This document shows positions 1 through 64,000 of a DNA stretch of 64,000 nt, piece by piece. The position numbers and the translations under genes were made by a program. The stretch comes from Armatimonadota bacterium. GTDB taxonomy: Bacteria > Armatimonadota > SYMT01. A model generated the notes under the pieces. It was not told the origin of the DNA, ran no database searches, and was given only the letters and a program-made list of their open reading frames with translations. Numbering within the stretch: position 1 is the first letter of the stretch; every line of letters begins with the position of its first letter. The stretch lies in the NCBI GenBank assembly GCA_046292385.1, contig JBKBRF010000025.1, positions 1 to 64,000 of the forward strand, given 5' to 3'.

Positions 1-150
1 CGGGCGGGACGGGAGTAGGCTGTAAGCACATCCGACTGCTCCGACTGCACAGGGCCGGCACCGCTGAAATACACCGGCACGTGCTCATTCTTCCCCTGCA
101 CCGATTTCGCCAACAGTATCCTTGCGCGGCCTCCCTTCCGGACACACCGA

Positions 151-1905
151 TCAACGCTCACGCGCGGCAGCGTAGACCTGCTTCCCTCCCAGGTAGGTCG
201 CCAGCACCCGGACCTCCTTGATCTCGTCCACGGGACAGGTGAGCAGGTCGCGGTCGAGGACCGCCAGGTCGGCCAGCTTTCCCGGCTCCAGAGAGCCGAC
301 TTCCTTCTCCCGGAACAGGAGGTACGCGTTGTTGCGCGTGTAGAACCGCAGCGCCTGCTCCCGGGTGAGCGCTTCCTGCGGGTGGAGCGGCCGCGGGTAG
401 TCCCGGGCGCGGCGGGTCACCGCGATCCACATCCCGAGGAACGGGTGGTACGGATTGACCGCGCGGAGTGAGCCGATCTTCTGCATGTGGTCCGAGCCGC
501 CGCCGACCACCGCCCCGCTCCGGAAGAGGCTGCGGAGCGGCTGGAAGTAGCGGAGCCGCTCGTTCCCGAACTGGGCCGAGAGCGTGCGGGTGTCGAGGTA
601 GAGCCACGCCGGCTGGATATCGGCCACCACGCCGAGCTTCGGCATGAGCTGCACCGCTTCCGCGCTCATGAAGTTCGCGTGGGTGAGCGACGGCCGCGTC
701 TCCCGCACCGGCAGCGCGCGGTCGATCTCCGCGTAGACGTCGAGCAGCGTGTGGACCGCGCCGTCACCGACGGAGTGGGCGGTGAACTGCATCCCGTTCT
801 CAATGGTCGTGCGCACGATCGGCAGCAGCTTCTCTCGCGGGATGAAGAGCAGGCCGCGGTACTCCGGATCGGTGATCGCGTAGATCTTGCTCGTGCCCCA
901 CGGCTTCCGCATGTAGGCGCTGCCGGTGAGCATGCCGCCGTCGAGATAGGTCTTGATCCCGATGATCCGGAGCAGCGGGTCCGGCTTCCGCAGCGGGCTG
1001 GCGGCGATCTCCCGGATCTGGAGCTGGATCTCCTCCACCGACCCGAGCGTCTCCACGTGCTGCGAGGCGGAGACGCGGACCGGCAGCTCCCCGGCGTCCC
1101 GCAGGTGCCGGTAGCGGGCCAGGGCGTCGGTCTCCGCGTCGCGGTCGCCGATGGTGGTGATGCCGTTCGCGTTGTAGTCCCGCAGCAGCTCGAGCAGGCG
1201 CCGCCGCCGGTCCGCCTCCGTCGGCGCGTGGCCGGGAGTGTCTCCCTTCACGTAGCGGTTCAGGCTGCGGAGGATGCCGGTCGGCTCGCCGGTCCGCGGA
1301 TCGCGCTCCACCTGGCCGGGACCGCCGTCCGTCGGCTGGAAGTCGCGGTCGATCCCCAGCCGCCGCAGCGCCAGGCTGTTCAGCGAGGCGTCCGGCCCCG
1401 TCATAAACGCCACCGGGTTCCGGGGCGCCGCGCGGTCCAGCTCCTCCCGGGTGGGGTAGCGCTGCTCCTTCAGCCGGGTGATGAAGACCTGCCGCAGGAA
1501 GATCCACTCCCCGTCCGGCAGCGCCCCGGCGCGGGCACGGAGGTAGCTCAGCACGTCGCCGACCGTCTCCATCACCGGGATCGGGTGGTCGAACTCGGTC
1601 ATGCTGGCTGCGTTCGGATGCGTGTGGGAGTCGATCAGCCCCGGGATCACCGTCTTGCCGCGGAGATCGACCACCCGCGTCCGGGGCCCCTTCAGCGCCA
1701 GCACCTCGGCGTCGGCTCCCACTCGCAGGATACGCCCGTCCCGCACCGCCAGCGCCTGGCGGATGGAGAACCGATCGTCGACCGTAACGAGCTTCCCACC
1801 GTGCAGGATCAGCTCCGGCGCCGCCTCCGCGTCCGGCGCGGTTCCGGCCGCCAGCGAGAGCGGAAGCGCGGCAAGCAGCGTGAGCGAGAGCAGCAGGCGG
1901 TGCAT
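151..1905 (-). CDS. Amidohydrolase family 3 protein (YtcJ-like), signal peptide
   Basis: PGLIDSHTH metal motif, GIKTYLDG, FTAHSVGD, GGGSD, GSLEPGKLADL; start moved to MHRLL with GAGGAGG RBS. Confidence 0.9.
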   Translation of the reverse strand: MHRLLLSLTLLAALPLSLAAGTAPDAEAAPELILHGGKLVTVDDRFSIRQALAVRDGRILRVGADAEVLALKGPRTRVVDLRGKTVIPGLIDSHTHPNAASMTEFDHPIPVMETVGDVLSYLRARAGALPDGEWIFLRQVFITRLKEQRYPTREELDRAAPRNPVAFMTGPDASLNSLALRRLGIDRDFQPTDGGPGQVERDPRTGEPTGILRSLNRYVKGDTPGHAPTEADRRRRLLELLRDYNANGITTIGDRDAETDALARYRHLRDAGELPVRVSASQHVETLGSVEEIQLQIREIAASPLRKPDPLLRIIGIKTYLDGGMLTGSAYMRKPWGTSKIYAITDPEYRGLLFIPREKLLPIVRTTIENGMQFTAHSVGDGAVHTLLDVYAEIDRALPVRETRPSLTHANFMSAEAVQLMPKLGVVADIQPAWLYLDTRTLSAQFGNERLRYFQPLRSLFRSGAVVGGGSDHMQKIGSLRAVNPYHPFLGMWIAVTRRARDYPRPLHPQEALTREQALRFYTRNNAYLLFREKEVGSLEPGKLADLAVLDRDLLTCPVDEIKEVRVLATYLGGKQVYAAARER

Positions 1906-2059
1906 GGGGGCCTCCTCGGGACACTTGCAATCCAGCTTCCGTAATGGTCCGGCGCCTCCCTTCCGGTCCGCTCCACTTCGGCTCCTGCCGGGAGGCGAAA
2001 CTCGCCGGTCGCACCGGGGTCTATCGCAACATTCGGCACAATCACCCGGGGAGAGGATC

Positions 2060-3544
2060 GTGTTGACTCGACGCGTGGACCGGCGCCGCCTCCTCGGAGG
2101 CGCCCTCGGCGGCGCGGGGCTGCTCATCGTCCCGCCGCGCACCGCCTTTACCTACCAGGCCAACGAGCGGCTGGAGTTGGCGGTGATCGGCCACATCTAC
2201 AACGCCGGCCACTTCACCACCTCGGCGCACATCTACGAGAACGTGCGCCTGGCCGCGCTCTGCGATCCGGAGCAGGCGGAGATCGGGAAGACGCTGCGGG
2301 CGTGGCGGGAGCGGGCGGAGCGCGGCCCCGCCGCGGCGGAAGCGAACGAGCGGCGCGCGGCGGAGTACTACGGGCGGCTGGCGGAGAGCCCGCCGAAGGT
2401 CTACTCCGACCCGCGCCGGCTGCTGGAGCAGATGGGCGACCGCCTCGACGGCCTCGTCGTCTCCGTATTCGACCACCTCCACGGGGCGATCTGCGGCCCG
2501 GCGATCCGCGCCGGCAAGCACGTCTTCAGCGAGCGCCCGCTCGGGCTCACGATCAGCGACGCGCGCGCCCTCCGGGAGCTGGCGGCGCGGCACCGCGTTG
2601 CCACCTCCATCCGGAATCCCGGCAACGCCGCCGGGCCGTTCCGTCGGGCGATCGAGCTGATCCGGGAGGGCGCGATCGGACCGGTGCGGGAGGTGCACGT
2701 CTGGTTTTTCCGCGCTGGGCCGGACCATCGCCAGCCCCCACAGGGCAGCTCCCCGGTTCCGGAAGGACTCGACTGGGAGGCGTGGCTGGGTCCGGCGGCG
2801 TCGCGGCCGTACCACCAGGCATGGACTGCGTACGGCCACTGGAGGGAGCTCTCGAACGGCGGGATCGGGACGTTCGGACCGCACGCGGCGAACATGGCGT
2901 TCATGGGGCTGCGGGTGCAGGACCTCTGGCGCCCCGCGGCCGGCGGCGCGCCGCGGACGATCCGGGTGGAGGGCAGGCCGGAGCGGATCAACCGGCTCTC
3001 GTACCCCCGGTGGGAACTGATCCGCTGGGAGGTCCCCGCGCGCGAGCGAGAGGGGGAGACGCTGCCTCCGGTCACCTTCACCTGGCACCAGGGCCCAGAG
3101 GGTCAGCTCGCGCCCGGCTCGCTGGAGCTGATCACCGGCAAGATGCGGGAGCACGGCGCCGCGCCGGAGCAGGCGCAGGGGCTGCTGCGGGACGCCGGGG
3201 CGCTGATCATCGGCTCGGAGGGCGCCATCGCGACCGATAGCCACAACGTTGTCTTCACCATGCTGCCCGAGGCGAAGTTCCGCGACCTGGTACAGGACCG
3301 GCCGCTGAAGCTGCCCTCCTCGCAGGGCCATTACCGGGACTGGCTGCTCGCGATCCGCGGCGGCGCGGCACCCTGGGCGAGCTTCGACTATGCGGGTCCG
3401 CTCAGCGAATTCCTGATGCTCGGGAATGTCGCCACGCAGTTCGAGGGCGCGCTGGAGTACGATCCGGTCGCCGGCAAGATCCTGAGCCACCCCGAAGCGA
3501 ACGAGAAGCTGAGCTGGAAGTACCGGGAGGGATGGTCGCTGTGA
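2060..3544 (+). CDS. Gfo/Idh/MocA oxidoreductase-like protein, Tat-like RRR leader, degenerate motifs
   Basis: DRRRLL leader, GKHVFSERP, LDWEAWLGPA; paralog of the next gene; GTG start after GAGAGG. Confidence 0.8.
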   Translation: MLTRRVDRRRLLGGALGGAGLLIVPPRTAFTYQANERLELAVIGHIYNAGHFTTSAHIYENVRLAALCDPEQAEIGKTLRAWRERAERGPAAAEANERRAAEYYGRLAESPPKVYSDPRRLLEQMGDRLDGLVVSVFDHLHGAICGPAIRAGKHVFSERPLGLTISDARALRELAARHRVATSIRNPGNAAGPFRRAIELIREGAIGPVREVHVWFFRAGPDHRQPPQGSSPVPEGLDWEAWLGPAASRPYHQAWTAYGHWRELSNGGIGTFGPHAANMAFMGLRVQDLWRPAAGGAPRTIRVEGRPERINRLSYPRWELIRWEVPAREREGETLPPVTFTWHQGPEGQLAPGSLELITGKMREHGAAPEQAQGLLRDAGALIIGSEGAIATDSHNVVFTMLPEAKFRDLVQDRPLKLPSSQGHYRDWLLAIRGGAAPWASFDYAGPLSEFLMLGNVATQFEGALEYDPVAGKILSHPEANEKLSWKYREGWSL

Positions 3545-5019
3545 TGAGCTCCCCGCTGAACCGCCGCCGTTTCCTGAAGAGCGCCGCGGGCACCGGCGCC
3601 GGCCTGCTGATCGTCCCGGCGCGGACCGCCTTCACCTACCAGGCGAACGAGCGGCTCAACCTGGCGCTGGTCGGGGTGGGCGGCTACGCCTGCGCGGCCC
3701 ACTTCGTCCCGGCGCTGCACCTGTACGAGAACGTCGGCGTCGCGGCGATCTGCGACGTCGACGACCGCAAGCTCGCGCCGCACCTGAAGCTCTGGGAGGA
3801 GCGGGCGCGGGAGTGGCCCGCCTCCGCCGAGGAGAAGGAACGGAAGGGCGCGGAGGTCTATCAGCGGGTCTCCGCGGCGGCGACGCGGCCTCCGCTCTTC
3901 CGAGACTTCCGGGAGATGCTGGAGCGGAAGGACCGCGAGATCGACGCGGTGGTCTGCTCTACGCCGGACCACACGCACGCCGTCGTCTCCGCGGCCTCGC
4001 TGCGCGCCGGCAAGCACATCCTGGCGGAGAAGCCGCTCACGATCACCGTTCACGAGGCGCGCGCGCTGCGGCGGCTCGCCGGAGAGCGGAAGCTGGCGAC
4101 CTCCATGGGCAACCAGGGAACCCAGAGCGGCCAGTTTCGGCGGGGGGTCGAGCTGATCCGCGAGGGCATCCTCGGCCCCGTGGAGGAAGTCCACGTCTGG
4201 TACGCCCGCGGCGGCGTGGCGCACCGGCAGCAACCCGCAGGCGAGGAACCGGTGCCGCCGGAGCTCCACTGGGACCTCTGGCTCGGACCGGCGGCGTGGC
4301 GGCCCTACCACTCCCGGTGGATCGCCCGGAACCACTGGCGCGAGACCGGCATCGGGGAGCTGGGGAATTTCGGGCCGCACACGCTGAACCTGGCGTTCAT
4401 GGGGCTCAACATCGCCGACCTCTGGCAGCCCGGCTCACAGCCCCGGATCCGAGTCGAAGCCGAGGCGGCCGAGATCAATCCCCTCTCCTTCCCGCGCTGG
4501 GAAACGATCCGGTGGAAAGTCCCCGCGCGCGGGCAGCAGCCCCCGGTCACGATCACCTGGCACCACGGCCCGGAGCCGAAATTTGCACCCGGCGACCGGG
4601 AGATGCTGCGGCAGCGGGTGCTCGACCTCGGCGGCACCGCGGAGCAGGCGGACTCGCTGGAGCGCGGCACCGGGTGCCTCGTCATCGGCAGCAAGGGCGC
4701 GCTGCTCACCGACAGCCACAACACCCGCTTCGCGCTGCTGCCGGCGGAGCGGTTCCAGGACGTGGAGCAGCAGTCGCCCAGGACGCTGCCCTCCTCGCGC
4801 GGGCACTACCGCGACTGGCTGCACGCCTGCCGCGGCGGCGAGATGCCGCTCGCGAGCTTCGACTACGCCGCCACCTTCAGCGAGTTTCTGGCGCTCGGCA
4901 GCGTCTCCACGCGCTTCGAAGGAGAGCTGGAGTACGATCCGGTCCCCGGACGGGTCACCCACCGCGCCGACGCAAACCAGGCCCTCGGCTACGAGTACCG
5001 CTCGGGCTGGAGGTTGTAG
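3544..5019 (+). CDS. Gfo/Idh/MocA oxidoreductase, Tat signal
   Basis: NRRRFLK, ALVGVGG, STPDHTH, AEKPL, SMGNQG, WDLWLGPA; ATG overlaps the upstream TGA. Confidence 0.9.
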   Translation: MSSPLNRRRFLKSAAGTGAGLLIVPARTAFTYQANERLNLALVGVGGYACAAHFVPALHLYENVGVAAICDVDDRKLAPHLKLWEERAREWPASAEEKERKGAEVYQRVSAAATRPPLFRDFREMLERKDREIDAVVCSTPDHTHAVVSAASLRAGKHILAEKPLTITVHEARALRRLAGERKLATSMGNQGTQSGQFRRGVELIREGILGPVEEVHVWYARGGVAHRQQPAGEEPVPPELHWDLWLGPAAWRPYHSRWIARNHWRETGIGELGNFGPHTLNLAFMGLNIADLWQPGSQPRIRVEAEAAEINPLSFPRWETIRWKVPARGQQPPVTITWHHGPEPKFAPGDREMLRQRVLDLGGTAEQADSLERGTGCLVIGSKGALLTDSHNTRFALLPAERFQDVEQQSPRTLPSSRGHYRDWLHACRGGEMPLASFDYAATFSEFLALGSVSTRFEGELEYDPVPGRVTHRADANQALGYEYRSGWRL

Positions 5020-5048
5020 CAGCCAGGCGCCGCACAGGAGGTCTCCGA

Positions 5049-5678
5049 TTGGCAGATGTCGCGGACGAACAGGAACACGGTCGGCCGCGCGGCCCCGGCT
5101 TGCTCGCTGCCGCGGGAGCGCTCCTGGCCGTCGGATTGCTCCTGCTCGGTGGGAACTGCGCCGCGCAGTACCCGCCGGCAACGAACCTGAGCCTGGCCCT
5201 GAACCCGACCGCCCATGCCGAGGCTGCGGTTTCCAGATCCGGCGAGTATCAGTTGACCCTGGAGCGGGTCGAGGGATCCCCAAACGCTTCGCGGGGGACG
5301 ATCGTGTGCCGGCTGCAGATCGACGGGGCGCCGGTATCGGTCGACTATCCCCTGCGGGAGTGGCGGACCTCGTACTGGACCGGGGGCCGTGAAGGGTGGG
5401 TCTTTCGAAAGGGGCTCCAGTTGAAAGCGGGCGAGCGCCTCGTCCTCGAAGGAACTCTCCGCGGGGCAGATCCCGAGCTTCCGGCGGCGCAGCCGAGCCT
5501 GAACCTGCATCTCGCACCGGAAGAGATGTCGAGGCTGGTAAGCCGCTTCGTCACGCACGGAACCCTCGCCCTCTCGCTCCTGGGGCTCGCCGGCTATCTC
5601 TATGCCCTGGAGCGCCGTCGGGCTGCGGAATGGCAGGAGTCGCAGGCCTCGCTCCAGCGCTGGGGAGAGCCCGACTGA
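5049..5678 (+). CDS. Hypothetical membrane protein (two hydrophobic segments)
   Basis: AGGAGG RBS then TTG; N- and C-terminal TM-like stretches; fills the gap between genes. Confidence 0.55.
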   Translation: MADVADEQEHGRPRGPGLLAAAGALLAVGLLLLGGNCAAQYPPATNLSLALNPTAHAEAAVSRSGEYQLTLERVEGSPNASRGTIVCRLQIDGAPVSVDYPLREWRTSYWTGGREGWVFRKGLQLKAGERLVLEGTLRGADPELPAAQPSLNLHLAPEEMSRLVSRFVTHGTLALSLLGLAGYLYALERRRAAEWQESQASLQRWGEPD

Positions 5679-5702
5679 CTCGTCAGCGCCACGCAGGCCG
5701 CC

Positions 5703-6290
5703 TCAGCGCGCCGGCGTTTCCGGCAGCTCTACCCGGCTGTAGAGGTCAGCCAACGAGATGGAGGCGCCGCGCACCACCTCGAGCGGCACCGACGCCTCGG
5801 GGCCTGCGAATTCCTGGAAGCGCCACTCGGCGCCGTCACGGACAAATCGCTCCACCCGCTGACGATCCGTGGAGACCAGCCAGTACTCGCGCAGCGAGGG
5901 GATCCGGCGATAATGCCCGAACTTCGCGCCCCAGTCGTAGGCTTCCGTCGAGGGGGAAAGGACCTCAACGAGCGCGGAAGGATTCGTCAGAGTGTCCGGG
6001 TCTCGTGGGTCGTGCTCTTCCGGCGGACAGATGATCGAGAGATCGGGATAGGTGTAGATTCCGGTCGCGGCCACGCCCACCCGCTGGTCGCTGCCGTAGG
6101 GGCGGCACGGTGAGTCGCGCAGCAGCGTCCAGAGCAGCCCCATCAGATTGGCGGCGATCTGGTTGTGCACCGGCGATGCGCAGGCCATCGCATAGACTCG
6201 CCCGTTGACGAGCTCGCTCCGGGTCTCGGCCTCCCGCTCCAGCGCCAGGTACTCTTCTGGGGAATAGAGCCGGTCGAAGGCTGCTGACAT
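5703..6290 (-). CDS. Uma2 family (PD-(D/E)XK) endonuclease
   Basis: YSPEEYLALE, ELVNG, YTYPD, VEVLSPST, K..Y..IPSLREYWLV. Confidence 0.92.
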   Translation of the reverse strand: MSAAFDRLYSPEEYLALEREAETRSELVNGRVYAMACASPVHNQIAANLMGLLWTLLRDSPCRPYGSDQRVGVAATGIYTYPDLSIICPPEEHDPRDPDTLTNPSALVEVLSPSTEAYDWGAKFGHYRRIPSLREYWLVSTDRQRVERFVRDGAEWRFQEFAGPEASVPLEVVRGASISLADLYSRVELPETPAR

Positions 6291-6421
6291 GTTGGTTGGC
6301 AGGTTTTGAGGCGGAACTGGCAGCCGCTCTCGCCGCCAGACGGTTGGACGAAAGGACGCGGCTCTCCTGTCCTCATCCACCGCCTGTGCCCCACCGGCGC
6401 CGGTTCGGATAACCTGGGTGC

Positions 6422-7075
6422 GTGCGCCCTCGCTCCGAACAGTACACGAAGCTGCAGGTGCCGGGTCTTCCCGGCGTCTACTTCCGGGACATGCCGCTCG
6501 ACCTGGGCGGCCGCGCCCTGAAGGTGCTCACCGCTTCCGCCGTCGACTTGCTGGGAGCGAAGCACCCGGGCGAGATCCCGTACTGGTGTGTCGCCTGGCC
6601 GGCCGGGATCGCGCTGGCGCGGCTGCTCGCCGGAATGAAGCTGCAGGGGGCGCGGCTGCTGGAGATCGGCTGCGGAGTCGGGATCGGCGGGCTCGGCGCC
6701 GCCGTGTCCGGGGCGGAGGTGCTGCTCACCGATAACCAGCCGGCATCGCTGCGCGTGGCGATGATGAACGCGCGCCGGAACGACCTCCCGCTCCGTGCCG
6801 CCGCCGCGGACTGGCGCCAGTGGCCGCTGCGGGAGCGGTTCGAGCTGGTGGTCGGCAGCGACGTCACCTACCAGCCCGCCGCGGCCGGCGCGCTGCTATC
6901 GGTGCTGGACGCCGCGCTGGAGCCGGGCGGCGAGGCGCTGCTCACCGACCCGGGCCGGCTTACCACCCAGGCCTTCGAGAGCGAGGCCGTGCGGGCAGGC
7001 TGGAGTTGGCAGCGGGAAGAGCTGCCCCGAGAAGGGGCGCAGGCGGTGTTCCTCTACCGCCTGCGCCGCGCTTGA
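6422..7075 (+). CDS. Class I SAM-dependent methyltransferase (METTL21/Nnt1-like)
   Basis: PYW..AWPAG, LLEIGCGVG, VVGSDVTY, LTDPGR. Confidence 0.85.
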   Translation: MRPRSEQYTKLQVPGLPGVYFRDMPLDLGGRALKVLTASAVDLLGAKHPGEIPYWCVAWPAGIALARLLAGMKLQGARLLEIGCGVGIGGLGAAVSGAEVLLTDNQPASLRVAMMNARRNDLPLRAAAADWRQWPLRERFELVVGSDVTYQPAAAGALLSVLDAALEPGGEALLTDPGRLTTQAFESEAVRAGWSWQREELPREGAQAVFLYRLRRA

Positions 7076-7084
7076 CTGCGGCTC

Positions 7085-7160
7085 CAGGTTAGCAGGTCAG
7101 CCGTCCCGCCAGGGTTTCGGAAACCCGCAACCCGCAACCTGCAACCTGCAACCTGCAACT
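7085..7160. repeat. Hairpin element with 7-mer tandem arms (CAGGTTR / AACCYGC x5)
   Basis: CAGGTTAGCAGGTCAGC ... AACCCGC AACCCGC AACCTGC AACCTGC AACCTGC, between convergent genes. Confidence 0.75.
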
Positions 7161-7164
7161 CGGC

Positions 7165-7872
7165 TCAAGGGCAGCCGGCGTAGCGGCTGTTCTCGCCGAC
7201 CAGGCCCCACAGGCTGTCGCGACCGTCGTGCGTGCCGCCCGCGTTCACCCAACGGCCGTCCGGCCGACGGCGCGCCTTCTGGAACTTCGAATGGCCGTCC
7301 ACGTACGCCACGTTCAGGCCTTCCTGGTGGCGGACGGCGATCGGGCTGTTGAACGCGCAGTCGAGCGTGCCGTCGAAGAAGACCGGCTGCTCCGCCGGCA
7401 TCGGCACGCTGGCGAGGTGGCGGGCCGGGCGGGGGCTCGGCATGAACAGGGCGTTGCCCTCGCCGTGCTGGAACAGGCAGTAGTTCCCGTTGTAGCTGAA
7501 CTTGCTGAAGTTCCCGTACGTCCGAAACGGATACCCGCAGGCGGTGAGAAACGCCTGGAACTCCGGGACCGGCTGCTGGCTCGGGCAGACCAGGATCTGC
7601 GCGTTCTTGGTGTAGGGCACGTGCGCGTCGTAGAAGGTGAAGATCTGGCCCGTCGACGCGTTGGCGAGGTAGAGGTTCAGGGCGAAGTACTCGTCGTAGT
7701 CCTGCAGGTAGAGCTGGACGGCCGCCCCGAGTTGTTTCGTGTTACTCAAGCAGCTCGCCTTCCGCGCCGCCTCCCGGGCCTGCGCGAACACCGGGAACAG
7801 AATCGCCGCCAGAATGGCGATAATGGCGATCACCACAAGTAGCTCGATCAGGGTAAAGCCCTTGCGTCGCAT
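7165..7872 (-). CDS. Prepilin-type N-terminal cleavage/methylation protein (DUF1559, H-X9-DG motif)
   Basis: [47 protein letters not shown]. Confidence 0.93.
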
Positions 7873-8038
7873 GCAGAAGTTCCTCAGCCCGCCCCAGCGC
7901 TGATGGAGCCGGACGGTTGGCGAGTGGCCCGGCCAACCCGGCGCCAGTGGAGTACAGTTCTGCTTCGAACACTCTGTTCCTGCTTGATTGCCAGGCAGAT
8001 TGCGACGGTTTTGCGATCTTGGGGAGTCTTGCGGGCGC

Positions 8039-9391
8039 TCAGTCGACCCGGGTGGCGCCCATCACGGCGCGCGGATCCTGGGACTCCAGGCGCCAGACCC
8101 GCTGCTCCAGCGCCTCGGCGCGCGAATCCGGCAGGCAGAGCGCGGCCAGGGACCGGTACTTGGCGGAGACCTCGTCATCCGTCATCGGGTTGCGGGCGTG
8201 CCCGCGGGGATAGGTGACTTCTCTCGTGAGCGTCCGCCCATCGCGCAGGCTGATCTCCAGGCGGTTCGGAATCCCCTCCGGATAGCGCGCCGTCAGCGCC
8301 GGGTCCCGGAGAATCGCAATCTTCTGCATCAGCTCCCGCACGTCCGCCCGCCGGATGCGCTCCTCGGAGAACTGGTCCAGCCCAACCTCCCCATCCAGCA
8401 GGGCGACCGCCACGCAGTACGGCATGCTGTGGTCGGCCGTCTCGCGCGTGGTCGGCTGCCACTTCTCCGACTCGCTGCCGATGATGTCGACCGCCGCGTC
8501 GAAGCTGTGGATCCGGATGGCGGCGACCTGCTCCGCCGGAGCCTGCTCCCGCAGCGTCAGCGCCGCGTCGATGGCGCTCTGGGAGTGATACTCCGCCGGC
8601 CAGAACTTGATAGAGGTCCGCCGGATCATCGAAGGCGGTCCCCAGCTCTCTACGTCGAGGTCGAACGGACCGGAGACCTGGTTCCAGAAGCCCATCGGCC
8701 CCTCGAAGATCTCGAACGGTCCGGTCAGGCCGAGCGACGCGAGCCAGGCGGCGAAGACTCCGTTCCGCGCCGCGTTGGCAAACGCGCAGCCCTTCCAGTG
8801 GGAGAGCTCGCCCGCGCGCGTCTGGCGCAGGGCCGCGGAGTTGACTCCGGCCAGGTTCACCGCCTGCTCCAGGCAGTCGACGTCGAGTCCCATCAGCACT
8901 CCGGCCGCCAGCGCCGTCGAGAAGCAGCCGTAGGTGACGTGATCCCAGCCGCGCAGCCGGATACTGGCGGCGTCGCAGAGGCGGCACTGCATCTCGTAGG
9001 CGAGCGCGATCGCGGCGATCAGCGCGCGGCCGTCCGCACCGGCCGCCTCGGCGACGGCAAAGCAGGCGGGGATGTTGTCGCTCGGGTGCGCCGGCTCCAG
9101 CGATAGGTAGGTGTCGTTGTAGTCGAGGTACCGCACCATCGCGCCGTTGGCGAACGCGGCGAGTCCCGGCAGCGCGGCGCCGCCGGCGCCGAAAACGGCC
9201 GCTCCCGGGCGCGCTTCCGCCGCGGCGGCGGCCTGCCGCACGATTCTGCCCACCTCGCCGTCGTAGGCGCCGTAGGCGCAGCCGAACGAGTCGAGGACCC
9301 GCCGCTTCACCTCGTGGACCGTCTCGGGGGCCAGCTCTTCGAACCGGACCGCGGCGGCGTACTCCGCCAGCCTGCGCGCAAGTGTTTTCAT
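8039..9391 (-). CDS. prpD: MmgE/PrpD family 2-methylcitrate dehydratase
   Basis: [52 protein letters not shown]. Confidence 0.9.
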
Positions 9392-9485
9392 GCGTTACCT
9401 CGGGGACGGGGGCCGGCTCGCGGTCCCGCGTGGGGGGAGGCTGCCGGCCGGGTGGCGCCGGCCGGCAGTTGAGCGCCGCGGCGCG

Positions 9486-9782
9486 TCAGGCGGCCTTTCG
9501 TGCTTCCACGTTCTCGCGGCTCACCAGCTTGTTAAAACGGTCCTGCTCGCGGAACACCAGCGCCAGCTTCTTCTCCTCGAACTTCTCGAACCATTCCTCC
9601 CAGGTGATTCGCTCCAGCGACTGCTCGCCGCTGTAGCCGGGGAAGTCGATCCGGATCAGCCCCGCGTCGTCCTCGTCGCCGGTGCCCTTCACCCGCGCGG
9701 GGTGACCGCCGTGCTTCCGCGCCCACTGGACGATGACCTCATGATCGGTGGTCGGCTGTCCGGAGCGTTCCGTCTCCGCCAT
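9486..9782 (-). CDS. Conserved small hypothetical protein (TTDH..I..WA...GG.PA.V type)
   Basis: Strong GGAGGAG RBS; TTDHEVIVQWA, LIRIDFPGY, ITWEEWFEKFE. Confidence 0.75.
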   Translation of the reverse strand: MAETERSGQPTTDHEVIVQWARKHGGHPARVKGTGDEDDAGLIRIDFPGYSGEQSLERITWEEWFEKFEEKKLALVFREQDRFNKLVSRENVEARKAA

Positions 9783-10131
9783 GCTCTCCTCCTTCTCTCA
9801 CCACTGCTGCCACTGCGCGGACCGCGCCGGGCGCGATCCCGCTTTGACTCTTCACCAGGAGACCGCCGGCTCAACCCTCGGCGGCGCCGGTGCGGGGGCG
9901 CGGGGAGTGCCTGACGGTGGCATGCGCCAGGGCCACCGGCTGCCTTACGACTGGATTGCCGGTCCACGCCCTGGTGCGTCAACCGCCGCTCCATGCCCCG
10001 CCTGGCGTCTCGCGAACCCAGGGGCCGGCTGCTCCGTGTCAACCGCGTAATAAGCGGGGAGGCCTGTATTGGGCAGCGCCTCGGAAATGGTGTGGCGCGC
10101 CCTGACGAGCACACGATCGGAGGGAGAGTCA

Positions 10132-11010
10132 ATGAGCTACACGGACACCAGACAGCGCGACTTCGGGCACGGCCAGATCCCGACCGACCTGGATCGGCTG
10201 GAGAACCTCGACGACTTCGAGATCGCGGAGGACGAGATCGACCCGCGCGGATGGGACGTCGTGGGGCAGGATGGCGAGAAGATCGGAACGATCAAGCATC
10301 TCCTGGCCAGCCCCACCACGATGCGGGCGCACTTCGCGGTAGTCGACTGCGGCGGCTGGTTCAACCAGAAGCTGTTCGCGATCCCGCTGGACGACCTGCG
10401 CTTCGACCGGAACGACGACCAGGTGCACGCGCCGTTCACCCGGGAGCAGTTCCAGAACGCGCCGGAGTGGAGTGAAGACCGGCCGGACTACCAGGGCTAC
10501 TACTCCTACTGGAGCGGGCTCGGCGCGGGCACGATGGCGACCCGCCGCGACGTCCGCGAGCGCGGTGAGCTTCGAGAGGAGACCGGCGCTCGCGGCGGCG
10601 AGATCCGTGTCCCGGTCACCGAGGAGGTAGCGGAGGTCCGGAAGCAGGCCCACGAGGCCGGCGCCGTGACGATTCGGAAGCGGGCGCACACCGAAACGCA
10701 GCATATCTCCGAGCCGGTGCGGCGCACCCGCGTGGTCGCCGAGACGCGGGAGGTGCCGCCCGGCGAGCAGTACACCGCGGCCAATGCGACCACCCTGCGC
10801 GAAGGAGAGACGCTCCGCGTGCCGGTGATCGAGGAAGAGCTCACCGTGGAGAAGACCCCCCGCGTGACGAAGGAGGTCGTCCTCCGCACCGAGACGGAGA
10901 CCGAGCAGGTCGAGCGCGACGTCGAGCTCCGCCACGAGGAAGTCGAGCTCGAGGAGGAAGGCGACGTCGAGTACGACGAGGCCGCTCCGCGCGCCGGCGG
11001 CCGTTTCTGA
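10132..11010 (+). CDS. PRC-barrel + YsnF/AvaK (DUF2382) domain protein
   Basis: DPRGWDVVGQDGEKIG (PRC); VPVIEEELTVEK..V.KEV, acidic C-terminus. Confidence 0.88.
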   Translation: MSYTDTRQRDFGHGQIPTDLDRLENLDDFEIAEDEIDPRGWDVVGQDGEKIGTIKHLLASPTTMRAHFAVVDCGGWFNQKLFAIPLDDLRFDRNDDQVHAPFTREQFQNAPEWSEDRPDYQGYYSYWSGLGAGTMATRRDVRERGELREETGARGGEIRVPVTEEVAEVRKQAHEAGAVTIRKRAHTETQHISEPVRRTRVVAETREVPPGEQYTAANATTLREGETLRVPVIEEELTVEKTPRVTKEVVLRTETETEQVERDVELRHEEVELEEEGDVEYDEAAPRAGGRF

Positions 11011-11020
11011 CCCCCTCCGA

Positions 11021-11047
11021 CCGGGGGAGGCACAGCGCCTCCCCCGG
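11021..11047 (+). terminator. GC-rich hairpin after YsnF-like gene
   Basis: CCGGGGGAGGC-acagc-GCCTCCCCCGG; no U-tract. Confidence 0.45.
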
Positions 11048-11086
11048 CGCCGGAAGGCTGGACCGATCCACGAAAGGGAGAGTTCG

Positions 11087-11788
11087 ATGCCGGAGCTAGA
11101 TATTCAACATCGCCCGAACCCGGGCATGAGCTGGCTCCCCTGGGTCATCGGCGCCGTGCTGCTGGCGCTCATCGCCTGGGGAGTGTACGAAGTCGTCACG
11201 CCGGAGCGAGCCACGGGGCCGGCGACCACCACCGACCAGGTGGCCGGACAGCGCGAGGAGACCCCTCCGGCCGGCACCCAGCCGGGTGAGGGCACGGGCA
11301 CCATGGCGGGCGCGGCGCTGCCGCTGGCAGCGATCACGCAGGCGCCCAACACCTACTTCGGCCAGCCGGTCGAAGGCACCGCCACCGTGGCCGAGGTGGT
11401 GAGCGACCGCGGTTACTGGGTGGAAGAAGGCGGCAGCCGGATGTTCGTGGTCCAGAGCGAGCAGCTCCCCGAAGCTGCGCTCGACGTGAACGCCGGCCAA
11501 CGAGTGCGAATCCGGGGCACCGTGATGGACACGCAGCAGATGGGGCAGACTCCGGATGTCGCGAACATGGACCAGCAGGCCCGCCAGATCCTCCAGGATC
11601 AGCCGGCGTTCATCCACGCCACCGACGTGACGATCCTGGATCGGACGACGAGCCCGGGGACGATGACCACCCCAGGCACGAACGGCGCCGAGACCACGAT
11701 GCCGGGCACCACCAATGAGCCGGGCACGACCACGATGCCGGGCACCACCAATGAGCCGGGCACGAGCACGATGCCGGGCACCCGGTAG
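11087..11788 (+). CDS. Hypothetical single-pass membrane protein with Thr/Pro-rich repeat tail
   Basis: AAGGGAG RBS, WLPWVIGAVLLALIAW TM segment, VVSDRGYWV. Confidence 0.75.
   Translation: MPELDIQHRPNPGMSWLPWVIGAVLLALIAWGVYEVVTPERATGPATTTDQVAGQREETPPAGTQPGEGTGTMAGAALPLAAITQAPNTYFGQPVEGTATVAEVVSDRGYWVEEGGSRMFVVQSEQLPEAALDVNAGQRVRIRGTVMDTQQMGQTPDVANMDQQARQILQDQPAFIHATDVTILDRTTSPGTMTTPGTNGAETTMPGTTNEPGTTTMPGTTNEPGTSTMPGTR
11693..11782 (+). repeat. Coding tandem repeat, 2.5 x 36 bp (TTMPGTTNEPGT)
   Basis: ACCACGATGCCGGGCACCACCAATGAGCCGGGCACG twice plus a partial copy. Confidence 0.9.
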
Positions 11789-11809
11789 CCTCCGGCTGAC
11801 CGGCCCGAA

Positions 11810-11841
11810 GAAGAGCCCGACTCGCCCGAGCCGGGCTCTTC
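11810..11841 (+). terminator. Hairpin, probable terminator
   Basis: GAAGAGCCCG-actcgcccgagc-CGGGCTCTTC. Confidence 0.55.
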
Positions 11842-11951
11842 GCCGTTGCCCCGCACTCGAGCAGCCGGGCCCCGCGGACGACGAGCGGTCCCTCTCACGA
11901 TAAGCTTTCACCGGCGATTGCCGCGGAGTGGCGGCCGGAGGAAGTAACGTG

Positions 11952-13955
11952 ATGAGGATCGGGATTGGTGTGGCGGTGCTGGCGCTCGCGGCGGTGCTGG
12001 GCGGGGCGGAGGCCGGAGAGCAGCGCGAGGCGGCGGAGAGGCCGCCGGTCGGGGTCGCGCAGCTCTCGCGGCTCGACTTGCTGCCGCGGCTCAAGGAGCC
12101 GGTCAAGGTAGGGATGTTCTCCAGCTACGACCGCACCGGCGGCAACGACGACGGCTTCTCCGGCCGGCACTCGTTCCTACGCAAGGAAGGGGACGGGCTG
12201 GTGATCGCGGAGATGAAGGGTCCGGGCTGCGTGACCCGCATCTGGACACCGACGCCGACCGACGATCCGGTGGAGTTCTACTTCGACGGGGAGGCCCAGC
12301 CGCGCCTGCGGATCCCGTTCCGCAAGCTGTTCGACGGCACCCAGCCGCCGTTCGTGGAGCCGGTGAGCGGCTACGGCGCCGGCGGGTTCTGGACTTACCT
12401 GCCGCTCCCCTACCGGGAGTCGCTCAAGGTGGTGGTCCGCGCGCCGAAGCTCCAGTTCTACCAGCTCAACTACGCCACCTACGCCCCCGGCACGCCGGTA
12501 GAGACGTTCCGCCCGCAGCTCACCGGAGACCAGCAGGCGGCGCTGAAGCGCGCGCAGCAGGTGCTCGGCTCCACGGGGAAGGACCTGACCGAGTACGTGG
12601 CTCCGGCCGGCGCAGCGGTCCACACCACCCGGGTGAACGCCAGCCTGGCTCCCGGCAAGAGCGTGCAGCTCTTCTCCGCCCGCAAGGGGGGCCGCGTGCT
12701 CGGCCTGAAGATCAGCCCCGCCTCCGCCCTGGCGGGTAAGGACCGGTCGGTGCTGCTCCGGATGCACTGGGACGGCGAGGAGCAACCCGCGGTGCTGGCG
12801 CCGGCGGGCGACTTCTTCGGCTACTCCTGGGGCGAGCCGGCCGCGCGCGGGCTGCTCCTTGGGACCGACGGCGACACCTCCTACGTGTGGTACCCGATGC
12901 CGTTCGACCGCTCCGCCCGGATCGAGCTCGTCTCCGAGCGCGCCAGCGGCTCTCCGGTGGAGATCCAGGCGGAGGTGATCCACGCCGACACGCCGCGCCG
13001 GGCGGACGAGGGCCGCTTCTACGCGCTCTGGCGCCGGGAGAACCCGACCCGCCAGGGGGTGCCGTTCACCTTCCTCGACACCCGCGGACGCGGTCACGTC
13101 GCGGGCGTGGCGCTGCAGGCACAGGGTCCGGTCTCCGGGCACACCTACTTCTTCGAAGGCGATGAGCAGGTGATGCTGGACGGCGAGCTGGTAGCGCACG
13201 GCACCGGCTCCGAGGACTTCTTCAACGGCGGCTGGTACGACGTTCCGGGCCGGTGGGACGCGCGCTACTCCTTCCCGCTCTCCGGCTGCCTCGATTACAA
13301 GAAGCACCTCGGCCGCACCGGCGCCTACCGCAGCTTCCTGCTGGACACCTACTCCTTCACCGACTTCGCGCAGCTCACCATCGAGCACGCGCCGGAGCGC
13401 AACGAGATGGTGACCGACTACGCCGGCGTCACCTATCTCTACCTGATGCAGCCGCCGCGGGGCGTGGGGTACGTGCCGCCGGTGGAGCAGCGGGCGGTGC
13501 AGGACTTCGACCGCTTCGTCTACGTGCCCGGCTGGAGCGTGCCGATCCACGCCTTCTCCTTCCAGAATGCCACGCTCGCCAAGAAGAACGAGCGCATCGG
13601 GAACGAAGAGGTGCGCTACCTGGCGCTCCGGGCCGAAGGCGACGACGTGTTCGGCCAGCACCTGGTCGCGCTGACCTGCGAGGTACCGGTGAGAGGCCGC
13701 TACCGCGTGAGCATCGAGACGATCCGCGGCCCGGAACAGGGCCACGTGCAGCTCTTCCAGAACGAGAAGGCGATGGGAGAGGTGGTCGACCTCTACTCCC
13801 CCCAGCGGAGCCGCAGCGGCATGCAGCCCCTGGGAACGGTGGAGCTGGAGGAAGGCGGCAACCCGATCTACCTCAAGCTGGTCGGGAAGAACGCCGCCGC
13901 CAGGAGCATGGGGCTGGACCTGATCACCGTCCAGCTCGAGCGGGTCACGCCATGA
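11952..13955 (+). CDS. DUF2961 (GH172-like) domain protein, secreted
   Basis: Signal peptide; SSYDRTGGNDDG, GPGCVTRIW, FEGDE, GTGSEDFFNGGWY. Confidence 0.85.
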   Translation: MRIGIGVAVLALAAVLGGAEAGEQREAAERPPVGVAQLSRLDLLPRLKEPVKVGMFSSYDRTGGNDDGFSGRHSFLRKEGDGLVIAEMKGPGCVTRIWTPTPTDDPVEFYFDGEAQPRLRIPFRKLFDGTQPPFVEPVSGYGAGGFWTYLPLPYRESLKVVVRAPKLQFYQLNYATYAPGTPVETFRPQLTGDQQAALKRAQQVLGSTGKDLTEYVAPAGAAVHTTRVNASLAPGKSVQLFSARKGGRVLGLKISPASALAGKDRSVLLRMHWDGEEQPAVLAPAGDFFGYSWGEPAARGLLLGTDGDTSYVWYPMPFDRSARIELVSERASGSPVEIQAEVIHADTPRRADEGRFYALWRRENPTRQGVPFTFLDTRGRGHVAGVALQAQGPVSGHTYFFEGDEQVMLDGELVAHGTGSEDFFNGGWYDVPGRWDARYSFPLSGCLDYKKHLGRTGAYRSFLLDTYSFTDFAQLTIEHAPERNEMVTDYAGVTYLYLMQPPRGVGYVPPVEQRAVQDFDRFVYVPGWSVPIHAFSFQNATLAKKNERIGNEEVRYLALRAEGDDVFGQHLVALTCEVPVRGRYRVSIETIRGPEQGHVQLFQNEKAMGEVVDLYSPQRSRSGMQPLGTVELEEGGNPIYLKLVGKNAAARSMGLDLITVQLERVTP

Positions 13956-14031
13956 CGGTCTGAGGCCGCCGCTGAGGGCAATGGTTGAAGCTGGAACGCC
14001 CGAGCACACCTGCGGGAGGTGACATTCATCA

Positions 14032-15132
14032 ATGATTACCCGGGTCTATGCCAACAACTTCCGCTGCCTGGTGGCGTTCGAGGCACGCTTCGACACCTTT
14101 GCGCTCCTTTGCGGGCCGAATGGAGCGGGGAAAAGCTCCGTATTCGACGTGCTGAAGCTCATCCGTGACCTGGCATCCGGCGACGCCGTACTCGGAGGCG
14201 AGGGAGAGCGCGACATTCAGCGGCTTGAGTTTACTCAGTGGATGGATAGTCCCATTCAGGAATTCGAGCTTGAGCTTTCCGCCGGGGGCCATCAGTTCGA
14301 ATACGCTCTCCACCTACAGCAGGTGGCCACGGACCTGAAACCGCGGATCATCCTGGAGCGAGCGACGTGCGATGGCAAGGAGCTCTTTCAGCGCGACCTG
14401 GACGGGGTGAAATTCCAGCAGGGCGACCGAACCTCCGGCTTCCCTCTCGACTGGCGGCAGGCCGCGTTAGGAGCCATCCAGCCGACCCGGGGCAGGCAGC
14501 ACATCGGAACGCTCCAGGACGCGATTGCAGGTATCCTGATCCTTCGCCCGAGTCCGCGGGAGATGGAATCGGAGAGTAAGGCGGAGGCTCCTTATCCTCA
14601 CCTCTCCCTGCGGAACCTGACCTCGTGGTTCCGTACCCTCTCGCAGGAACAGGAGTGGACCGACCTGCTGCGGGAATCGCTTCGGGAGGTGTGGCCGGAC
14701 TTTCGCTCATTTCGCCTGGAGAACGTGGGCCTCCACGCGAAGGCGCTGCAACTCCGCTTCGAGGACCTGAGTACTCCGCTCTTCTTCGAGCAGCTCTCGG
14801 ATGGAGAGAAGGCTCTCATCGGGCTGTACATGGCCCGGGCAGCGTTGGCGACCGGGGCGACCCATACGGTCCTGGTGGACGAGCCGGATAACTACGTAGG
14901 TCTACCGGAGCTTCAACCCTGGCTGCTGGCAACGCTGGAGTTACTCGATCAGTCTCATCAGGCGATCTTGATCTCTCACCATCCCGAGATCCTGAGGTAC
15001 GCCGACGTGGAATCCGGGTGCTACTTCTGGCGCGACAACCACACCTCACCGACGAGGATCGGACCGCTTCGGGTGCCGTCCGGGATCAGTCCCGGCGAGG
15101 CGATTGTGCGGGGATGGGTGAATGCCCAGTAG
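14032..15132 (+). CDS. ABC-type AAA ATPase (AAA_21/AAA_15-like)
   Basis: NNFRC, Walker A GPNGAGKSS, LSDGE signature, Walker B VLVDEPD, ISHHP. Confidence 0.9.
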   Translation: MITRVYANNFRCLVAFEARFDTFALLCGPNGAGKSSVFDVLKLIRDLASGDAVLGGEGERDIQRLEFTQWMDSPIQEFELELSAGGHQFEYALHLQQVATDLKPRIILERATCDGKELFQRDLDGVKFQQGDRTSGFPLDWRQAALGAIQPTRGRQHIGTLQDAIAGILILRPSPREMESESKAEAPYPHLSLRNLTSWFRTLSQEQEWTDLLRESLREVWPDFRSFRLENVGLHAKALQLRFEDLSTPLFFEQLSDGEKALIGLYMARAALATGATHTVLVDEPDNYVGLPELQPWLLATLELLDQSHQAILISHHPEILRYADVESGCYFWRDNHTSPTRIGPLRVPSGISPGEAIVRGWVNAQ

Positions 15133-15685
15133 AACCCAGGTCGTCTGCGTTCACGAGGGTGAGCACGGCAGGAGTATCGATGGCGTGTTCATCAACCGGA
15201 TCCTGCGAGCCCTGAATCCCGCGTGGGTCCGGTGGGAGGGGAATAACGTGGTGCGGCTGGTTCCCTGCGGCGGGCGAACCAGCCTGGTGGAACGGATGCC
15301 TGCGGAGCTCAGGGCCTGTGGTGAGCGGGGAGGCGATACGACACTCATCGTGTGGGCGGATCTCGATCACGATATGGCTGACGGCGAAGCGCTGAAGCGG
15401 GTGTTCTGGCAAGCTTGCCAGGCCCAGGGCATCGAGCGTGAGCTGTTCGACCGGGCCGTCTTTGTCTTCGCGAAGGACCGGCTGGAAAACTGGATCGAGT
15501 ACCTGAACACCGGAGCGACGGACGAGGGGCGCGAGGGTCCCCGGGTGAGTCCGAGAGAAGCGGCGGACGCTGCGCGCACTCTGGCTGAACGCTGCCGGCG
15601 AGGCGCGCCCGAGCCGCAGATGCCGCCCTCTCTCAAGTGGTCGTGCCAGAACTGGCGCGAGCTCACCCTCCGGATGAGAGGTTAG
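15122..15685 (+). CDS. Hypothetical protein with TOPRIM-like motifs (DUF4276/DUF4435-like)
   Basis: Overlaps the ATPase stop; VCVHEG...D, CGG, WADLD, LENW. Confidence 0.65.
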   Translation: MPSRTQVVCVHEGEHGRSIDGVFINRILRALNPAWVRWEGNNVVRLVPCGGRTSLVERMPAELRACGERGGDTTLIVWADLDHDMADGEALKRVFWQACQAQGIERELFDRAVFVFAKDRLENWIEYLNTGATDEGREGPRVSPREAADAARTLAERCRRGAPEPQMPPSLKWSCQNWRELTLRMRG

Positions 15686-15709
15686 GGAGGGGTCGTCCCC
15701 GCCTCGGCT

Positions 15710-17152
15710 TCACGCCAGGATCTCCTTGATCACGTGGCCGTGGACGTCGGTGAGGCGGCGGTCGATGCCGTTGTGGCGGAACGTCAGCCGCTCGTGGTTG
15801 ATGCCGAGCAGGTGCAGGATCGTGGCGTGGAGGTCGTAGCAGTAGGTCGGGTTCTGGACCGCCCGGTACGACCACTCGTCGCTGGCGCCGTAGGTGGCTC
15901 CGCCCTGGATGCCGCCGCCGGCCAGCCAGGTGGTGAAGGCGGCGGGGTTGTGATCGCGGCCCTTGCTGCCCTGGCTGCACGGCATGCGGCCGAACTCGGT
16001 GGTCCAGACCACCAGCGTATCGTCCAGCAGCCCGCGCGCCTTCAGGTCCCGGATCAGCGCCGCCGCCGGGCGGTCCATGCCGAGCGCCATGTCGGCGTGG
16101 TCCTTCGCCAGGTCCTCGTGGGAGTCCCAGTTGCGGCGGGGGAAGCCGTTGTCGGCCCCGCTCCAGAGCTGGACGAACCGCACTCCTTTCTCCAGCAGGC
16201 GGCGGGCGACCAGGCACCGCGTCCCAAACTCTTCCGTCGCCGGATCGTCCAGGCCGTAGAGCGCGCGAGTGGCGGGCGACTCGCCAGAGAGGTCGAGCAC
16301 CTCGGGCGCGCTGAGCTGCAAGCGGCCGGCCAGCTCGTAGGAGCGGATGCGCGCTTCCAGGCGGGAGTCCCCCTCCCGCTCGGCGCGGTGACCCTCGTTC
16401 AGGCGTTTCAGCAGCGCCAGCGCGTCCCGCTCGCTCTCCTTCGTGATCTGCGGGCGCTCCGGCGGGAAGAGGTCGTAGATCGGGTTCTTCGCGCCCACGC
16501 GGACCATCGTTCCCTGGTGTGCCGCCGGCAAGAACGCCGCGCTCCAGTTGGCCGGACCGTTCGGCGCGAAGCCGCGCGGGTCCGGCAGCACCACGAAGGT
16601 GGGGAGGTTCTGGTTGAGGCCGCCGAGGGCGTAGCTGACCCACGACCCGGCGCTGGGGAAGCCGGGCAGCACGAAGCCGCTGTTCTGCATGAAGGTGGCG
16701 GGACCGTGGACGTTCGACTTGGAGACCATCGAGTAGATGAACGCCATGTCGTCGACGCAGCCGGCGAGGTGCGGCACCAGGCCGCTCACCCAGCGCCCGC
16801 ACTGCCCGTGCTGCTTCCACTCCCACGGGCTCGCCATCACCGTGCCGGGGTTACTCTGGAAGAGCTCTACCTTGCCGCCCGGGTCGAACGGCTGGCCCGC
16901 CCGGCGGATCAGCTCCGGCTTGTAGTCGAACGTGTCGCACTGGCTCGCCGCGCCGGACATGAAGAGCTGGACCACCCGCTTCGCCTTTGCCGGGTGGTGG
17001 AGGCCCCCGTTCAGCGCCGGCCTGGCGCCGCCCGCCGCCAGCGCGCCCTCGGAGGCGAGCAGGGACGCCAGCGCCACGCCCCCCAGCCCGCCGCCCGCCT
17101 GCCACAGCAGCGCACGGCGCGTCTTCAACCGGCCCTCAGTGCGGGATCGCAT
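15710..17152 (-). CDS. DUF1501 family protein
   Basis: AKAKRVVQLFMSGA.SQ.DTFDYKP, ARRLLEKGVRFVQ, WDSH, EFGR.P, GRDHN. Confidence 0.92.
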   Translation of the reverse strand: MRSRTEGRLKTRRALLWQAGGGLGGVALASLLASEGALAAGGARPALNGGLHHPAKAKRVVQLFMSGAASQCDTFDYKPELIRRAGQPFDPGGKVELFQSNPGTVMASPWEWKQHGQCGRWVSGLVPHLAGCVDDMAFIYSMVSKSNVHGPATFMQNSGFVLPGFPSAGSWVSYALGGLNQNLPTFVVLPDPRGFAPNGPANWSAAFLPAAHQGTMVRVGAKNPIYDLFPPERPQITKESERDALALLKRLNEGHRAEREGDSRLEARIRSYELAGRLQLSAPEVLDLSGESPATRALYGLDDPATEEFGTRCLVARRLLEKGVRFVQLWSGADNGFPRRNWDSHEDLAKDHADMALGMDRPAAALIRDLKARGLLDDTLVVWTTEFGRMPCSQGSKGRDHNPAAFTTWLAGGGIQGGATYGASDEWSYRAVQNPTYCYDLHATILHLLGINHERLTFRHNGIDRRLTDVHGHVIKEILA

Positions 17153-17160
17153 CAGCTTCC

Positions 17161-20385
<3,225 letters not shown>

Positions 20386-20493
20386 GGGAGAACCTCACGG
20401 TGGGCACGGGACCGGTTCCAGAGCAGGACACGGAAAACGGCCGCATGTTTCAGGGCTCCGCCGGCGCGGGCGGCGAGCCTTCCAATTCAGCGA

Positions 20494-21687
20494 TCAGGGG
20501 CTCTTCCAATCCGCTCCCGGCAGCATGCGCCGCATGAACTCATCGAAAAGCGGAACCGTGAAGGCGGTGTCGCCGTGGCTGGGGCTCCAGATCATGCCCT
20601 TGGCGATGAGCTGGTTGCGGACCGGCCCCAGAGAAGTGACCTTTCTTCCGAGTCCCGTCGCGATGTCGCCCGAGCGGTGCGGACCTGGCCCCAGCTCGGC
20701 CATTTGCCGGAGGTACCGCTTCTCCGCGGGAGTCAGGCGATCGAACCTCACCCGGAAGAAGCTCGCGTCGAGCGCGGCAACCGCGATTTCGGTCGCAGCG
20801 ACCACGTCCTCGCGAGTGATTGGTGGCGCCGCCGCCGTATCCCACGCATGCTTCCCCCACTCCTGAAGAAAGTACGGGTATCCACGCGTCTGCTCGAAGA
20901 TCTCCGTAAGGGCCGCCTCCTCGACGGCTACGCCCAGATCATTCGCGGGCTTCACGATCGCCCGGCGTGCCGCCTCTTCGGAGAGGGGGCCCACTGCGGG
21001 GAAGTCGAAGAGGCGCTCCGCGTACGACTTCGCCCGTCCCATCTGGCCCGGCAGCTGCGGCAAACCGGCCCCGACCAGGACCACGGGCAACTGCCGCTGC
21101 GCCGCGCGATGCAAGGCGGTAATCAGAGCGGCCAACTGGCTTTCCTCTACGTACTGGAGCTCGTCGATGAAGAGCGCCAGCACCGTTCCAGCTTCCCGCG
21201 CGGCAGTGCCGGCCGCTTCGAAGAGCGCCTGGAGATCTTCCGTAAGGTTGCCGTTGTCCGCCAATCCCGGCTCGGGATCGAAGTCGATCCCGACTTCGAT
21301 ATCCTGGTATTTGACCTTGAGTGCCCGCGCGAAGCCTGCCAGGGCACGCAGCGCTCGCTGCCCCAGTCCCTTCGCCCGCTCGTGGCGCGAGAGCTTCAAT
21401 AACGCGACCCGCAGCTCGGGCGCCAGGAGTGCGGGAAGAGAGCGGTTCTCCGGCGCCTCGATGCGGACCGACAACAATCCGCCCGCTTCCGCGTCATCCC
21501 GCATGCGGTCGAGCAGGACGGTCTTCCCGACGCCGCGCAGTCCCACCATCAAGACGCTCTTGGCAGGGCGGCCCGCACGGATCCGCTCGAGAGCGATGCC
21601 TACACTCTGCCGAAGCGCGTCGCGACCGGCCAGCTCCGGAGGCGGCGTACCCGCGCCGGGGGCATAAGGATTGGCAACTGGATCCAT
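20494..21687 (-). CDS. AAA_16-type ATP-binding protein
   Basis: NPYAPGAG.PP.LAGR, Walker A GLRGVGKT, FIDELQ, GYPYFLQEWG, FTVPLF. Confidence 0.88.
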   Translation of the reverse strand: MDPVANPYAPGAGTPPPELAGRDALRQSVGIALERIRAGRPAKSVLMVGLRGVGKTVLLDRMRDDAEAGGLLSVRIEAPENRSLPALLAPELRVALLKLSRHERAKGLGQRALRALAGFARALKVKYQDIEVGIDFDPEPGLADNGNLTEDLQALFEAAGTAAREAGTVLALFIDELQYVEESQLAALITALHRAAQRQLPVVLVGAGLPQLPGQMGRAKSYAERLFDFPAVGPLSEEAARRAIVKPANDLGVAVEEAALTEIFEQTRGYPYFLQEWGKHAWDTAAAPPITREDVVAATEIAVAALDASFFRVRFDRLTPAEKRYLRQMAELGPGPHRSGDIATGLGRKVTSLGPVRNQLIAKGMIWSPSHGDTAFTVPLFDEFMRRMLPGADWKSP

Positions 21688-21693
21688 GCGGCA

Positions 21694-21749
21694 ATTATAG
21701 CGAATTTATCGGTTTATATCCGAATCAGATAAACCGCCTAAACTCGCTA
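21694..21749 (-). promoter_or_regulatory. Perfect -10 box (TATAAT) 6 nt upstream of the ATG, overlapped by a long inverted repeat
   Basis: ATTATA at 21694-21699 on +; TAGCGAATTTATCGGTTTAT...ATAAACCGCCTAAACTCGCTA. Confidence 0.6.
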
Positions 21750-21891
21750 CAAACCACCCGGAGGCAGCTGTCCAGAGGCTCCGGAAGACGCCGACGAGTT
21801 TTGGGCTCGGCGGTAGAAGGGTAGGCTAGGGGCGCGGCGGGTGGGCCGAGGGGCGGCCCCCTGCCGGATCGCTGGAGGACCACCCGCGCGC

Positions 21892-23190
21892 ATGGCTATC
21901 CCCCGCTCCGAGCTGCACCAGATCACCGAGCCGGGCAATTTCTGCTGGGCCACTGGCATCGAGGATACGTTCATCACCGACCCCTGGCCGGCCACCGGCC
22001 GCACGCTCGACGAGTACGAGCTGACCGGTCACTACGAGCGCTGGCGGGAAGACCTCGACCTGATGGCGCAGCTGGGGGTGAAGACCGCCCGCTACGGCAT
22101 CCCCTGGCACCGGATCCAGCCCGAGCCGGACCGCTGGGACTGGACCTGGGCCGACGGTCCGATCGAGCGGATGCTGGAGCTCGGCATTGCGCCGATCCTG
22201 GACCTGGTCCACTACGGGCTGCCGCCCTGGATCGAAGGCGCGTACCTGCATCCGGACTTTCACCTGCTTATGGGGGAATATGCCCGGGGCGTGGCCGAGC
22301 GTTTCCGCGGTCGCGTCCGCTGGTATACCCCGCTAAACGAGCCGCGGATCACCGCGTGGTACTGCGGCAAGCTCGGTTGGTGGCCGCCCTACCGGCGGGG
22401 ATGGCGGGGATTCGTGGCGGTGATGCTGGGACTGAGCCGGGGGATCGTGCAGGCGGGGCGGGCGATCCAGGGGGTCGACCCGGAGAACGTGCTGGTGCAC
22501 GTCGACGCCACCGACGTCTACTCCGCCCGGGAGCCGGAATACGAGGCGGAAGCGGAGCGGCGGCAGCAGATCGGCTTCCTGGCGCTCGATCTCGCCAGCG
22601 GACGGGTGACGCGGGACCACCCGCTCCGCGACTGGCTGCACCAGTCTGGAGCCACGAATTCCGACCTGGAGTGGTTCCAATCACATTTCGTGCCGTTAGA
22701 TGTCGTCGGCTTGAATATGTATCCAATGTTCTCGCGGAAGCGGCTGGTCCGCTCGCCGCGAGGACTGCGCGTACAGATGCCGTACGCCACTCCGGAGATC
22801 GTGGAGCAGCTGGTCCGGCTCTACTGGGAGCAGTACGGGCGCCCCATGATGATCACGGAGACGGCGGCGCGGGGCACGTTCCAGCGGCGCCGGGCGTGGC
22901 TGGACGGCTCCGTGGCGGCGATTGGCCGCCTGCGGGCGGAGGGTTACCCGATTGTCGGCTACACCTGGTGGCCGATGTTCGCGCTCGTGGCGTGGGCCTA
23001 CCGGCAGGGCCGGCGCCCCGCGAGCGACTATCTGGAGCAGATGGGCCTCTGGAACCTGGATCCGGATCCCGAGCAGTGCCTCCGGCGCGTACCCACGCCG
23101 CTGGTGGAGGCCTACCGGGAGCTCGCGGAGGGCGGCAGCCGGGCCGTCGGACCGCTGAGTACGGAGCGTCCAGCCCAGGGGCGAGGATAA
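21892..23190 (+). CDS. Glycoside hydrolase family 1-like protein
   Basis: WATGIED, RYGIPW, DLVHYG, TPLNEP (acid/base), MITET (nucleophile), GYTWWP; GGAGG RBS. Confidence 0.85.
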   Translation: MAIPRSELHQITEPGNFCWATGIEDTFITDPWPATGRTLDEYELTGHYERWREDLDLMAQLGVKTARYGIPWHRIQPEPDRWDWTWADGPIERMLELGIAPILDLVHYGLPPWIEGAYLHPDFHLLMGEYARGVAERFRGRVRWYTPLNEPRITAWYCGKLGWWPPYRRGWRGFVAVMLGLSRGIVQAGRAIQGVDPENVLVHVDATDVYSAREPEYEAEAERRQQIGFLALDLASGRVTRDHPLRDWLHQSGATNSDLEWFQSHFVPLDVVGLNMYPMFSRKRLVRSPRGLRVQMPYATPEIVEQLVRLYWEQYGRPMMITETAARGTFQRRRAWLDGSVAAIGRLRAEGYPIVGYTWWPMFALVAWAYRQGRRPASDYLEQMGLWNLDPDPEQCLRRVPTPLVEAYRELAEGGSRAVGPLSTERPAQGRG

Positions 23191-23195
23191 GACGA

Positions 23196-24389
23196 GTGTT
23201 CAAGAGCTTCTTCCTCGGTGGGTTCGAGTGCGCCACCGGTTACAACTCCCGCCGGGAGTGGATCGATCAGGTGGCGGCGACGCAGCACGACCGCTTCGCG
23301 GAGCAGGACTACGAGCTCCTGCGGCGAGCCGGCATCTATGCCGCGCGCGAGAGCGTGCGGTGGCCGCTGGTGGACCAGCACGGGAAGCACGACTTCTCCA
23401 GCGTCCGCCCCTTCCTGCGCGCCGCGCAGGAGAACGGGGTGGAGGTGATCTGGGACCTGTTCCACTACGGCTACCCGGAAGGCGTCGACCTTTTCTCCGA
23501 GGAGTTCCCGCGCCGCTTTGCGGACTACTGCTACGCGGCGGCGCGGTACATCGCGGCCCGCACGGACGGCACCTGCTACTTCACGCCGGTGAACGAGCCG
23601 TCGTACTTCTCCTGGGCCGCCGGGCACGCGGGCGTCTTCGCGCCGTACGAGAAGGAGCGGGGGCTCGAGCTGAAGATCGCGCTGATCCGCGCCGCGATCC
23701 AGGGCATCGACGCGATCCGCGGCGCCTGCCCCGGCGCCCGCATCGTGAACGTCGATCCGATCTGCCACGTCGCCCCTCCGCTCGGCCGGGAGGACCTCCA
23801 GCCCGAGGCGGACGACTTCAACCACCGGTGCGTGATGCAAAGCTGGGACATGCTCGCCGGCCGCCTCTATCCGGAGCTCGGCGGCAGCCCGGAGCACCTC
23901 GACATCGTCGGCGTCAACTACTACTGGACCAACCAGTGGGAGCTGAACCAGCCCGGCAAGCAGATCCGGGAGGGCGATCCGCGCTACCTCCCGCTCCACC
24001 GGCTGCTGCTGCGCGTGTGGGAGCGGTACGGCCACGAGATCCTGATCACGGAGACGGCGCACCGGGACGACGAGCGCCCGGTCTGGATGCGGCAGCTGGC
24101 CCGTGAGTGCGAGCGGACGCTCGATGCCGGGGTCCCGCTGCGCGGCGCCTGCCTCTATCCGATCCTGGGGATGCCGGAGTGGCACGACCAGGAGGAGTGG
24201 ACCCGCATGGGCCTCTGGGACCTGATCCCGCACTGCGAGACCGGCCACCTGGAGCGGATCCCCTACCGCCCCATGGCCAGGGAGCTGCAGGAAGCCCGCC
24301 GCCTCGACCACCGCCTGCATCATCGCCTGGAGGAGCAGGAGGCGCTGGACGAGCTGGAGGCGGAAGAACGAGAAGCGGTCGCCGTCTAA
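23196..24389 (+). CDS. Glycoside hydrolase family 1-like protein (second)
   Basis: FKSFFLGGFECAT, WDLFHYG, TPVNEPS, GVNYY, LITET, CLYP; GTG start. Confidence 0.85.
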   Translation: MFKSFFLGGFECATGYNSRREWIDQVAATQHDRFAEQDYELLRRAGIYAARESVRWPLVDQHGKHDFSSVRPFLRAAQENGVEVIWDLFHYGYPEGVDLFSEEFPRRFADYCYAAARYIAARTDGTCYFTPVNEPSYFSWAAGHAGVFAPYEKERGLELKIALIRAAIQGIDAIRGACPGARIVNVDPICHVAPPLGREDLQPEADDFNHRCVMQSWDMLAGRLYPELGGSPEHLDIVGVNYYWTNQWELNQPGKQIREGDPRYLPLHRLLLRVWERYGHEILITETAHRDDERPVWMRQLARECERTLDAGVPLRGACLYPILGMPEWHDQEEWTRMGLWDLIPHCETGHLERIPYRPMARELQEARRLDHRLHHRLEEQEALDELEAEEREAVAV

Positions 24390-24404
24390 GTCGAACCGGT
24401 TCCC

Positions 24405-25469
24405 ATGGCAGCAGAGACCGTTCTCATCACCGGCGCGGGCGGGCGGATCGGGAGGCTGCTGGCGGAGCGGCTCTCCGAGCGGTACCGGATCGCCGGGTTC
24501 GTCCACGGCGATCCGGACTGCCCCGGTGGCTTCGCGGTCTGTGCCGGCGTGGAGTTGGACCAGCCGGAAAGCGTGGAGGCAGCGCTGGAGCAGGTGCGCG
24601 CTGCCTCGGGAGAGCACCTCGCCTCGGTGGTCCACCTGGCCGGCTACTACAGCTTCCGGGACCCGGACGACCCCCGGCACGAGGCGGTCAACCTTCACGG
24701 GACCGAGTCGCTCCTCCGCGGGCTGCGGCGCTTCCAGGTGGGGCAGCTCCTCTTCGCCAGCACGATGCTGGTCCACTCGCCGTGCGAGCCGGGGGAGCGG
24801 ATCCGGGAGGACTCTCCGCTGGCGTGGGAGACCGGCTGGGGCTATCCCCGCACCAAGCTCCAGGCGGAGCAGCTCCTGCGGCGGGAGCACGGCGCGGTCC
24901 CCCTCGTCCTCGCCCGCATCGCCTCCGTCTACGACGAGCTCTGCCGCCATCCCGCCCTGGCGCGGCAGCTCCAGCGGATCTACGAGCGGGACCTGACCGG
25001 CCACCTCTATCCGGCCGACCCGGACCGCGGGATGACCTATCTCCACATGGAGGACCTGCTCGACGCGCTGGTCCGGATCGTCGACCGGCGGGCCGAGCTG
25101 CCCCCGGAAGCCGCGCTGCTGCTGGGCGAGGACGAGCCGGTGCCGTACGGCGAGATCCAGCGCGAGGCGGGTCGCCTGCTCCACGGCAAAGAGTGGGAGA
25201 CGATCCCGGTCCCCGCGGCGGCGGCGAAAGCGGGCGCGTGGCTGCAGGAGAAGCTGGCGCCGGCGGACGACCCGCCGTTCATCCGCCCATGGATGATCGA
25301 CCGCGCCGCGGACCACTACGCGCTCGACACCACCCGCGCCAAGCAGCTTCTCGACTGGGCCCCGCGCCACACCCTGCGGGAGACGCTCCCCACGATGCTG
25401 GAAGCGCTCCGGCGGGACCCCGACGCCTGGTACGAAGCGAACGGCCTCGAGCTGCGGGAATCGGACTGA
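24405..25469 (+). CDS. NAD-dependent epimerase/dehydratase
   Basis: LITGAGGRIG, VVHLAGYY, YPRTK (YxxxK). Confidence 0.88.
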   Translation: MAAETVLITGAGGRIGRLLAERLSERYRIAGFVHGDPDCPGGFAVCAGVELDQPESVEAALEQVRAASGEHLASVVHLAGYYSFRDPDDPRHEAVNLHGTESLLRGLRRFQVGQLLFASTMLVHSPCEPGERIREDSPLAWETGWGYPRTKLQAEQLLRREHGAVPLVLARIASVYDELCRHPALARQLQRIYERDLTGHLYPADPDRGMTYLHMEDLLDALVRIVDRRAELPPEAALLLGEDEPVPYGEIQREAGRLLHGKEWETIPVPAAAAKAGAWLQEKLAPADDPPFIRPWMIDRAADHYALDTTRAKQLLDWAPRHTLRETLPTMLEALRRDPDAWYEANGLELRESD

Positions 25470-25550
25470 GTGGGCGAATGGGAGAGTGGGAGAGTGGGCG
25501 GCGGCCTCGCGAGACGCTTCTCCCACTCTCCCTTCTGGCCCGCTCTCCCC
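25468..25550. repeat. Hairpin element with 8-mer arms (GAGTGGGA / TCCCACTC)
   Basis: GAGTGGGC GAATGGGA GAGTGGGA GAGTGGGC ... TCTCCCACTCTCCCTTCT..CCCGCTCTCCCC. Confidence 0.75.
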
Positions 25551-25583
25551 GGCCCGGTCGGCCAGCGGCAGCCAGCCCGTGGT

Positions 25584-26540
25584 TTAGCGGATGGAGCGCG
25601 GCTGGTCCAGCACCATCGAGTTGGAGAGGGCGTCTCCGAACAGCTTCAGGTCCTTGAAGCTCCAGACTACCTTCTTGTCCCGCGTCACCTCGATGATCTG
25701 CGGGTTCTGCGGGCCGGCATGGCAGTTGCCGAAGACGATGTTTCCGTTCGGGAGCACCTGGAGGGTGGTGACCCAGGCGAGGGTGATGCCGGGCAGATCG
25801 TTCTGGTTCAGGCTCCAGACGATCTGCTTGTCCGGCGTCACCTCCAGGATGCTGTGCCCGTTGCCGGTGGAAACGAGGGTGTTGCCGTTCGGCAGCCGCA
25901 CCGCCGCGAAGACCTGGTTGCCCCACGCCTCCGGTCCGTGCCCGCCGCGCGGCTCCTTGCCGAAGAGCGGCACCGCGTACTCCCACACCACGGCGCCGTC
26001 CGGGCCGTACTCCCGCACCGCGCCGTCCCGCTCGTGGGCCACCAGGTAGTTGCCGCTCCGCAGCTTGCGGGCCAGGCGGGTGTCGGAGTGGCTGTTCGGG
26101 TTCTCGACCTTCAGCTTGAGCTCCTTGAGCACCTTGCCGTCCCGGTCGACTTCCAGGATGCGCGCCGGGCCGGACTCGACCACCATGGTCACCCCGTCCC
26201 GGAGCCGCTGGAACGCGTGGACTTCCACCTTCCGCCCTTCGTTTCCGTTCATGCGGCCCGCGTCGTACTCCCAGACCTTCTGACCGGTCCGGGGATCGAC
26301 CTCGAGCAGTTGGGTGAAGGAGCTCTGGAAGAGCACGTTCCCGTTCCGCAGCAGGTGGAGGTCGTGGATGTCCCGCACCGGATGCTCCCACGCTACGGAG
26401 CCGTCGTCCGCCAGCATCGCGATCCGCTTCGTGCTGTAGTCCGCCGCCAGCAGCCGCCGGCCCGGGTCTTCCGCAGCGCCGCTCCCGCAGGTCACCGCCG
26501 CCGTCAGCGCCGCAGCGAGTATCCAGATCCAGTTCCGCAC
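25584..26540 (-). CDS. Secreted beta-propeller protein (PQQ/arylsulfotransferase-like repeats)
   Basis: Signal peptide, repeated L.NGN.L and VWEY motifs; AGGAGG RBS before GTG. Confidence 0.8.
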   Translation of the reverse strand: MRNWIWILAAALTAAVTCGSGAAEDPGRRLLAADYSTKRIAMLADDGSVAWEHPVRDIHDLHLLRNGNVLFQSSFTQLLEVDPRTGQKVWEYDAGRMNGNEGRKVEVHAFQRLRDGVTMVVESGPARILEVDRDGKVLKELKLKVENPNSHSDTRLARKLRSGNYLVAHERDGAVREYGPDGAVVWEYAVPLFGKEPRGGHGPEAWGNQVFAAVRLPNGNTLVSTGNGHSILEVTPDKQIVWSLNQNDLPGITLAWVTTLQVLPNGNIVFGNCHAGPQNPQIIEVTRDKKVVWSFKDLKLFGDALSNSMVLDQPRSIR

Positions 26541-26737
26541 AGGCCCTCCTCGATTCGATCCCAATCGCGTCTCACTCCAGGTTCTCGCCCGTGGATCGGC
26601 GTTCCTTGCAGCACTTCCGCGCGCAACCCGCTCAGTTCTGTGAACTATTTGCGTAACCTATAGGGGTCATTCTGGGGAGACTGACGTAACTGGTCCCACC
26701 GGACCAGTGTGACCCACCGTCTGGAGACGGAGGCCCT

Positions 26738-28375
26738 ATGGAGCCAAATCGTTCACGGCTCGAGACGCTCTTTCGTCATGCGGCCCTGGCGTGCGCGGCG
26801 ATCACGGTCCTCTTCGGGGGGATCGTACTGCTCGGGTGGGCGCTGGACGTCTCACCCCTCACCCGCCTCTCGCCGGTATTCCCTGCCGTCGTACCGCTCG
26901 TCGCCGTGGGATTCGTCCTGGCGGGCACCGCGCTGGCGCTGCTGGTTCAGGAGCCGGTAACCCGCGCGCGACGCGCCGCTGCGACCGCCACGGCAGCCCT
27001 GGCCCTCTTGATCGGACTGGGGGCCGCGTTTGAGAACGCCAGCGGTTTCAGCCTCGGCATCGACGGACTGTTCTTCGCGAGAACACTCGCCGGTCTACCC
27101 ACGGCCAATCCGGGCCGCCCGGGCCTCGAGTCGTCGATCTCCTTCGTACTCCTGGGGGCCTCGTTGGTGGCTCTCCCCTGGGTGCCGGCCCGCCGCCAGC
27201 GCTGGATCCAGTACCTGGTGCTGGCCGTCGGCACGCTCTCGTTCCTGCGCCTGGTGGCGTATGTCTACGGCACCGTGCACCCGGATACGAATATCGACGG
27301 GACGCCGGGCTCCTCACCGCTCCATACGATCCTCGCCTTCGTCATCCTGAGCCTGGGCGTATTGATGGCCCGCCCGAGCGCCGGCTTCCTCAAGCTGCTC
27401 TGCGCGCCGACCGAAGGCGGGCGGGTCGCTCGCCTGCTGCTGCCCGCGGCGCTGGCGCTGCCGGTGCTGCTCGGCTTCATTCGCGTTGAGGGCCAGATGC
27501 TCGGGATCTACTCGCTTCCCACCGGCTCCGCCCTCGCGGCCGTGCTCAACGTCGTCGCGCTCTCCGGCCTGGTCTGGTGGACCGCGCGCGTCCTCCATCG
27601 CAACGATCAGCAGCGCTCCACCCTGGAGGCCGAGCGAGGCCGCCTGCTGAAGAGCGAGCAGCACAAGAGCGAGCAGCTCGGGCTCGCTATCCGGGAGGCG
27701 CACCACCGGATCAAGAACAATCTCCAGTCGATTACCGATCTCCTCTCCCTGGAGCTGATGTCCGCGGAGGCGGCGCCGGCCCAGGGGGTGCTTCGGGATA
27801 CGATCGACCGGGTGCAGGCGATCGCCACGGTGCACGACCTCCTCTCCCAGGAGGAAGATCTCCGGTTCGTGAACCTCCGGGACGTCGTGGAGAGGGTCGT
27901 GCCGGTGGTGCTGCGAAGCCACGGGCTGACGGAGCAGGCGGTGACCACCCGCGTGGACGTGGACGAGCTCCAGGTTCCGTCTCGCGCAGCCACGACGCTT
28001 GCGCTGCTCCTGAACGAGCTGACGAGCAACTGCGCCAAGCACGCCTTCCGCGCGCGTGGTCACGGGCTGCTGGAGATCCGCCTGCGGCGCCTCGGCGGCG
28101 AGATCGAGCTGTCGGTGGGGGATGATGGACCGGGGCTTCCCCCCGACTTCCTGCTCTCCCGAGACGCCGACGTAGGGCTGCAGATCGTCCAGACGCTGGC
28201 CGAATCGACCCTGGGCGGCACCATGCGCCTCGTCTCGAACGACGGTCTCCGCGTCGAGGTGCGCTTCCCGGAGCCGGTGCACGATCCCGACCGGGCCCGA
28301 ACGGCAGCCTTTGAGGCGGGATCGGCCCGCGCGCCCGGAGGGCCGGCGTACACCCAGCCGCTTACGAGGGTCTGA
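26738..28375 (+). CDS. Membrane sensor histidine kinase (HisKA_2 type)
   Basis: Multiple TM helices; REAHHRIKNNLQ H-box, NELTSNCAKHAF, DDGPG. Confidence 0.92.
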   Translation: MEPNRSRLETLFRHAALACAAITVLFGGIVLLGWALDVSPLTRLSPVFPAVVPLVAVGFVLAGTALALLVQEPVTRARRAAATATAALALLIGLGAAFENASGFSLGIDGLFFARTLAGLPTANPGRPGLESSISFVLLGASLVALPWVPARRQRWIQYLVLAVGTLSFLRLVAYVYGTVHPDTNIDGTPGSSPLHTILAFVILSLGVLMARPSAGFLKLLCAPTEGGRVARLLLPAALALPVLLGFIRVEGQMLGIYSLPTGSALAAVLNVVALSGLVWWTARVLHRNDQQRSTLEAERGRLLKSEQHKSEQLGLAIREAHHRIKNNLQSITDLLSLELMSAEAAPAQGVLRDTIDRVQAIATVHDLLSQEEDLRFVNLRDVVERVVPVVLRSHGLTEQAVTTRVDVDELQVPSRAATTLALLLNELTSNCAKHAFRARGHGLLEIRLRRLGGEIELSVGDDGPGLPPDFLLSRDADVGLQIVQTLAESTLGGTMRLVSNDGLRVEVRFPEPVHDPDRARTAAFEAGSARAPGGPAYTQPLTRV

Positions 28376-29018
28376 GGCGCGCCAGCACCGGCGCGACGAT
28401 GCTCTCGTAACAGGTGGGACAGATACTGTGGCTCAGCCGCACGCGGTCCGTTCCGCCGCGCGCGTAGTACTGCTCGGGGGAAAGCCATTCCCCCTCCCGG
28501 CTCCCCGGCGGGAAGCGCACGTTTTTGCAGTAGCTGCAGGCTCCGAGCAGGGGCCACTCGGACGTGTCTTCGGCGTGACGGTAGAGAATGCCCACCGGCG
28601 GCCGCGGCGTGTCTTCGAGGACGACGCTCTGGTAGAGCAGCGCCACCACCGCCCCTTCGCGCAGGACCGGCCGGATCCACATCCGCATCCTGCGCCGCCG
28701 GTCCGGCGCGTCGCACTGGTAGAGATAGCTCACCTCCTCCTGAATCCCCCGCACGAGAGAGTCGGCCGCCGCCTGGTGTGCTTGCCGCTCTTCTTCACCG
28801 GCGATGAAGGCCGAGAGGGGCCGTCCGAGCACCATCCCGGGCTGGGTGAGCTCCGGAGCGCCGTTCTCCAGCGCGAAACGGTTCCAGTGACGGCTTCCGT
28901 AAGCAAGGAGGAGCCCGTCCCGCGAGACGAGGTAACAGGTGCCTTCCAGCGTATCGAGCAGCTCCTGGAAGGAGATCGGCACGGAGATCTGGAGTGAGTC
29001 AGCCAGGGTCGACGACAT
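28362..29018 (-). CDS. Hypothetical PAS-like protein with C-terminal Cys/His zinc-binding motif
   Basis: WNRFALENG, YQCDAP.RRR; CSYCK...W...E.Y...LSHSICPTC. Confidence 0.7.
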   Translation of the reverse strand: MSSTLADSLQISVPISFQELLDTLEGTCYLVSRDGLLLAYGSRHWNRFALENGAPELTQPGMVLGRPLSAFIAGEEERQAHQAAADSLVRGIQEEVSYLYQCDAPDRRRRMRMWIRPVLREGAVVALLYQSVVLEDTPRPPVGILYRHAEDTSEWPLLGACSYCKNVRFPPGSREGEWLSPEQYYARGGTDRVRLSHSICPTCYESIVAPVLARLRPS

Positions 29019-29135
29019 CAGATCCTGTCCTGGATTCTCGGCTTGGCGTCTGAAGTATTCCCCATCTCCACTGTGGTTCGACCTGCAGGGAAAAAGCTGC
29101 ATCCGGCGGGGTGGGAACGTCTCTCAAGAGGGCGT

Positions 29136-31682
29136 ATGCGCAGCACGAAACGGGTAAACCAGACGCTTGTCCTCGCGATCGGCACGGCGGTGCTCGGCGG
29201 GTGCGCGGTGCTCGCGGGCGCCGCGGAGACGCGGAAGCCGGCGAGTCAGCCCGCCGTCGAGGCGGTCGACTTCAACCGCGACGTGCGGCCGATCCTCTCC
29301 GCGAAGTGCTTCGCGTGCCACGGGCCGGACGAAGGCTCTCGCGCCGCCGGGCTGCGGCTCGACCTGCGGGACGAGGCGGTGAAGCTCCGGGGCGCCGCGC
29401 GCGCCGTCTGGCCCGGCAACCCCGCGAAGAGCCGGATCTACGCGCGCATCACGGAGAAGACTCCCGCCCGGAAAATGCCGCCGCCCAGCTCCGGGCATTC
29501 CCTCTCCGCCGCCGAGACGGCCACGCTCCGCCGCTGGATCGAGCAGGGCGCGCCCTACGCGGAGCACTGGTCGTTCCGCCGCCTGCGCCGGCCGCCGGTG
29601 CCGGCGGTCAGCGGCTCGAAGTGGGTGCGCAGCCCGATCGACGCCTTCGTGCTCCAGCGCCTGCAGCTGGCCGGCCTGAAGCCGTCCCCGGAGGCGGATC
29701 GCTACACGCTGATCCGGCGCGTCTCGCTCGACCTGACCGGTCTCCCGCCCACGCCGGAAGAGGTGGAGGCGTTCGTCGCCGACCGGTCGCCGGACGCCTA
29801 CGAGAAGCTGGTCGACCGCCTCCTCGCCTCCCCCCATTACGGAGAGCGCTGGGCGCGGATGTGGCTCGACCTGGCCCGCTATGCGGACTCCGCCGGCTAC
29901 GGGTCGGATCCGCTCCGCCCGAACATCTGGCCCTATCGCGACTGGGTGATCGACGCCTTCAACCGGAACCTGCCGTACGACCGCTTCACCATCGAGCAGC
30001 TCGCCGGCGACCTTCTGCCGAACCCGTCTCGAGAGCAGCTGGTCGCCACCGCCTTCCATCGGAACACGATGACGAACACGGAGGGCGGGACCGACGACGA
30101 AGAGTTCCGCGTCGCCGCCGTCAAGGACCGGATCGCGACCACGTCGCAGGTCTGGATGGGGCTCACGATGGGCTGTGCCCAGTGCCACACGCACAAGTTC
30201 GACCCGATCTCGCACCAGGACTACTACCGGTTCTTCGCGCTCTTCAACCAGACGGAGGATGCCGACCGCCCGGACGAGGCGCCGACCCTGCCGCTGCCCA
30301 CTCCGGAGCAGGAGGCGCAGCGGCAGAAGCTGGAGGCGGAGATCGCCTCCCTCAAGTCCCAGGCGCAATCCGAAGAGCAGAAGAAGCTGCTGGAGCAGAA
30401 GCAGAAGGAGCTGGCGGCGATCCAGCCGGTCGCCGTCCCCGTGCTCCGGGAGCTGCCGGCGGAGAAGCACCGGGCCACCCGGCTGCTGATCAAGGGCAAC
30501 TTCCTCGATCCCGGTGAAGAGGTGAAGCCGGCGATTCCCGCATCCTTCCCCCCGCTGCCGAAGGGAGCGCCGCTGAACCGCCTGGGGGTGGCGCAGTGGC
30601 TGGTGGCGCCGGAGAACCCGCTCACCGCCCGCGTGGCGGTCAACCGCTTCTGGGCCCAGCTCTTCGGCACCGGCATCGTGGAGACGGAAGAAGACTTCGG
30701 CACCCAGGGCGCACTCCCGAGTCACCGGGAATTGCTCGACTGGCTCGCCTCTGAGTTTTCGGGAGTTGGCACTCCTCCCGTTCTCGACGGAGAGACAGAG
30801 GGACGGCGCGACGGAGAGAGCCGTGACCGCAGGGCAGGGTCAGCTCCGGGGCAGGCAGGGGTTCGGAATCCCTCTCACCCTCAGTCTCTCCGTCTCTCGG
30901 TCGCGAGCGGTCCAGCGGACGCAGCGTCTCGGAAGTGGAACGTCAAGACTCTCTTGAAGCGGATCGTTACGTCTGCAACCTACCGGCAGTCGGCGCGTGT
31001 CACCCCGGAGCTGCTGGAGAAGGACCCGCGCAACCGGCTGCTCTCGCGGTACCCGCGGCGGCGGCTCGACGCGGAAGGGGTGCGCGACCAGGCCCTCGCC
31101 CTCTCCGGGCTGCTCTCCCGCAAGATCGGCGGTCCCTCGGTCTACCCGCCGCAGCCGGAGGGCCTCTGGCGCGCCGCCTTCAACGGGGAGCGTACCTGGC
31201 CCACCAGCACGGGCGAGGACCGCTATCGCCGCGGCCTCTATACCTTCTGGCGGCGGACCGTCCCCTACCCGAGCATGGCGACCTTCGACGCGCCGAGCCG
31301 GGAGATCTGCACCGTCCGCCGCATCCCGACCAACACGCCGCTCCAGGCGCTGGTGACGCTGAACGATCCCGCGTACGTGGAGATGGCGCAGGCGCTCGGC
31401 CGGCGGCTGGTCCGGGAAGGCGGCGCCACGCCAGCACAGCGCGCCCGCTACGGTCTCCGGCTCGCCCTGGCGCGCCCGGTGGCGGAGGCCCAGGTGACCG
31501 CGCTGGTGGAGCTCTACCGGCAGGAGCTGGAGCACTACCGCACGCGGCCCGAGGAGGCGAAGAAGCTCGCCACCGACCCCCTCGGCCCGGTGCCGGAAGG
31601 CGCCGACCCTGCCGAGCTGGCGGCCTGGACCGTAGTCGCCAACGTGCTGCTAAACCTGGACGGCATCCTCACCCGCAACTGA
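29136..31682 (+). CDS. Planctomycete cytochrome c + DUF1549 + DUF1553 (PSD1) protein, with in-frame insert
   Basis: DFNRDVRPILS.KCFACHGPD, WLDLARYADS, CAQCHTHKFDP, NPLTARVAVNR, TNTPLQALVTLND. Confidence 0.93.
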   Translation: MRSTKRVNQTLVLAIGTAVLGGCAVLAGAAETRKPASQPAVEAVDFNRDVRPILSAKCFACHGPDEGSRAAGLRLDLRDEAVKLRGAARAVWPGNPAKSRIYARITEKTPARKMPPPSSGHSLSAAETATLRRWIEQGAPYAEHWSFRRLRRPPVPAVSGSKWVRSPIDAFVLQRLQLAGLKPSPEADRYTLIRRVSLDLTGLPPTPEEVEAFVADRSPDAYEKLVDRLLASPHYGERWARMWLDLARYADSAGYGSDPLRPNIWPYRDWVIDAFNRNLPYDRFTIEQLAGDLLPNPSREQLVATAFHRNTMTNTEGGTDDEEFRVAAVKDRIATTSQVWMGLTMGCAQCHTHKFDPISHQDYYRFFALFNQTEDADRPDEAPTLPLPTPEQEAQRQKLEAEIASLKSQAQSEEQKKLLEQKQKELAAIQPVAVPVLRELPAEKHRATRLLIKGNFLDPGEEVKPAIPASFPPLPKGAPLNRLGVAQWLVAPENPLTARVAVNRFWAQLFGTGIVETEEDFGTQGALPSHRELLDWLASEFSGVGTPPVLDGETEGRRDGESRDRRAGSAPGQAGVRNPSHPQSLRLSVASGPADAASRKWNVKTLLKRIVTSATYRQSARVTPELLEKDPRNRLLSRYPRRRLDAEGVRDQALALSGLLSRKIGGPSVYPPQPEGLWRAAFNGERTWPTSTGEDRYRRGLYTFWRRTVPYPSMATFDAPSREICTVRRIPTNTPLQALVTLNDPAYVEMAQALGRRLVREGGATPAQRARYGLRLALARPVAEAQVTALVELYRQELEHYRTRPEEAKKLATDPLGPVPEGADPAELAAWTVVANVLLNLDGILTRN
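30786..30905 (+). repeat. In-frame palindromic element with 8-mer arms, homologous to 17824-17943
   Basis: GACGGAGA GACAGAGG GACGGCGC GACGGAGA ... CCTCAGTC TCTCCGTC TCTCGGTC. Confidence 0.85.
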
Positions 31683-31693
31683 CGCTAGCTCAA

Positions 31694-31891
31694 GTGTAAG
31701 AAAGGGGATAAGGGGATGAGTTGGAGATAAGGGGGATGTTCAGGATGACCCCGCTTCACGTTAGAAGCAGCATCCCCGCAGCATCACCTTGCGAAGGCAG
31801 TGAGGTCGCACTCTCAATCGCCAGAGGCAAAGCCTAGAGCTGGTTTCCATCCCCATATCCCCCCTTATCTCCCTATCCCCTTTTCTTACAC
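31694..31891. repeat. MITE-like palindromic element, ~198 bp, GGGGATAAG-type repeat arms
   Basis: GTGTAAGAAAGGGGATAAGGGGATG..GGAGATAAGGGGGATG / CATATCCCCCCTTATCTCCCTATCCCCTTTTCTTACAC; lower GC. Confidence 0.8.
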
Positions 31892-31914
31892 ATCAGCCGG
31901 ATGACGAAGGTACT

Positions 31915-33381
31915 ATGAACCCTGATCTCAAGCGCGCTCACCTGGTTACCCGGCGGACCTTCTTCGGCCGGGCGGGGTTTAGCCTGGGGGCGCTGGCGCT
32001 CGGGTCGCTGCTGCAGCGGGACGGCGCGGCGGCGCCGGCAGCCGGCGCGCGGCCGAAAGGGCGGCCGCTGGCGCCGCGGAAGCCGAACCATGCGCCGCGG
32101 GCGAAGTCGGTCATCTACCTGCACATGTCCGGGGCGCCGCCGACGCTCGACATGTTCGACTTCAAGCCGAAGCTGGTTGAGATGAACATGCAGGAGTGCC
32201 CGAAGTCGTTCCTGGAGGGGCAGCGCTTCGCGTTCATCAAAGGCGTGCCGAAGATGCTGGGCACCCCCTACCCGTTCACGCAGCACGGGCAGAGCGGCGC
32301 CTGGGTCTGCGAGAAGCTGCCGCACATGGCGGGGATCGTGGACGACTTCGCCCTGATCCGCTCCGTGACGACCGAGGAGTTCAACCACGCGCCCGCGGAG
32401 CTGTTCCTCTACACCGGCAACGCCCGGCCCGGCAACGCGGCGATGGGCTCCTGGCTCACTTACGGACTGGGCTCCCAGAACGAGGACCTGCCGGGCTTCG
32501 TGGTGCTGCTCTCCGGCGGCACCGACCCGACCGGCGGCAAGAGCCTCTGGAGCAGCGGCTTCCTCCCCTCGGTCTACCAGGGAGTGCAGTGCCGCACCGC
32601 CGGCGAGCCGATCCTCTACCTGAACAACCCGGTCGGGATGAGCCGCGAGTCCCGCCGCCGCAGCCTGGACGCCCTCGGCAAGCTGAACGAGCTGGAAGCG
32701 AAGCAGTTCGGCGATCCGGAGACCGCCACGCGGATCTCCCAGTACGAGCTGGCGTACCGGATGCAGATGGCGGTGCCGGAAGTGATGGACATCTCGAAGG
32801 AGCCGGAGCACGTGCGCGAGATGTACGGCGCCCGCCCGGGCGAGGCGACCTTCGCCAACAACTGCCTGCTGGCGCGGCGGCTGGTGGAGAAGGGCGTCCG
32901 CTACGTGCAGCTCTACGACTGGGGCTGGGACATTCACGGCACCGGCGCGGGCGACGACCTGATGAACGCCTTCCCGAAGAAGTGCCAGGACGTCGACCGC
33001 CCCGCGGCCGCGCTGATCAAAGACCTGAAGCAGCGCGGCCTGCTGGACGACACGCTGGTGATCTGGGGCGGGGAGTTCGGCCGCACCCCGATGAACGAGG
33101 CCCGCGGCGGCTCCAAGTTCCTGGGTCGAGACCACCACCCGCACTGCTTCTGCATCTGGATGGCGGGCGGCGGGATCAAGCCGGGCATCGTCCACGGCGA
33201 GACCGACGAGTTCGGCTACCAGGTGGTGAAGGATAAGGTGACGGTGCGCGACCTGCAGGCAACTGTCCTCCACCTCGCCGGCCTCGACCCGTACCAGACC
33301 AGCTTCCGCTACCAGGGCCTCGACCAGCGGCTGATCGGCCCCACCAACGAAGGCGTGATCCAGAAGGCGCTGCTGGCGTAG
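31915..33381 (+). CDS. DUF1501 family protein, Tat-like leader
   Basis: TRRTFF, AKSVIYLHMSG.P, NCLLARRLVEKGVRYVQ, WGGEFGRTP, GRDHH. Confidence 0.93.
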   Translation: MNPDLKRAHLVTRRTFFGRAGFSLGALALGSLLQRDGAAAPAAGARPKGRPLAPRKPNHAPRAKSVIYLHMSGAPPTLDMFDFKPKLVEMNMQECPKSFLEGQRFAFIKGVPKMLGTPYPFTQHGQSGAWVCEKLPHMAGIVDDFALIRSVTTEEFNHAPAELFLYTGNARPGNAAMGSWLTYGLGSQNEDLPGFVVLLSGGTDPTGGKSLWSSGFLPSVYQGVQCRTAGEPILYLNNPVGMSRESRRRSLDALGKLNELEAKQFGDPETATRISQYELAYRMQMAVPEVMDISKEPEHVREMYGARPGEATFANNCLLARRLVEKGVRYVQLYDWGWDIHGTGAGDDLMNAFPKKCQDVDRPAAALIKDLKQRGLLDDTLVIWGGEFGRTPMNEARGGSKFLGRDHHPHCFCIWMAGGGIKPGIVHGETDEFGYQVVKDKVTVRDLQATVLHLAGLDPYQTSFRYQGLDQRLIGPTNEGVIQKALLA

Positions 33382-33387
33382 GCTCAG

Positions 33388-35796
33388 TTAGCGCCGGATC
33401 TTGACCGCCTGCTGGAGGGTGACGCTCGAGAGCTGCGCGGACACGGTCACCGTAACCGGCTTGCGGACGCGCCTGGTACGGAGCTTGAAGCTCGCCTTCG
33501 TCTGCCCCGGCGGGACCTGGACGCTCGTGACGCCGAAGACCGCGGGATTGTCGCTCGTGATCGTCAGGGTCGCGGTATCGATGGCCGAGCGCGTGAGAGT
33601 GACGGTCCCCTTGAGCGGCTTCCCTCCTTTCACCTTTCCGGGGCGGAGGGTGAAGGTCGCCAGGGCGGCGGCCTCGACGGCAGTGAAGTCCTGGCCGGTC
33701 TTCTCCGGGCCGAGGGCTACGGAACGCGACGGAGGCTCGAACAGGTAGCCCTGCCGGGACGGAGTGACCGTGTAGGAGCCGGCTACCAGACCCTCGAGCG
33801 CATAGTCTCCCGCGGCGTCGGTGAGCACGGTAGAGCCGCCAGCCGTGACCGAGACTCCTGCCAGCCCCGCTCCGCCCGCGCGGATGCGCCCCGTGATCCG
33901 GTACGTCACCCGCTGGGCCGAGAAATCGATCGCGGACGCATCCGGCCCGACGATCACCTGGTGCGATGCCGGGGAGAAGGTGTACTCCGTCTTGCTCGCG
34001 GTTACGGTGTAGGTCCCGGCCGGCAGCGGCGGCAGGAGGTAGGCGCCGTCCGCTCCGGTGGTCGCCGTCTCACCGCCGGCTTCCACCGTGACTCCGGAGA
34101 GCCCGGCGCCGTCGAGCGTGACGGTGCCGCCGATCCGGTAGGCCGGGGTCCCCACGAAGTCTTGCCCGGTCTGGTCCGGCCCGACCGAGACCAGGCGGCT
34201 CTCCGGCGCGAAGCGGTATCCGGCCCGGGAGGCGGTCAGCTCGTAGATCGCCGGCGCGAGCCCGGAGAACGAGTAGGTGCCGTCCGCCGCGGTGATGGTC
34301 GACCGCCCGTCGGCGGAGATCGTCACGCCGGAGAGCGGCGATCCGCCCGCCGTCACGCGCCCGGAAACCTGGTAGCCGGCGCGAGTCTCTACCGAAAGGG
34401 ACGACGCGCTGAGCGACCCGTCCGTGGGCGTAACCTGGCACCGGAGCAGGTCGCCCCACTGGAACAGGCCGTGCGGAATCGCGTCTGAGAGCGCAGCGGA
34501 GGTGACGTCGCGGACCGTGGCCCCGTTCACCGTCCACTGGTAGCGAAACCGCACGATGTCGTAGTCGGGATCGTCCCGGACGAGCGGCGCGTTCACGCGG
34601 CAGAAGACGACCTGGCTGGGAGCCGGGCGCGGGGGATCGAAGGCGGCGCTCGCGGCGGAGAACGGAGCCCGGTTGACCGGAGAGGCGCCCGCGGCGATCA
34701 CCGTCAGCGGCACCTGCGTCACCAGCGTCCCGTTCATCGTCAGCTCCAGCGTCCAGGAGCCGGCGGTATCGAGGTCCAGGCTGTAGCGCCACCACCACCA
34801 GGAGCCGCGGTACGCCGTGTTGTTGTTCCGGCTCTGCGTGCCGCTGTCGTACCGGACGGTGCCGTTCGGCCGGAGGAACCGGACTCGCCAGGTGCTGAAC
34901 GCCGGGAGGTTCTGGACTACCGCCCAGAACGCCACCGTGCGCGTGCCGGCAGTGAACGTGCCCGAGCGCGGCATGTCGAATGGCAGCCCGGGGTAGTCGG
35001 CCGGGTTGACGGCAGTGATGTTGAGGTCGCGGAGGTACAGCTCCCGGCGGATCGGCACCTGGCTCACCCAGTAGCTCTCCCCCGGGCGGGACGGGCCGGC
35101 ATACGGCTCGTACCAGGTGTTGTTGTGGCGCGACTCGAAGTGGAGGTGCGGACCCGTGCTGAATCCGCTGCTGGCGGTGAGCCCGAGCTGCGTCCCCGCC
35201 TTCACCATCTGCCCGAGGGCCACTGCTACGCTGCCGCGCTTCAGGTGCCAGTACATGGTGAAGTGGGTGCCGCCGTGATGCAGCACCACGTAGTTCGCGG
35301 GCACGTTCGGAGCCGTGGTGTTCTGGTCCGGCTCACCATCGTGCACCGCAGTCACCTGCCCGTCCAGAGCGGCGAAGATCGGCACGCCGATCTCCTGCTC
35401 GCCGAACGATTTCAGGTCGACGTCGTGGCCCTGGTGCCCGTCGTACGTAAAGTTGGTGCCGTCCCAGTCGAGGATGCCGCTCGAGGGGTCGAGATCGACG
35501 AAGTTGTTGCCGAAGAGGTCCTGCCAGAGCGTGCCGGCCTGCGGGTGGAACGGATACTTCGGCAGGCTGCCGTGATCCAGCGCCCGCAGCTTGCCGTAGC
35601 GTCGCACGAACTCGGCCGCCTGGCGCTCCGCCAGCAGCCGCTCCGCCGGCGAGACACAGACGTCCCGCCGGGGCGCCAGCTCCCCGCCCCCCGATCCGAT
35701 CAGCGCATCGGGGCCCGCGGCGCGCGTCGGACCTCCCGCGAGCAGCAGGGCCACGAGGGCGCCGAAGAAGAGGAGCAAAGGGGCGATCCGGTGCAT
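33388..35796 (-). CDS. Secreted M23 metallopeptidase with three carboxypeptidase-regulatory-like Ig repeats
   Basis: YDGHQGHD, YWHL, STGPHLHF; three G....L.GV.V....T.A.G.Y repeats. Confidence 0.85.
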   Translation of the reverse strand: MHRIAPLLLFFGALVALLLAGGPTRAAGPDALIGSGGGELAPRRDVCVSPAERLLAERQAAEFVRRYGKLRALDHGSLPKYPFHPQAGTLWQDLFGNNFVDLDPSSGILDWDGTNFTYDGHQGHDVDLKSFGEQEIGVPIFAALDGQVTAVHDGEPDQNTTAPNVPANYVVLHHGGTHFTMYWHLKRGSVAVALGQMVKAGTQLGLTASSGFSTGPHLHFESRHNNTWYEPYAGPSRPGESYWVSQVPIRRELYLRDLNITAVNPADYPGLPFDMPRSGTFTAGTRTVAFWAVVQNLPAFSTWRVRFLRPNGTVRYDSGTQSRNNNTAYRGSWWWWRYSLDLDTAGSWTLELTMNGTLVTQVPLTVIAAGASPVNRAPFSAASAAFDPPRPAPSQVVFCRVNAPLVRDDPDYDIVRFRYQWTVNGATVRDVTSAALSDAIPHGLFQWGDLLRCQVTPTDGSLSASSLSVETRAGYQVSGRVTAGGSPLSGVTISADGRSTITAADGTYSFSGLAPAIYELTASRAGYRFAPESRLVSVGPDQTGQDFVGTPAYRIGGTVTLDGAGLSGVTVEAGGETATTGADGAYLLPPLPAGTYTVTASKTEYTFSPASHQVIVGPDASAIDFSAQRVTYRITGRIRAGGAGLAGVSVTAGGSTVLTDAAGDYALEGLVAGSYTVTPSRQGYLFEPPSRSVALGPEKTGQDFTAVEAAALATFTLRPGKVKGGKPLKGTVTLTRSAIDTATLTITSDNPAVFGVTSVQVPPGQTKASFKLRTRRVRKPVTVTVSAQLSSVTLQQAVKIRR

Positions 35797-36053
35797 CGGG
35801 TGTCTCGCAGGAGGGGGTGAGCGGGCGATAGAAGGGGGCGGTCGGTCCATCGCTGGGGAAGCGGGGAAGGGGCGGACCAGGAACAGATTGTGCGCGCTTC
35901 CAATCCCCTCCTCCGCCCGGTTGCCGGCGGGCTCGCGCGACAACGCGCCGCCGTGGGAAGCCCCACAAACACGAGGAGCCTCTCCCGCCGGAGGCGAACT
36001 GAGTTGCCGGAGCCGGCCGCTCCCCCGAACTGGCGGCCTCTTACTTCGACCCG

Positions 36054-38438
36054 ATGATGCGACGAACCCAACTCCTGCCGTTTCTCTGTCTCACCACGCT
36101 GCTCGCCCTGGGAGCAGGGTCTGGAGCCTCGCTTTCGGCCCAGGATGCCTGGAAGCCGGCCTCCGCGCCGCTGATGACTCGCTGGGCGAAGGACGTGTCC
36201 CCGGAGCGGGTGCGTCCGGAGTATCCCCGCCCGCTGCTGCAGCGGAAGGAGTGGCAGAGCCTGAACGGGCTCTGGGAGTTTGCGTTCGACGACCGCAACC
36301 AGGGCCGCACCGCCGGCTGGCAGAGCGGCAAGCCGCTCCCGCAGCGCATCCTGGTGCCGTTCACCTACGAGGCGGCGCTCTCCGGGATCGGCAAGGGGAC
36401 GGAGATCCACGAGCGGGTCTGGTACCGCCGCAGCTTCCAGGTGCCGCAGGGGTGGCGGGACCGCCGCGTGCGGCTGAACTTCAACGCGAGCGACTGGGAG
36501 ACCACCGTCTGGGTGAACGGCAAGGAGCTGGGCAGCCACCGGGGCGGGTACGACCCGTTCTCCTTCGACATCACCGATGCCCTCAAGCCGGAATCGGAGC
36601 AGGAGGTCGTGGTAGCGATCTACGATCCCGCCGACCCGCGCCGCGGCGCCTACCAGCCGAAGGGGAAGCAGCTCGGCAGCGAGGGGATCTGGTACACCCG
36701 CACCACCGGCATCTGGCAGTCGGTCTGGCTGGAGCCGCTCCACCCCGCCGCGCTGGAGATCGCGGAGCTGAAGACCGGGGTCGATCCGGAGACCCGCCTG
36801 GGACAGGTGACGGTCGGCTTCATCGTCCGCGACCCGCGGGAGACCACGGTGGAGATGGAGGTCTCCCGCAACGGGCGCACCCTCGGCAAGCAGCACTTCG
36901 TCCAGCACATCGGCAGAGGGGCCCAGCCGCGCATCGCGTACGTCGGCGAGGTGGTGAAGAAGGCGGAGCTCTGGTCGCCGGAGAAGCCGGTCCTCTACGA
37001 CCTCACCTTCCGGGCGAAGCAGAACGGCCGGGTGGTCGACGAGGTGAAGAGCTACTGCGCCTTCCGCCGGTACGACATCCGGGACGGGCGCCTCTGCCTG
37101 AACGGCAAGCCGTACCTGCTGCGCGGCGTGCTGGACCAGGGCTACTGGCCGGACGGCATCCTGACGCCGCCGACCGACGAGGCGATCCGGTACGACGTGG
37201 AGATGACGAAGAAGCTCGGCTTCAACATGTCTCGGAAGCACGTGAAGGTGGAGGACCCGCGCTGGTACTACTGGTGCGACCGCCTCGGCGTGGCGGTCTG
37301 GCAGGACATGCCGTCGGCGCACAACCTCGCGTCCCAGGAGGCGAAGGACAACTTCCGCCGCGAGTGGACGGAGGTGATCCGCACCACCGGCAGCTACCCC
37401 TCCGTGCTGCACTGGATCCCGTTTAACGAGAACTGGGGCGACCCGGGCGCGTTCCAGGACGAGATGGTCGTCCTCACCCGCTCGCTCGATCCGACCCGCC
37501 CGATCACCGACGCCTCCGGCTGGACCCAGCGGTCGCTCACCGACGTGATCGACGTCCACGACTACTCGAACGACCTGGCGAAGCACGCGGTGGCGAACCC
37601 GGTGAAGCCGAAGGTGATCGGCGAGTACGGTGGGGTGGCGCTGCCGATCCCCGGCCACACCTGGTCGCAGGGGTGGGGCTACCAGACGGTGCGGAACGCG
37701 GACGGGCTGGTCCGCCGCATCGGCTCCCAGACGACACAGATCTTCGAGGCGGCGAACCTCTCCGGCTTCGTCTACACGCAGCTCACCGACGTGGAGCAGG
37801 AGCTCAACGGCCTACTCACCTACGACCGCATCCCGAAGACCGACCCGAAGCGGTTCGCGCAGATCTTCGAGGGCAAGGCGCGGTACGAGCCGATCGGGGG
37901 CTTCGTGAAGGACTGGCTGGTGCTCGGCCCGATCCCGACCGGTACCACCCTGCGCACCGCGGAGAACAACGACGCGAACCGCGCGCAGCTCCAGCGGATC
38001 CTCAGCCGGTCGTTCATCGCCAACGAGGGGAACCTGGATCCGCGCGACGGGGAGACGGTAGAGGCGGCCGGCGCGCGCGTGCGCTGGACCCGCGCCCGGG
38101 CCGAGAACGACGTGCTCGACTTCCACCGCGTCTTCGGCCGGGAGACCGGCAACGCCGTCGTCTACGCCGTCGCCGAGATCGACGTCCCTCGCGAGGTGAA
38201 GAACGCCACCCTGCTCTTCGGCTCCGACGACGCGGCCAAGGTCTGGCTGAACGGCGAGGAGGTCTGGAGCGTCACCCAGGTGCGCGGAGCCGGTCCGGAC
38301 AGCGACGTCGTCCCGGGCCTCACGCTAAAGCGCGGCCGCAATCTCCTGGTGGTGAAGGTGGGACAGGGCATCGGGGGCTGGGGCGTGGTCGCCCGGTTCG
38401 AGACCGCGGACGGAAAAACGATTCCGGCCGGTCCGTAG
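36054..38438 (+). CDS. Glycoside hydrolase family 2 protein
   Basis: PEYPRP, LNGLWEF, GIWQSVWLE, LDQGYWPDG, FNMSRKHVK, PFNENWG, GEYGG, YTQLTDVE. Confidence 0.92.
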   Translation: MMRRTQLLPFLCLTTLLALGAGSGASLSAQDAWKPASAPLMTRWAKDVSPERVRPEYPRPLLQRKEWQSLNGLWEFAFDDRNQGRTAGWQSGKPLPQRILVPFTYEAALSGIGKGTEIHERVWYRRSFQVPQGWRDRRVRLNFNASDWETTVWVNGKELGSHRGGYDPFSFDITDALKPESEQEVVVAIYDPADPRRGAYQPKGKQLGSEGIWYTRTTGIWQSVWLEPLHPAALEIAELKTGVDPETRLGQVTVGFIVRDPRETTVEMEVSRNGRTLGKQHFVQHIGRGAQPRIAYVGEVVKKAELWSPEKPVLYDLTFRAKQNGRVVDEVKSYCAFRRYDIRDGRLCLNGKPYLLRGVLDQGYWPDGILTPPTDEAIRYDVEMTKKLGFNMSRKHVKVEDPRWYYWCDRLGVAVWQDMPSAHNLASQEAKDNFRREWTEVIRTTGSYPSVLHWIPFNENWGDPGAFQDEMVVLTRSLDPTRPITDASGWTQRSLTDVIDVHDYSNDLAKHAVANPVKPKVIGEYGGVALPIPGHTWSQGWGYQTVRNADGLVRRIGSQTTQIFEAANLSGFVYTQLTDVEQELNGLLTYDRIPKTDPKRFAQIFEGKARYEPIGGFVKDWLVLGPIPTGTTLRTAENNDANRAQLQRILSRSFIANEGNLDPRDGETVEAAGARVRWTRARAENDVLDFHRVFGRETGNAVVYAVAEIDVPREVKNATLLFGSDDAAKVWLNGEEVWSVTQVRGAGPDSDVVPGLTLKRGRNLLVVKVGQGIGGWGVVARFETADGKTIPAGP

Positions 38439-38471
38439 TAGATAGATCTAAACGCGTGTCAGGAGATCAAG

Positions 38472-38684
38472 GTGAAATATCGAGTGTTGCTTGAGCAAGA
38501 TGAAGATGGCGCCTTCGTAGCTCAGGTGCCGTCACTCCCAGGCTGTATCTCCGGCGGAGCGACCCGCAGAGAAGCGCTCGCAAATATCCGCGAGGCGATC
38601 GCCGGTTACCTGGAGAGCCTGGAGAAACACGGAGAGCCGGTCCCGCCGCCGATCACTGAGGAGTTGATTGAGGTGTCCGTGTGA
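38472..38684 (+). CDS. hicB: HicB-family antitoxin
   Basis: EQDEDG.FVA.VPSLPGCIS.G.TR.EA..NIREAI..YLE. Confidence 0.88.
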   Translation: MKYRVLLEQDEDGAFVAQVPSLPGCISGGATRREALANIREAIAGYLESLEKHGEPVPPPITEELIEVSV

Positions 38685-38908
38685 GCTCTCGCCTGCCGGT
38701 GGTCTCCGGAAGCGATGTGGTTCGCGCACTTCGGAAGATCGGATACGAGCCGGACCACCAGCGAGGTAGTCATACGGTGCTGCGGCAGGGAGATGCGCCC
38801 CATCGCCGCGTTACGGTACCGGACCACAATCCGCTGGCGAAAGGCACACTGCGAGCAATTCTGCGCGAGGTCGGGCTCACCGTAGACGAGTTCCGAGCCC
38901 TACTATAG
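38681..38908 (+). CDS. hicA: HicA-family toxin
   Basis: QRGSH catalytic His, VTVP.H..L.KGTLRAIL; GTGA overlap. Confidence 0.9.
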   Translation: MSSRLPVVSGSDVVRALRKIGYEPDHQRGSHTVLRQGDAPHRRVTVPDHNPLAKGTLRAILREVGLTVDEFRALL

Positions 38909-38928
38909 ATCACCGTCTAAAGAAGCCC

Positions 38929-41900
38929 ATGAAGCGAAGTAAGTCTCATCCATCCCGACGTCACCGCGCGCTGGCGGCGCTCGGCGTGCTGCTGCCGGGG
39001 GTGGCGGCGCTCGCCGCAGCGGCCGCGCCGGACGGGCCGGCGGTCGATTTCAACCGGGACGTCAAGCCGATCCTGGCGGAGAACTGCTTTGCCTGCCACG
39101 GGGCGGACGGCGGCAAGCGGATGGCCGGCCTGCGCCTCGATACGCTGGAGGGGGCGCTCCACCCCGCCGCTTCCGGGAAGAAGGCGCTGGTCCCCGGCAA
39201 GCCGGAGGAAAGCGAGCTGCTGAAGCGAGTGGTGGCCACCGACGCCCGCGTGATGCCGCCCGCCGCCACGGGGAAGAAGCTGACCCCGGCACAGATCGAC
39301 ACGCTGCGCCGCTGGATCGCGCAGGGCGGCAAGTACGCCGACCACTGGGCCTACCTGCCGATCCAGCGCCCGGCGGTGCCGAAGGTGAAGAACGCGAAGT
39401 GGCCGCTCAGCACGCCGGACCGCTTCGTCCTGGCGCGGCTGGAGAAGGAGGGGCTGAAGCCGTCGCCGGAGGCGGACCGCCGTACGCTGATCCGCCGCGT
39501 CTCCCTCGACCTCACCGGACTGCCGCCGAAGCCGGAAGAGGTGGAGGCGTTCGTCGCCGATAAGTCGCCGGATGCCTACGAGAAGGTGGTCGACCGCCTC
39601 CTCGCCTCCCCCCACTACGGCGAGCGGATGGCGGTCTACTGGCTCGACCTGGTGCGCTACGCGGACACCGTCGGCTACCACGGCGACCAGGACTACAACA
39701 TCTGGCCGTATCGCGACTACGTGATCCGCAGCTTCAACGAGAACAAGCGGTTCGACCAGTTCACGAGGGAGCAGCTCGCGGGCGACCTGCTGGCCGGGGA
39801 CGCGAAGCCGGAGCCGGGCTCGCAGGCGCGCGCGCAGCTCGTCGCCTCCGGGTACAACCGGCTCGGCATGATGAGCGCCGAGGGCGGCGTGCAGGACAAG
39901 GAGTACCTCGCCAAGTACGCCGCGGAGCGGGTGCGGAACACCTCCACCGTCTGGATGGGCTCCACGCTCGGCTGCGCGGAGTGCCACGACCACAAGTTCG
40001 ACCCGTTCACCGCCAAGGACTTCTACCGGTTCGCCGCCTTCTTCGCGGACCTGACCGAGAAGGGCTTCTACGACGGCGGCTACGGCCGCGACGACTGGGG
40101 CCCCAGCCTCAAGCTCCCCACACCGGAGCAGCAGTCCCGCCTTTCGCAGCTCGACCGGGAACTGGAGGAGGCGAAGAAAGCGCTCGCCGCCGTCTCCGAC
40201 GAGGCGCTTGCCGGGGGCCGGGGGCGCTGGGAGCAGCAGGTGCGCGCCCTCGACGCCGAAAAGGCGCTCGGATGGAAGTCGCCGCGTCCGGTCGAGCTCG
40301 CCTCCTCCGGCGGCTCCACGCTGGAGATGCTGGGCGACGGCTCGGTCCTGGTGAAAGGCGAGCTTCCGGCGCGCGACACTTACCAGGTGGAGCTGCCGGT
40401 GTCTGGTGAGATTACCGCCGTCCGCCTGGAGGCGATCCCGGACGGCTCCCTGCCGGGGTCTGCGATCTCTCGCGCGGGCTACTACTTCGTGACCAGCGAG
40501 ATCGAGGTGGCGGTCCAGAACGGCTCCGGCGCGCCGCAGCCGCTGCGCCTGGCCGCTGCCAGCGCGAACATGGCCGACGAGGGCTATCCGGCCTACGCGC
40601 TGATCGACGGCAAGCCGGAAACCGGGTGGGCGAAGGTGCTGCCGGCCGGCGGATCGCGCGTCGCCGTGATCCAGCTTGAAGAGCCGATCCGCGCCGCCGA
40701 GGGGACCCGGCTGGTGGTGCGCGTGAAGCACGACGCCGATCCGCACAAGAACATCGGCCGCTTCCGTGTCTCCGTCACCGGCGTTCCGGGCGCCGACGTG
40801 AGTCCGCAGGCGCTCCCGGATAACGTGCTGGCGGCGATCCGCAAGGAGCCCTCCGCCCGCAGCGCGGACGAGGCGAAGCTGGTCGCCGCCCACTACCGGA
40901 CGGTTGCGCCGGAGTTGGAAGCGGCGCGGCGGCGGGTCCACCAGCTCGAAGGAGAGCGGAGCATCCTGACCGGCGTCATCCCCCAGACGCTCGTCTCCAA
41001 AGCGCGCGAGCCGCGCGTGATGCGCGTGCTGCCGCGCGGCAACTGGATGGACGACTCCGGCGAGGTGGTGCAGCCCGGGGCCCCGGAGTTCCTGAACCCG
41101 CCCGCGAAGCAGGGCCGCGCCACCCGCCTCGACCTGGCGAACTGGCTCGTGTCCCCGGAGAACCCGCTCACCGCCCGCGTGCTGGCGAACCGGCTCTGGA
41201 AGCTGTTCTACGGGATCGGCCCCGCCAAGAGCCTCGACGACTTCGGCGCCCAGGGCGAGCCACCGGTGCACCCGGAGCTGCTCGACTGGCTTGCCGGCGA
41301 GCTGATCCGCAGCGGCTGGGACGTGAAGCAGCTGGTGCGGCGGATGGTCACCACCCGCACCTACCGCCAGCGCTCCGACGCCGATCCGAAGCTGCTGGCC
41401 CGCGATCCGTACAACCGGCTCTACGCCCGGCAGAGCGCCGTCCGGCTCGACGCCGAGTTCATCCGCGACGTCGCGCTCTCCGCCAGCGGCCTGCTGAAGC
41501 GGGAGATCGGCGGGCCGAGCGTCTACCCGTACCAGCCCGCCGGCTACCTCGCGCCGCTCAACTTCCCCACGCGGGAGTGGGCGGCGGATACCGGCCCCGC
41601 GCTCTACCGGCGGGCGCTCTACACCCACTGGCAGCGGACCTTCGTCCATCCCAGCCTGCTCGCCTTCGACGCCCCGACCCGTGAGGAGTGCACCGCCCAG
41701 CGGGTGGTCTCCAACACGCCGATGCAGGCGCTGGTGCTGCTGAACGACCCGATCTTCGTGGAGGCGTCCCGCGTGTTCGCCCAGCGGATCCTGCGCGAAG
41801 GCGGCGAATCGCTGGAGAGCCGCGCCCGCTTCGCCTTCCGGACCGCCGTCTCCCGCGACCCGAGCGCCGAGGAGCTGAAGATCGTCCGCGAGCTCTACCA

Positions 41901-42063
41901 CAACCGCCGCGCCCGCTACTCCGCGGACCGGAAGGAAGCGGAGAAAGCGATCCACGTCGGCGAGGCCCCCGTAGACCGGGAGCTCGACCCGGTAGAGCTG
42001 GCCACCTGGGCGACGATCGGCCGAGCGATTTTGAACCTCCACGAGACCATTACGAGGGGATAG
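38929..42063 (+). CDS. Planctomycete cytochrome c + DUF1549 + DUF1553 (PSD1) protein, no insert
   Basis: CFACH, WLDLVRYADT, CAECHDHKFDP, HPELLDWLAGELIRSGWDVK, SNTPMQALVLLND. Confidence 0.93.
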   Translation: MKRSKSHPSRRHRALAALGVLLPGVAALAAAAAPDGPAVDFNRDVKPILAENCFACHGADGGKRMAGLRLDTLEGALHPAASGKKALVPGKPEESELLKRVVATDARVMPPAATGKKLTPAQIDTLRRWIAQGGKYADHWAYLPIQRPAVPKVKNAKWPLSTPDRFVLARLEKEGLKPSPEADRRTLIRRVSLDLTGLPPKPEEVEAFVADKSPDAYEKVVDRLLASPHYGERMAVYWLDLVRYADTVGYHGDQDYNIWPYRDYVIRSFNENKRFDQFTREQLAGDLLAGDAKPEPGSQARAQLVASGYNRLGMMSAEGGVQDKEYLAKYAAERVRNTSTVWMGSTLGCAECHDHKFDPFTAKDFYRFAAFFADLTEKGFYDGGYGRDDWGPSLKLPTPEQQSRLSQLDRELEEAKKALAAVSDEALAGGRGRWEQQVRALDAEKALGWKSPRPVELASSGGSTLEMLGDGSVLVKGELPARDTYQVELPVSGEITAVRLEAIPDGSLPGSAISRAGYYFVTSEIEVAVQNGSGAPQPLRLAAASANMADEGYPAYALIDGKPETGWAKVLPAGGSRVAVIQLEEPIRAAEGTRLVVRVKHDADPHKNIGRFRVSVTGVPGADVSPQALPDNVLAAIRKEPSARSADEAKLVAAHYRTVAPELEAARRRVHQLEGERSILTGVIPQTLVSKAREPRVMRVLPRGNWMDDSGEVVQPGAPEFLNPPAKQGRATRLDLANWLVSPENPLTARVLANRLWKLFYGIGPAKSLDDFGAQGEPPVHPELLDWLAGELIRSGWDVKQLVRRMVTTRTYRQRSDADPKLLARDPYNRLYARQSAVRLDAEFIRDVALSASGLLKREIGGPSVYPYQPAGYLAPLNFPTREWAADTGPALYRRALYTHWQRTFVHPSLLAFDAPTREECTAQRVVSNTPMQALVLLNDPIFVEASRVFAQRILREGGESLESRARFAFRTAVSRDPSAEELKIVRELYHNRRARYSADRKEAEKAIHVGEAPVDRELDPVELATWATIGRAILNLHETITRG

Positions 42064-42491
42064 GGTCTAGGGTTTAGGGTGTAGGACGTAACCGATGGCG
42101 TTGAACTCTTACCGTGAGCTAAGCGTTTGGCAGAGGGGGATGGACCTCGCCGTCGCGTGCTATCGCCTGACACAGGCGTTTCCGCGGGAAGAGCTATTCG
42201 GCCTCACCAGCCAGATCCGCCGCTCCGCCGCCGCAATCCCGGCCAACATCGCGGAAGGCTACGGCCGCGGGCACCGTGCCGAATACGTGCAGTTCCTCCG
42301 GATCGCCCAGGGCAGCCTGAACGAGCTGGAAACCCACGTCACACTGGCGTCGAAAGTAGAACTGCTCCACAACGATGCAGCTGGGCCCGTTCTGGCCCAG
42401 TGCGACGAACTGGGAAAGATGCTCGCCTCCCTCCTCCGCTCCCTCCAGCGGGAGAGTGGAGCTACACCCTAAACCCTAGACCCTAAACCCT
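42061..42491. mobile_element. Putative cassette: perfect 24-bp inverted repeats of the TAGGGTN heptamer flanking a four-helix-bundle gene
   Basis: 42061-42084 TAGGGTCTAGGGTTTAGGGTGTAG is the exact reverse complement of 42462-42485; mobility is inferred, not shown. Confidence 0.65.
42095..42472 (+). CDS. Four helix bundle protein (23S rRNA IVP / bAvd-like family)
   Basis: SYREL.VWQ..M.L, FPREELFGLTSQIRRS..IPANIAEG.GR, FL.IA.GSL.ELET. Confidence 0.93.
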   Translation: MALNSYRELSVWQRGMDLAVACYRLTQAFPREELFGLTSQIRRSAAAIPANIAEGYGRGHRAEYVQFLRIAQGSLNELETHVTLASKVELLHNDAAGPVLAQCDELGKMLASLLRSLQRESGATP

Positions 42492-42535
42492 GCGCGCTTC
42501 GCCACTCGTGCGATGATGACGAAAGCGACACCACC

Positions 42536-44029
<1,494 letters not shown>

Positions 44030-44126
44030 CGGTGGTATCGAGAGCGACCGTAGGCCCGGCCAGTTACAGGGCAGTGTCTTAAGCGGTGCTGGCGAGTCCC
44101 GAGATCGGAGTACGGAGAACTTACCA

Positions 44127-44510
44127 GTGGGCGTGTCGCTATTCGATCGAAAGACTGACGAGATCGTCTTCGACATCAACTTCTGGCACTACCGCGCTAT
44201 CGTAGAAGCTGTTCGCTCTTTGGGCGTTCTGCCTGATGAGCAAGTCGATCGCCTGCACGAGTCCTGGCAGGGCAACGGCTTAACCACCGAAGAAGCACGG
44301 CTTGTTGCGGCGGCAATGCGTGAACGGCTACTGCCAGCGCTCACCGGGGACGAGCGATTGCTTCTGGACGGACGACGGACGGAGGAGCCAGACGACGGCA
44401 CGTTTTATCGGGAGCCCGACGAGCAACACAAGAACTACAGCACCAACCGAGACGTGCTGGAGGAGTTCGTCCGGTGCTGCGAGACGTGTAACGGTTTCAG
44501 GGTATGCTGA
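44127..44510 (+). CDS. Hypothetical protein (lower GC)
   Basis: GGAG RBS, GTG start, protein-like composition, C-terminal CETCNGF. Confidence 0.6.
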   Translation: MGVSLFDRKTDEIVFDINFWHYRAIVEAVRSLGVLPDEQVDRLHESWQGNGLTTEEARLVAAAMRERLLPALTGDERLLLDGRRTEEPDDGTFYREPDEQHKNYSTNRDVLEEFVRCCETCNGFRVC

Positions 44511-44654
44511 GCGACAGTGATTCGTCTGCTTGCTTCGTGGTCCGGGAGGCTTCCGAGACCCCTCCTTAGTGCTGGATGAGGTAAGCAACAGGCGTGGCAT
44601 CCGCTCGCTCTTCACCGGATTACAGTCGAGTTCCAATGATGGAGAGCCTGGTTG

Positions 44655-45491
44655 ATGTCACCCTGCGCCATCGTGAACGCGGGGCCGGGGGCATGGGCGT
44701 TCGAGGAGATCGCGGGGCGGCTCTCTCGGGTGCTCTGGCTGGAGGTCGCCTCCGAGCCGGCCGAGCGGAGCTACTTGCTGGGATGGGATGATCCGGATCC
44801 GCCGGAGACGGAGCTGTTCATCCCGTTCCAGGCGGTCGTTCTCGCCTCGGACAAGCGGCTGCAGGCGGAGCTGTTCCGGCGGCACGGGATCGCCTGTCCC
44901 CGCACGGAGCTGCTCCCCTCCCCGGCCGAGGTGGAGCGGTTCCTGCGCCGCGAAACCGGTTCCCCGTGGGTGTTGAAGTACCCCACCGGCTGCGGCGCCT
45001 CCGGCCACCGGCTGATCGGCGCCGGCGATCCGGTCCCGGCCGACTGGCCGCGTCCCTACGTGCTCCAGGAGCTCGTTCGGATGGAGCGGCCGGAGGTCTA
45101 TCGCCAGTACGGCGCCGGTGGTGAGACTTTTGGCTGGAACGTGCGGCGGTTTCCCGCGGGAGCGCGCCCGTCTCCGTGGGTCGCCCACGCCCGCGGCGCG
45201 CGGTACGAGCTGCCGGGCGACGCTCCGCCCGAGGCGGAGGAGCTGGCGCGGCAGACCCTCCAGGCCGCCGGGCTGCTCGACTCGTTCGGCTGCGTCGACC
45301 TCTTGCGAAACGAGGCGGGCCGGTGGCTCGTGCTGGAGGTCGGCACCGACGGTGTGTTCAACCACGTCGACCGCGACCTGGGTCTCCCGCGCGAGGAGGC
45401 CGAGCTGGACCAACGGCTGGCGGAGGCGTTCTGGTCCGGGTCCTCTCGGAAGCCGTGGGGCAGCGGTCCCTACCGGCCTCGAGCCGCCTGA
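44655..45491 (+). CDS. ATP-grasp (RimK-like) protein
   Basis: ASDKR, WVLKYP.G.G, YVLQE, GCVD, VLEV. Confidence 0.75.
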   Translation: MSPCAIVNAGPGAWAFEEIAGRLSRVLWLEVASEPAERSYLLGWDDPDPPETELFIPFQAVVLASDKRLQAELFRRHGIACPRTELLPSPAEVERFLRRETGSPWVLKYPTGCGASGHRLIGAGDPVPADWPRPYVLQELVRMERPEVYRQYGAGGETFGWNVRRFPAGARPSPWVAHARGARYELPGDAPPEAEELARQTLQAAGLLDSFGCVDLLRNEAGRWLVLEVGTDGVFNHVDRDLGLPREEAELDQRLAEAFWSGSSRKPWGSGPYRPRAA

Positions 45492-45680
45492 ACGCGGGAT
45501 CCAAGCGCACCTGGAGAAGGTAATCCAGGCTCCTGGTGCCTAACATGGCGCAAGGGGGCGGGCGACAGCATCCGAAGCCAGCCCCGACTCCAGTTCTTAC
45601 TCCTGTTCCTACCCGACGGCGGATCGAATCCGAGTCCGCTGTCGAGTCAGGGCGGTGAGCTATCTGAGAAAACCAACGCG

Positions 45681-46832
45681 ATGAAGCTTCTCCTCACTCC
45701 CGTCGCCCTGGCTGCCGCCGCAGCGGCCGCGGTGGCGCTGACTGCCGCGCCGGCGGCCCAGAGCGCCCAGGCCGGCGTCAAGCGGACGCAGTTCGGCACG
45801 CTGGAAGACGGCCGCCGAGTCGATCTCTACACCCTCACCAACCAGAACGGCCTGGTCGCGAAGATCACCACCTACGGCGCCATCCTGACGGAGCTGCACG
45901 TGCCGGACAAGAACGGCAAGCTCGGCAACGTGGTGCTCGGCTTCAACAAGCTGCAGCCCTATCTCGACGGCAGCCCGTTCTTCGGCGCCACCACCGGCCG
46001 GGTGGCGAACCGCATCGCCAAGGGGCAGTTCAAGCTCGACGGGCGGACCTACCGGCTCGCGGTAAACAACGGCCCGAACCACCTGCACGGCGGCGAGAAG
46101 GGCTTCGACAAGGTGCTCTGGACCGCCGCGCCGATCGCCTCGCCGCACGGTCCGGCGGTCGAGTTCCGCTACCGCAGCCCGCACATGGAAGAGGGCTACC
46201 CGGGCAACCTCGACACGGCGGTCGTCTACACGCTCACCAACAAGAACGAGCTGCGGCTGGATTACACCGCCACCACCGACCGCGCTACGCCGGTCAACCT
46301 GACCCACCACAGCTACTTCAACCTGGCCGGCTCCGGGAAGATCCTGGACCACGTGCTCTACCTGAACGCGAACCGATACACGCCGTGGGACGACACCTTC
46401 ATCCCCACCGGCAAGATCGCCAGCGTCAAGGGCACCCCGTTCGACTTCACCAAGCCGACGCGGATCGGCTCCCGCTTCAACCGGCTCCGTCCGAACGCGG
46501 CGACGGGCGACCCGGGCGGCTACGACCTGAACTACGTCCTGAACGGCGGGGGCAAGTCGGTGGCGCTCGCGGCGCGCGTCAGCGAGCCGAAGACCGGCCG
46601 CGTGATGGAGATCTACACCGACGAGCCGGGCATCCAGTTCTACACCGGCAACTACCTGGACGGCACCCTCAAGGGCGTCGGCGGGGTCACCTATACCAAG
46701 AACAGCGGCCTCTGCCTGGAGACCCAGCACTACCCCGACTCGATCAACCAGCCGAACTTCCCGTCGGTCGTGCTGCGTCCGGGTCAGATCTACCGGCAGA
46801 CCACGGTCCACCGCTTCAGCGCCGGCAAGTAA
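45681..46832 (+). CDS. galM: Aldose 1-epimerase, secreted
   Basis: GATTGRVANRI, NHLHGG, GYPGNL, NLTHHSYFNL, QFYTGN, CLETQH.PD. Confidence 0.95.
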   Translation: MKLLLTPVALAAAAAAAVALTAAPAAQSAQAGVKRTQFGTLEDGRRVDLYTLTNQNGLVAKITTYGAILTELHVPDKNGKLGNVVLGFNKLQPYLDGSPFFGATTGRVANRIAKGQFKLDGRTYRLAVNNGPNHLHGGEKGFDKVLWTAAPIASPHGPAVEFRYRSPHMEEGYPGNLDTAVVYTLTNKNELRLDYTATTDRATPVNLTHHSYFNLAGSGKILDHVLYLNANRYTPWDDTFIPTGKIASVKGTPFDFTKPTRIGSRFNRLRPNAATGDPGGYDLNYVLNGGGKSVALAARVSEPKTGRVMEIYTDEPGIQFYTGNYLDGTLKGVGGVTYTKNSGLCLETQHYPDSINQPNFPSVVLRPGQIYRQTTVHRFSAGK

Positions 46833-46854
46833 CGCGCGCAGATCGGCCGAACCA

Positions 46855-46886
46855 ACGAAGCCCCGGGACCGCTCCCGGGGCTTCGT
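46855..46886 (+). terminator. Terminator hairpin after galM
   Basis: ACGAAGCCCCGGGA-ccgc-TCCCGGGGCTTCGT. Confidence 0.7.
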
Positions 46887-46905
46887 CTTGTGGCGAAGCA
46901 ATCTG

Positions 46906-47211
46906 AGGAGCCTGGAGGCGCTGCCGAAGGCAGTGGTGCAAGGCTCCCCTTGTGAAGGCCCCTAGCGAGGGGCCTTTGCTTGAGCCGGACGGAGCGGCCC
47001 GTGAACCGCAGCCCTGGAGCAACCGCAGCCAGCGGTCGCGGAGCTCAGGCTACCGGCGAGCACGCCCGGACCAGCCCGCTAGCGGAGGCGCAGCCGGAGC
47101 GTGAAAGGGCTGTGGGAGGGCCAAGCACGCGTGAGGGCCGCTCCGGGAGGTGAGGGCACGGGGTGGAACTGCGGCGAGATCACGCTCTCGGGCAGTCAGC
47201 GACTGAATCCG
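46906..47211 (+). ncRNA. Unidentified structured element, copy A (RNA or ssDNA; ends approximate)
   Basis: Colinear conserved blocks and covarying stems shared with 62026-62395. Confidence 0.6.
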
Positions 47212-47236
47212 ACATCAAACTAGCCAGGTAACCGCC

Positions 47237-48628
47237 ATGCGAACTATCCTCCCCCTCCTCCTCGCCACGCCGCTTCTCACAGCCGCAGCGCTCCCCGCCG
47301 GAAGCGCGGGAAGCGCCCCACGCGACACTAAGCCCCGCGTGCTCGTGCTCACCGACATCAGCAGCCTCACCGCCGGAGTGCGGGAGCCGGACGACGGCCA
47401 GTCGCTGATCCGCTTCCTGCTCTACAGCTGCCATTGGGACGTGGAAGGGCTGGTCGCCAGCTCGAACATGGGGCACGGGCAGGTGGTCCGCCCGGAGCTG
47501 ATCCGGCAGGCAGTCGAGGCGTACGGAAAGGTGCTGCCGAACCTCCGGAGGCACCACCCGGGCTACCCTTCCGCGGCGGCGCTCATGAACGTCGTCAAGG
47601 CGGGCCAGCCGGTTGCCGATCGCGGCGTGCCGGTGGAGCGGAGCGTGGGCGAGGGGAAGGACACGGAGGCGTCCGAGTGGATCATCCGCCAGGTCGACCG
47701 CCGCGACGACCGGCCGCTCTGGGTGCTGATCTGGGGCGGCTCCGCGGACCTGGCGCAGGCGCTCTGGAAGGTGCGGCAGACCCGCACGCCGGCGGAGGCG
47801 GAGCGCTGGATCTCGCGGGTGCGCGTCCACTCGATCGGCGACCAGGACAGCACCGGCCCGTGGATCCGGGAGCAGTTCCCCACCCTCTTTACCGTGCTGC
47901 GGGGGCGCGCGATCCGCGGGATGTACCGCGGCGGCGACCGCTCCCTCGTCTCGCCGGAGTGGGTGGAGGAGCACGCGCGGAACGGGCACGGACCGCTCGG
48001 CGCGCTCTACCCGAACTACAACGGCGGCGACATCTTTCCCGGCCCGGTCCGCGGGATCAAAGAGGGCGATACTCCCTCGTTCCTCTCGCTCATCCCGAAC
48101 GGCCTGGGCGACCCCGCGCACCCGGAGTGGGGCGGCTGGGGCGGGCGGCTGCGCGTGGAGGGCGAGCGGGAGAACCTGCTGAGCGACGCCATCGACCCCC
48201 ACCCGGACAACGAGAAAGACCACGACCCTCGGATGTCCGGCGTCTACCGCTGGCGGGAGGCGTACCAGGCCGACTTCCAGGCGCGGCTCGACTGGTGCGT
48301 CCGCCCCTACGCCGAGGCGAACCACCCGCCGAAGGTAGAGGTCGCCGGAGCGCTCCGCCGGACGGTCCGGCCCGGCCAGTCCGTCACGCTCGACGCCGGC
48401 CGGTCCACCGATCCGGACCGCGACCGCCTCACCTACCGCTGGCTCCTCCACGAGGCGGGCAGCTACGCCGGACCCGTCGAGATCAGCGACGCCTCCTCCG
48501 CCCGCGCGCGCCTCACCGTCCCGGCCGACGCCGCCGGACGCACGCTCCACGTAGTGGTCGCCGTGCGGGACGACGGCACGCCGGCGCTCACCCACTACCG
48601 GCGCGTGGTGCTCGACTGCCGGCCCTGA
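47237..48628 (+). CDS. DUF1593 (nucleoside hydrolase-like) protein, secreted
   Basis: KPRVLVLTDI, EPDDGQSLIRFLLY, WGG..DLAQAL, KEGDTPSF, GGWGGR, FQARLDW, ANHPP. Confidence 0.9.
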   Translation: MRTILPLLLATPLLTAAALPAGSAGSAPRDTKPRVLVLTDISSLTAGVREPDDGQSLIRFLLYSCHWDVEGLVASSNMGHGQVVRPELIRQAVEAYGKVLPNLRRHHPGYPSAAALMNVVKAGQPVADRGVPVERSVGEGKDTEASEWIIRQVDRRDDRPLWVLIWGGSADLAQALWKVRQTRTPAEAERWISRVRVHSIGDQDSTGPWIREQFPTLFTVLRGRAIRGMYRGGDRSLVSPEWVEEHARNGHGPLGALYPNYNGGDIFPGPVRGIKEGDTPSFLSLIPNGLGDPAHPEWGGWGGRLRVEGERENLLSDAIDPHPDNEKDHDPRMSGVYRWREAYQADFQARLDWCVRPYAEANHPPKVEVAGALRRTVRPGQSVTLDAGRSTDPDRDRLTYRWLLHEAGSYAGPVEISDASSARARLTVPADAAGRTLHVVVAVRDDGTPALTHYRRVVLDCRP

Positions 48629-48632
48629 GGCT

Positions 48633-48713
48633 GTTGCACGTTGGCAAGTTGGCAGGTTTCAGGTTCCGAACCCCGCTCGCCGTGAGCCAGAACCTGCAAC
48701 CTGACAACTTGAA
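48633..48713. repeat. Hairpin element with 7/8-mer arms (GTTGGCAR / AACCTGC)
   Basis: GTTGCAC GTTGGCAA GTTGGCAG GTTTCAG GTTC ... GAACCTGC AACCTGAC AACTTGAA. Confidence 0.75.
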
Positions 48714-48741
48714 TCCGTGAACGCACCGGAACGGAGATTCC

Positions 48742-49446
48742 ATGCCGACCATTGTCGCTCACCGCGGGGGCGCCGGGCTGGCGCCGGAGAACACGCTCCC
48801 TGCCTTCCGGAACGCGCTGCGGCTCGGGGTCCAGGCAGTGGAGCTCGACGTGCGCCTGACCGCCGATGAGGTGCCGGTCTGCTTCCACGACGAGCGGCTG
48901 GGGCGCATCACGCCCGCGCAGGGCCGGATCGCCGACTGGCAGTGGGCGCGGCTGCGGGAGGTGGCGGTGCAGTCGGGCGCCTTTGGCGGGGCCTATCCGG
49001 ACGCCCGCATCCCCTCACTGGAGGAGGTCCTCGCCGGGTTTCCGGGCGACTGCCGCGTGCTGGTCGAGCTGAAGCCGGATCCTGCGCGCGCCGATCTACT
49101 CGTCCGACGGACGCTGGAGGTGATCGGCGGTGCAGCGAGCCGGTGCCGGCTCATCTCCTTCGACCCGGAGCTGCTGCGGCGGGTGCGCGCGGCCTGCCCG
49201 GGCGCGGCGCTCGGAGTGCTTGCGGGGCCGCGGGCGGCGGCGTCGCTCTTCCCGCTGGCCCGGGAACTGGGAGCGGAAGCGGTACAGCCGCAGTCCCGAC
49301 TGGTCGACCCGGCGCTGGTGCAGGCCGCGCGAGAAGCAGGTTTCCTGGTGAACGCCTGGACGGTAAACACAGCTGACGAGGGGCGGCGGTTGGCCGCCCT
49401 GGGAGTGGACGAGATCACCACCGACTATCCGGACCTGTTCCTATGA
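48742..49446 (+). CDS. Glycerophosphodiester phosphodiesterase
   Basis: AHRGG, PENT, VELDV, FHD, VELK, ISFD, AWTVN, ITTDYP. Confidence 0.93.
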   Translation: MPTIVAHRGGAGLAPENTLPAFRNALRLGVQAVELDVRLTADEVPVCFHDERLGRITPAQGRIADWQWARLREVAVQSGAFGGAYPDARIPSLEEVLAGFPGDCRVLVELKPDPARADLLVRRTLEVIGGAASRCRLISFDPELLRRVRAACPGAALGVLAGPRAAASLFPLARELGAEAVQPQSRLVDPALVQAAREAGFLVNAWTVNTADEGRRLAALGVDEITTDYPDLFL

Positions 49447-50720
49447 TCACCGAGTCTGCAAGACTGGCTACTCCCGACGAAGTGCTGCGGCACCTCCGCC
49501 GGAACGCACCGAACCCGGGGCAGGTGCTCCCGGACTACTCGGGATACTCGATCTGCAACGTGAGCCAGTTGATCCTGCGCAACTTCGGGTTGAAGAACCG
49601 CTGTCCGGAGGTGCTGTCCGGCGTGCTCGACCGCACCTACTCCCGCGTGCTGCTGGTGATCATGGACGCCTTCGGCTGGAACCAGCTCCACACCTGGGTG
49701 GACGAGCTGGGGCCGCTGAACCGCTTCTACAGCGCGGCGAAGCGCGTGCCGCTGACGGTGACGTTCCCGTCCACCACCACCGTGGCCCTCACCGGCATCT
49801 ACACCGGCCTCTCCCCCGCGGAGCACACGATTACGGGTCACTACCTCTTCCTCAAAGAAGTGGGCGCGGTGATGGACGTGCTCCGGTTCTCTCCGGCGGA
49901 CGATCCCCGGCGAGAGGTCTACGCGGAGCGCGGGGTCGACGTGCACCGGCTCTTTCCGATGTACACCGTCTTCGAGCCGCTGAAGCAGGCGAGCTTGAAG
50001 GGCCTCTCCCTGACCCGCGGCATCTTCACCAACACGGCGCTCGGCTGGCTCCACCACGTCGGCGCGGACGTGATCGGCTACCTGACGGATGCGGACATGT
50101 TCGTGCACCTGCGCAACACGCTGCGCACCGACCGCCGGGAGGGGCTCACCGTGCTCTACTGGGACGTGGTCGACATGCTCTCCCACGAGTACGGCCCGTT
50201 CTCGGAGATGGTCCGCAGCGCGGTCGACCAGTTCTTCTACGGCCTGGAGCGCGAGGTGCTGCGCGGCCTCACCCGCGAAGAGCGGGCAGACACGCTGATG
50301 CTGCTGGTGGCCGACCACGGCCAGGTCGACGCGCACCCGCACGAGGCGGTCTGCCTTTCGGAAGAGCCGCGCCTGAAGGAGCTGCTCCTGCTCCCCCCGA
50401 CCGGCCAGTCGCGCGCCGCCTACCTCTACGCGGAGCAGGGCAAGGTGGAGGAGCTCGGGGAGGAGCTGCAGCGCTTCGAGGGCCGGCTCTCGATCCGCCG
50501 CAGCGAAGAGGCGCTGCAGGCAGGGCTATTCGGCCCCCCGGAGCACGCCGACCGCATCCGGAGCCGCGTCGGCGACTACCTGGCGATCGGCAGGGGCGGC
50601 GCGCAGCTCCTCGGCGCGGAGGTCCACCGGGACCAGCTCTCGCTCAAGGGCCGCCACGGCAGCCTGAACGAAGACGAGATGCTCGTCCCGCTCCTGGCTG
50701 TGCCATTGGACGTCTTCTGA
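49443..50720 (+). CDS. Alkaline phosphatase superfamily (type I phosphodiesterase-like) protein
   Basis: MDAFG, TFPSTT, D..SH.YGP, VADHG, GRHGSL..DEM.VP. Confidence 0.88.
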   Translation: MITESARLATPDEVLRHLRRNAPNPGQVLPDYSGYSICNVSQLILRNFGLKNRCPEVLSGVLDRTYSRVLLVIMDAFGWNQLHTWVDELGPLNRFYSAAKRVPLTVTFPSTTTVALTGIYTGLSPAEHTITGHYLFLKEVGAVMDVLRFSPADDPRREVYAERGVDVHRLFPMYTVFEPLKQASLKGLSLTRGIFTNTALGWLHHVGADVIGYLTDADMFVHLRNTLRTDRREGLTVLYWDVVDMLSHEYGPFSEMVRSAVDQFFYGLEREVLRGLTREERADTLMLLVADHGQVDAHPHEAVCLSEEPRLKELLLLPPTGQSRAAYLYAEQGKVEELGEELQRFEGRLSIRRSEEALQAGLFGPPEHADRIRSRVGDYLAIGRGGAQLLGAEVHRDQLSLKGRHGSLNEDEMLVPLLAVPLDVF

Positions 50721-50738
50721 GGGACCGGGAACCGGGAA

Positions 50739-50921
50739 TTCACCGCAGAGACGCGGAGAGCGCGGAGAGAACCGGAACCAGGGGAGGGGCCTGGCCCGCC
50801 TGACGAGTCCGGACAGCGGCCCCGAAGTTTGTCACTTCTGGCTCCCCTTTGCGTTCTTGGCGTCTTGGCGGTTCAATCCCGGTTCGGGTTCTCTCCGCGT
50901 CCTCTGCGTCTCTGCGGTGAA
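50739..50921. repeat. Palindromic element with 41-bp imperfect inverted repeats (CGCRGAGR arms) and a nested solo arm
   Basis: 50739-50779 vs 50881-50921 match 37/41 as reverse complements; CTTTGCGTTCTTGGCGTCTTGGCGGTT inside. Confidence 0.8.
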
Positions 50922-50933
50922 GCAGGATCGGGA

Positions 50934-51521
50934 TCAGCAGAGGTCCTGGCGCATCGGCTCCATGGCGCGGCGGAGGGCGCGGAGGGTGCGGCGCATCTGG
51001 CCGGCTACCGCCTGGCGGGTGGTGCCCCACTGGCGGGCGAGGTCGGCCAGGGAGTGGCCCTGGAAGAAGTGCGCCTTGATCAGCTCCTGCTGCTGCGGGC
51101 GCAGGCGGACCATGGCATGGTTCAGCAGCGCCAGCTCCTCGGTGCGGCCGATCTCCCGCTCCGCGCTTTCATCGCGCATCACGTCGACCCACCGCGTCTC
51201 CCCCTCGGAGGTGCCGGTCTCCCGCAGCGCCTCGTCCAGGCTCAGGAGGCGCGCCTGGTGGTTGGAGGCCTGCATCGCCCCGCGCGCGATGGAGCGCTCG
51301 ATCGCCATCGCAGCGAGGGTGGAGAAGCGGAAGCCACGGTCCGGGTCGAACGCCCGGGCCGCGGAGAGGAGGCCCAAGAGCCCCCACGAGACCAGATCGT
51401 CGCGATCGGCGCCGGAGACGGCGTGGCGATCCAAGTAACGGTTCACGCTCCACTCGACCAGACTTCGGTTGTCATTTACCAACCGGCGTACCTCATGGTC
51501 GGGCCGCATCACTGCTGCCAT
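50934..51521 (-). CDS. Sigma-70 family RNA polymerase sigma factor (short)
   Basis: DDLVSWGLLGLLSAARAFDPDRGFRFSTLA (region 2); C-terminal HTH (SLADLARQWGTTRQAV). Confidence 0.85.
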   Translation of the reverse strand: MAAVMRPDHEVRRLVNDNRSLVEWSVNRYLDRHAVSGADRDDLVSWGLLGLLSAARAFDPDRGFRFSTLAAMAIERSIARGAMQASNHQARLLSLDEALRETGTSEGETRWVDVMRDESAEREIGRTEELALLNHAMVRLRPQQQELIKAHFFQGHSLADLARQWGTTRQAVAGQMRRTLRALRRAMEPMRQDLC

Positions 51522-52143
51522 TGCTTGCTTCCTTCCTTGTTCGGATGCCCTCCAGCGCCAGCTCGAAGAGGCGAACCTCATGCTCGGCCAGCGTGCCGGG
51601 GGCGAAGCCGTATGCCCACGTGACCACTGCCTGGAACTGCAGACCCAGAATGAAGCCGGCCAGCTCGCACGGCTCGAGATCGGGGCGGAGCTCTCCGGAC
51701 TGCTGCCCTTCTCGAACCCAGCCCTCTACCATCTCGAAGATCTGCTGGCGGTGCGGCGGCAGCTCTCCCGGCTTCATCCCGCTCAGTGACTTCAAGAGCA
51801 CCGCGCGGGTATGGTCCGGGTCGCGCCCCGGGAACTCCGCCATCAGGGCCAGCCACTGCGCGATCTTCTCGGCAGCGCTCGGCCCGCAGATGCGTCCGTC
51901 CTGGATCGCATCCCGCAAGATCTCCACCTGCAGCTCGCCCATCGCCTGGCAAAGGCTCTCTTTGGTGGCGAAATGGTTGAAGACCGTGCCCCGGGCCACG
52001 TCGGCCCGGTCCGCGATCTCTTCCACCGTCACCTCATCAAACCCCCGCTCCGCGAACAGGTCGAGTGCCGCCTGCAGGATCGTCCGGCGGGTCTCCCGCG
52101 CCTTTCGCTCCCGCCGGCCCTCACGAGCAGCTCCAGCCGTCAT
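51493..52143 (-). CDS. TetR/AcrR family transcriptional regulator
   Basis: RRERK..TR..I..AAL.LF.ERGF..VTVEEIA.RADVARGTVFNHF.TKE. Confidence 0.93.
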   Translation of the reverse strand: MTAGAAREGRRERKARETRRTILQAALDLFAERGFDEVTVEEIADRADVARGTVFNHFATKESLCQAMGELQVEILRDAIQDGRICGPSAAEKIAQWLALMAEFPGRDPDHTRAVLLKSLSGMKPGELPPHRQQIFEMVEGWVREGQQSGELRPDLEPCELAGFILGLQFQAVVTWAYGFAPGTLAEHEVRLFELALEGIRTRKEASNGSSDAARP

Positions 52144-52261
52144 TTGGTTTCTGCCTGTCGTTCCCCAAGCCCAGGACAGTCCGGAAGCCGGGTCAGGCAC
52201 CCGTGCTTAGCCGTTAGTCTATCACTGGACTCCAGGCGGATTTTATGCCGCCGTCTATCGG

Positions 52262-52293
52262 TGACCCGCGGTCATTATAAGACCCAAGTTCAA
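52262..52293 (-). promoter_or_regulatory. Putative tetR promoter: TATAAT flanked by TGACC-N3-GGTCA operator(s)
   Basis: Minus strand reads TTGAACTTGGGTCT-TATAAT-GACCGCGGGTCA. Confidence 0.6.
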
Positions 52294-52608
52294 CGTCGGC
52301 ACATTTTGGGTTACGGATTACCCTCGATTCGCGTTCCGCCCCGCACCAGCGCGGGGAGGTCGCGCGAAGGCGCAGCTCGCCCCTACCTGGAGGAGTCAGG
52401 AGAGCGGCCCACGGATAGCCGCAAAGAGGAAGAGCTCGTCACGCACCCGTGCGGAGCACAGGAACGGAGGCAGATTCGAGGCTTCGGCTCTCGCTTGCGC
52501 CAGTCGTGAGGGCGGTTCGGTAGGTGCGGCGCACTGACGACCCATGAGCCGGAGCGGCCCCTTCCGGGAGGGTACAGCCTGCTTCCGCCCGCCCTTTCGG
52601 CGGCGCGC

Positions 52609-53232
52609 TCACTCCGTGGCGGGCGTTCCGGCGGGGTTGAAGCGGTTCATCGCCGCCTGGAGGCCGTCGGTGACGATCGCCTCCACCGCATCGGCGGCGG
52701 CGCGGATCGAGTCCTGCACCGGCTCCAGCTCCTCGCGCGTGAACTTGCCGAGCACGTGATCGACGGTGCCGCCCTTCGGGCCGGACGGGCGGCCGACCCC
52801 CACGCGCACCCGGGGGAACTCCGTGGTGCCGAGGTGCTGGATCAGGCTCTTCAGGCCGTTGTGGCCGCCGGCGGATCCGGAGGGGCGGATGCGGATCCGG
52901 CCGGGCGGGAGGTCCATGTCGTCGACCACGACGATGATCTCTTCCGGCCGGAGCTGGAGCAGCCGCGCCAGCGGAGCCACGCTCTCGCCGGAGAGGTTCA
53001 TGTAGGTGAGCGGCTTGGCGAGGGCGACGACGGTCTCGCCGATGGCGCCGCGGCCGAAATTCGCCTGCCGCTCCACCTTACGGGTATCGATGCGGTGGCG
53101 CTCGGCGAGGAGGTCCACCACCCGGAAGCCGATGTTGTGGCGCGTGTTGTGGTACTGCGCGCCCGGGTTGCCCAGCCCCACGATCAGGTGTCGGACCGTC
53201 TCGAACGTCGGCTGCCGCCGGAAAAACCGCAT
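52609..53232 (-). CDS. pth: Peptidyl-tRNA hydrolase
   Basis: LIVGLGNPG.QY..TRHNIGF, KPLTYMNLSG, GSAGGHNGLKS. Confidence 0.97.
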   Translation of the reverse strand: MRFFRRQPTFETVRHLIVGLGNPGAQYHNTRHNIGFRVVDLLAERHRIDTRKVERQANFGRGAIGETVVALAKPLTYMNLSGESVAPLARLLQLRPEEIIVVVDDMDLPPGRIRIRPSGSAGGHNGLKSLIQHLGTTEFPRVRVGVGRPSGPKGGTVDHVLGKFTREELEPVQDSIRAAADAVEAIVTDGLQAAMNRFNPAGTPATE

Positions 53233-53245
53233 CGCCTGGCGCGCC

Positions 53246-54220
53246 TCAGAGGTACGGAAGGAAGAGCTCGCTCACGCTGGAGCCCCGATGGATGCGGTCG
53301 ATCGCCTCCGCCAGGAGCGGCGCGACGCTGAGCTGGACGAACTTGCTCTTCAGCTTGCCGTCCGGCTGCGCGATCGTGTCGGTCAGGATCACCTGCTCGA
53401 CGGCCTCGCAGTATTCCAGGCGGTCGACCGCCGGCCCGGAGAGCACGCCGTGGGTGCACGCCACCAGGATCCGGGCGGCGCCGCGCTCCTTCAGCGCCTC
53501 CACGCCGCCGATGATCGAGCCGCCGGTGTCGATCATGTCGTCGATCACGACGCAGGTCTTGCCCTGCACCTCGCCGACCACGCTCACCACCTCGCTGCGG
53601 TTCGGCTCCGGCCGGCGCTTGTGGATGATCGCCAGGCCGGCGTCGAGCTGCTGCCCCAGCGCCTGGGCACGGCCGACCCCGCCCTCGTCCGGGGAGACGA
53701 TGACGACGTTCGAGTCCTTGACGCCCTGGCTGATCAGGTAGTCCGCGATCAGCGGGCCGCCGTAGAGATGGTCGACCGGAATGGTGAAGAAGCCCTGGAT
53801 CTGCTCCGCGTGGAGGTCGATCGCCAGGACGCGGTTGGCTCCGGCCAGGGTCAGCAGGTCCGCGATCAGGCGGGCGGTAATCGGCTCGCGCGGCTTGACC
53901 TTCTTATCCTGGCGGGCGTAGCCGTAGTACGGCATCACCACCGTGATCCGCTCCGCGGATGCGCGGCGGAGGGCGTCGAGGATGATGAGCAGCTCCATCA
54001 CGTGCTCGTTCACCGGCGCCGACGTCGGCTGGATGACGAAGACATCCATGCCGCGCATGCTCTCCTCGATCTTCATCCGCACTTCGCCGTCGCTGAAGCG
54101 GGTGAGCAGCCGGCGGCACGGCTTCATGCCGAGGTGATTGGCAATCGCTTCGGCCAGCGCCTCGTGCGCGCCTCCGGAGAGCACCCGGAGGTTGTCTCCT
54201 TCAATGCCTGCGAATCCCAC
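53246..54220 (-). CDS. prs: Ribose-phosphate pyrophosphokinase
   Basis: FSDGE, PYYGYARQD, DLHAEQIQGFF, VSPD.GG, DDMIDTGGS; GTG after GGGAGG (alternative start 54271). Confidence 0.96.
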   Translation of the reverse strand: MGFAGIEGDNLRVLSGGAHEALAEAIANHLGMKPCRRLLTRFSDGEVRMKIEESMRGMDVFVIQPTSAPVNEHVMELLIILDALRRASAERITVVMPYYGYARQDKKVKPREPITARLIADLLTLAGANRVLAIDLHAEQIQGFFTIPVDHLYGGPLIADYLISQGVKDSNVVIVSPDEGGVGRAQALGQQLDAGLAIIHKRRPEPNRSEVVSVVGEVQGKTCVVIDDMIDTGGSIIGGVEALKERGAARILVACTHGVLSGPAVDRLEYCEAVEQVILTDTIAQPDGKLKSKFVQLSVAPLLAEAIDRIHRGSSVSELFLPYL

Positions 54221-54267
54221 GGTCTTGCCTCCCTCTGCGGGTGCGCTTGCGCTCTGCTGCTCCAGGA

Positions 54268-55659
54268 TCACTCTGCCCCCTCCAGCTCTCTCCGCTTCCG
54301 GGCCCAGCCGGCCTTGTTGACCTGCCGCGCCCGTCCAATGGCGAGATCGTCTGCCGGTACGTCTTCCGTCACCACGCTGCCGGCCGCCACGAAGGAGCCG
54401 TCGCCCACGGAGACCGGCGCCACCAGCGTGGCGTGGCTGCCGACGAACGCCCGCCGGCCGATCTCCGTGCGGTGCTTGTGCTTGCCGTCGTAGTTGCAGG
54501 TGATGGTGCCGGCACCGATGTTCGTCTTCTCCCCTACGAAGGCGTCGCCGATGTAGGCGAGGTGTCCCATGGAGGCGCCATCTTCCACCTCCGCCTTCTT
54601 CAGCTCCACGAAGTTCCCGATCTTGACCTTCCGGCCCACGCGGCAGCCGGGTCGGAGCTGCGCGAACGGCCCGATCTTGCACTCGTCGCCGACCGTGCTG
54701 TCGGTCAGCACCGCCTGCTGCACGGAGACCCGGTCGCCTAGGACGCAGCCGGTGATCCGGGCTCCCGGCCCGATCTCGCACTCCTCGCCGATCTCCGTCG
54801 CGCCGCTCAAGAAGGTCATCGGCCGGATCACGGTGTCGATGCCGATCCGGACGCCCGGCTCGATGTAGGTGGTGGCCGGGTCCTCGATCGTCACGCCGGC
54901 GCGCATCTGCTCCACCAGCACCCGCTTCCGGATGATGGCGGTCGCGGCGGCGAGCTCCACGCGGTCGTTAATACTCAGCCCTACCCGCGGATCGTCGGCC
55001 GTCACGCACTCCACGCGCTCTCCGCCCTCGGAGAGGAGGCGGATCACCTCGGTCAGGTAGATCTCACCGGTGGCGGCGTCCGGCTCTACCCGGGAGAGCG
55101 TTTCCCAGAGCCGGGCGGAATCGAAAACGTAGGCGCCGGCGTTGATCTCCCGGACCGCCAGCACCTCCGGCGCGGCGCCGCGCGCCTCCACGACGGCGCG
55201 GACGGAGCCGTCCTCCGCCCGGACCACTCGCCCGTAGCTGGCGGGGTCCTCCGGGGTCACCGCCAGCAGCGTGCAGGCGGCTCCGGTCTGGGCATGCCGT
55301 TCGCAGAGACGGGAGACAACCTCGTCCGTCAGCAGCGCGTTATCCGCCTGCAGCACCAGGATGGCGCCGCGGGTCTCCTCCAGGCGGGAGCGCGCCGCCA
55401 GGACCGCGTGCCCGGTGCCGCGCGGCTCCGCCTGCACCACGTGCTCCAGCTCCGGCCCCAGCGCCTCGCGCACGGCGTCCGCCTCGTGCCCCACCACCAG
55501 CACCAGCCGCGGGATCCCCAGCCGCCGGCAGATCTCCAGGGGGTAGGCGCCCATCGGCTTCCCGAGAATCCGGTGGGTCGCCTTGGGATAGCGGGACCGC
55601 ATCCGCGTACCCTTGCCGGCGGCGAGCAGCAGGGCGGCGGAAGGGGTTTGGCTGGACAT
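54268..55659 (-). CDS. glmU: Bifunctional UDP-GlcNAc pyrophosphorylase/glucosamine-1-P N-acetyltransferase
   Basis: LAAGKGTRM, GTGHAV, YGRV, EINAG.Y, GNFVE.K, HLAYIGD, NIGAGTITCNYDG. Confidence 0.96.
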   Translation of the reverse strand: MSSQTPSAALLLAAGKGTRMRSRYPKATHRILGKPMGAYPLEICRRLGIPRLVLVVGHEADAVREALGPELEHVVQAEPRGTGHAVLAARSRLEETRGAILVLQADNALLTDEVVSRLCERHAQTGAACTLLAVTPEDPASYGRVVRAEDGSVRAVVEARGAAPEVLAVREINAGAYVFDSARLWETLSRVEPDAATGEIYLTEVIRLLSEGGERVECVTADDPRVGLSINDRVELAAATAIIRKRVLVEQMRAGVTIEDPATTYIEPGVRIGIDTVIRPMTFLSGATEIGEECEIGPGARITGCVLGDRVSVQQAVLTDSTVGDECKIGPFAQLRPGCRVGRKVKIGNFVELKKAEVEDGASMGHLAYIGDAFVGEKTNIGAGTITCNYDGKHKHRTEIGRRAFVGSHATLVAPVSVGDGSFVAAGSVVTEDVPADDLAIGRARQVNKAGWARKRRELEGAE

Positions 55660-55981
55660 GAGCGCGTTCTCCGCGGTCGGAACTCGGCGCCATCCAGGGG
55701 GCGTGCCGCCGGTCGCAGCGCGACGGCCCGGCGGCGACAGTACCGCTTCACCACCGCCAGCGCAGGGTGGCGCGACGGCACCCCACGGCTGCGACGTGGA
55801 GAGTGTATCACCCGGGCCGAGACATCCGCCAAGCGCGCGGCCGGGCCGAGAGGAGGGCGCCGCCGGGAGCCGGGCGAGCGAGACCGCCGGCTCGCCGCAC
55901 GCGCGCAGCCAGGGCTGCCAGTCCCGGGCGGCTCCGGGACGGTGCGGACGACGAGAGCGGCGGCCTCGCGGGAATCTGGCG

Positions 55982-56518
55982 CTACTTCGGGGAGAGCAGC
56001 ATCGTCATCCGGCGGCCTTCCAGCACCGGAGGGCGCTCCACCACGGCGACGTCGGCCAGCGCCGTGGTCAACCGCTCCATCTGCTTCCGGGCAACCTCGG
56101 GATGGCTCATCTCGCGACCGCGGAAGATCAGGGTCACCTGGACCTTGTTGCCTTCCTCGATGAAGCGGCGCGCGTCCTTCACGCGGTACTCGATGTCGTG
56201 CTCTTCCGTGCCGTACCGCATGCGGATGCCCTTCACGTCGACCGTGTGGGACTTCTTCTTGGTCTCGCGCTGCTTCTTGGCCTGGTCGTACTTGTACTTC
56301 CCATAGTCCAGGATGCGGCAGACCGGGGGTTGGGCCGTCGGCGAGATCTCGACCAGGTCGAGCCCCTGGTCCTGCGCGAGCTGGAGCGCGCGGCGCGTCT
56401 CCATCACGCCGAGCTGGTTGCCCTCCGCGTCGATGACGCGGACTTCCGGCACACGAATGCGGAAGTTGAGACGTGGCCCCATGTCGCGCGGGCCGCGTCG
56501 ATCGTTGAAGCGGTTGAT
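55982..56518 (-). CDS. infC: Translation initiation factor IF-3 (predicted ATC start)
   Basis: N.RIR..EVRVI, LDLVEISP...PPVC.I.DYGK..Y, FRGRE; AAGGAAGG RBS 6 nt before ATC. Confidence 0.95.
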   Translation of the reverse strand: MNRFNDRRGPRDMGPRLNFRIRVPEVRVIDAEGNQLGVMETRRALQLAQDQGLDLVEISPTAQPPVCRILDYGKYKYDQAKKQRETKKKSHTVDVKGIRMRYGTEEHDIEYRVKDARRFIEEGNKVQVTLIFRGREMSHPEVARKQMERLTTALADVAVVERPPVLEGRRMTMLLSPK

Positions 56519-56760
56519 AGGTGACCTTCCTTTTTCGACCGCCGCGACCGATATCGCGGCGGGGAACCACTCCGCACACGCCCCAGGGCGGTGCGGACAA
56601 CGGAGAGAGCTATCGATAGCGTTGCACTCTCTCCTACCCGGAATCCTTCCGAATCCCGCCCCAAAACGGGGCAGAAAACCGGGAAGAGTATAGCGTAGCC
56701 TTCTTTCAGCCGCAATGGCCTGGCAGCGGCCTCTTCTCACTGCGAAGGCGTGTCCGAACG

Positions 56761-56796
56761 AACGCGAAGGCGCGAAGATGGCGAAGGACGCGAAGG
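56761..56796 (+). repeat. Solo 8/9-mer tandem array (CGCGAAGG-like)
   Basis: AACGCGAAGGCGCGAAGATGGCGAAGGACGCGAAGG. Confidence 0.55.
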
Positions 56797-56843
56797 GAAC
56801 CGCAACGGACCAGTGCGGCTGCGCGGAGATAGGATGGTTCCTG

Positions 56844-56892
56844 AGCCCGCGCAGGCGGGCTTCGCTCTGAGTAGCGCCGAGTTTACTCGCGC
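56844..56892. repeat. REP-like double hairpin
   Basis: AGCCCGC-gcag-GCGGGCT followed by GTAG-CGCCGAGT-tt-ACTCGCGC. Confidence 0.55.
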
Positions 56893-56931
56893 GAGCCGAC
56901 GCATTCCGGCGGACACTTCCCCCGTTCGCGA

Positions 56932-58044
56932 TCAGAACCGCGTGAGCCGGAATCGGGAGAGGTCGTGGCCCGGGTCGGCGTCTTCGGCCAGGCGCGCGGC
57001 GATCTGCCCCAGCAGCACGGTGAACTTGAAGCCGTGGCCGGAAAGCCCGCCGATGAAGACCACCCGGGGCTCTCCCGGGAGCCGGTCGACGATGAAGTCC
57101 TCGTCCGGCGTCATCGTGTAGAGACAGACCTTGCTGAACGTCACCGGCCCGTCCGCCCCGGGAAGACGGCGCCGGACGTAGCGCCGCAGGTCGTCGTTGA
57201 CCTCCGACCGGGGCTCGCGGTCCGGGGAGTCCGGATCGAGTGGCGGGCCGGGCCGGTGTAGGGCGACCTTGACCCCGGGAATCACCCCGTCCAGCGGAAA
57301 GCCGTAGTAGTGGCTCTCCATGTCGATCCAGACCGGGAACCGGTCGGACTCGAACGCCCCCGCGTGAACGCCCGGCTCGAAATGGGCGTACTGCTGCCGC
57401 GTGGGCGTCAGGGGCAGCCGCACGCGGTCCGCGAGCAGCGGCCCGGTCCAGGGCCCGGCCGTAGCGACCACGCGGTCGAACTCCTCGCCCCCGCCGTCCC
57501 AGCTGAGCCGCACGCCGCTCGTCCCGCTCTCGATCGCTTCCACCGCCACTCCGAAGCGCAGCTCCGCTCCGTGAGCCCGAGCGCCCCGCGCGTTGGTCTG
57601 CACGCAGCGGGAAGCGCGCACGAAGCCGCTCTGGGCGTCGAAAAGCGCGTACTCCGCGGAGGAGAGGCGGAACGGCGGGACGCGCTCCTGGGCGTCGCGG
57701 GCGCTCAGCCGCTCGTACGGCACGCCGACGGTCCGGAGCGCCGCCTCGGTCGCCGCCATCTCGGGGTGGCCTTCGGTACCGAAGTAGAGGCCTCCACAGC
57801 GCCGGAACAGCTCCTCCCCCGCCTCGCGCTCCAGCTCTTCCCACAGCGGGTAGGCCGCCTCCATCAGCGCGGCGTAGAGCGGGTCCGGGTAGACCTTGCG
57901 GATCACGCGCGAGGCGCCGAACGAGCTGCCGCGGTCGTGGTCGAGCTCGAATTGCTCGAACCCGACCACGCGGTGTCCCCCCGCCGCCAGGAAGCGGGCC
58001 GCGGCGGTGCCGACGCCTCCCAGGCCTAGAATCGCCACGCGCAT
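56932..58044 (-). CDS. solA: FAD-dependent monomeric sarcosine/N-methyltryptophan oxidase family
   Basis: ILGLGGVG, GSSFG.SRVIR, TAGPW, CLYTMTPD.DFI.D, GLSGHGFKF. Confidence 0.85.
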   Translation of the reverse strand: MRVAILGLGGVGTAAARFLAAGGHRVVGFEQFELDHDRGSSFGASRVIRKVYPDPLYAALMEAAYPLWEELEREAGEELFRRCGGLYFGTEGHPEMAATEAALRTVGVPYERLSARDAQERVPPFRLSSAEYALFDAQSGFVRASRCVQTNARGARAHGAELRFGVAVEAIESGTSGVRLSWDGGGEEFDRVVATAGPWTGPLLADRVRLPLTPTRQQYAHFEPGVHAGAFESDRFPVWIDMESHYYGFPLDGVIPGVKVALHRPGPPLDPDSPDREPRSEVNDDLRRYVRRRLPGADGPVTFSKVCLYTMTPDEDFIVDRLPGEPRVVFIGGLSGHGFKFTVLLGQIAARLAEDADPGHDLSRFRLTRF

Positions 58045-58135
58045 GGTAGGAACACTCCAGGCTGCCGCCATCCTGCTCCGGCTGCGCAGAACCGGGCGGG
58101 GGCGGGTAACATGGCAGACGGTGAGACAAGAACGG

Positions 58136-58885
58136 ATGCGGGTCCTTACCTATAATATCGCCGGCAACCGGGGCCGCGGCCGGGAGCACCTGGAGCAGGT
58201 AGCCGAGCTGGTGCTGCGGACCGGAGCGGACCTGGTGGGTCTGCAGGAAGTGATTCACCGGAACGGTCACGCGGCCCCCGAGGAAGAGCTGGCCCAGATG
58301 ACGGGGATGCACGCCTGCTACCTGCCGGCGCACCAGCACCGCCGCTACACGCTGGGCAACGCGGTCCTCTGCCGGGACCCGATCCTGAAAACCGTCTCTC
58401 ACGACCTGCCCCACCCCTGGCCGGAGCGCCGGGTGCTGCTGGAAGTGGAGACCACGGCGCACGGCCTCCCGGTGACGGTCTTCTGCACCCACCTGGTGCA
58501 CATGGCGCGGGTGGCGCGCCGCTTCCGGCTGGCGCAGGCGACCGCGGTGGCGAAACGGATGTCCGAATGCTGGCGCCCCCACGTGCTGGTGGGCGACCTC
58601 AATACCGCGCCGCACTCGCACGAGCTGCACCCGGTGCGGGAGCTGGGCGGCGTGGACGATCACCTGGCCGGCCTCTCCACCTGGCCGGCGCGCCGCCCCT
58701 GGGTCCTGTACGACCATATCTGGCCCGGACCCGGGTGGGCGGTCGAGCAGATCGAGGCGCTGGATCCGCACCTCTCGGACCACCGCCCGCTGCTGGCGCA
58801 GCTCGGCTGGAAAGGCGCGCCGAAGTACAACATCATGCCGGACGCGCAGTACCTGCCGCCGCGCCCGGCGCACGTGGAGCGATAG
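58136..58885 (+). CDS. Endonuclease/exonuclease/phosphatase family protein
   Basis: LTYNI, GLQEV, GNAVL, CTHL, GDLN, YDHI, SDH.P. Confidence 0.9.
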   Translation: MRVLTYNIAGNRGRGREHLEQVAELVLRTGADLVGLQEVIHRNGHAAPEEELAQMTGMHACYLPAHQHRRYTLGNAVLCRDPILKTVSHDLPHPWPERRVLLEVETTAHGLPVTVFCTHLVHMARVARRFRLAQATAVAKRMSECWRPHVLVGDLNTAPHSHELHPVRELGGVDDHLAGLSTWPARRPWVLYDHIWPGPGWAVEQIEALDPHLSDHRPLLAQLGWKGAPKYNIMPDAQYLPPRPAHVER

Positions 58886-58888
58886 GCC

Positions 58889-59656
58889 GTGCCCCCCGGC
58901 GGTGCAGGCGCGCTCACCCTCACGCTCGGCGGCAACGCGGCGGTGCTGCTGCAGGCGGACAATCTGCGGGTGGCGACCGATCCGTGGCTCTCCGACCGCA
59001 TCGGGCCCTGGAGCCGCTGGCGACCCGCGGGTCTCCGGCCGGAGGAGCTCGCCCCTCTCGATGCCCTGCTGATCTCTCACGCCCACCCGGACCACCTCGA
59101 CCTGCGCTCCCTGCGCGACCTGCCGCCCGAGACGCCGGTCCTTACCCCGGGCGGCACGCCGCTCCGCGCGCTCACCCGCGCCGGGTTCCGGAACGTCTTC
59201 CCGCAGCGGGAGTGGGAGCCGTGGGAGCGGGAGCGGCTGCGAGTCACCGCGGTGCCCTCGATCCACACGCGCTGGTCGCTCGGCTACGTGGTCGAGCTTG
59301 GCGGCACCCGCGTCTACTTCGCCGGCGACGCTGGACCCGGCACGCCGTTCGGCGAGATCGCCCGGCGCTGCGGCCCGATCGACGTGGCGCTGATCCCGGT
59401 CGGCGGCTCCGCCCTCGCGCCCGGCCCGTTCCAGCGCCACCTGACCCCCCGCATGGCCGCGGAGGCGACCGCCGAGCTGCGGCCGTCCGTCGTCGTTCCG
59501 ATGCACTGGGGGCACGTCCCCTGCGTCCCCGCCTGGCTCGACCGCTTCCGCGGCACCGCCGAGCGGTTCCGGACGGAGCTGGAAGCGCGCTCCCTCGAGA
59601 CTCGCCTGCTGCTGCCCGAAGAGGGCGTGCCGACCCCGGTTCCGCTGCGGAGATGA
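58889..59656 (+). CDS. MBL-fold metallo-hydrolase
   Basis: TDPWLS, ISHAHPDHLD, YFAGD, PMHWG. Confidence 0.88.
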   Translation: MPPGGAGALTLTLGGNAAVLLQADNLRVATDPWLSDRIGPWSRWRPAGLRPEELAPLDALLISHAHPDHLDLRSLRDLPPETPVLTPGGTPLRALTRAGFRNVFPQREWEPWERERLRVTAVPSIHTRWSLGYVVELGGTRVYFAGDAGPGTPFGEIARRCGPIDVALIPVGGSALAPGPFQRHLTPRMAAEATAELRPSVVVPMHWGHVPCVPAWLDRFRGTAERFRTELEARSLETRLLLPEEGVPTPVPLRR

Positions 59657-59889
59657 GCCGCAGTCAACTCACCCGTCGGCGGCCGGGTCACGTCCGGGAT
59701 CGCGGGCGCACCGCAGCAGCTCCACCTCTTCCTTGAAACGGAACCCTGTGGAGCGAAGCCTGAGGGGCGAGCAGGGGGTATTCTGAGAAACGGCGGCGGG
59801 GCTGAGCTGCGTAAAGGATTTTGGGGTGCGGCCGGCGGCCCGTCAACCAACTCTCAACCGACTGCCGGCGCGGCGGCGGGTCTATCTGC

Positions 59890-59918
59890 TTGACCCCCTG
59901 GCCGCGGGTCAATAGAGT
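59890..59918 (+). promoter_or_regulatory. Putative sigma70 promoter with palindromic operator
   Basis: TTGACC-17 nt-TAGAGT; TTGACCC-N9-GGGTCAA overlaps the -35 and spacer. Confidence 0.6.
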
Positions 59919-59964
59919 GGTAGCGGTAGGGCTGCCGCCCGACCGGTCCCGAGGAGTTTTCCGG

Positions 59965-61950
59965 ATGGCGATTCGACCTGCGCTCCTTACGCTTTCGCTG
60001 GTGATCACGCCGGCGCTGGTGATCTACGCGGCCGAGCCGGTCGGCAGCAAGCCTGCCGCCGCCAAAAAGGCGGCGAAGCCCGCGGCGAGCGAGCCGAAGG
60101 CGAAGAAGGTCGACTTCGCTCGCGACGTCACCGCGGTGCTCAAGAAGTACTGCTACAGCTGCCACAACTCGAAGCAGGAGATCGCCAGCGTCAACCTGGA
60201 GCTGCTCACCTCGCAGAAGTCGCTCGCCGAGAAGCGCGACGTCTGGGAGAAGGTGCTCCACGTGATGAAGGCGAGCACCATGCCGCCTCGCAACCTGCCG
60301 CAGCCGACCAAGGCGGAGCGGGAGCGCCTCTCCACCTGGCTCGACGCGCAGCTCTTCGCCGTCAACTGCGACCTGAAGGACCCGGGCCGGGTCACGATGC
60401 GGCGCCTCAACCGCGTGGAGTACGACAACACGGTCCGCGACCTGACCGGTCTCGACGTGAAGCCGTCCGAGCTCTTCCCCTCCGACGACGTCGGCTACGG
60501 CTTCGACAACATCGGCGACGTGCTCACCATCTCGCCGCTGCTGATGGAGAAGTACCTGAACGCGGCGGAGGAGATCGCCGACCGGGCGATCGTCACGCCC
60601 GAGTCCCGCGGCGGCAAGCTGCCGGCGGAGCTGCCGGAATCCCACAGGCGGATCATCACCACCGCCGCCGCGCCGGACGCCTCGCTGGACGACAAGAAGA
60701 AGGCGGCGCGCGCCTCCCTGGCGGAGTTCGGCCGCCGCGCCTACCGCCGCCCGCTGCAGGACGGCGAGCTGGACCGCCTGGTCAAGATCGTCGAGCTCTC
60801 GGTCAAGGACGGCGACAGCTTCGAGCGCGGAATGCAGCTCGCCACGCAGGCGGTGCTCGTCTCCCCGCACTTCCTCTTCCGGGTGGAGCTGGACGGTAAG
60901 GACAAGGATCCGGCTAAGGCGCGCGACCTGAACGGCTACGAGCTGGCGAGCCGCCTCTCCTACTTCCTCTGGAGCACCATGCCGGACGACGAGCTGTTCC
61001 GGCTGGCGGAGAGCGGCACGCTGACCCAGCCGAAGGTGCTGGAAGCCCAGGTCCGCCGCATGCTCGCGCACGAGAAGGCGTGGGCGCTGGTGGAGAACTT
61101 CGGCGAGCAGTGGCTGACGCTGCGGACGCTGAAGACCGCCAGCCCGGACCCGAAGCAGTTCCCCACCTTCAACGACCAGCTCCGGGACGCGATGCTGACC
61201 GAGACGCACATGTTCTTCCAGTCGATCCTGAAGGAAGACAAGAGCGTCCTCGACTTCATCGACGGCAACTACACCTACCTGAACGAGCCGCTCGCGAAGC
61301 ACTACGGCATCGACTTCGTGAAGGGCGACCACTTCCGCAAGGTGGTGCTCACCAACGACCAGCGCCGCGGCGTGCTGACCCAGGCGAGCATCCTCACCAT
61401 CACCTCCAACCCGACGCGGACCTCGCCGGTGAAGCGCGGCAAGTGGGTGCTGGAGCAGATCCTCGGCACCCCGCCGCCCCCGCCGCCGCCGAACGTGCCG
61501 GAGCTGGAAGAGGCGAAGGAAGGCCAGGTGCTGAAGGGCACGCTGCGCGAGCGGATGGAGCAGCACCGGGCGGACCCCGGCTGCGCTTCCTGCCACTTGC
61601 GGATGGACGCACTCGGATTCGGGCTGGAGAACTTCGACCCGATCGGCGCGTGGCGTGAAAAGGATGGCGAGGACCCGATCGACGCCTCCGGCACGCTTCC
61701 GTCCGGCGAGGAGTTCAAGACGCCGGTCGAGCTGATCCAGATCCTCAAGGGCGAGAAGGAGCAGTTCGTCACCCACCTCGCCGGCCAGCTCCTCACGTTC
61801 GGCCTCGGCCGCGGCCTGGAGTACTACGACCGCTGCGCCGTCGACGAGATGGTGGCGAAGGCCGCCAAGGATAACTACCGCTTCTCCACCCTCATCATGG
61901 AGATCGTCAAGAGCGACCCGTTCCGGAAGAAGCGGGGAGACGGGAATTAA
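59965..61950 (+). CDS. Cytochrome c + DUF1587/DUF1595/DUF1592/DUF1588/DUF1585 protein
   Basis: CYSCH, RRLNRVEYDNTVRDL, YGFDNIG, LASRLSYFLWS.MPD, TSPVKRGKWV, CASCH. Confidence 0.92.
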   Translation: MAIRPALLTLSLVITPALVIYAAEPVGSKPAAAKKAAKPAASEPKAKKVDFARDVTAVLKKYCYSCHNSKQEIASVNLELLTSQKSLAEKRDVWEKVLHVMKASTMPPRNLPQPTKAERERLSTWLDAQLFAVNCDLKDPGRVTMRRLNRVEYDNTVRDLTGLDVKPSELFPSDDVGYGFDNIGDVLTISPLLMEKYLNAAEEIADRAIVTPESRGGKLPAELPESHRRIITTAAAPDASLDDKKKAARASLAEFGRRAYRRPLQDGELDRLVKIVELSVKDGDSFERGMQLATQAVLVSPHFLFRVELDGKDKDPAKARDLNGYELASRLSYFLWSTMPDDELFRLAESGTLTQPKVLEAQVRRMLAHEKAWALVENFGEQWLTLRTLKTASPDPKQFPTFNDQLRDAMLTETHMFFQSILKEDKSVLDFIDGNYTYLNEPLAKHYGIDFVKGDHFRKVVLTNDQRRGVLTQASILTITSNPTRTSPVKRGKWVLEQILGTPPPPPPPNVPELEEAKEGQVLKGTLRERMEQHRADPGCASCHLRMDALGFGLENFDPIGAWREKDGEDPIDASGTLPSGEEFKTPVELIQILKGEKEQFVTHLAGQLLTFGLGRGLEYYDRCAVDEMVAKAAKDNYRFSTLIMEIVKSDPFRKKRGDGN

Positions 61951-62003
61951 AGGCAAAAGGCTAAAGGCAGAAGGCTAAAGGGGCTGAAGGCAGAGGCTGA
62001 AGG
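61949..62003 (+). repeat. Solo heptamer tandem array (RAAGGCW)
   Basis: AAAGGCA AAAGGCT AAAGGCA GAAGGCT AAAGG..., starting in the stop codon. Confidence 0.75.
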
Positions 62004-62025
62004 TTCACGCCCGCCGGAACCGCTG

Positions 62026-62395
62026 GCGTCCGGAGGAGCAGCCGGAGGCTGGGCCGGAGGACGGCACTTGTGACCACCCCTGGGCGCCAGGGGTGGTTGC
62101 TCGAAGGGCCGGGATTCAGCCCGTGAACCGAGCTACGGTTGAGATCCGTAGCTGCGGCGCGGGAAAAGCCTGCCGAGGTGAACTCCCGGAGCGGCCCGCT
62201 AACGGAGCGAAGCGGAGTGTGAAAGGGCCGGCGGAGGGCCGACGCCGCGGGAGGGCTGAATCCCGGCACAAGGGCGCGGGGTCGGACACTCGGAATGGAC
62301 GCCGCCGGGCGGAAGGCGTCGTAAAGCTCTGGTGTCAGGGTTCGAGCCGGACAGATGACGCTGTCGCCGAGCAAGCTCCGCCCGCGGCCCCGACA
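62026..62395 (+). ncRNA. Unidentified structured element, copy B (RNA or ssDNA; ends approximate)
   Basis: Homologous to 46906-47211; perfect 15-bp long-range stem 62108-62122/62253-62267. Confidence 0.6.
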
Positions 62396-62542
62396 ACTTT
62401 GGCTTCGCTGGCGGCTCGCACTCTGTTCGCAGGGTTTTCGCCGGGAAACCTAAAACAACTCAACGGCGGGCTCGCTCGCCCGGTGTCCTAGATCGGGTAT
62501 AGGGTAGATACGAGTATTCCCTTCGGTAACGAGGAAGCGTGC

Positions 62543-63889
62543 ATGATCGACAAGCAACTGCCACGGCGGACGTTCCTGCGTGGGATGGGGACCGCCATGT
62601 CCCTCCCGCTGCTGGAGGCGATGCTCCCGTCCTCCGCGCTCGCCGCGCCGGACGTGAAGAAGGCCCCCCAGCGGATCGCATTCCTCTTTGTGCCGAACGG
62701 CGTGCACATGCAGGACTGGACGCCCAAGACCGAGGGCAGCCTGGAAGAACTGCCGTTCGTGCTGGAGCCGCTCAAGGAGATCCGGCACAAGGTCTCCGTC
62801 CTGACCAACCTGACGCACGACAAGGCGCGGCCGAACGGCGATGGCCCGGGCGACCACGCCCGCTCCGCCTCCGCGTTCCTGACCGCCTCCCAGCCGCGGA
62901 AGACGGCCGGGGCGGACATCCACGTCGGCGTCTCCGTAGACCAGGTGGCGGCGAAGCATATCGGCCGCAACACCCGCTTCGCCTCTCTCGAGCTCGGCTG
63001 CGAGCGGGGCCGGCTGGCCGGCAACTGCGACTCCGGGTATAGCTGCGCCTACTCCAACGCGATCTCCTGGCAGTCCCCCACCACGCCGGTGGCGAAGGAA
63101 GTCGACCCCCGCCTCGTCTTCGAGCGGCTCTTCGGGAGCGGCAGCAAGGAGAGCGCCGAGGCGCGGGCCAAGCGCGAGCGGAACCGGCTGAGCATCCTCG
63201 ATTACGTGATGGACGACGCCAAGCAGCTCCAGAAGCAGCTCGGCGTGAAGGACCAGCAGAAGCTGGATGAGTACTTCACCGGCGTCCGCGAGATCGAGAA
63301 GCGGATCGAGCTGGCGCAGCAGGGGCAGAGCACCGTGAGCGCCAGCGGCTACACCCCGCCGAGCGGCATCCCGAAGGACTACGCGGAGCACCTGCGGCTG
63401 ATGGCAGACATGATGGTGCTGGCGTTCCAGACCGACCAGACCCGCGTGCTCACCTTTATGCTGGCCAACGAGGGGAGCAACCGGCCGTACCCGATGCTGG
63501 AGATCCCGGACGGTCACCACGACCTCTCGCACCACGGCGGCGACAAGGTGAAGCACGACAAGATCCGGCGGATCAACCGGTTTCACGTGGAGACGCTGGC
63601 CTACGCGCTGCAGAAGCTCGACAGCATCAAGGAAGGCGACCAGACGATTCTCGACAACTCGATGATCGTCTACGGCTGCGCGATCAGCGACGGCAACCGC
63701 CACAACCACGACGAGCTGCCGGTCCTGCTCGCGGGCCGCGGCGGCGGCTGGATCGACTCCGGGCGGCACATCGTCTACCAGGACGAGACCCCGATGGCGA
63801 ACCTCTTCGTCACGATGCTGAACCGCGCGGGCGTGAAGACCGACGCCTTCGGCGACAGCACCGGGCCGCTCGACATGCTCGACAAGTAG
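62543..63889 (+). CDS. DUF1552 family protein, Tat-like leader
   Basis: RRTFLRG.G..MSLPLLEAM, FVPNG, SVDQ.AA, SLELG, CDSGYSCAY, HH.LSHH, DGNRHNH. Confidence 0.93.
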   Translation: MIDKQLPRRTFLRGMGTAMSLPLLEAMLPSSALAAPDVKKAPQRIAFLFVPNGVHMQDWTPKTEGSLEELPFVLEPLKEIRHKVSVLTNLTHDKARPNGDGPGDHARSASAFLTASQPRKTAGADIHVGVSVDQVAAKHIGRNTRFASLELGCERGRLAGNCDSGYSCAYSNAISWQSPTTPVAKEVDPRLVFERLFGSGSKESAEARAKRERNRLSILDYVMDDAKQLQKQLGVKDQQKLDEYFTGVREIEKRIELAQQGQSTVSASGYTPPSGIPKDYAEHLRLMADMMVLAFQTDQTRVLTFMLANEGSNRPYPMLEIPDGHHDLSHHGGDKVKHDKIRRINRFHVETLAYALQKLDSIKEGDQTILDNSMIVYGCAISDGNRHNHDELPVLLAGRGGGWIDSGRHIVYQDETPMANLFVTMLNRAGVKTDAFGDSTGPLDMLDK

Positions 63890-63911
63890 TCGAGCCGGTA
63901 ACGACGCACTG

Positions 63912-63960
63912 AAGAGGCCGTGCCCGCCGGGTGATCTCCCGCGCGGGCACGGCCTCTTTT
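63912..63960 (+). terminator. Rho-independent terminator
   Basis: AAGAGGCCGTGCCCGC...GCGGGCACGGCCTCTT followed by a T-run. Confidence 0.8.
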
Positions 63961-64000
63961 CGTCTCCGGCGGAGCTCCCCGCCGTCCATCACCGGCAGCC

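Follow-up and report, generated by a model that had tools for sequence, protein, structure and literature searches.

The window, i.e. the whole 64,000-nucleotide stretch of DNA that was analysed, contains two copies of a large non-coding element (Table 1). Copy A lies between an aldose 1-epimerase (galM) gene, from which it is separated by a terminator-like hairpin, and a gene for an Sde182_NH-like protein (former DUF1593), as stated in the original prediction. Copy B lies in the 592 bases that separate a DUF1592-family gene from a DUF1552 gene. The sequence at 46906–47211 reads as first described, and the claimed colinearity of conserved blocks in the two copies is reproduced by a MAFFT alignment with 78% mean column identity. 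A covariance model recognises copy A with an E-value of 6e-76 and copy B with 1e-51, a likeness far above chance, and both fold more stably than their own shuffled sequences (z −1.9 for copy A, z −4.5 for copy B). No Rfam 15 family reaches its gathering score anywhere in the 64-kb window. In E-value mode, copy A yields only weak matches, located on the neighbouring terminator hairpin, and ten divergent copies from relatives and metagenomes match no consistent family, in agreement with the claim that the element belongs to no known RNA family. Promoter and terminator scans around both copies are empty. Positions 61951–62004, immediately downstream of the DUF1592-family stop codon and just 5′ of copy B, are occupied by imperfect 7-base tandem units of the AAGGCNN type. 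Tracts with a period of about 7 bases occur commonly in the genome's long intergenic gaps and show no excess beside the element (36 of 135 copies vs. a control mean of 39.4 for other long intergenic gaps).

Table 1. The two copies of the element, their flanking genes and the parts of the fold in copy A (positions in the window).
Feature	Position	Strand	Basis or detail
Aldose 1-epimerase gene, upstream of copy A (context)	45681..46832	+	PF01263, E 2e-94
Terminator-like hairpin 3′ of epimerase gene (context)	46855..46886	+	sequence reading; weak hairpin-type Rfam matches
Copy A, core element (type A)	46906..47195	+	nhmmer 46907–47181; covariance model 46901–47194, 274.6 bits, E 6e-76
P1 5′ hairpin	46907..46947	+	outer stem 46907–13/46941–47; inner 46919–25/46929–35; 3-base GAA loop
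Conserved unpaired linker (CUUGUGA type)	46948..46955	+	near-invariant in alignments
P2 hairpin	46956..46975	+	8/11 pairs change on both sides; 95% of cells paired
P3 long-range helix closing central domain	46977..47158	+	strands 46977–47000 and 47135–47158; 13/15 pairs change on both sides
Variable region with copy-specific small hairpins	47009..47062	+	aligns poorly
Inner domain, three nested helices	47065..47120	+	helices 9–11 97–99% paired, with compensatory changes
3′ hairpin	47160..47172	+	helix 12, 86% paired, many G-U
Sde182_NH-like (former DUF1593) gene, downstream of copy A (context)	47237..48628	+	PF07632, E 6e-82
DUF1592-family gene, upstream of copy B (context)	59821..61950	+	PF07631 and partner domains
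Copy B, core element (type B)	62019..62313	+	nhmmer 62025–62296; covariance model 62019–62313, 190.2 bits
DUF1552 gene, downstream of copy B	62543..63889	+	PF07586

From 5′ to 3′, the element consists of the P1 hairpin, a conserved linker, the P2 hairpin, a central domain closed by the long-range helix P3, and a 3′ hairpin. Inside the P3-closed domain, a variable region is accompanied by three nested helices, the junctions of which are nearly invariant. The four stems named in the original prediction (46907–13/46941–47, 46956–63/46968–75, 46990–47000/47135–47145 and CAGCCC/GGGCTG) are present in both copies with differing sequences, and a multi-helix fold conserved through covariation is supported by RNAalifold and by an alignment of 92 distinct sequences. 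Both approaches detect compensatory pairs in the two helices of P1. The closing pair of P3 (alignment columns 80/257) is C-G in 80 copies, U-A in 25 and A-U in 24. Within the inner domain, the junctions are conserved as GCUAGC and GUGAAAGG types, together with GGA/GGA internal loops; in their symmetric form, these loops are present in some copies and replaced by three Watson–Crick pairs in others. In 72 of 135 copies, P1 ends in a three-base G-N-A loop with a C-G closing pair, and the innermost helix has the same kind of tip in most cases. Four-base loops of the GNRA or UNCG kind are not prominent, an unusual trait in a large structured RNA. Examples of a G-N-A tip and of GGA/GGA sites in copy A are found at 46926–46928 and 47084–47098.

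The two copies first noticed proved to be two of at least 135 in the genome (G000) of this bacterium from soil, with 7,043,135 bases in 91 contigs. BLAST with copy A detects at least 40 full-length matches with 74–84% identity among the best 40 of 173 candidates scored. Three rounds of nhmmer yield 156 matches, 135 of them near-full over the 275-position profile, and the covariance model R1 (built from 32 copies, with 294 positions and 58 pairs) gives at least 148 matches among 150 candidates scored. At about 275 bases each, the 135 copies account for about 0.5% of the 7.04 Mb. Copies or partial copies lie at or near the ends of several contigs (C16:245, C26:292, C60:152, C68, C28:204–273, C74 and C77). 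The repeat probably breaks the assemblies of these genomes, and the partial copies at contig ends make the copy count a lower bound.

The many further homologs found with the covariance model share the fold, and its conservation can be followed in two alignments. RNAalifold on 32 copies gives 58 pairs, 21 of which have changes on both sides. A wider alignment, fitted to R1 and containing 94 matches (92 distinct) from this genome, two relatives and metagenomes, has standard pairs in 93.5% of cells vs. 78.8% after shuffling, and none of 500 shuffles reaches the observed value. Sliding the partners by 1–3 columns leaves only 38–52% of cells paired, and changes on both sides are found in 43 of the 58 pairs (628 cells). 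An independent MAFFT alignment of the 135 near-full copies agrees, with 93.1% standard pairs vs. 78.2% when shuffled and 416 G-U vs. 79 A-C combinations; the 49 pairs counted here were picked from the same data, which is a weakness of this comparison. A naive all-against-all covariation scan of column pairs is swamped by subfamily signal. The sense strand is G-rich (G 42%, C 31%) and folds more stably than the antisense strand in all 68 copies tested, about half of the total, with RNA as well as DNA energy parameters. Thus, the structure belongs to one strand.

No two copies are identical. Nearest neighbours are 83% identical in the median and 95.6% at most, which gives no sign of recent movement, and about 50 copies have no relative above 82% identity. 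Between nearest neighbours, differences at paired sites are about half as frequent as at unpaired ones (0.041 vs. 0.083, 0.10 vs. 0.17 and 0.15 vs. 0.24). Both partners of a pair differ in 313 cases, compared with the roughly 75 that independent sites would give, and pairing survives in 271 of these; about one in two of the one-sided differences disrupts a pair, a sign of some decay. Copies with a nearest relative at 78–82% identity retain 93% of their pairs, and pairing drops to 84% in the 14 most isolated copies. The fold is therefore kept by purifying selection and not by recent copying, and its retention in old copies fits a function at each site better than purely selfish decay after insertion.

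The element has a narrow distribution. With R1, 15 and eight copies are detected in G005 and G006, which represent other genera within the family of G000; G004 has a single weak partial match, and G001–G003 have no match. Among 151 sampled Armatimonadota genomes, a match at E ≤ 1e-4 is present in three (G000, G005 and G006) and was not found in the other 148, with stricter filters and the best 12 candidates per genome scored. BLAST over 61 genomes points to the same restricted distribution. A first exact pattern, searched in one genome for each of 185,579 species, found nothing and was too strict. A relaxed exact pattern, which matches 113 copies in G000 and has 15 matches in eight loci of two relatives, detects 16 loci in the same set, 12 of them in two metagenome-assembled genome (MAG) records; four single matches in unrelated taxa were rejected, as R1 gives no match there at E ≤ 1. 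In metagenomes, the relaxed pattern detects 42 loci, 21 of which are confirmed by R1 (22 matches, 34–122 bits). No long match to G000 exists in the sequences flanking the 42 loci, which hence provide no orthologous filled or empty sites. Two MAG records with model-confirmed copies (L090, L096, L097 and L100) are titled 'Actinomycetes bacterium' and 'Armatimonadota bacterium', and the former title may be a mis-assignment. A literature search for such an element in Armatimonadota returned nothing relevant, which does not show that none is in print.

Copies of the element are independent of their neighbouring genes. According to a crude GC3-based gene caller (4815 genes, 79% coverage), 119 of the 135 copies are clear of genes; 64 are oriented like the downstream gene and 71 opposite to it. 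The 81 solo copies are spread evenly over tandem-sense (21), tandem-antisense (20), convergent (18) and divergent (16) contexts, with six unclassified at contig ends, and the 27 doublets described below lie in convergent (10), divergent (8) or mixed (9) gaps. No protein family recurs among the 210 distinct flanking proteins. With at least 135–148 dispersed copies in random orientation to the flanking genes, the view, implied by the original prediction, that a rare, two-copy structured RNA is linked to the adjacent genes is not supported, and the position of copy A between galM and the DUF1593 gene is incidental.

The sites occupied are diverse. On contig C8, about 20 copies are interspersed among housekeeping genes, including those for CTP synthase, EPSP synthase, phosphofructokinase, SMC, alanine racemase and fructose-bisphosphate aldolase. 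On contig C40, a prophage at about 17000–40000 (L072, L073), recognisable by genes for a terminase, an SPP1-type portal, capsid, head and tail completion proteins and a Rad52-like recombinase, contains seven copies between its genes, all in antisense orientation to them. Close to the prophage but outside it, an eighth copy is found on the strand of the seven. Related terminases (up to 60% identity) are encoded on 80 viral contigs totalling 888 kb, none of which contains a copy. The genome contains seven pairs of DUF1592-family and DUF1552 genes, four of which overlap or abut, suggesting translational coupling, and two of which have gaps of about 330 bases; only the pair in the window (59821–63889) holds an element. 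At the loci of the relatives, the 210 flanking proteins of G000 have only eight weak matches (28–45% identity), and element positions are read from this comparison of sequences as not conserved between genera. These scattered contexts, the prophage, the split gene pair and the lack of synteny argue for insertion into many unrelated sites and against a gene-specific regulator. Contigs from four DNA runs on 45000–64000 are short pieces; none bridges either copy, and no joint skips the element. Among 22 public runs, no RNA data set is listed as containing the region. The orientation relative to GC skew is weakly biased (51 vs. 30, p 0.026, counting the non-independent C40 cluster), and outside C40 neighbouring solo copies are on the same strand in nine cases and on different strands in nine. 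Upstream of the 5′ end, nothing is conserved beyond about 8 bases.

Besides solo copies, there are doublets: 54 of the 135 copies lie in 27 adjacent pairs, every one of them head-to-head. Doublet partners are always of different types, A and B, with identities of 0.52–0.79 (mean 0.62), and their spacers fall into families; in some doublets, 26–32 bases separate the two 5′ ends. The identity to the nearest neighbour is higher for doublet copies than for solo copies (0.868 vs. 0.819, p 1e-6). Twelve doublets are copies of one unit of about 840 bases with subfamily-specific 3′ extensions and sharp ends in unrelated flanks. Inspection of their boundaries, where the ends are uncertain by about 2 bases, detected neither a terminal inverted repeat nor a target-site duplication, which speaks against a MITE, and no empty site was found for the 12 boundaries examined. 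Head-to-head pairs are also present in G005, and same-strand tandems in G005 and G006. When folded as a single strand, nine of 26 doublets are predicted to pair mainly arm-to-arm (131–222 inter-arm vs. 7–99 intra-arm pairs, calculated with no shuffled-arm control). This predicted pairing conflicts with the intra-arm helices supported by covariation.

An enzyme that could move the element was sought in the genome. There is no match to a reverse transcriptase and none to the TnpB zinc-ribbon domain PF07282, for which the control is positive in 8 of 14 genomes; the RRXRR domain of IscB (PF14239) also has no match, with a control that is likewise silent. The genome contains two IS110 transposases and five Y1_Tnp matches. 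No R1 copy is present within about 1.5 kb on either side of 12 Y1 loci in G000, G002, G005 and G006, and the number of Y1 genes in the family does not track the element, as G002 has four Y1 matches and lacks the element. Thus, none of the candidates checked (Y1, IS110, TnpB, IscB and reverse transcriptase) is linked to it.

Several known systems resemble the element in part. A review describes bcr1 of the Bacillus cereus group as a transcribed repeat of about 155 bp, flanked by 5-bp direct repeats, with positions that vary between strains and compensatory changes that keep a two-hairpin, cruciform-like RNA fold, and regards it as a special class of mobile sequence (PMC3184786). Like bcr1, the element is multi-copy, intergenic and non-coding, occupies non-conserved positions and retains a single-strand fold through compensatory changes. 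In contrast to bcr1, it has a core of about 270–295 bases with at least eight helices and conserved junctions, no direct repeats are seen, and its host belongs to an Armatimonadota lineage. REPINs are presented in two reports as inverted REP doublets around a spacer, which are over-represented, randomly placed in extragenic space and more conserved than singlets; hairpins are predicted for them in single-stranded DNA or mRNA, and they are associated with RAYT transposases (PMC3116915; PMC3337134). REP units are simple palindromes of about 20–40 bases that adjoin a RAYT gene, whereas the units described here are about ten times longer and multi-branched, share only about 62% identity between the partners of a doublet, and flank no Y1 gene. 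In BIMEs, two diverged types of unit are combined with specific linkers. The element shares with REPINs and BIMEs the many intergenic copies, their random placement outside genes, the inverted doublets that are more conserved than singlets, and the two diverged types with specific linkers. HEARO and the guide RNAs of IscB and TnpB are large structured RNAs carried by IS200/IS605-type elements. As in HEARO, a highly structured unit of about 300 bases is associated with mobile DNA and is present, in some hosts, in many copies per genome; unlike HEARO, the element has no Rfam match, no TnpB-type domain is found in the genome and no open reading frame recurs beside it. At the population level, the family thus behaves like bcr1 and REPINs, while it fails defining features of each, namely the size and simplicity of the unit, the alike arms, the neighbouring RAYT gene and the direct repeats.

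The reading favoured here, with a probability of roughly 0.55, is that both copies are members of a family of interspersed, non-coding structured repeats of the bcr1/REPIN/BIME kind, restricted to one lineage, and are not gene-specific regulators. The element would be a non-autonomous repeat with a core of about 270–295 bases, which spread through intergenic space as solo copies and as head-to-head doublets, the latter composed of the two diverged types around a short family-specific spacer. The folded G-rich single strand is most likely what is recognised when the element propagates, and the same strand would act when it is transcribed with or towards its neighbours. Transcription could supply this strand as RNA; alternatively, it could be single-stranded DNA that becomes exposed when the element is replicated or transposed. 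The data demonstrate the copy number, the narrow distribution, the covarying fold and its strand, the independence from neighbours, the organisation in doublets and signs of insertion, whereas mobility in trans, the nature of the moving enzyme, the choice between RNA and single-stranded DNA, and any effect on neighbouring genes are inferred.

A less probable explanation is a multi-copy family of independently transcribed RNA genes that act in trans or as protein scaffolds, in which doublets would be divergent gene pairs sharing a central promoter region and selection would maintain each copy for the use of its RNA by the cell. Such a family would account for the fold kept in old, divergent copies, with paired sites evolving at half the rate of unpaired ones, for the conserved junctions and recurrent G-N-A hairpin loops, and for a sense strand that is always the more stable one. 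An orientation that ignores the neighbours is expected of stand-alone genes, and the head-to-head arrangement also occurs in a second genus. However, only about 8 bases are conserved upstream, no sigma-70-like promoter or intrinsic terminator was found, and the 5′ ends of some doublets are only 26–32 bases apart. Copies inside a prophage and at an operon junction also speak against RNA genes, and about 150 functional copies of one RNA would have no precedent.

It is similarly doubtful that the element is REPIN/BIME-like folded single-stranded DNA, in which the fold or the doublet hairpin would be the substrate of a Y1 (HUH) transposase encoded elsewhere and the doublet the replicative unit. 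The doublets are always inverted and more conserved than singlets, as described for REPINs in the reports cited above (PMC3116915; PMC3337134). The genome has five Y1_Tnp matches, all eight C40 copies are on one strand, and the strand bias fits single-stranded DNA, where G-T wobble is tolerated. Three-base G-N-A loops closed by C-G, which recur in the element, are notably stable in DNA mini-hairpins. These points are countered by the Y1 loci of three genomes, which are not flanked by the element, and by Y1 counts that are independent of its presence (four in G002, which has no element). Furthermore, the units are about ten times as long as REPs and have conserved unpaired junctions, the doublet partners are the most dissimilar types (mean identity 0.62) and not near-identical arms, and the GC-skew bias is weak (51 vs. 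30, p 0.026) and gone among neighbours without C40.

A cis-regulatory leader or riboswitch for the gene downstream of each copy, which is how the site of copy A just 5′ of the DUF1593 gene would naturally be read, is very improbable: copy A ends about 40–55 bases before the next start codon on the same strand, and about 11 of the 64 same-way copies end within 60 bases of a start called by the crude gene caller, but the orientation is opposite to the downstream gene in 71 of 135 copies, solo copies are even over four contexts, the downstream genes share no family, copies occupy convergent gaps and antisense positions within the prophage, and no Rfam riboswitch matches.

A bolder version, which is also considered unlikely, holds that most copies are kept in place by selection because each makes a functional large structured RNA, or that the 270-base fold is the single-stranded DNA substrate of an undescribed transposition system. 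An RNA of this kind may serve, for example, as a scaffold that binds proteins, or it may be ribozyme-like and propagate itself. If about 150 functional RNAs were indeed kept in place, they would constitute a new class of ornate bacterial RNA with a copy number far above any known, and either the RNA class or the transposition system would represent new biology and not another small palindromic repeat.

As an interspersed repeat family, which is the preferred reading, the element is unusual in having a branched fold with at least eight helices and conserved junctions, which makes it unusually large and complex. To our knowledge, most bacterial interspersed repeats described to date are short palindromes or consist of two hairpins, with lengths of up to about 150–300 bp. 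Compensatory evolution is still continuing between the closest copies of the present family. More than 150 paralogues, together with those of relatives, provide a natural data set for solving a large nucleic-acid fold by covariation, and the family allows a study of whether selfish replication or use by the host explains the persistence of such repeats. Annotators who meet one or two copies will mistake them for a new riboswitch or small RNA.

No copy is located within 3 kb of the two CRISPR arrays of G000. On contig C3 of G005 (L084), the region at about 8600–17000 contains two type I-E CRISPR arrays with a period of 61 beside cas1, cas2 and cas6e, and each array is followed by two tandem copies of the element, all four on the strand of the cas genes.

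Follow-up and report, generated by a model that had tools for sequence, protein, structure and literature searches.

The window, as the whole stretch of DNA analyzed here (64 kb, from an Armatimonadota bacterium) is termed throughout, carries near its 3′ end an ORF for a DUF1592-family protein which ends at position 61950 and an ORF for a DUF1552 (HXXSHH) protein which starts at position 62543. The 592-nt gap between them had been pointed out in a preliminary description of the locus, and both the sequence and the Pfam assignments of the flanking genes agree with it. The repeat array which that description placed ahead of a large structured element is also present, directly behind the upstream stop codon; it represents a separate repeat family, with blastn matches at many loci that do not adjoin copies of the element. 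The element itself (copy B) lies within the gap, and a second copy (copy A), which shares 63% identity with copy B, lies between genes assigned by Pfam to an aldose epimerase and a Sde182-like protein (Table 1). A covariance model built on the 214-position core of the element (R1) detects exactly these two copies in the window, with scores of 203 bits for copy B (core at 62068 to 62282) and 158 bits for copy A.

Family conservation across 62 aligned copies begins near position 62024 and stops near positions 62305 to 62312, and the unit at this locus, a member of subfamily B (see below), is accordingly delimited as 62024 to 62305/62312. The end originally proposed, position 62395, is approximately 85 nt too far: although hairpins are present in the sequence at 62285 to 62335, the supposed 3′ domain at 62313 to 62395 (GACAC/GTGTC, GACGCC/GGCGTC, and a final CCGACA) is found at this locus alone and has no counterpart in the other copies. 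The spacer from 62313 to 62542 contains no second R1 match, no degenerate extra copy, no tRNA, and no promoter or terminator consensus; a tRNA-like reading of GGTTCGAGCC at 62339 to 62348 was rejected, as ARAGORN finds no tRNA there. At the opposite boundary, GCCGGAACC is a local variant of the C/A-rich motif (CCAGAAACC type) which is located 2 to 5 nt ahead of the leader hairpin in a subset of copies, preceding it in only about one-quarter of the B copies, and a similar motif is found in two other genera of the same family (represented by genomes G005 and G006). It could conceivably mark the 5′ edge of the element or its target. A single metatranscriptome study contains the locus, with assembled contigs that span the DUF1592 gene to position 61983 and the DUF1552 gene from position 62519 or 62530, and none that spans 61984 to 62518; since contigs break at repeats, this absence carries no information on expression.

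Table 1. Positions of the genes, flanking repeats, and structural parts of the element in the 64-kb window
Feature	Positions	Strand	Basis
Copy A (subfamily A)	46906..47175	+	nhmmer; R1 157.9 bits, E 7.6e-34, R1 core 46950-47164
Upstream gene, DUF1592-family protein	59821..61950	+	ORF list; Pfam: PSD4, PSCyt3, PSD3, PSD2, PSD5 domains
Short tandem array, period 7/14/23, directly after stop codon	61948..62003	.	TRF
GCCGGAACC, local form of C/A-rich motif (CCAGAAACC type)	62013..62021	+	Upstream alignments
P0 leader hairpin: outer stem, symmetric GGA/GGA internal loop, inner stem, GNA triloop	62025..62065	+	Per-copy folds; alignment
Conserved single-stranded ACUUGUGA, core start	62066..62073	+	UGU nearly invariant in 42 copies, kept in other genera
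P1 hairpin, 12 bp in copy B	62072..62098	+	10 modeled pairs, 7 with compensatory changes
P2 5′ strand, GCUC (partner 62272-62275, GGGC)	62099..62102	+	Covariance-model alignment; pair counts
P3 5′ strand, 15-bp long-range helix	62108..62122	+	Pairs with 62253-62267
P4 variable hairpin	62131..62153	+	Sequence; differing hairpins in other copies
Inner domain, helices P6-P9, including variable-length hairpin with GAA-type loop	62154..62252	+	Alignment, covariation
P3 3′ strand	62253..62267	+	12 of 15 pairs with compensatory changes (42 copies)
P2 3′ strand, GGGC	62272..62275	+	Covariance-model alignment; fold
Conserved 3′ tail (GCGGGGUCGG..., small hairpin)	62276..62312	+	Similarity to other copies stops here
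Locus-specific spacer, outside repeat family	62313..62542	.	No other genomic match (blastn)
Downstream gene, DUF1552 (HXXSHH) protein	62543..63889	+	ORF list; Pfam

Rather than the two copies initially recognized, the genome harbors a large interspersed family. When the gap was compared with its own genome (7.04 Mb in 91 contigs) by blastn, over a hundred matches to positions 62017 to 62316 were obtained; nhmmer returned 120 matches with the single sequence and 154 after two profile rounds, of which 134 are at least 200 nt in length, and the total of 37,764 nt represents 0.54% of the genome. The family thus comprises approximately 134 near-full copies and some 20 fragments of a noncoding unit of approximately 280 to 300 nt with a G+C content of about 70%. 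Of the 127 copies that contribute 220 or more aligned positions, 65 belong to subfamily B, 53 to subfamily A, and 9 to neither; the median identity amounts to 75% among B copies, 78% among A copies, and 65% between the two subfamilies. Between nearest neighbors, the median identity is 84% and the highest 97%, and only 8 of the 127 copies exceed 95%, which indicates that most copies are not recent.

Genes surrounding the copies were predicted with a rough caller based on codon log-odds trained on the same genome, and an overlap of more than 30 nt with a called gene is absent from 118 of 120 copies. The 99 occupied gaps comprise 52 tandem, 23 divergent, and 24 convergent ones, compared with genome-wide shares of gap length of 59%, 25%, and 15%, respectively; the gap types thus roughly track gap length, with a mild convergent excess. 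The downstream gene lies on the same strand as the element for 56 of 120 copies and on the opposite strand for 64, and within tandem gaps 30 copies are in sense and 32 in antisense orientation. An all-against-all blastp comparison of 198 flanking genes yielded 33 related pairs, compared with 17, 39, and 21 for three random sets of 198 genes, and no neighboring gene was enriched among them, so that the unrelated flanks remarked upon for copies A and B extend to the entire family. This random orientation, together with the unrelated neighbors, rules out that the element is a leader or riboswitch dedicated to a single class of genes. A metabolite riboswitch or dedicated cis-regulatory leader of the DUF1552 gene might have been suspected from the position of copy B, 5′ of that gene and in sense, and from its complex, conserved fold; however, it is refuted by the distribution of the copies, orthologous gene pairs exist without any leader, and Rfam offers no match, leaving this reading with next to no credibility. 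Across the whole window, Rfam 15 gave no match at gathering score, and its permissive mode produced only a chance match (E value of 6.2).

The orthologous gene pairs also bear on how the gap arose. The closest DUF1552 homologs from other genera of the family (62 to 66% identity) and paralogs were considered together with their upstream genes, gap lengths being taken from tblastn coordinates under the assumption of colinear ends. Of the 11 further DUF1592-DUF1552 pairs in the family, 10 have gaps ranging from an overlap to approximately 65 nt, as opposed to 592 nt here, and in four other genera the orthologous site is empty, with a gap of 0 to 65 nt. A paralogous pair (locus L086) has a gap of approximately 870 nt without the element. 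Because the other pairs are tight, the 592-nt gap is derived and copy B is an insertion, in line with the earlier suggestion that a normally compact gene pair had been split.

What sets this family apart from a simple repeat is the fold that its copies share. An alignment of the cores of 42 diverse copies was folded with RNAalifold, which predicted 44 base pairs across the 214 positions, 26 of them with compensatory changes. Standard pairs occupy 96.5% of the 1,837 cells, compared with 81.3% in shuffled alignments (0 of 500 reaching the observed value) and 38.5 to 52.9% when the partners are slid. The same conclusion emerges from 60 nonoverlapping pairs of nearest-neighbor copies (mean identity, 85%): at paired positions, double changes keep the pair in 112 cases and break it in 12, where 17 doubles would be expected if the two sides changed independently, single changes are evenly divided (78 pair keeping and 74 pair breaking), and the rate of change in paired columns is half that in unpaired columns (0.084 versus 0.179). 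That compensatory changes distinguish even nearest neighbors indicates that the structure has been under selection throughout the diversification of the family. A scan of column pairs for pseudoknots gave only signals linked to the A-versus-B subfamily division. A coding function was also considered and rejected: any one frame of the fold strand is open in only 5 to 22 of 127 copies, and copy lengths are distributed as 45/40/42 modulo 3. Neither a sigma-70-type promoter nor an intrinsic terminator is seen.

The frequency of G-U pairs and rarity of A-C pairs on the plus strand, coupled with an alifold energy of −61.9 on that strand versus −39.9 on the other, identify the folded molecule as the plus strand of copy B, which may act either as RNA or as single-stranded DNA. 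Folded individually, positions 62024 to 62312 reach −160.9 kcal/mol (z = −4.8 against 200 shuffles), compared with −142.7 kcal/mol for the reverse strand.

The unit opens with the P0 leader hairpin, whose inner stem sequence varies between copies and whose stability, averaged over 127 per-copy folds, is −27.5 kcal/mol versus −23.3 kcal/mol for shuffled sequences. Behind it, the core is closed in the model by P2, in which one U-G pair is present in 41 of 42 copies and the next pair is CG in 26 and UG in 16. The perfect 15-bp stem of the preliminary description corresponds to P3, where complementarity is indeed complete. Also borne out is the variable hairpin AGCTACGG/CCGTAGCT (62131 to 62138/62146 to 62153), in whose place other copies carry unrelated hairpins. 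The junctions of the inner domain are conserved, namely GCGCGGGAA, CUCCCGGAGC, GCUAAC/GCUAGC, GUGAAAGG, and CGCGGGAGGG, and the same junctions are kept in the G005 and G006 copies; symmetric internal loops of GGAG type recur in two inner helices. The outer stem proposed earlier, CTTGTG/CACAAG, is able to form in copy B, but across copies it displays one-sided changes only (UA/UG and GC/GU) and no compensatory change (82.6% versus 82.9% shuffled); it is, therefore, possible but unproven, and P2 rather than this stem closes the core.

The stability of the structure and its intergenic location, in all gap types and with the convergent excess noted above, would suit a domesticated punctuation element comparable to REP/BIME sequences, i.e., one of mobile origin retained for a role in cis such as mRNA 3′ protection, transcription insulation, or nucleoid-protein binding. 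Nevertheless, the random orientation in tandem gaps is difficult to reconcile with a strand-specific fold, since transcription would yield the wrong strand from half of the copies. A terminator-like U-tract was not found, and the complexity of the fold is far above that of a protective hairpin. Such a role in cis is, therefore, regarded as improbable.

Many copies are arranged in pairs. In 26 cases, a minus-strand copy is followed head to head by a plus-strand copy with 25 to 93 nt between the aligned copies (one further pair is separated by 236 nt), and 25 of these 26 pairs combine an A with a B copy. Twelve pairs form a composite subfamily with an 804-nt consensus (12 aligned copies), subfamily-specific tails, and sharp ends, often bordered by short tandem repeats of ACAGAGG type; the sequences at these ends are found together with elements and otherwise only as short solo fragments. 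The composites of this genome also carry a hairpin resembling a type I-E CRISPR repeat between A and B.

Outside its own genome (G000), the element is essentially invisible to blastn in relatives, which returned two weak partial matches. R1, on the other hand, finds full-length matches in G005 (at least 15) and G006 (at least 8), where copies are again organized in head-to-head pairs and tandem clusters. R1 gave no match in the other four genomes of the family, one of them a congener of G006, and none in a further genome from the same order, even when 150 candidates were scored in each; genome completeness ranged from 69 to 95%. Among 151 genomes sampled across the phylum, three have matches, all within one Armatimonadota family. 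A pattern of conserved motifs located 10 loci in genome contigs, of which 5 lie outside the Armatimonadota and lack an R1 match, and 30 loci in metagenomes, 4 of them with R1 matches; it gave no match in viral contigs, and blastn found none in plasmid and phage collections. Literature searches retrieved no report of such an element in Armatimonadota.

A fold conserved across three genera at such low identity that a covariance model aligns its full length where blastn finds almost nothing, and in which numerous unpaired bases do not vary and one U-G pair hardly does, raises the question of whether the copies are genes. They would then be multicopy, trans-acting structured noncoding RNA genes with a host function, spread by duplication and each transcribed alone, whose products may act as an RNP scaffold, as a protein sponge via the GGA/GGAGG motifs, or as a ribozyme. 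Compensatory evolution ongoing between even the closest copies is compatible with this, as is the consistent A+B pairing, which could signify a heterodimer; moreover, copies that are old yet still folded also fit selection on each copy for a host function. Counterevidence is provided by the upstream regions of solo copies, which contain no conserved promoter-like sequence, by leaders which are only 25 to 29 nt apart in tight pairs, by the element not being found in four of seven family genomes (the G006 congener included), and by the sharp-ended composites and the operon insertion, which look selfish. We also know of no precedent among bacterial RNA genes for 134 copies. Host RNA genes, whichever of these roles they might serve, are, therefore, a possibility that we consider rather unlikely, although one to be taken seriously.

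It is instead proposed, at somewhat more than even confidence, that the family represents a non-autonomous mobile, i.e., self-spreading, element. Its single-stranded fold, whether RNA or single-stranded DNA, would be the substrate recognized by a trans-acting machinery; selection for spread would maintain the fold while the sequence drifts, and copy B would have landed inside the otherwise tightly packed DUF1592-DUF1552 pair. From its copy number, intergenic sites, sharp-ended composites, and insertion, we infer that the element has moved, and the preference expressed earlier for a mobile or trans-acting element over a metabolite riboswitch is upheld by the same observations. A riboswitch accounts for the evidence far less well than does an element that is mobile or spreads itself, and the evidence accommodates movement and trans action alike.

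The marks by which such a machinery might be recognized were sought in the genome. TnpB (PF07282) and the RVT_1 reverse transcriptase each gave no match (control searches being positive in 8 and 3 of 14 genomes, respectively), and for the RRXRR (IscB-type) domain the control gave a match nowhere, so that this search carries no information. A group II intron or retroelement RNA was rejected on the basis of the missing RVT_1 and of the lack of an Rfam intron match. Two IS110-type transposase genes are present without an element at their loci, no nuclease ORF adjoins any copy, and no parent insertion sequence sharing the ends of the composites was found. Five Y1_Tnp matches were obtained, none adjoining an element; one of these genes, on contig C22, has repeated flanks, which consist of inverted copies of another family of approximately 100 nt (70 blastn match rows), an arrangement resembling a RAYT accompanied by REPINs of its own. 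Genomes of the family in which the element was not found also possess Y1_Tnp, so that the phyletic pattern does not discriminate. In metagenomic data, a fragment of an rve-type transposase ends 22 nt before a copy on one contig, and in G005 a single DDE_3 gene is located 2.4 kb from an element pair.

The ends of the element are similarly devoid of classical transposition signatures. No target-site duplication of at least 8 nt was detected beyond the control in the 74 solo copies scored, of 75 identified (the longest shared flank word averaging 7.09, compared with 6.80 to 7.04 for mismatched flanks), duplications of 2 to 4 nt being beyond the reach of this test. Terminal inverted repeats are lacking at the ends of both the solo copies and the 804-nt composite, the sole inverted symmetry being that of the A+B dimer, and neither a presence/absence polymorphism nor an excision junction nor an autonomous parent came to light. 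Hairpins of the type associated with single-strand transposition are, however, situated near both ends, P0 at the 5′ end and the small hairpin in the 3′ tail, and the fold is strand specific. The absence of terminal inverted repeats and target duplications would fit transposition via single-stranded DNA, as in IS200/IS605 or REPIN elements. With respect to GC skew, 46 of 75 solo copies are discordant in orientation and 29 concordant, in a genome whose skew is very weak (median absolute skew, 0.012); neighboring solo copies less than 10 kb apart share orientation in 11 of 15 cases, mostly from one run on contig C40. In its size and invariance, the core looks more like a functional RNA, and, to our knowledge, DNA transposases described so far require much less than a fold of 214 positions in which many unpaired bases are invariant.

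An unexpected association was observed in G005, where locus L062 comprises the type I-E cas genes encoding Cas6e, Cas1, and Cas2 and two arrays with a period of 61 nt. Four element copies are located at the inferred trailer ends of the two arrays, on the arrays' strand, array direction being deduced from the strand of the cas genes and the polarity of the repeat. Each occupies a spacer position in the order repeat, 8 nt, P0, core, tail of approximately 75 to 95 nt, repeat. The repeat families D6 to D11 suggest a single two-element insertion that was later duplicated. A fifth copy elsewhere in the relatives retains a decayed CRISPR repeat.

These copies, placed exactly between repeats and in the arrays' orientation, together with the fifth copy and the repeat-like hairpin of the composites, could be taken to imply a CRISPR-linked RNA that is cut out by Cas6e from between I-E repeats and serves as a cr-like RNA, an anti-CRISPR-like decoy, or an array invader. 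Solitary repeat units with regulatory or anti-CRISPR roles have been published, at least in the examples given in PMC10651486 and 10.1101/2023.03.03.530964. Even so, of the 21 copies examined in G005 and G006, a CRISPR repeat adjoins only 4 (plus the decayed case), 16 having none, and most copies in the element's own genome likewise lack an adjacent repeat. That genome has no Cas6e match, and its own CRISPR arrays are built on a different, 37-nt repeat and are not near any element. As, in addition, the four embedded copies look like one duplicated event, a CRISPR-linked origin for the family as a whole is considered very unlikely. A broader proposal, speculative and unlikely, is that the family constitutes a new class of mobile structured RNA, namely, a ribozyme-like or RNP-scaffold module of approximately 260 nt that spreads through bacterial genomes while encoding no protein, functions as an A/B heterodimer, and is possibly excised from I-E arrays by Cas6e. 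If this were true, a mobile structured RNA in the spacer position of I-E arrays would be an array-invading or Cas-hijacking RNA element.

Several known systems invite comparison with the element. REP, BIME, and REPIN sequences are mobilized by RAYT (Y1 HUH) transposases, REPs being hairpins of approximately 20 to 40 nt and REPINs near-identical inverted dimers which flank or match the RAYT gene. The present family resembles them in being intergenic and high copy, in its strand-specific hairpins and inverted dimers, and in the lack of terminal inverted repeats and target duplications; in contrast, its arms are approximately 280 nt in length, its A and B halves are only 65% identical, and the RAYT-like gene of the genome is flanked by another family. 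The large RNAs raiA, ROOL, GOLLD, and OLE are present in one or few copies per genome in defined contexts, and they share with the element a complex covarying fold, many invariant bases, and an unknown function, but not its approximately 134 copies in random contexts. The HEARO and omega RNAs of IscB and TnpB (IS200/IS605 family) are structured and approximately 200 to 300 nt long. The present element has no Rfam HEARO match, no TnpB domain in its genome, and no nuclease ORF beside its copies, and it resembles these RNAs in being multicopy, which in their case results from riding on mobile elements (see also PMC10055086).

Prokaryotic MITEs, as characterized in the overview of PMC10969869, possess terminal inverted repeats and direct repeats and are typically AT rich. 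Like those treated there (Correia, ERIC, BOX, and QMITE), the element is small, noncoding, dispersed, and intergenic, with a stably folding (putative) transcript and the ability to split operons; unlike them, it is approximately 70% G+C, has no detected terminal inverted repeat or target-site duplication, and adopts a multidomain fold instead of an end foldback. A descriptive parallel is offered by the mobile/repeat sequence candidates (MRSC) of the Breaker-lab surveys. In the account given in PMC11109978, MRSC-65-2 is a single long stem occurring in diverse phyla, sometimes near transposase genes. In common with the MRSC of that account, the element has many copies, inconsistent orientation, a covarying structure, and the same doubt as to whether RNA or DNA is the active form, and by its multiple copies and inconsistent orientation it qualifies descriptively as an MRSC; the frequent association with transposase, integrase, or nuclease genes ascribed to MRSC in the same account is not shared. 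It differs from MRSC-65-2, as portrayed there, in its 214-position multihelix fold with a leader hairpin, in its confinement to one Armatimonadota family among the genomes searched, and in having no linked transposase. Overall, the traits that define classical MITEs, omega RNAs, group II introns, and riboswitches are lacking in the element, which is set apart from REP/REPIN sequences and MITEs by the A/B architecture of its dimers and by a large, covarying multidomain fold conserved between genera.

Interspersed repeats of bacteria tend to be simple hairpins or foldbacks, and RNAs that are large, rich in helices, and invariant at their junctions tend to be encoded by single-copy genes. The family described here joins both traits, with approximately 134 copies and a covarying 214-position fold, in two subfamilies and with no partner protein found. 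A fold acting as RNA may be a selfishly spreading ribozyme or protein-binding scaffold; one acting as single-stranded DNA would be more elaborate than any other transposition substrate known from bacteria. Either way, it provides a testable handle on how structure is maintained in non-autonomous elements. Its occurrence in spacer position in the CRISPR arrays of a relative represents a further, unexpected lead, and within this Armatimonadota family the element accounts for hundreds of oversized gene gaps and several contig breaks.

A transposase directly adjoined a copy of the element in a single case seen, the metagenome contig L110, in which a fragment of the rve type (IS3-like) stops 22 nt ahead of a full-length copy. 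On both sides of a Y1_Tnp (HUH) gene in the source genome lie inverted copies of another repeat family, palindromic and of approximately 100 nt (approximate positions 1800 to 2000 and 2200 to 2400 of locus L070), for which 70 blastn hit rows were obtained across this genome; the gene, together with its flanking repeats, looks like a RAYT with its own REPINs.

The heptamer-type array which follows the DUF1592 stop codon in the window is a member of a dispersed family distinct from the element; this family forms long arrays at other loci, such as contig C60 (positions 4300 to 4490), and the absence of 7 letters at position 61949 in one metatranscriptome contig represents a one-unit length variant. 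The locus-specific sequence between the element and DUF1552 contains a T-loop-like GGTTCGAGCC as well as several hairpins; no tRNA was detected within it by ARAGORN, and no further copy was present elsewhere in the genome. A paralogous DUF1592-DUF1552 pair in the relative G002 (locus L086, contig C292) is separated by a gap of approximately 870 nt, from which a copy of the element is absent, the match to the core covariance model R1 being only partial (16 bits); this gap may hold another insertion, other than the element.

The sole strong local run of shared element orientation in the source genome lies on contig C40 (positions 13666 to 39999), where a 26-kb stretch contains eight copies of full length plus a single fragment of 58 nt; every one of them is on the minus strand, and they occupy successive gaps between unrelated, mostly plus-strand genes.

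In the relative G005 (locus L062, contig C3, positions 826000 to 841000), four copies of the element lie where spacers would, flanked by CRISPR repeats of type I-E, close beside cas6e, cas1, and cas2, and at each of them the order is a full 29-nt repeat, 8 nt, the copy, and another repeat. No Cas6e gene was found in the source genome, despite the presence of I-E-like repeat remnants on its contig C1.

Coordinates of features around and related to the element (G000, source genome)
Feature	Location	Remark
Y1_Tnp (HUH) transposase gene	G000 C22 55627-55965	locus L070
rve-type (IS3-like) transposase fragment; full-length element copy	L110 195-422; 444-681	
Heptamer-type array	window 61948-62003	after DUF1592 stop
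Locus-specific 230 nt	window 62313-62542	between element and DUF1552 start
Element copies in CRISPR spacer position	L062 4540-5770; 10240-10960	ends of two arrays
Two CRISPR arrays, 37-nt repeat ending ATTGAAAC	G000 C28 80940-81915; C58 23082-24129	
Two I-E-like CRISPR repeat remnants	G000 C1 37471-37564	separate from 37-nt-repeat arrays
Composite copies (examples)	G000 C8 97284-98609; C10 72256-73588	

The 804-nt composite unit of the source genome consists of an A tail, A, a spacer that contains a hairpin resembling the CRISPR I-E repeat, B, and a B tail, and its ends are sharp, starting with CACAGCG and finishing with GTAGTACAG. Short tandem repeats of the ACAGAGG type often surround this unit, a hint that such repeats may be a preferred target.
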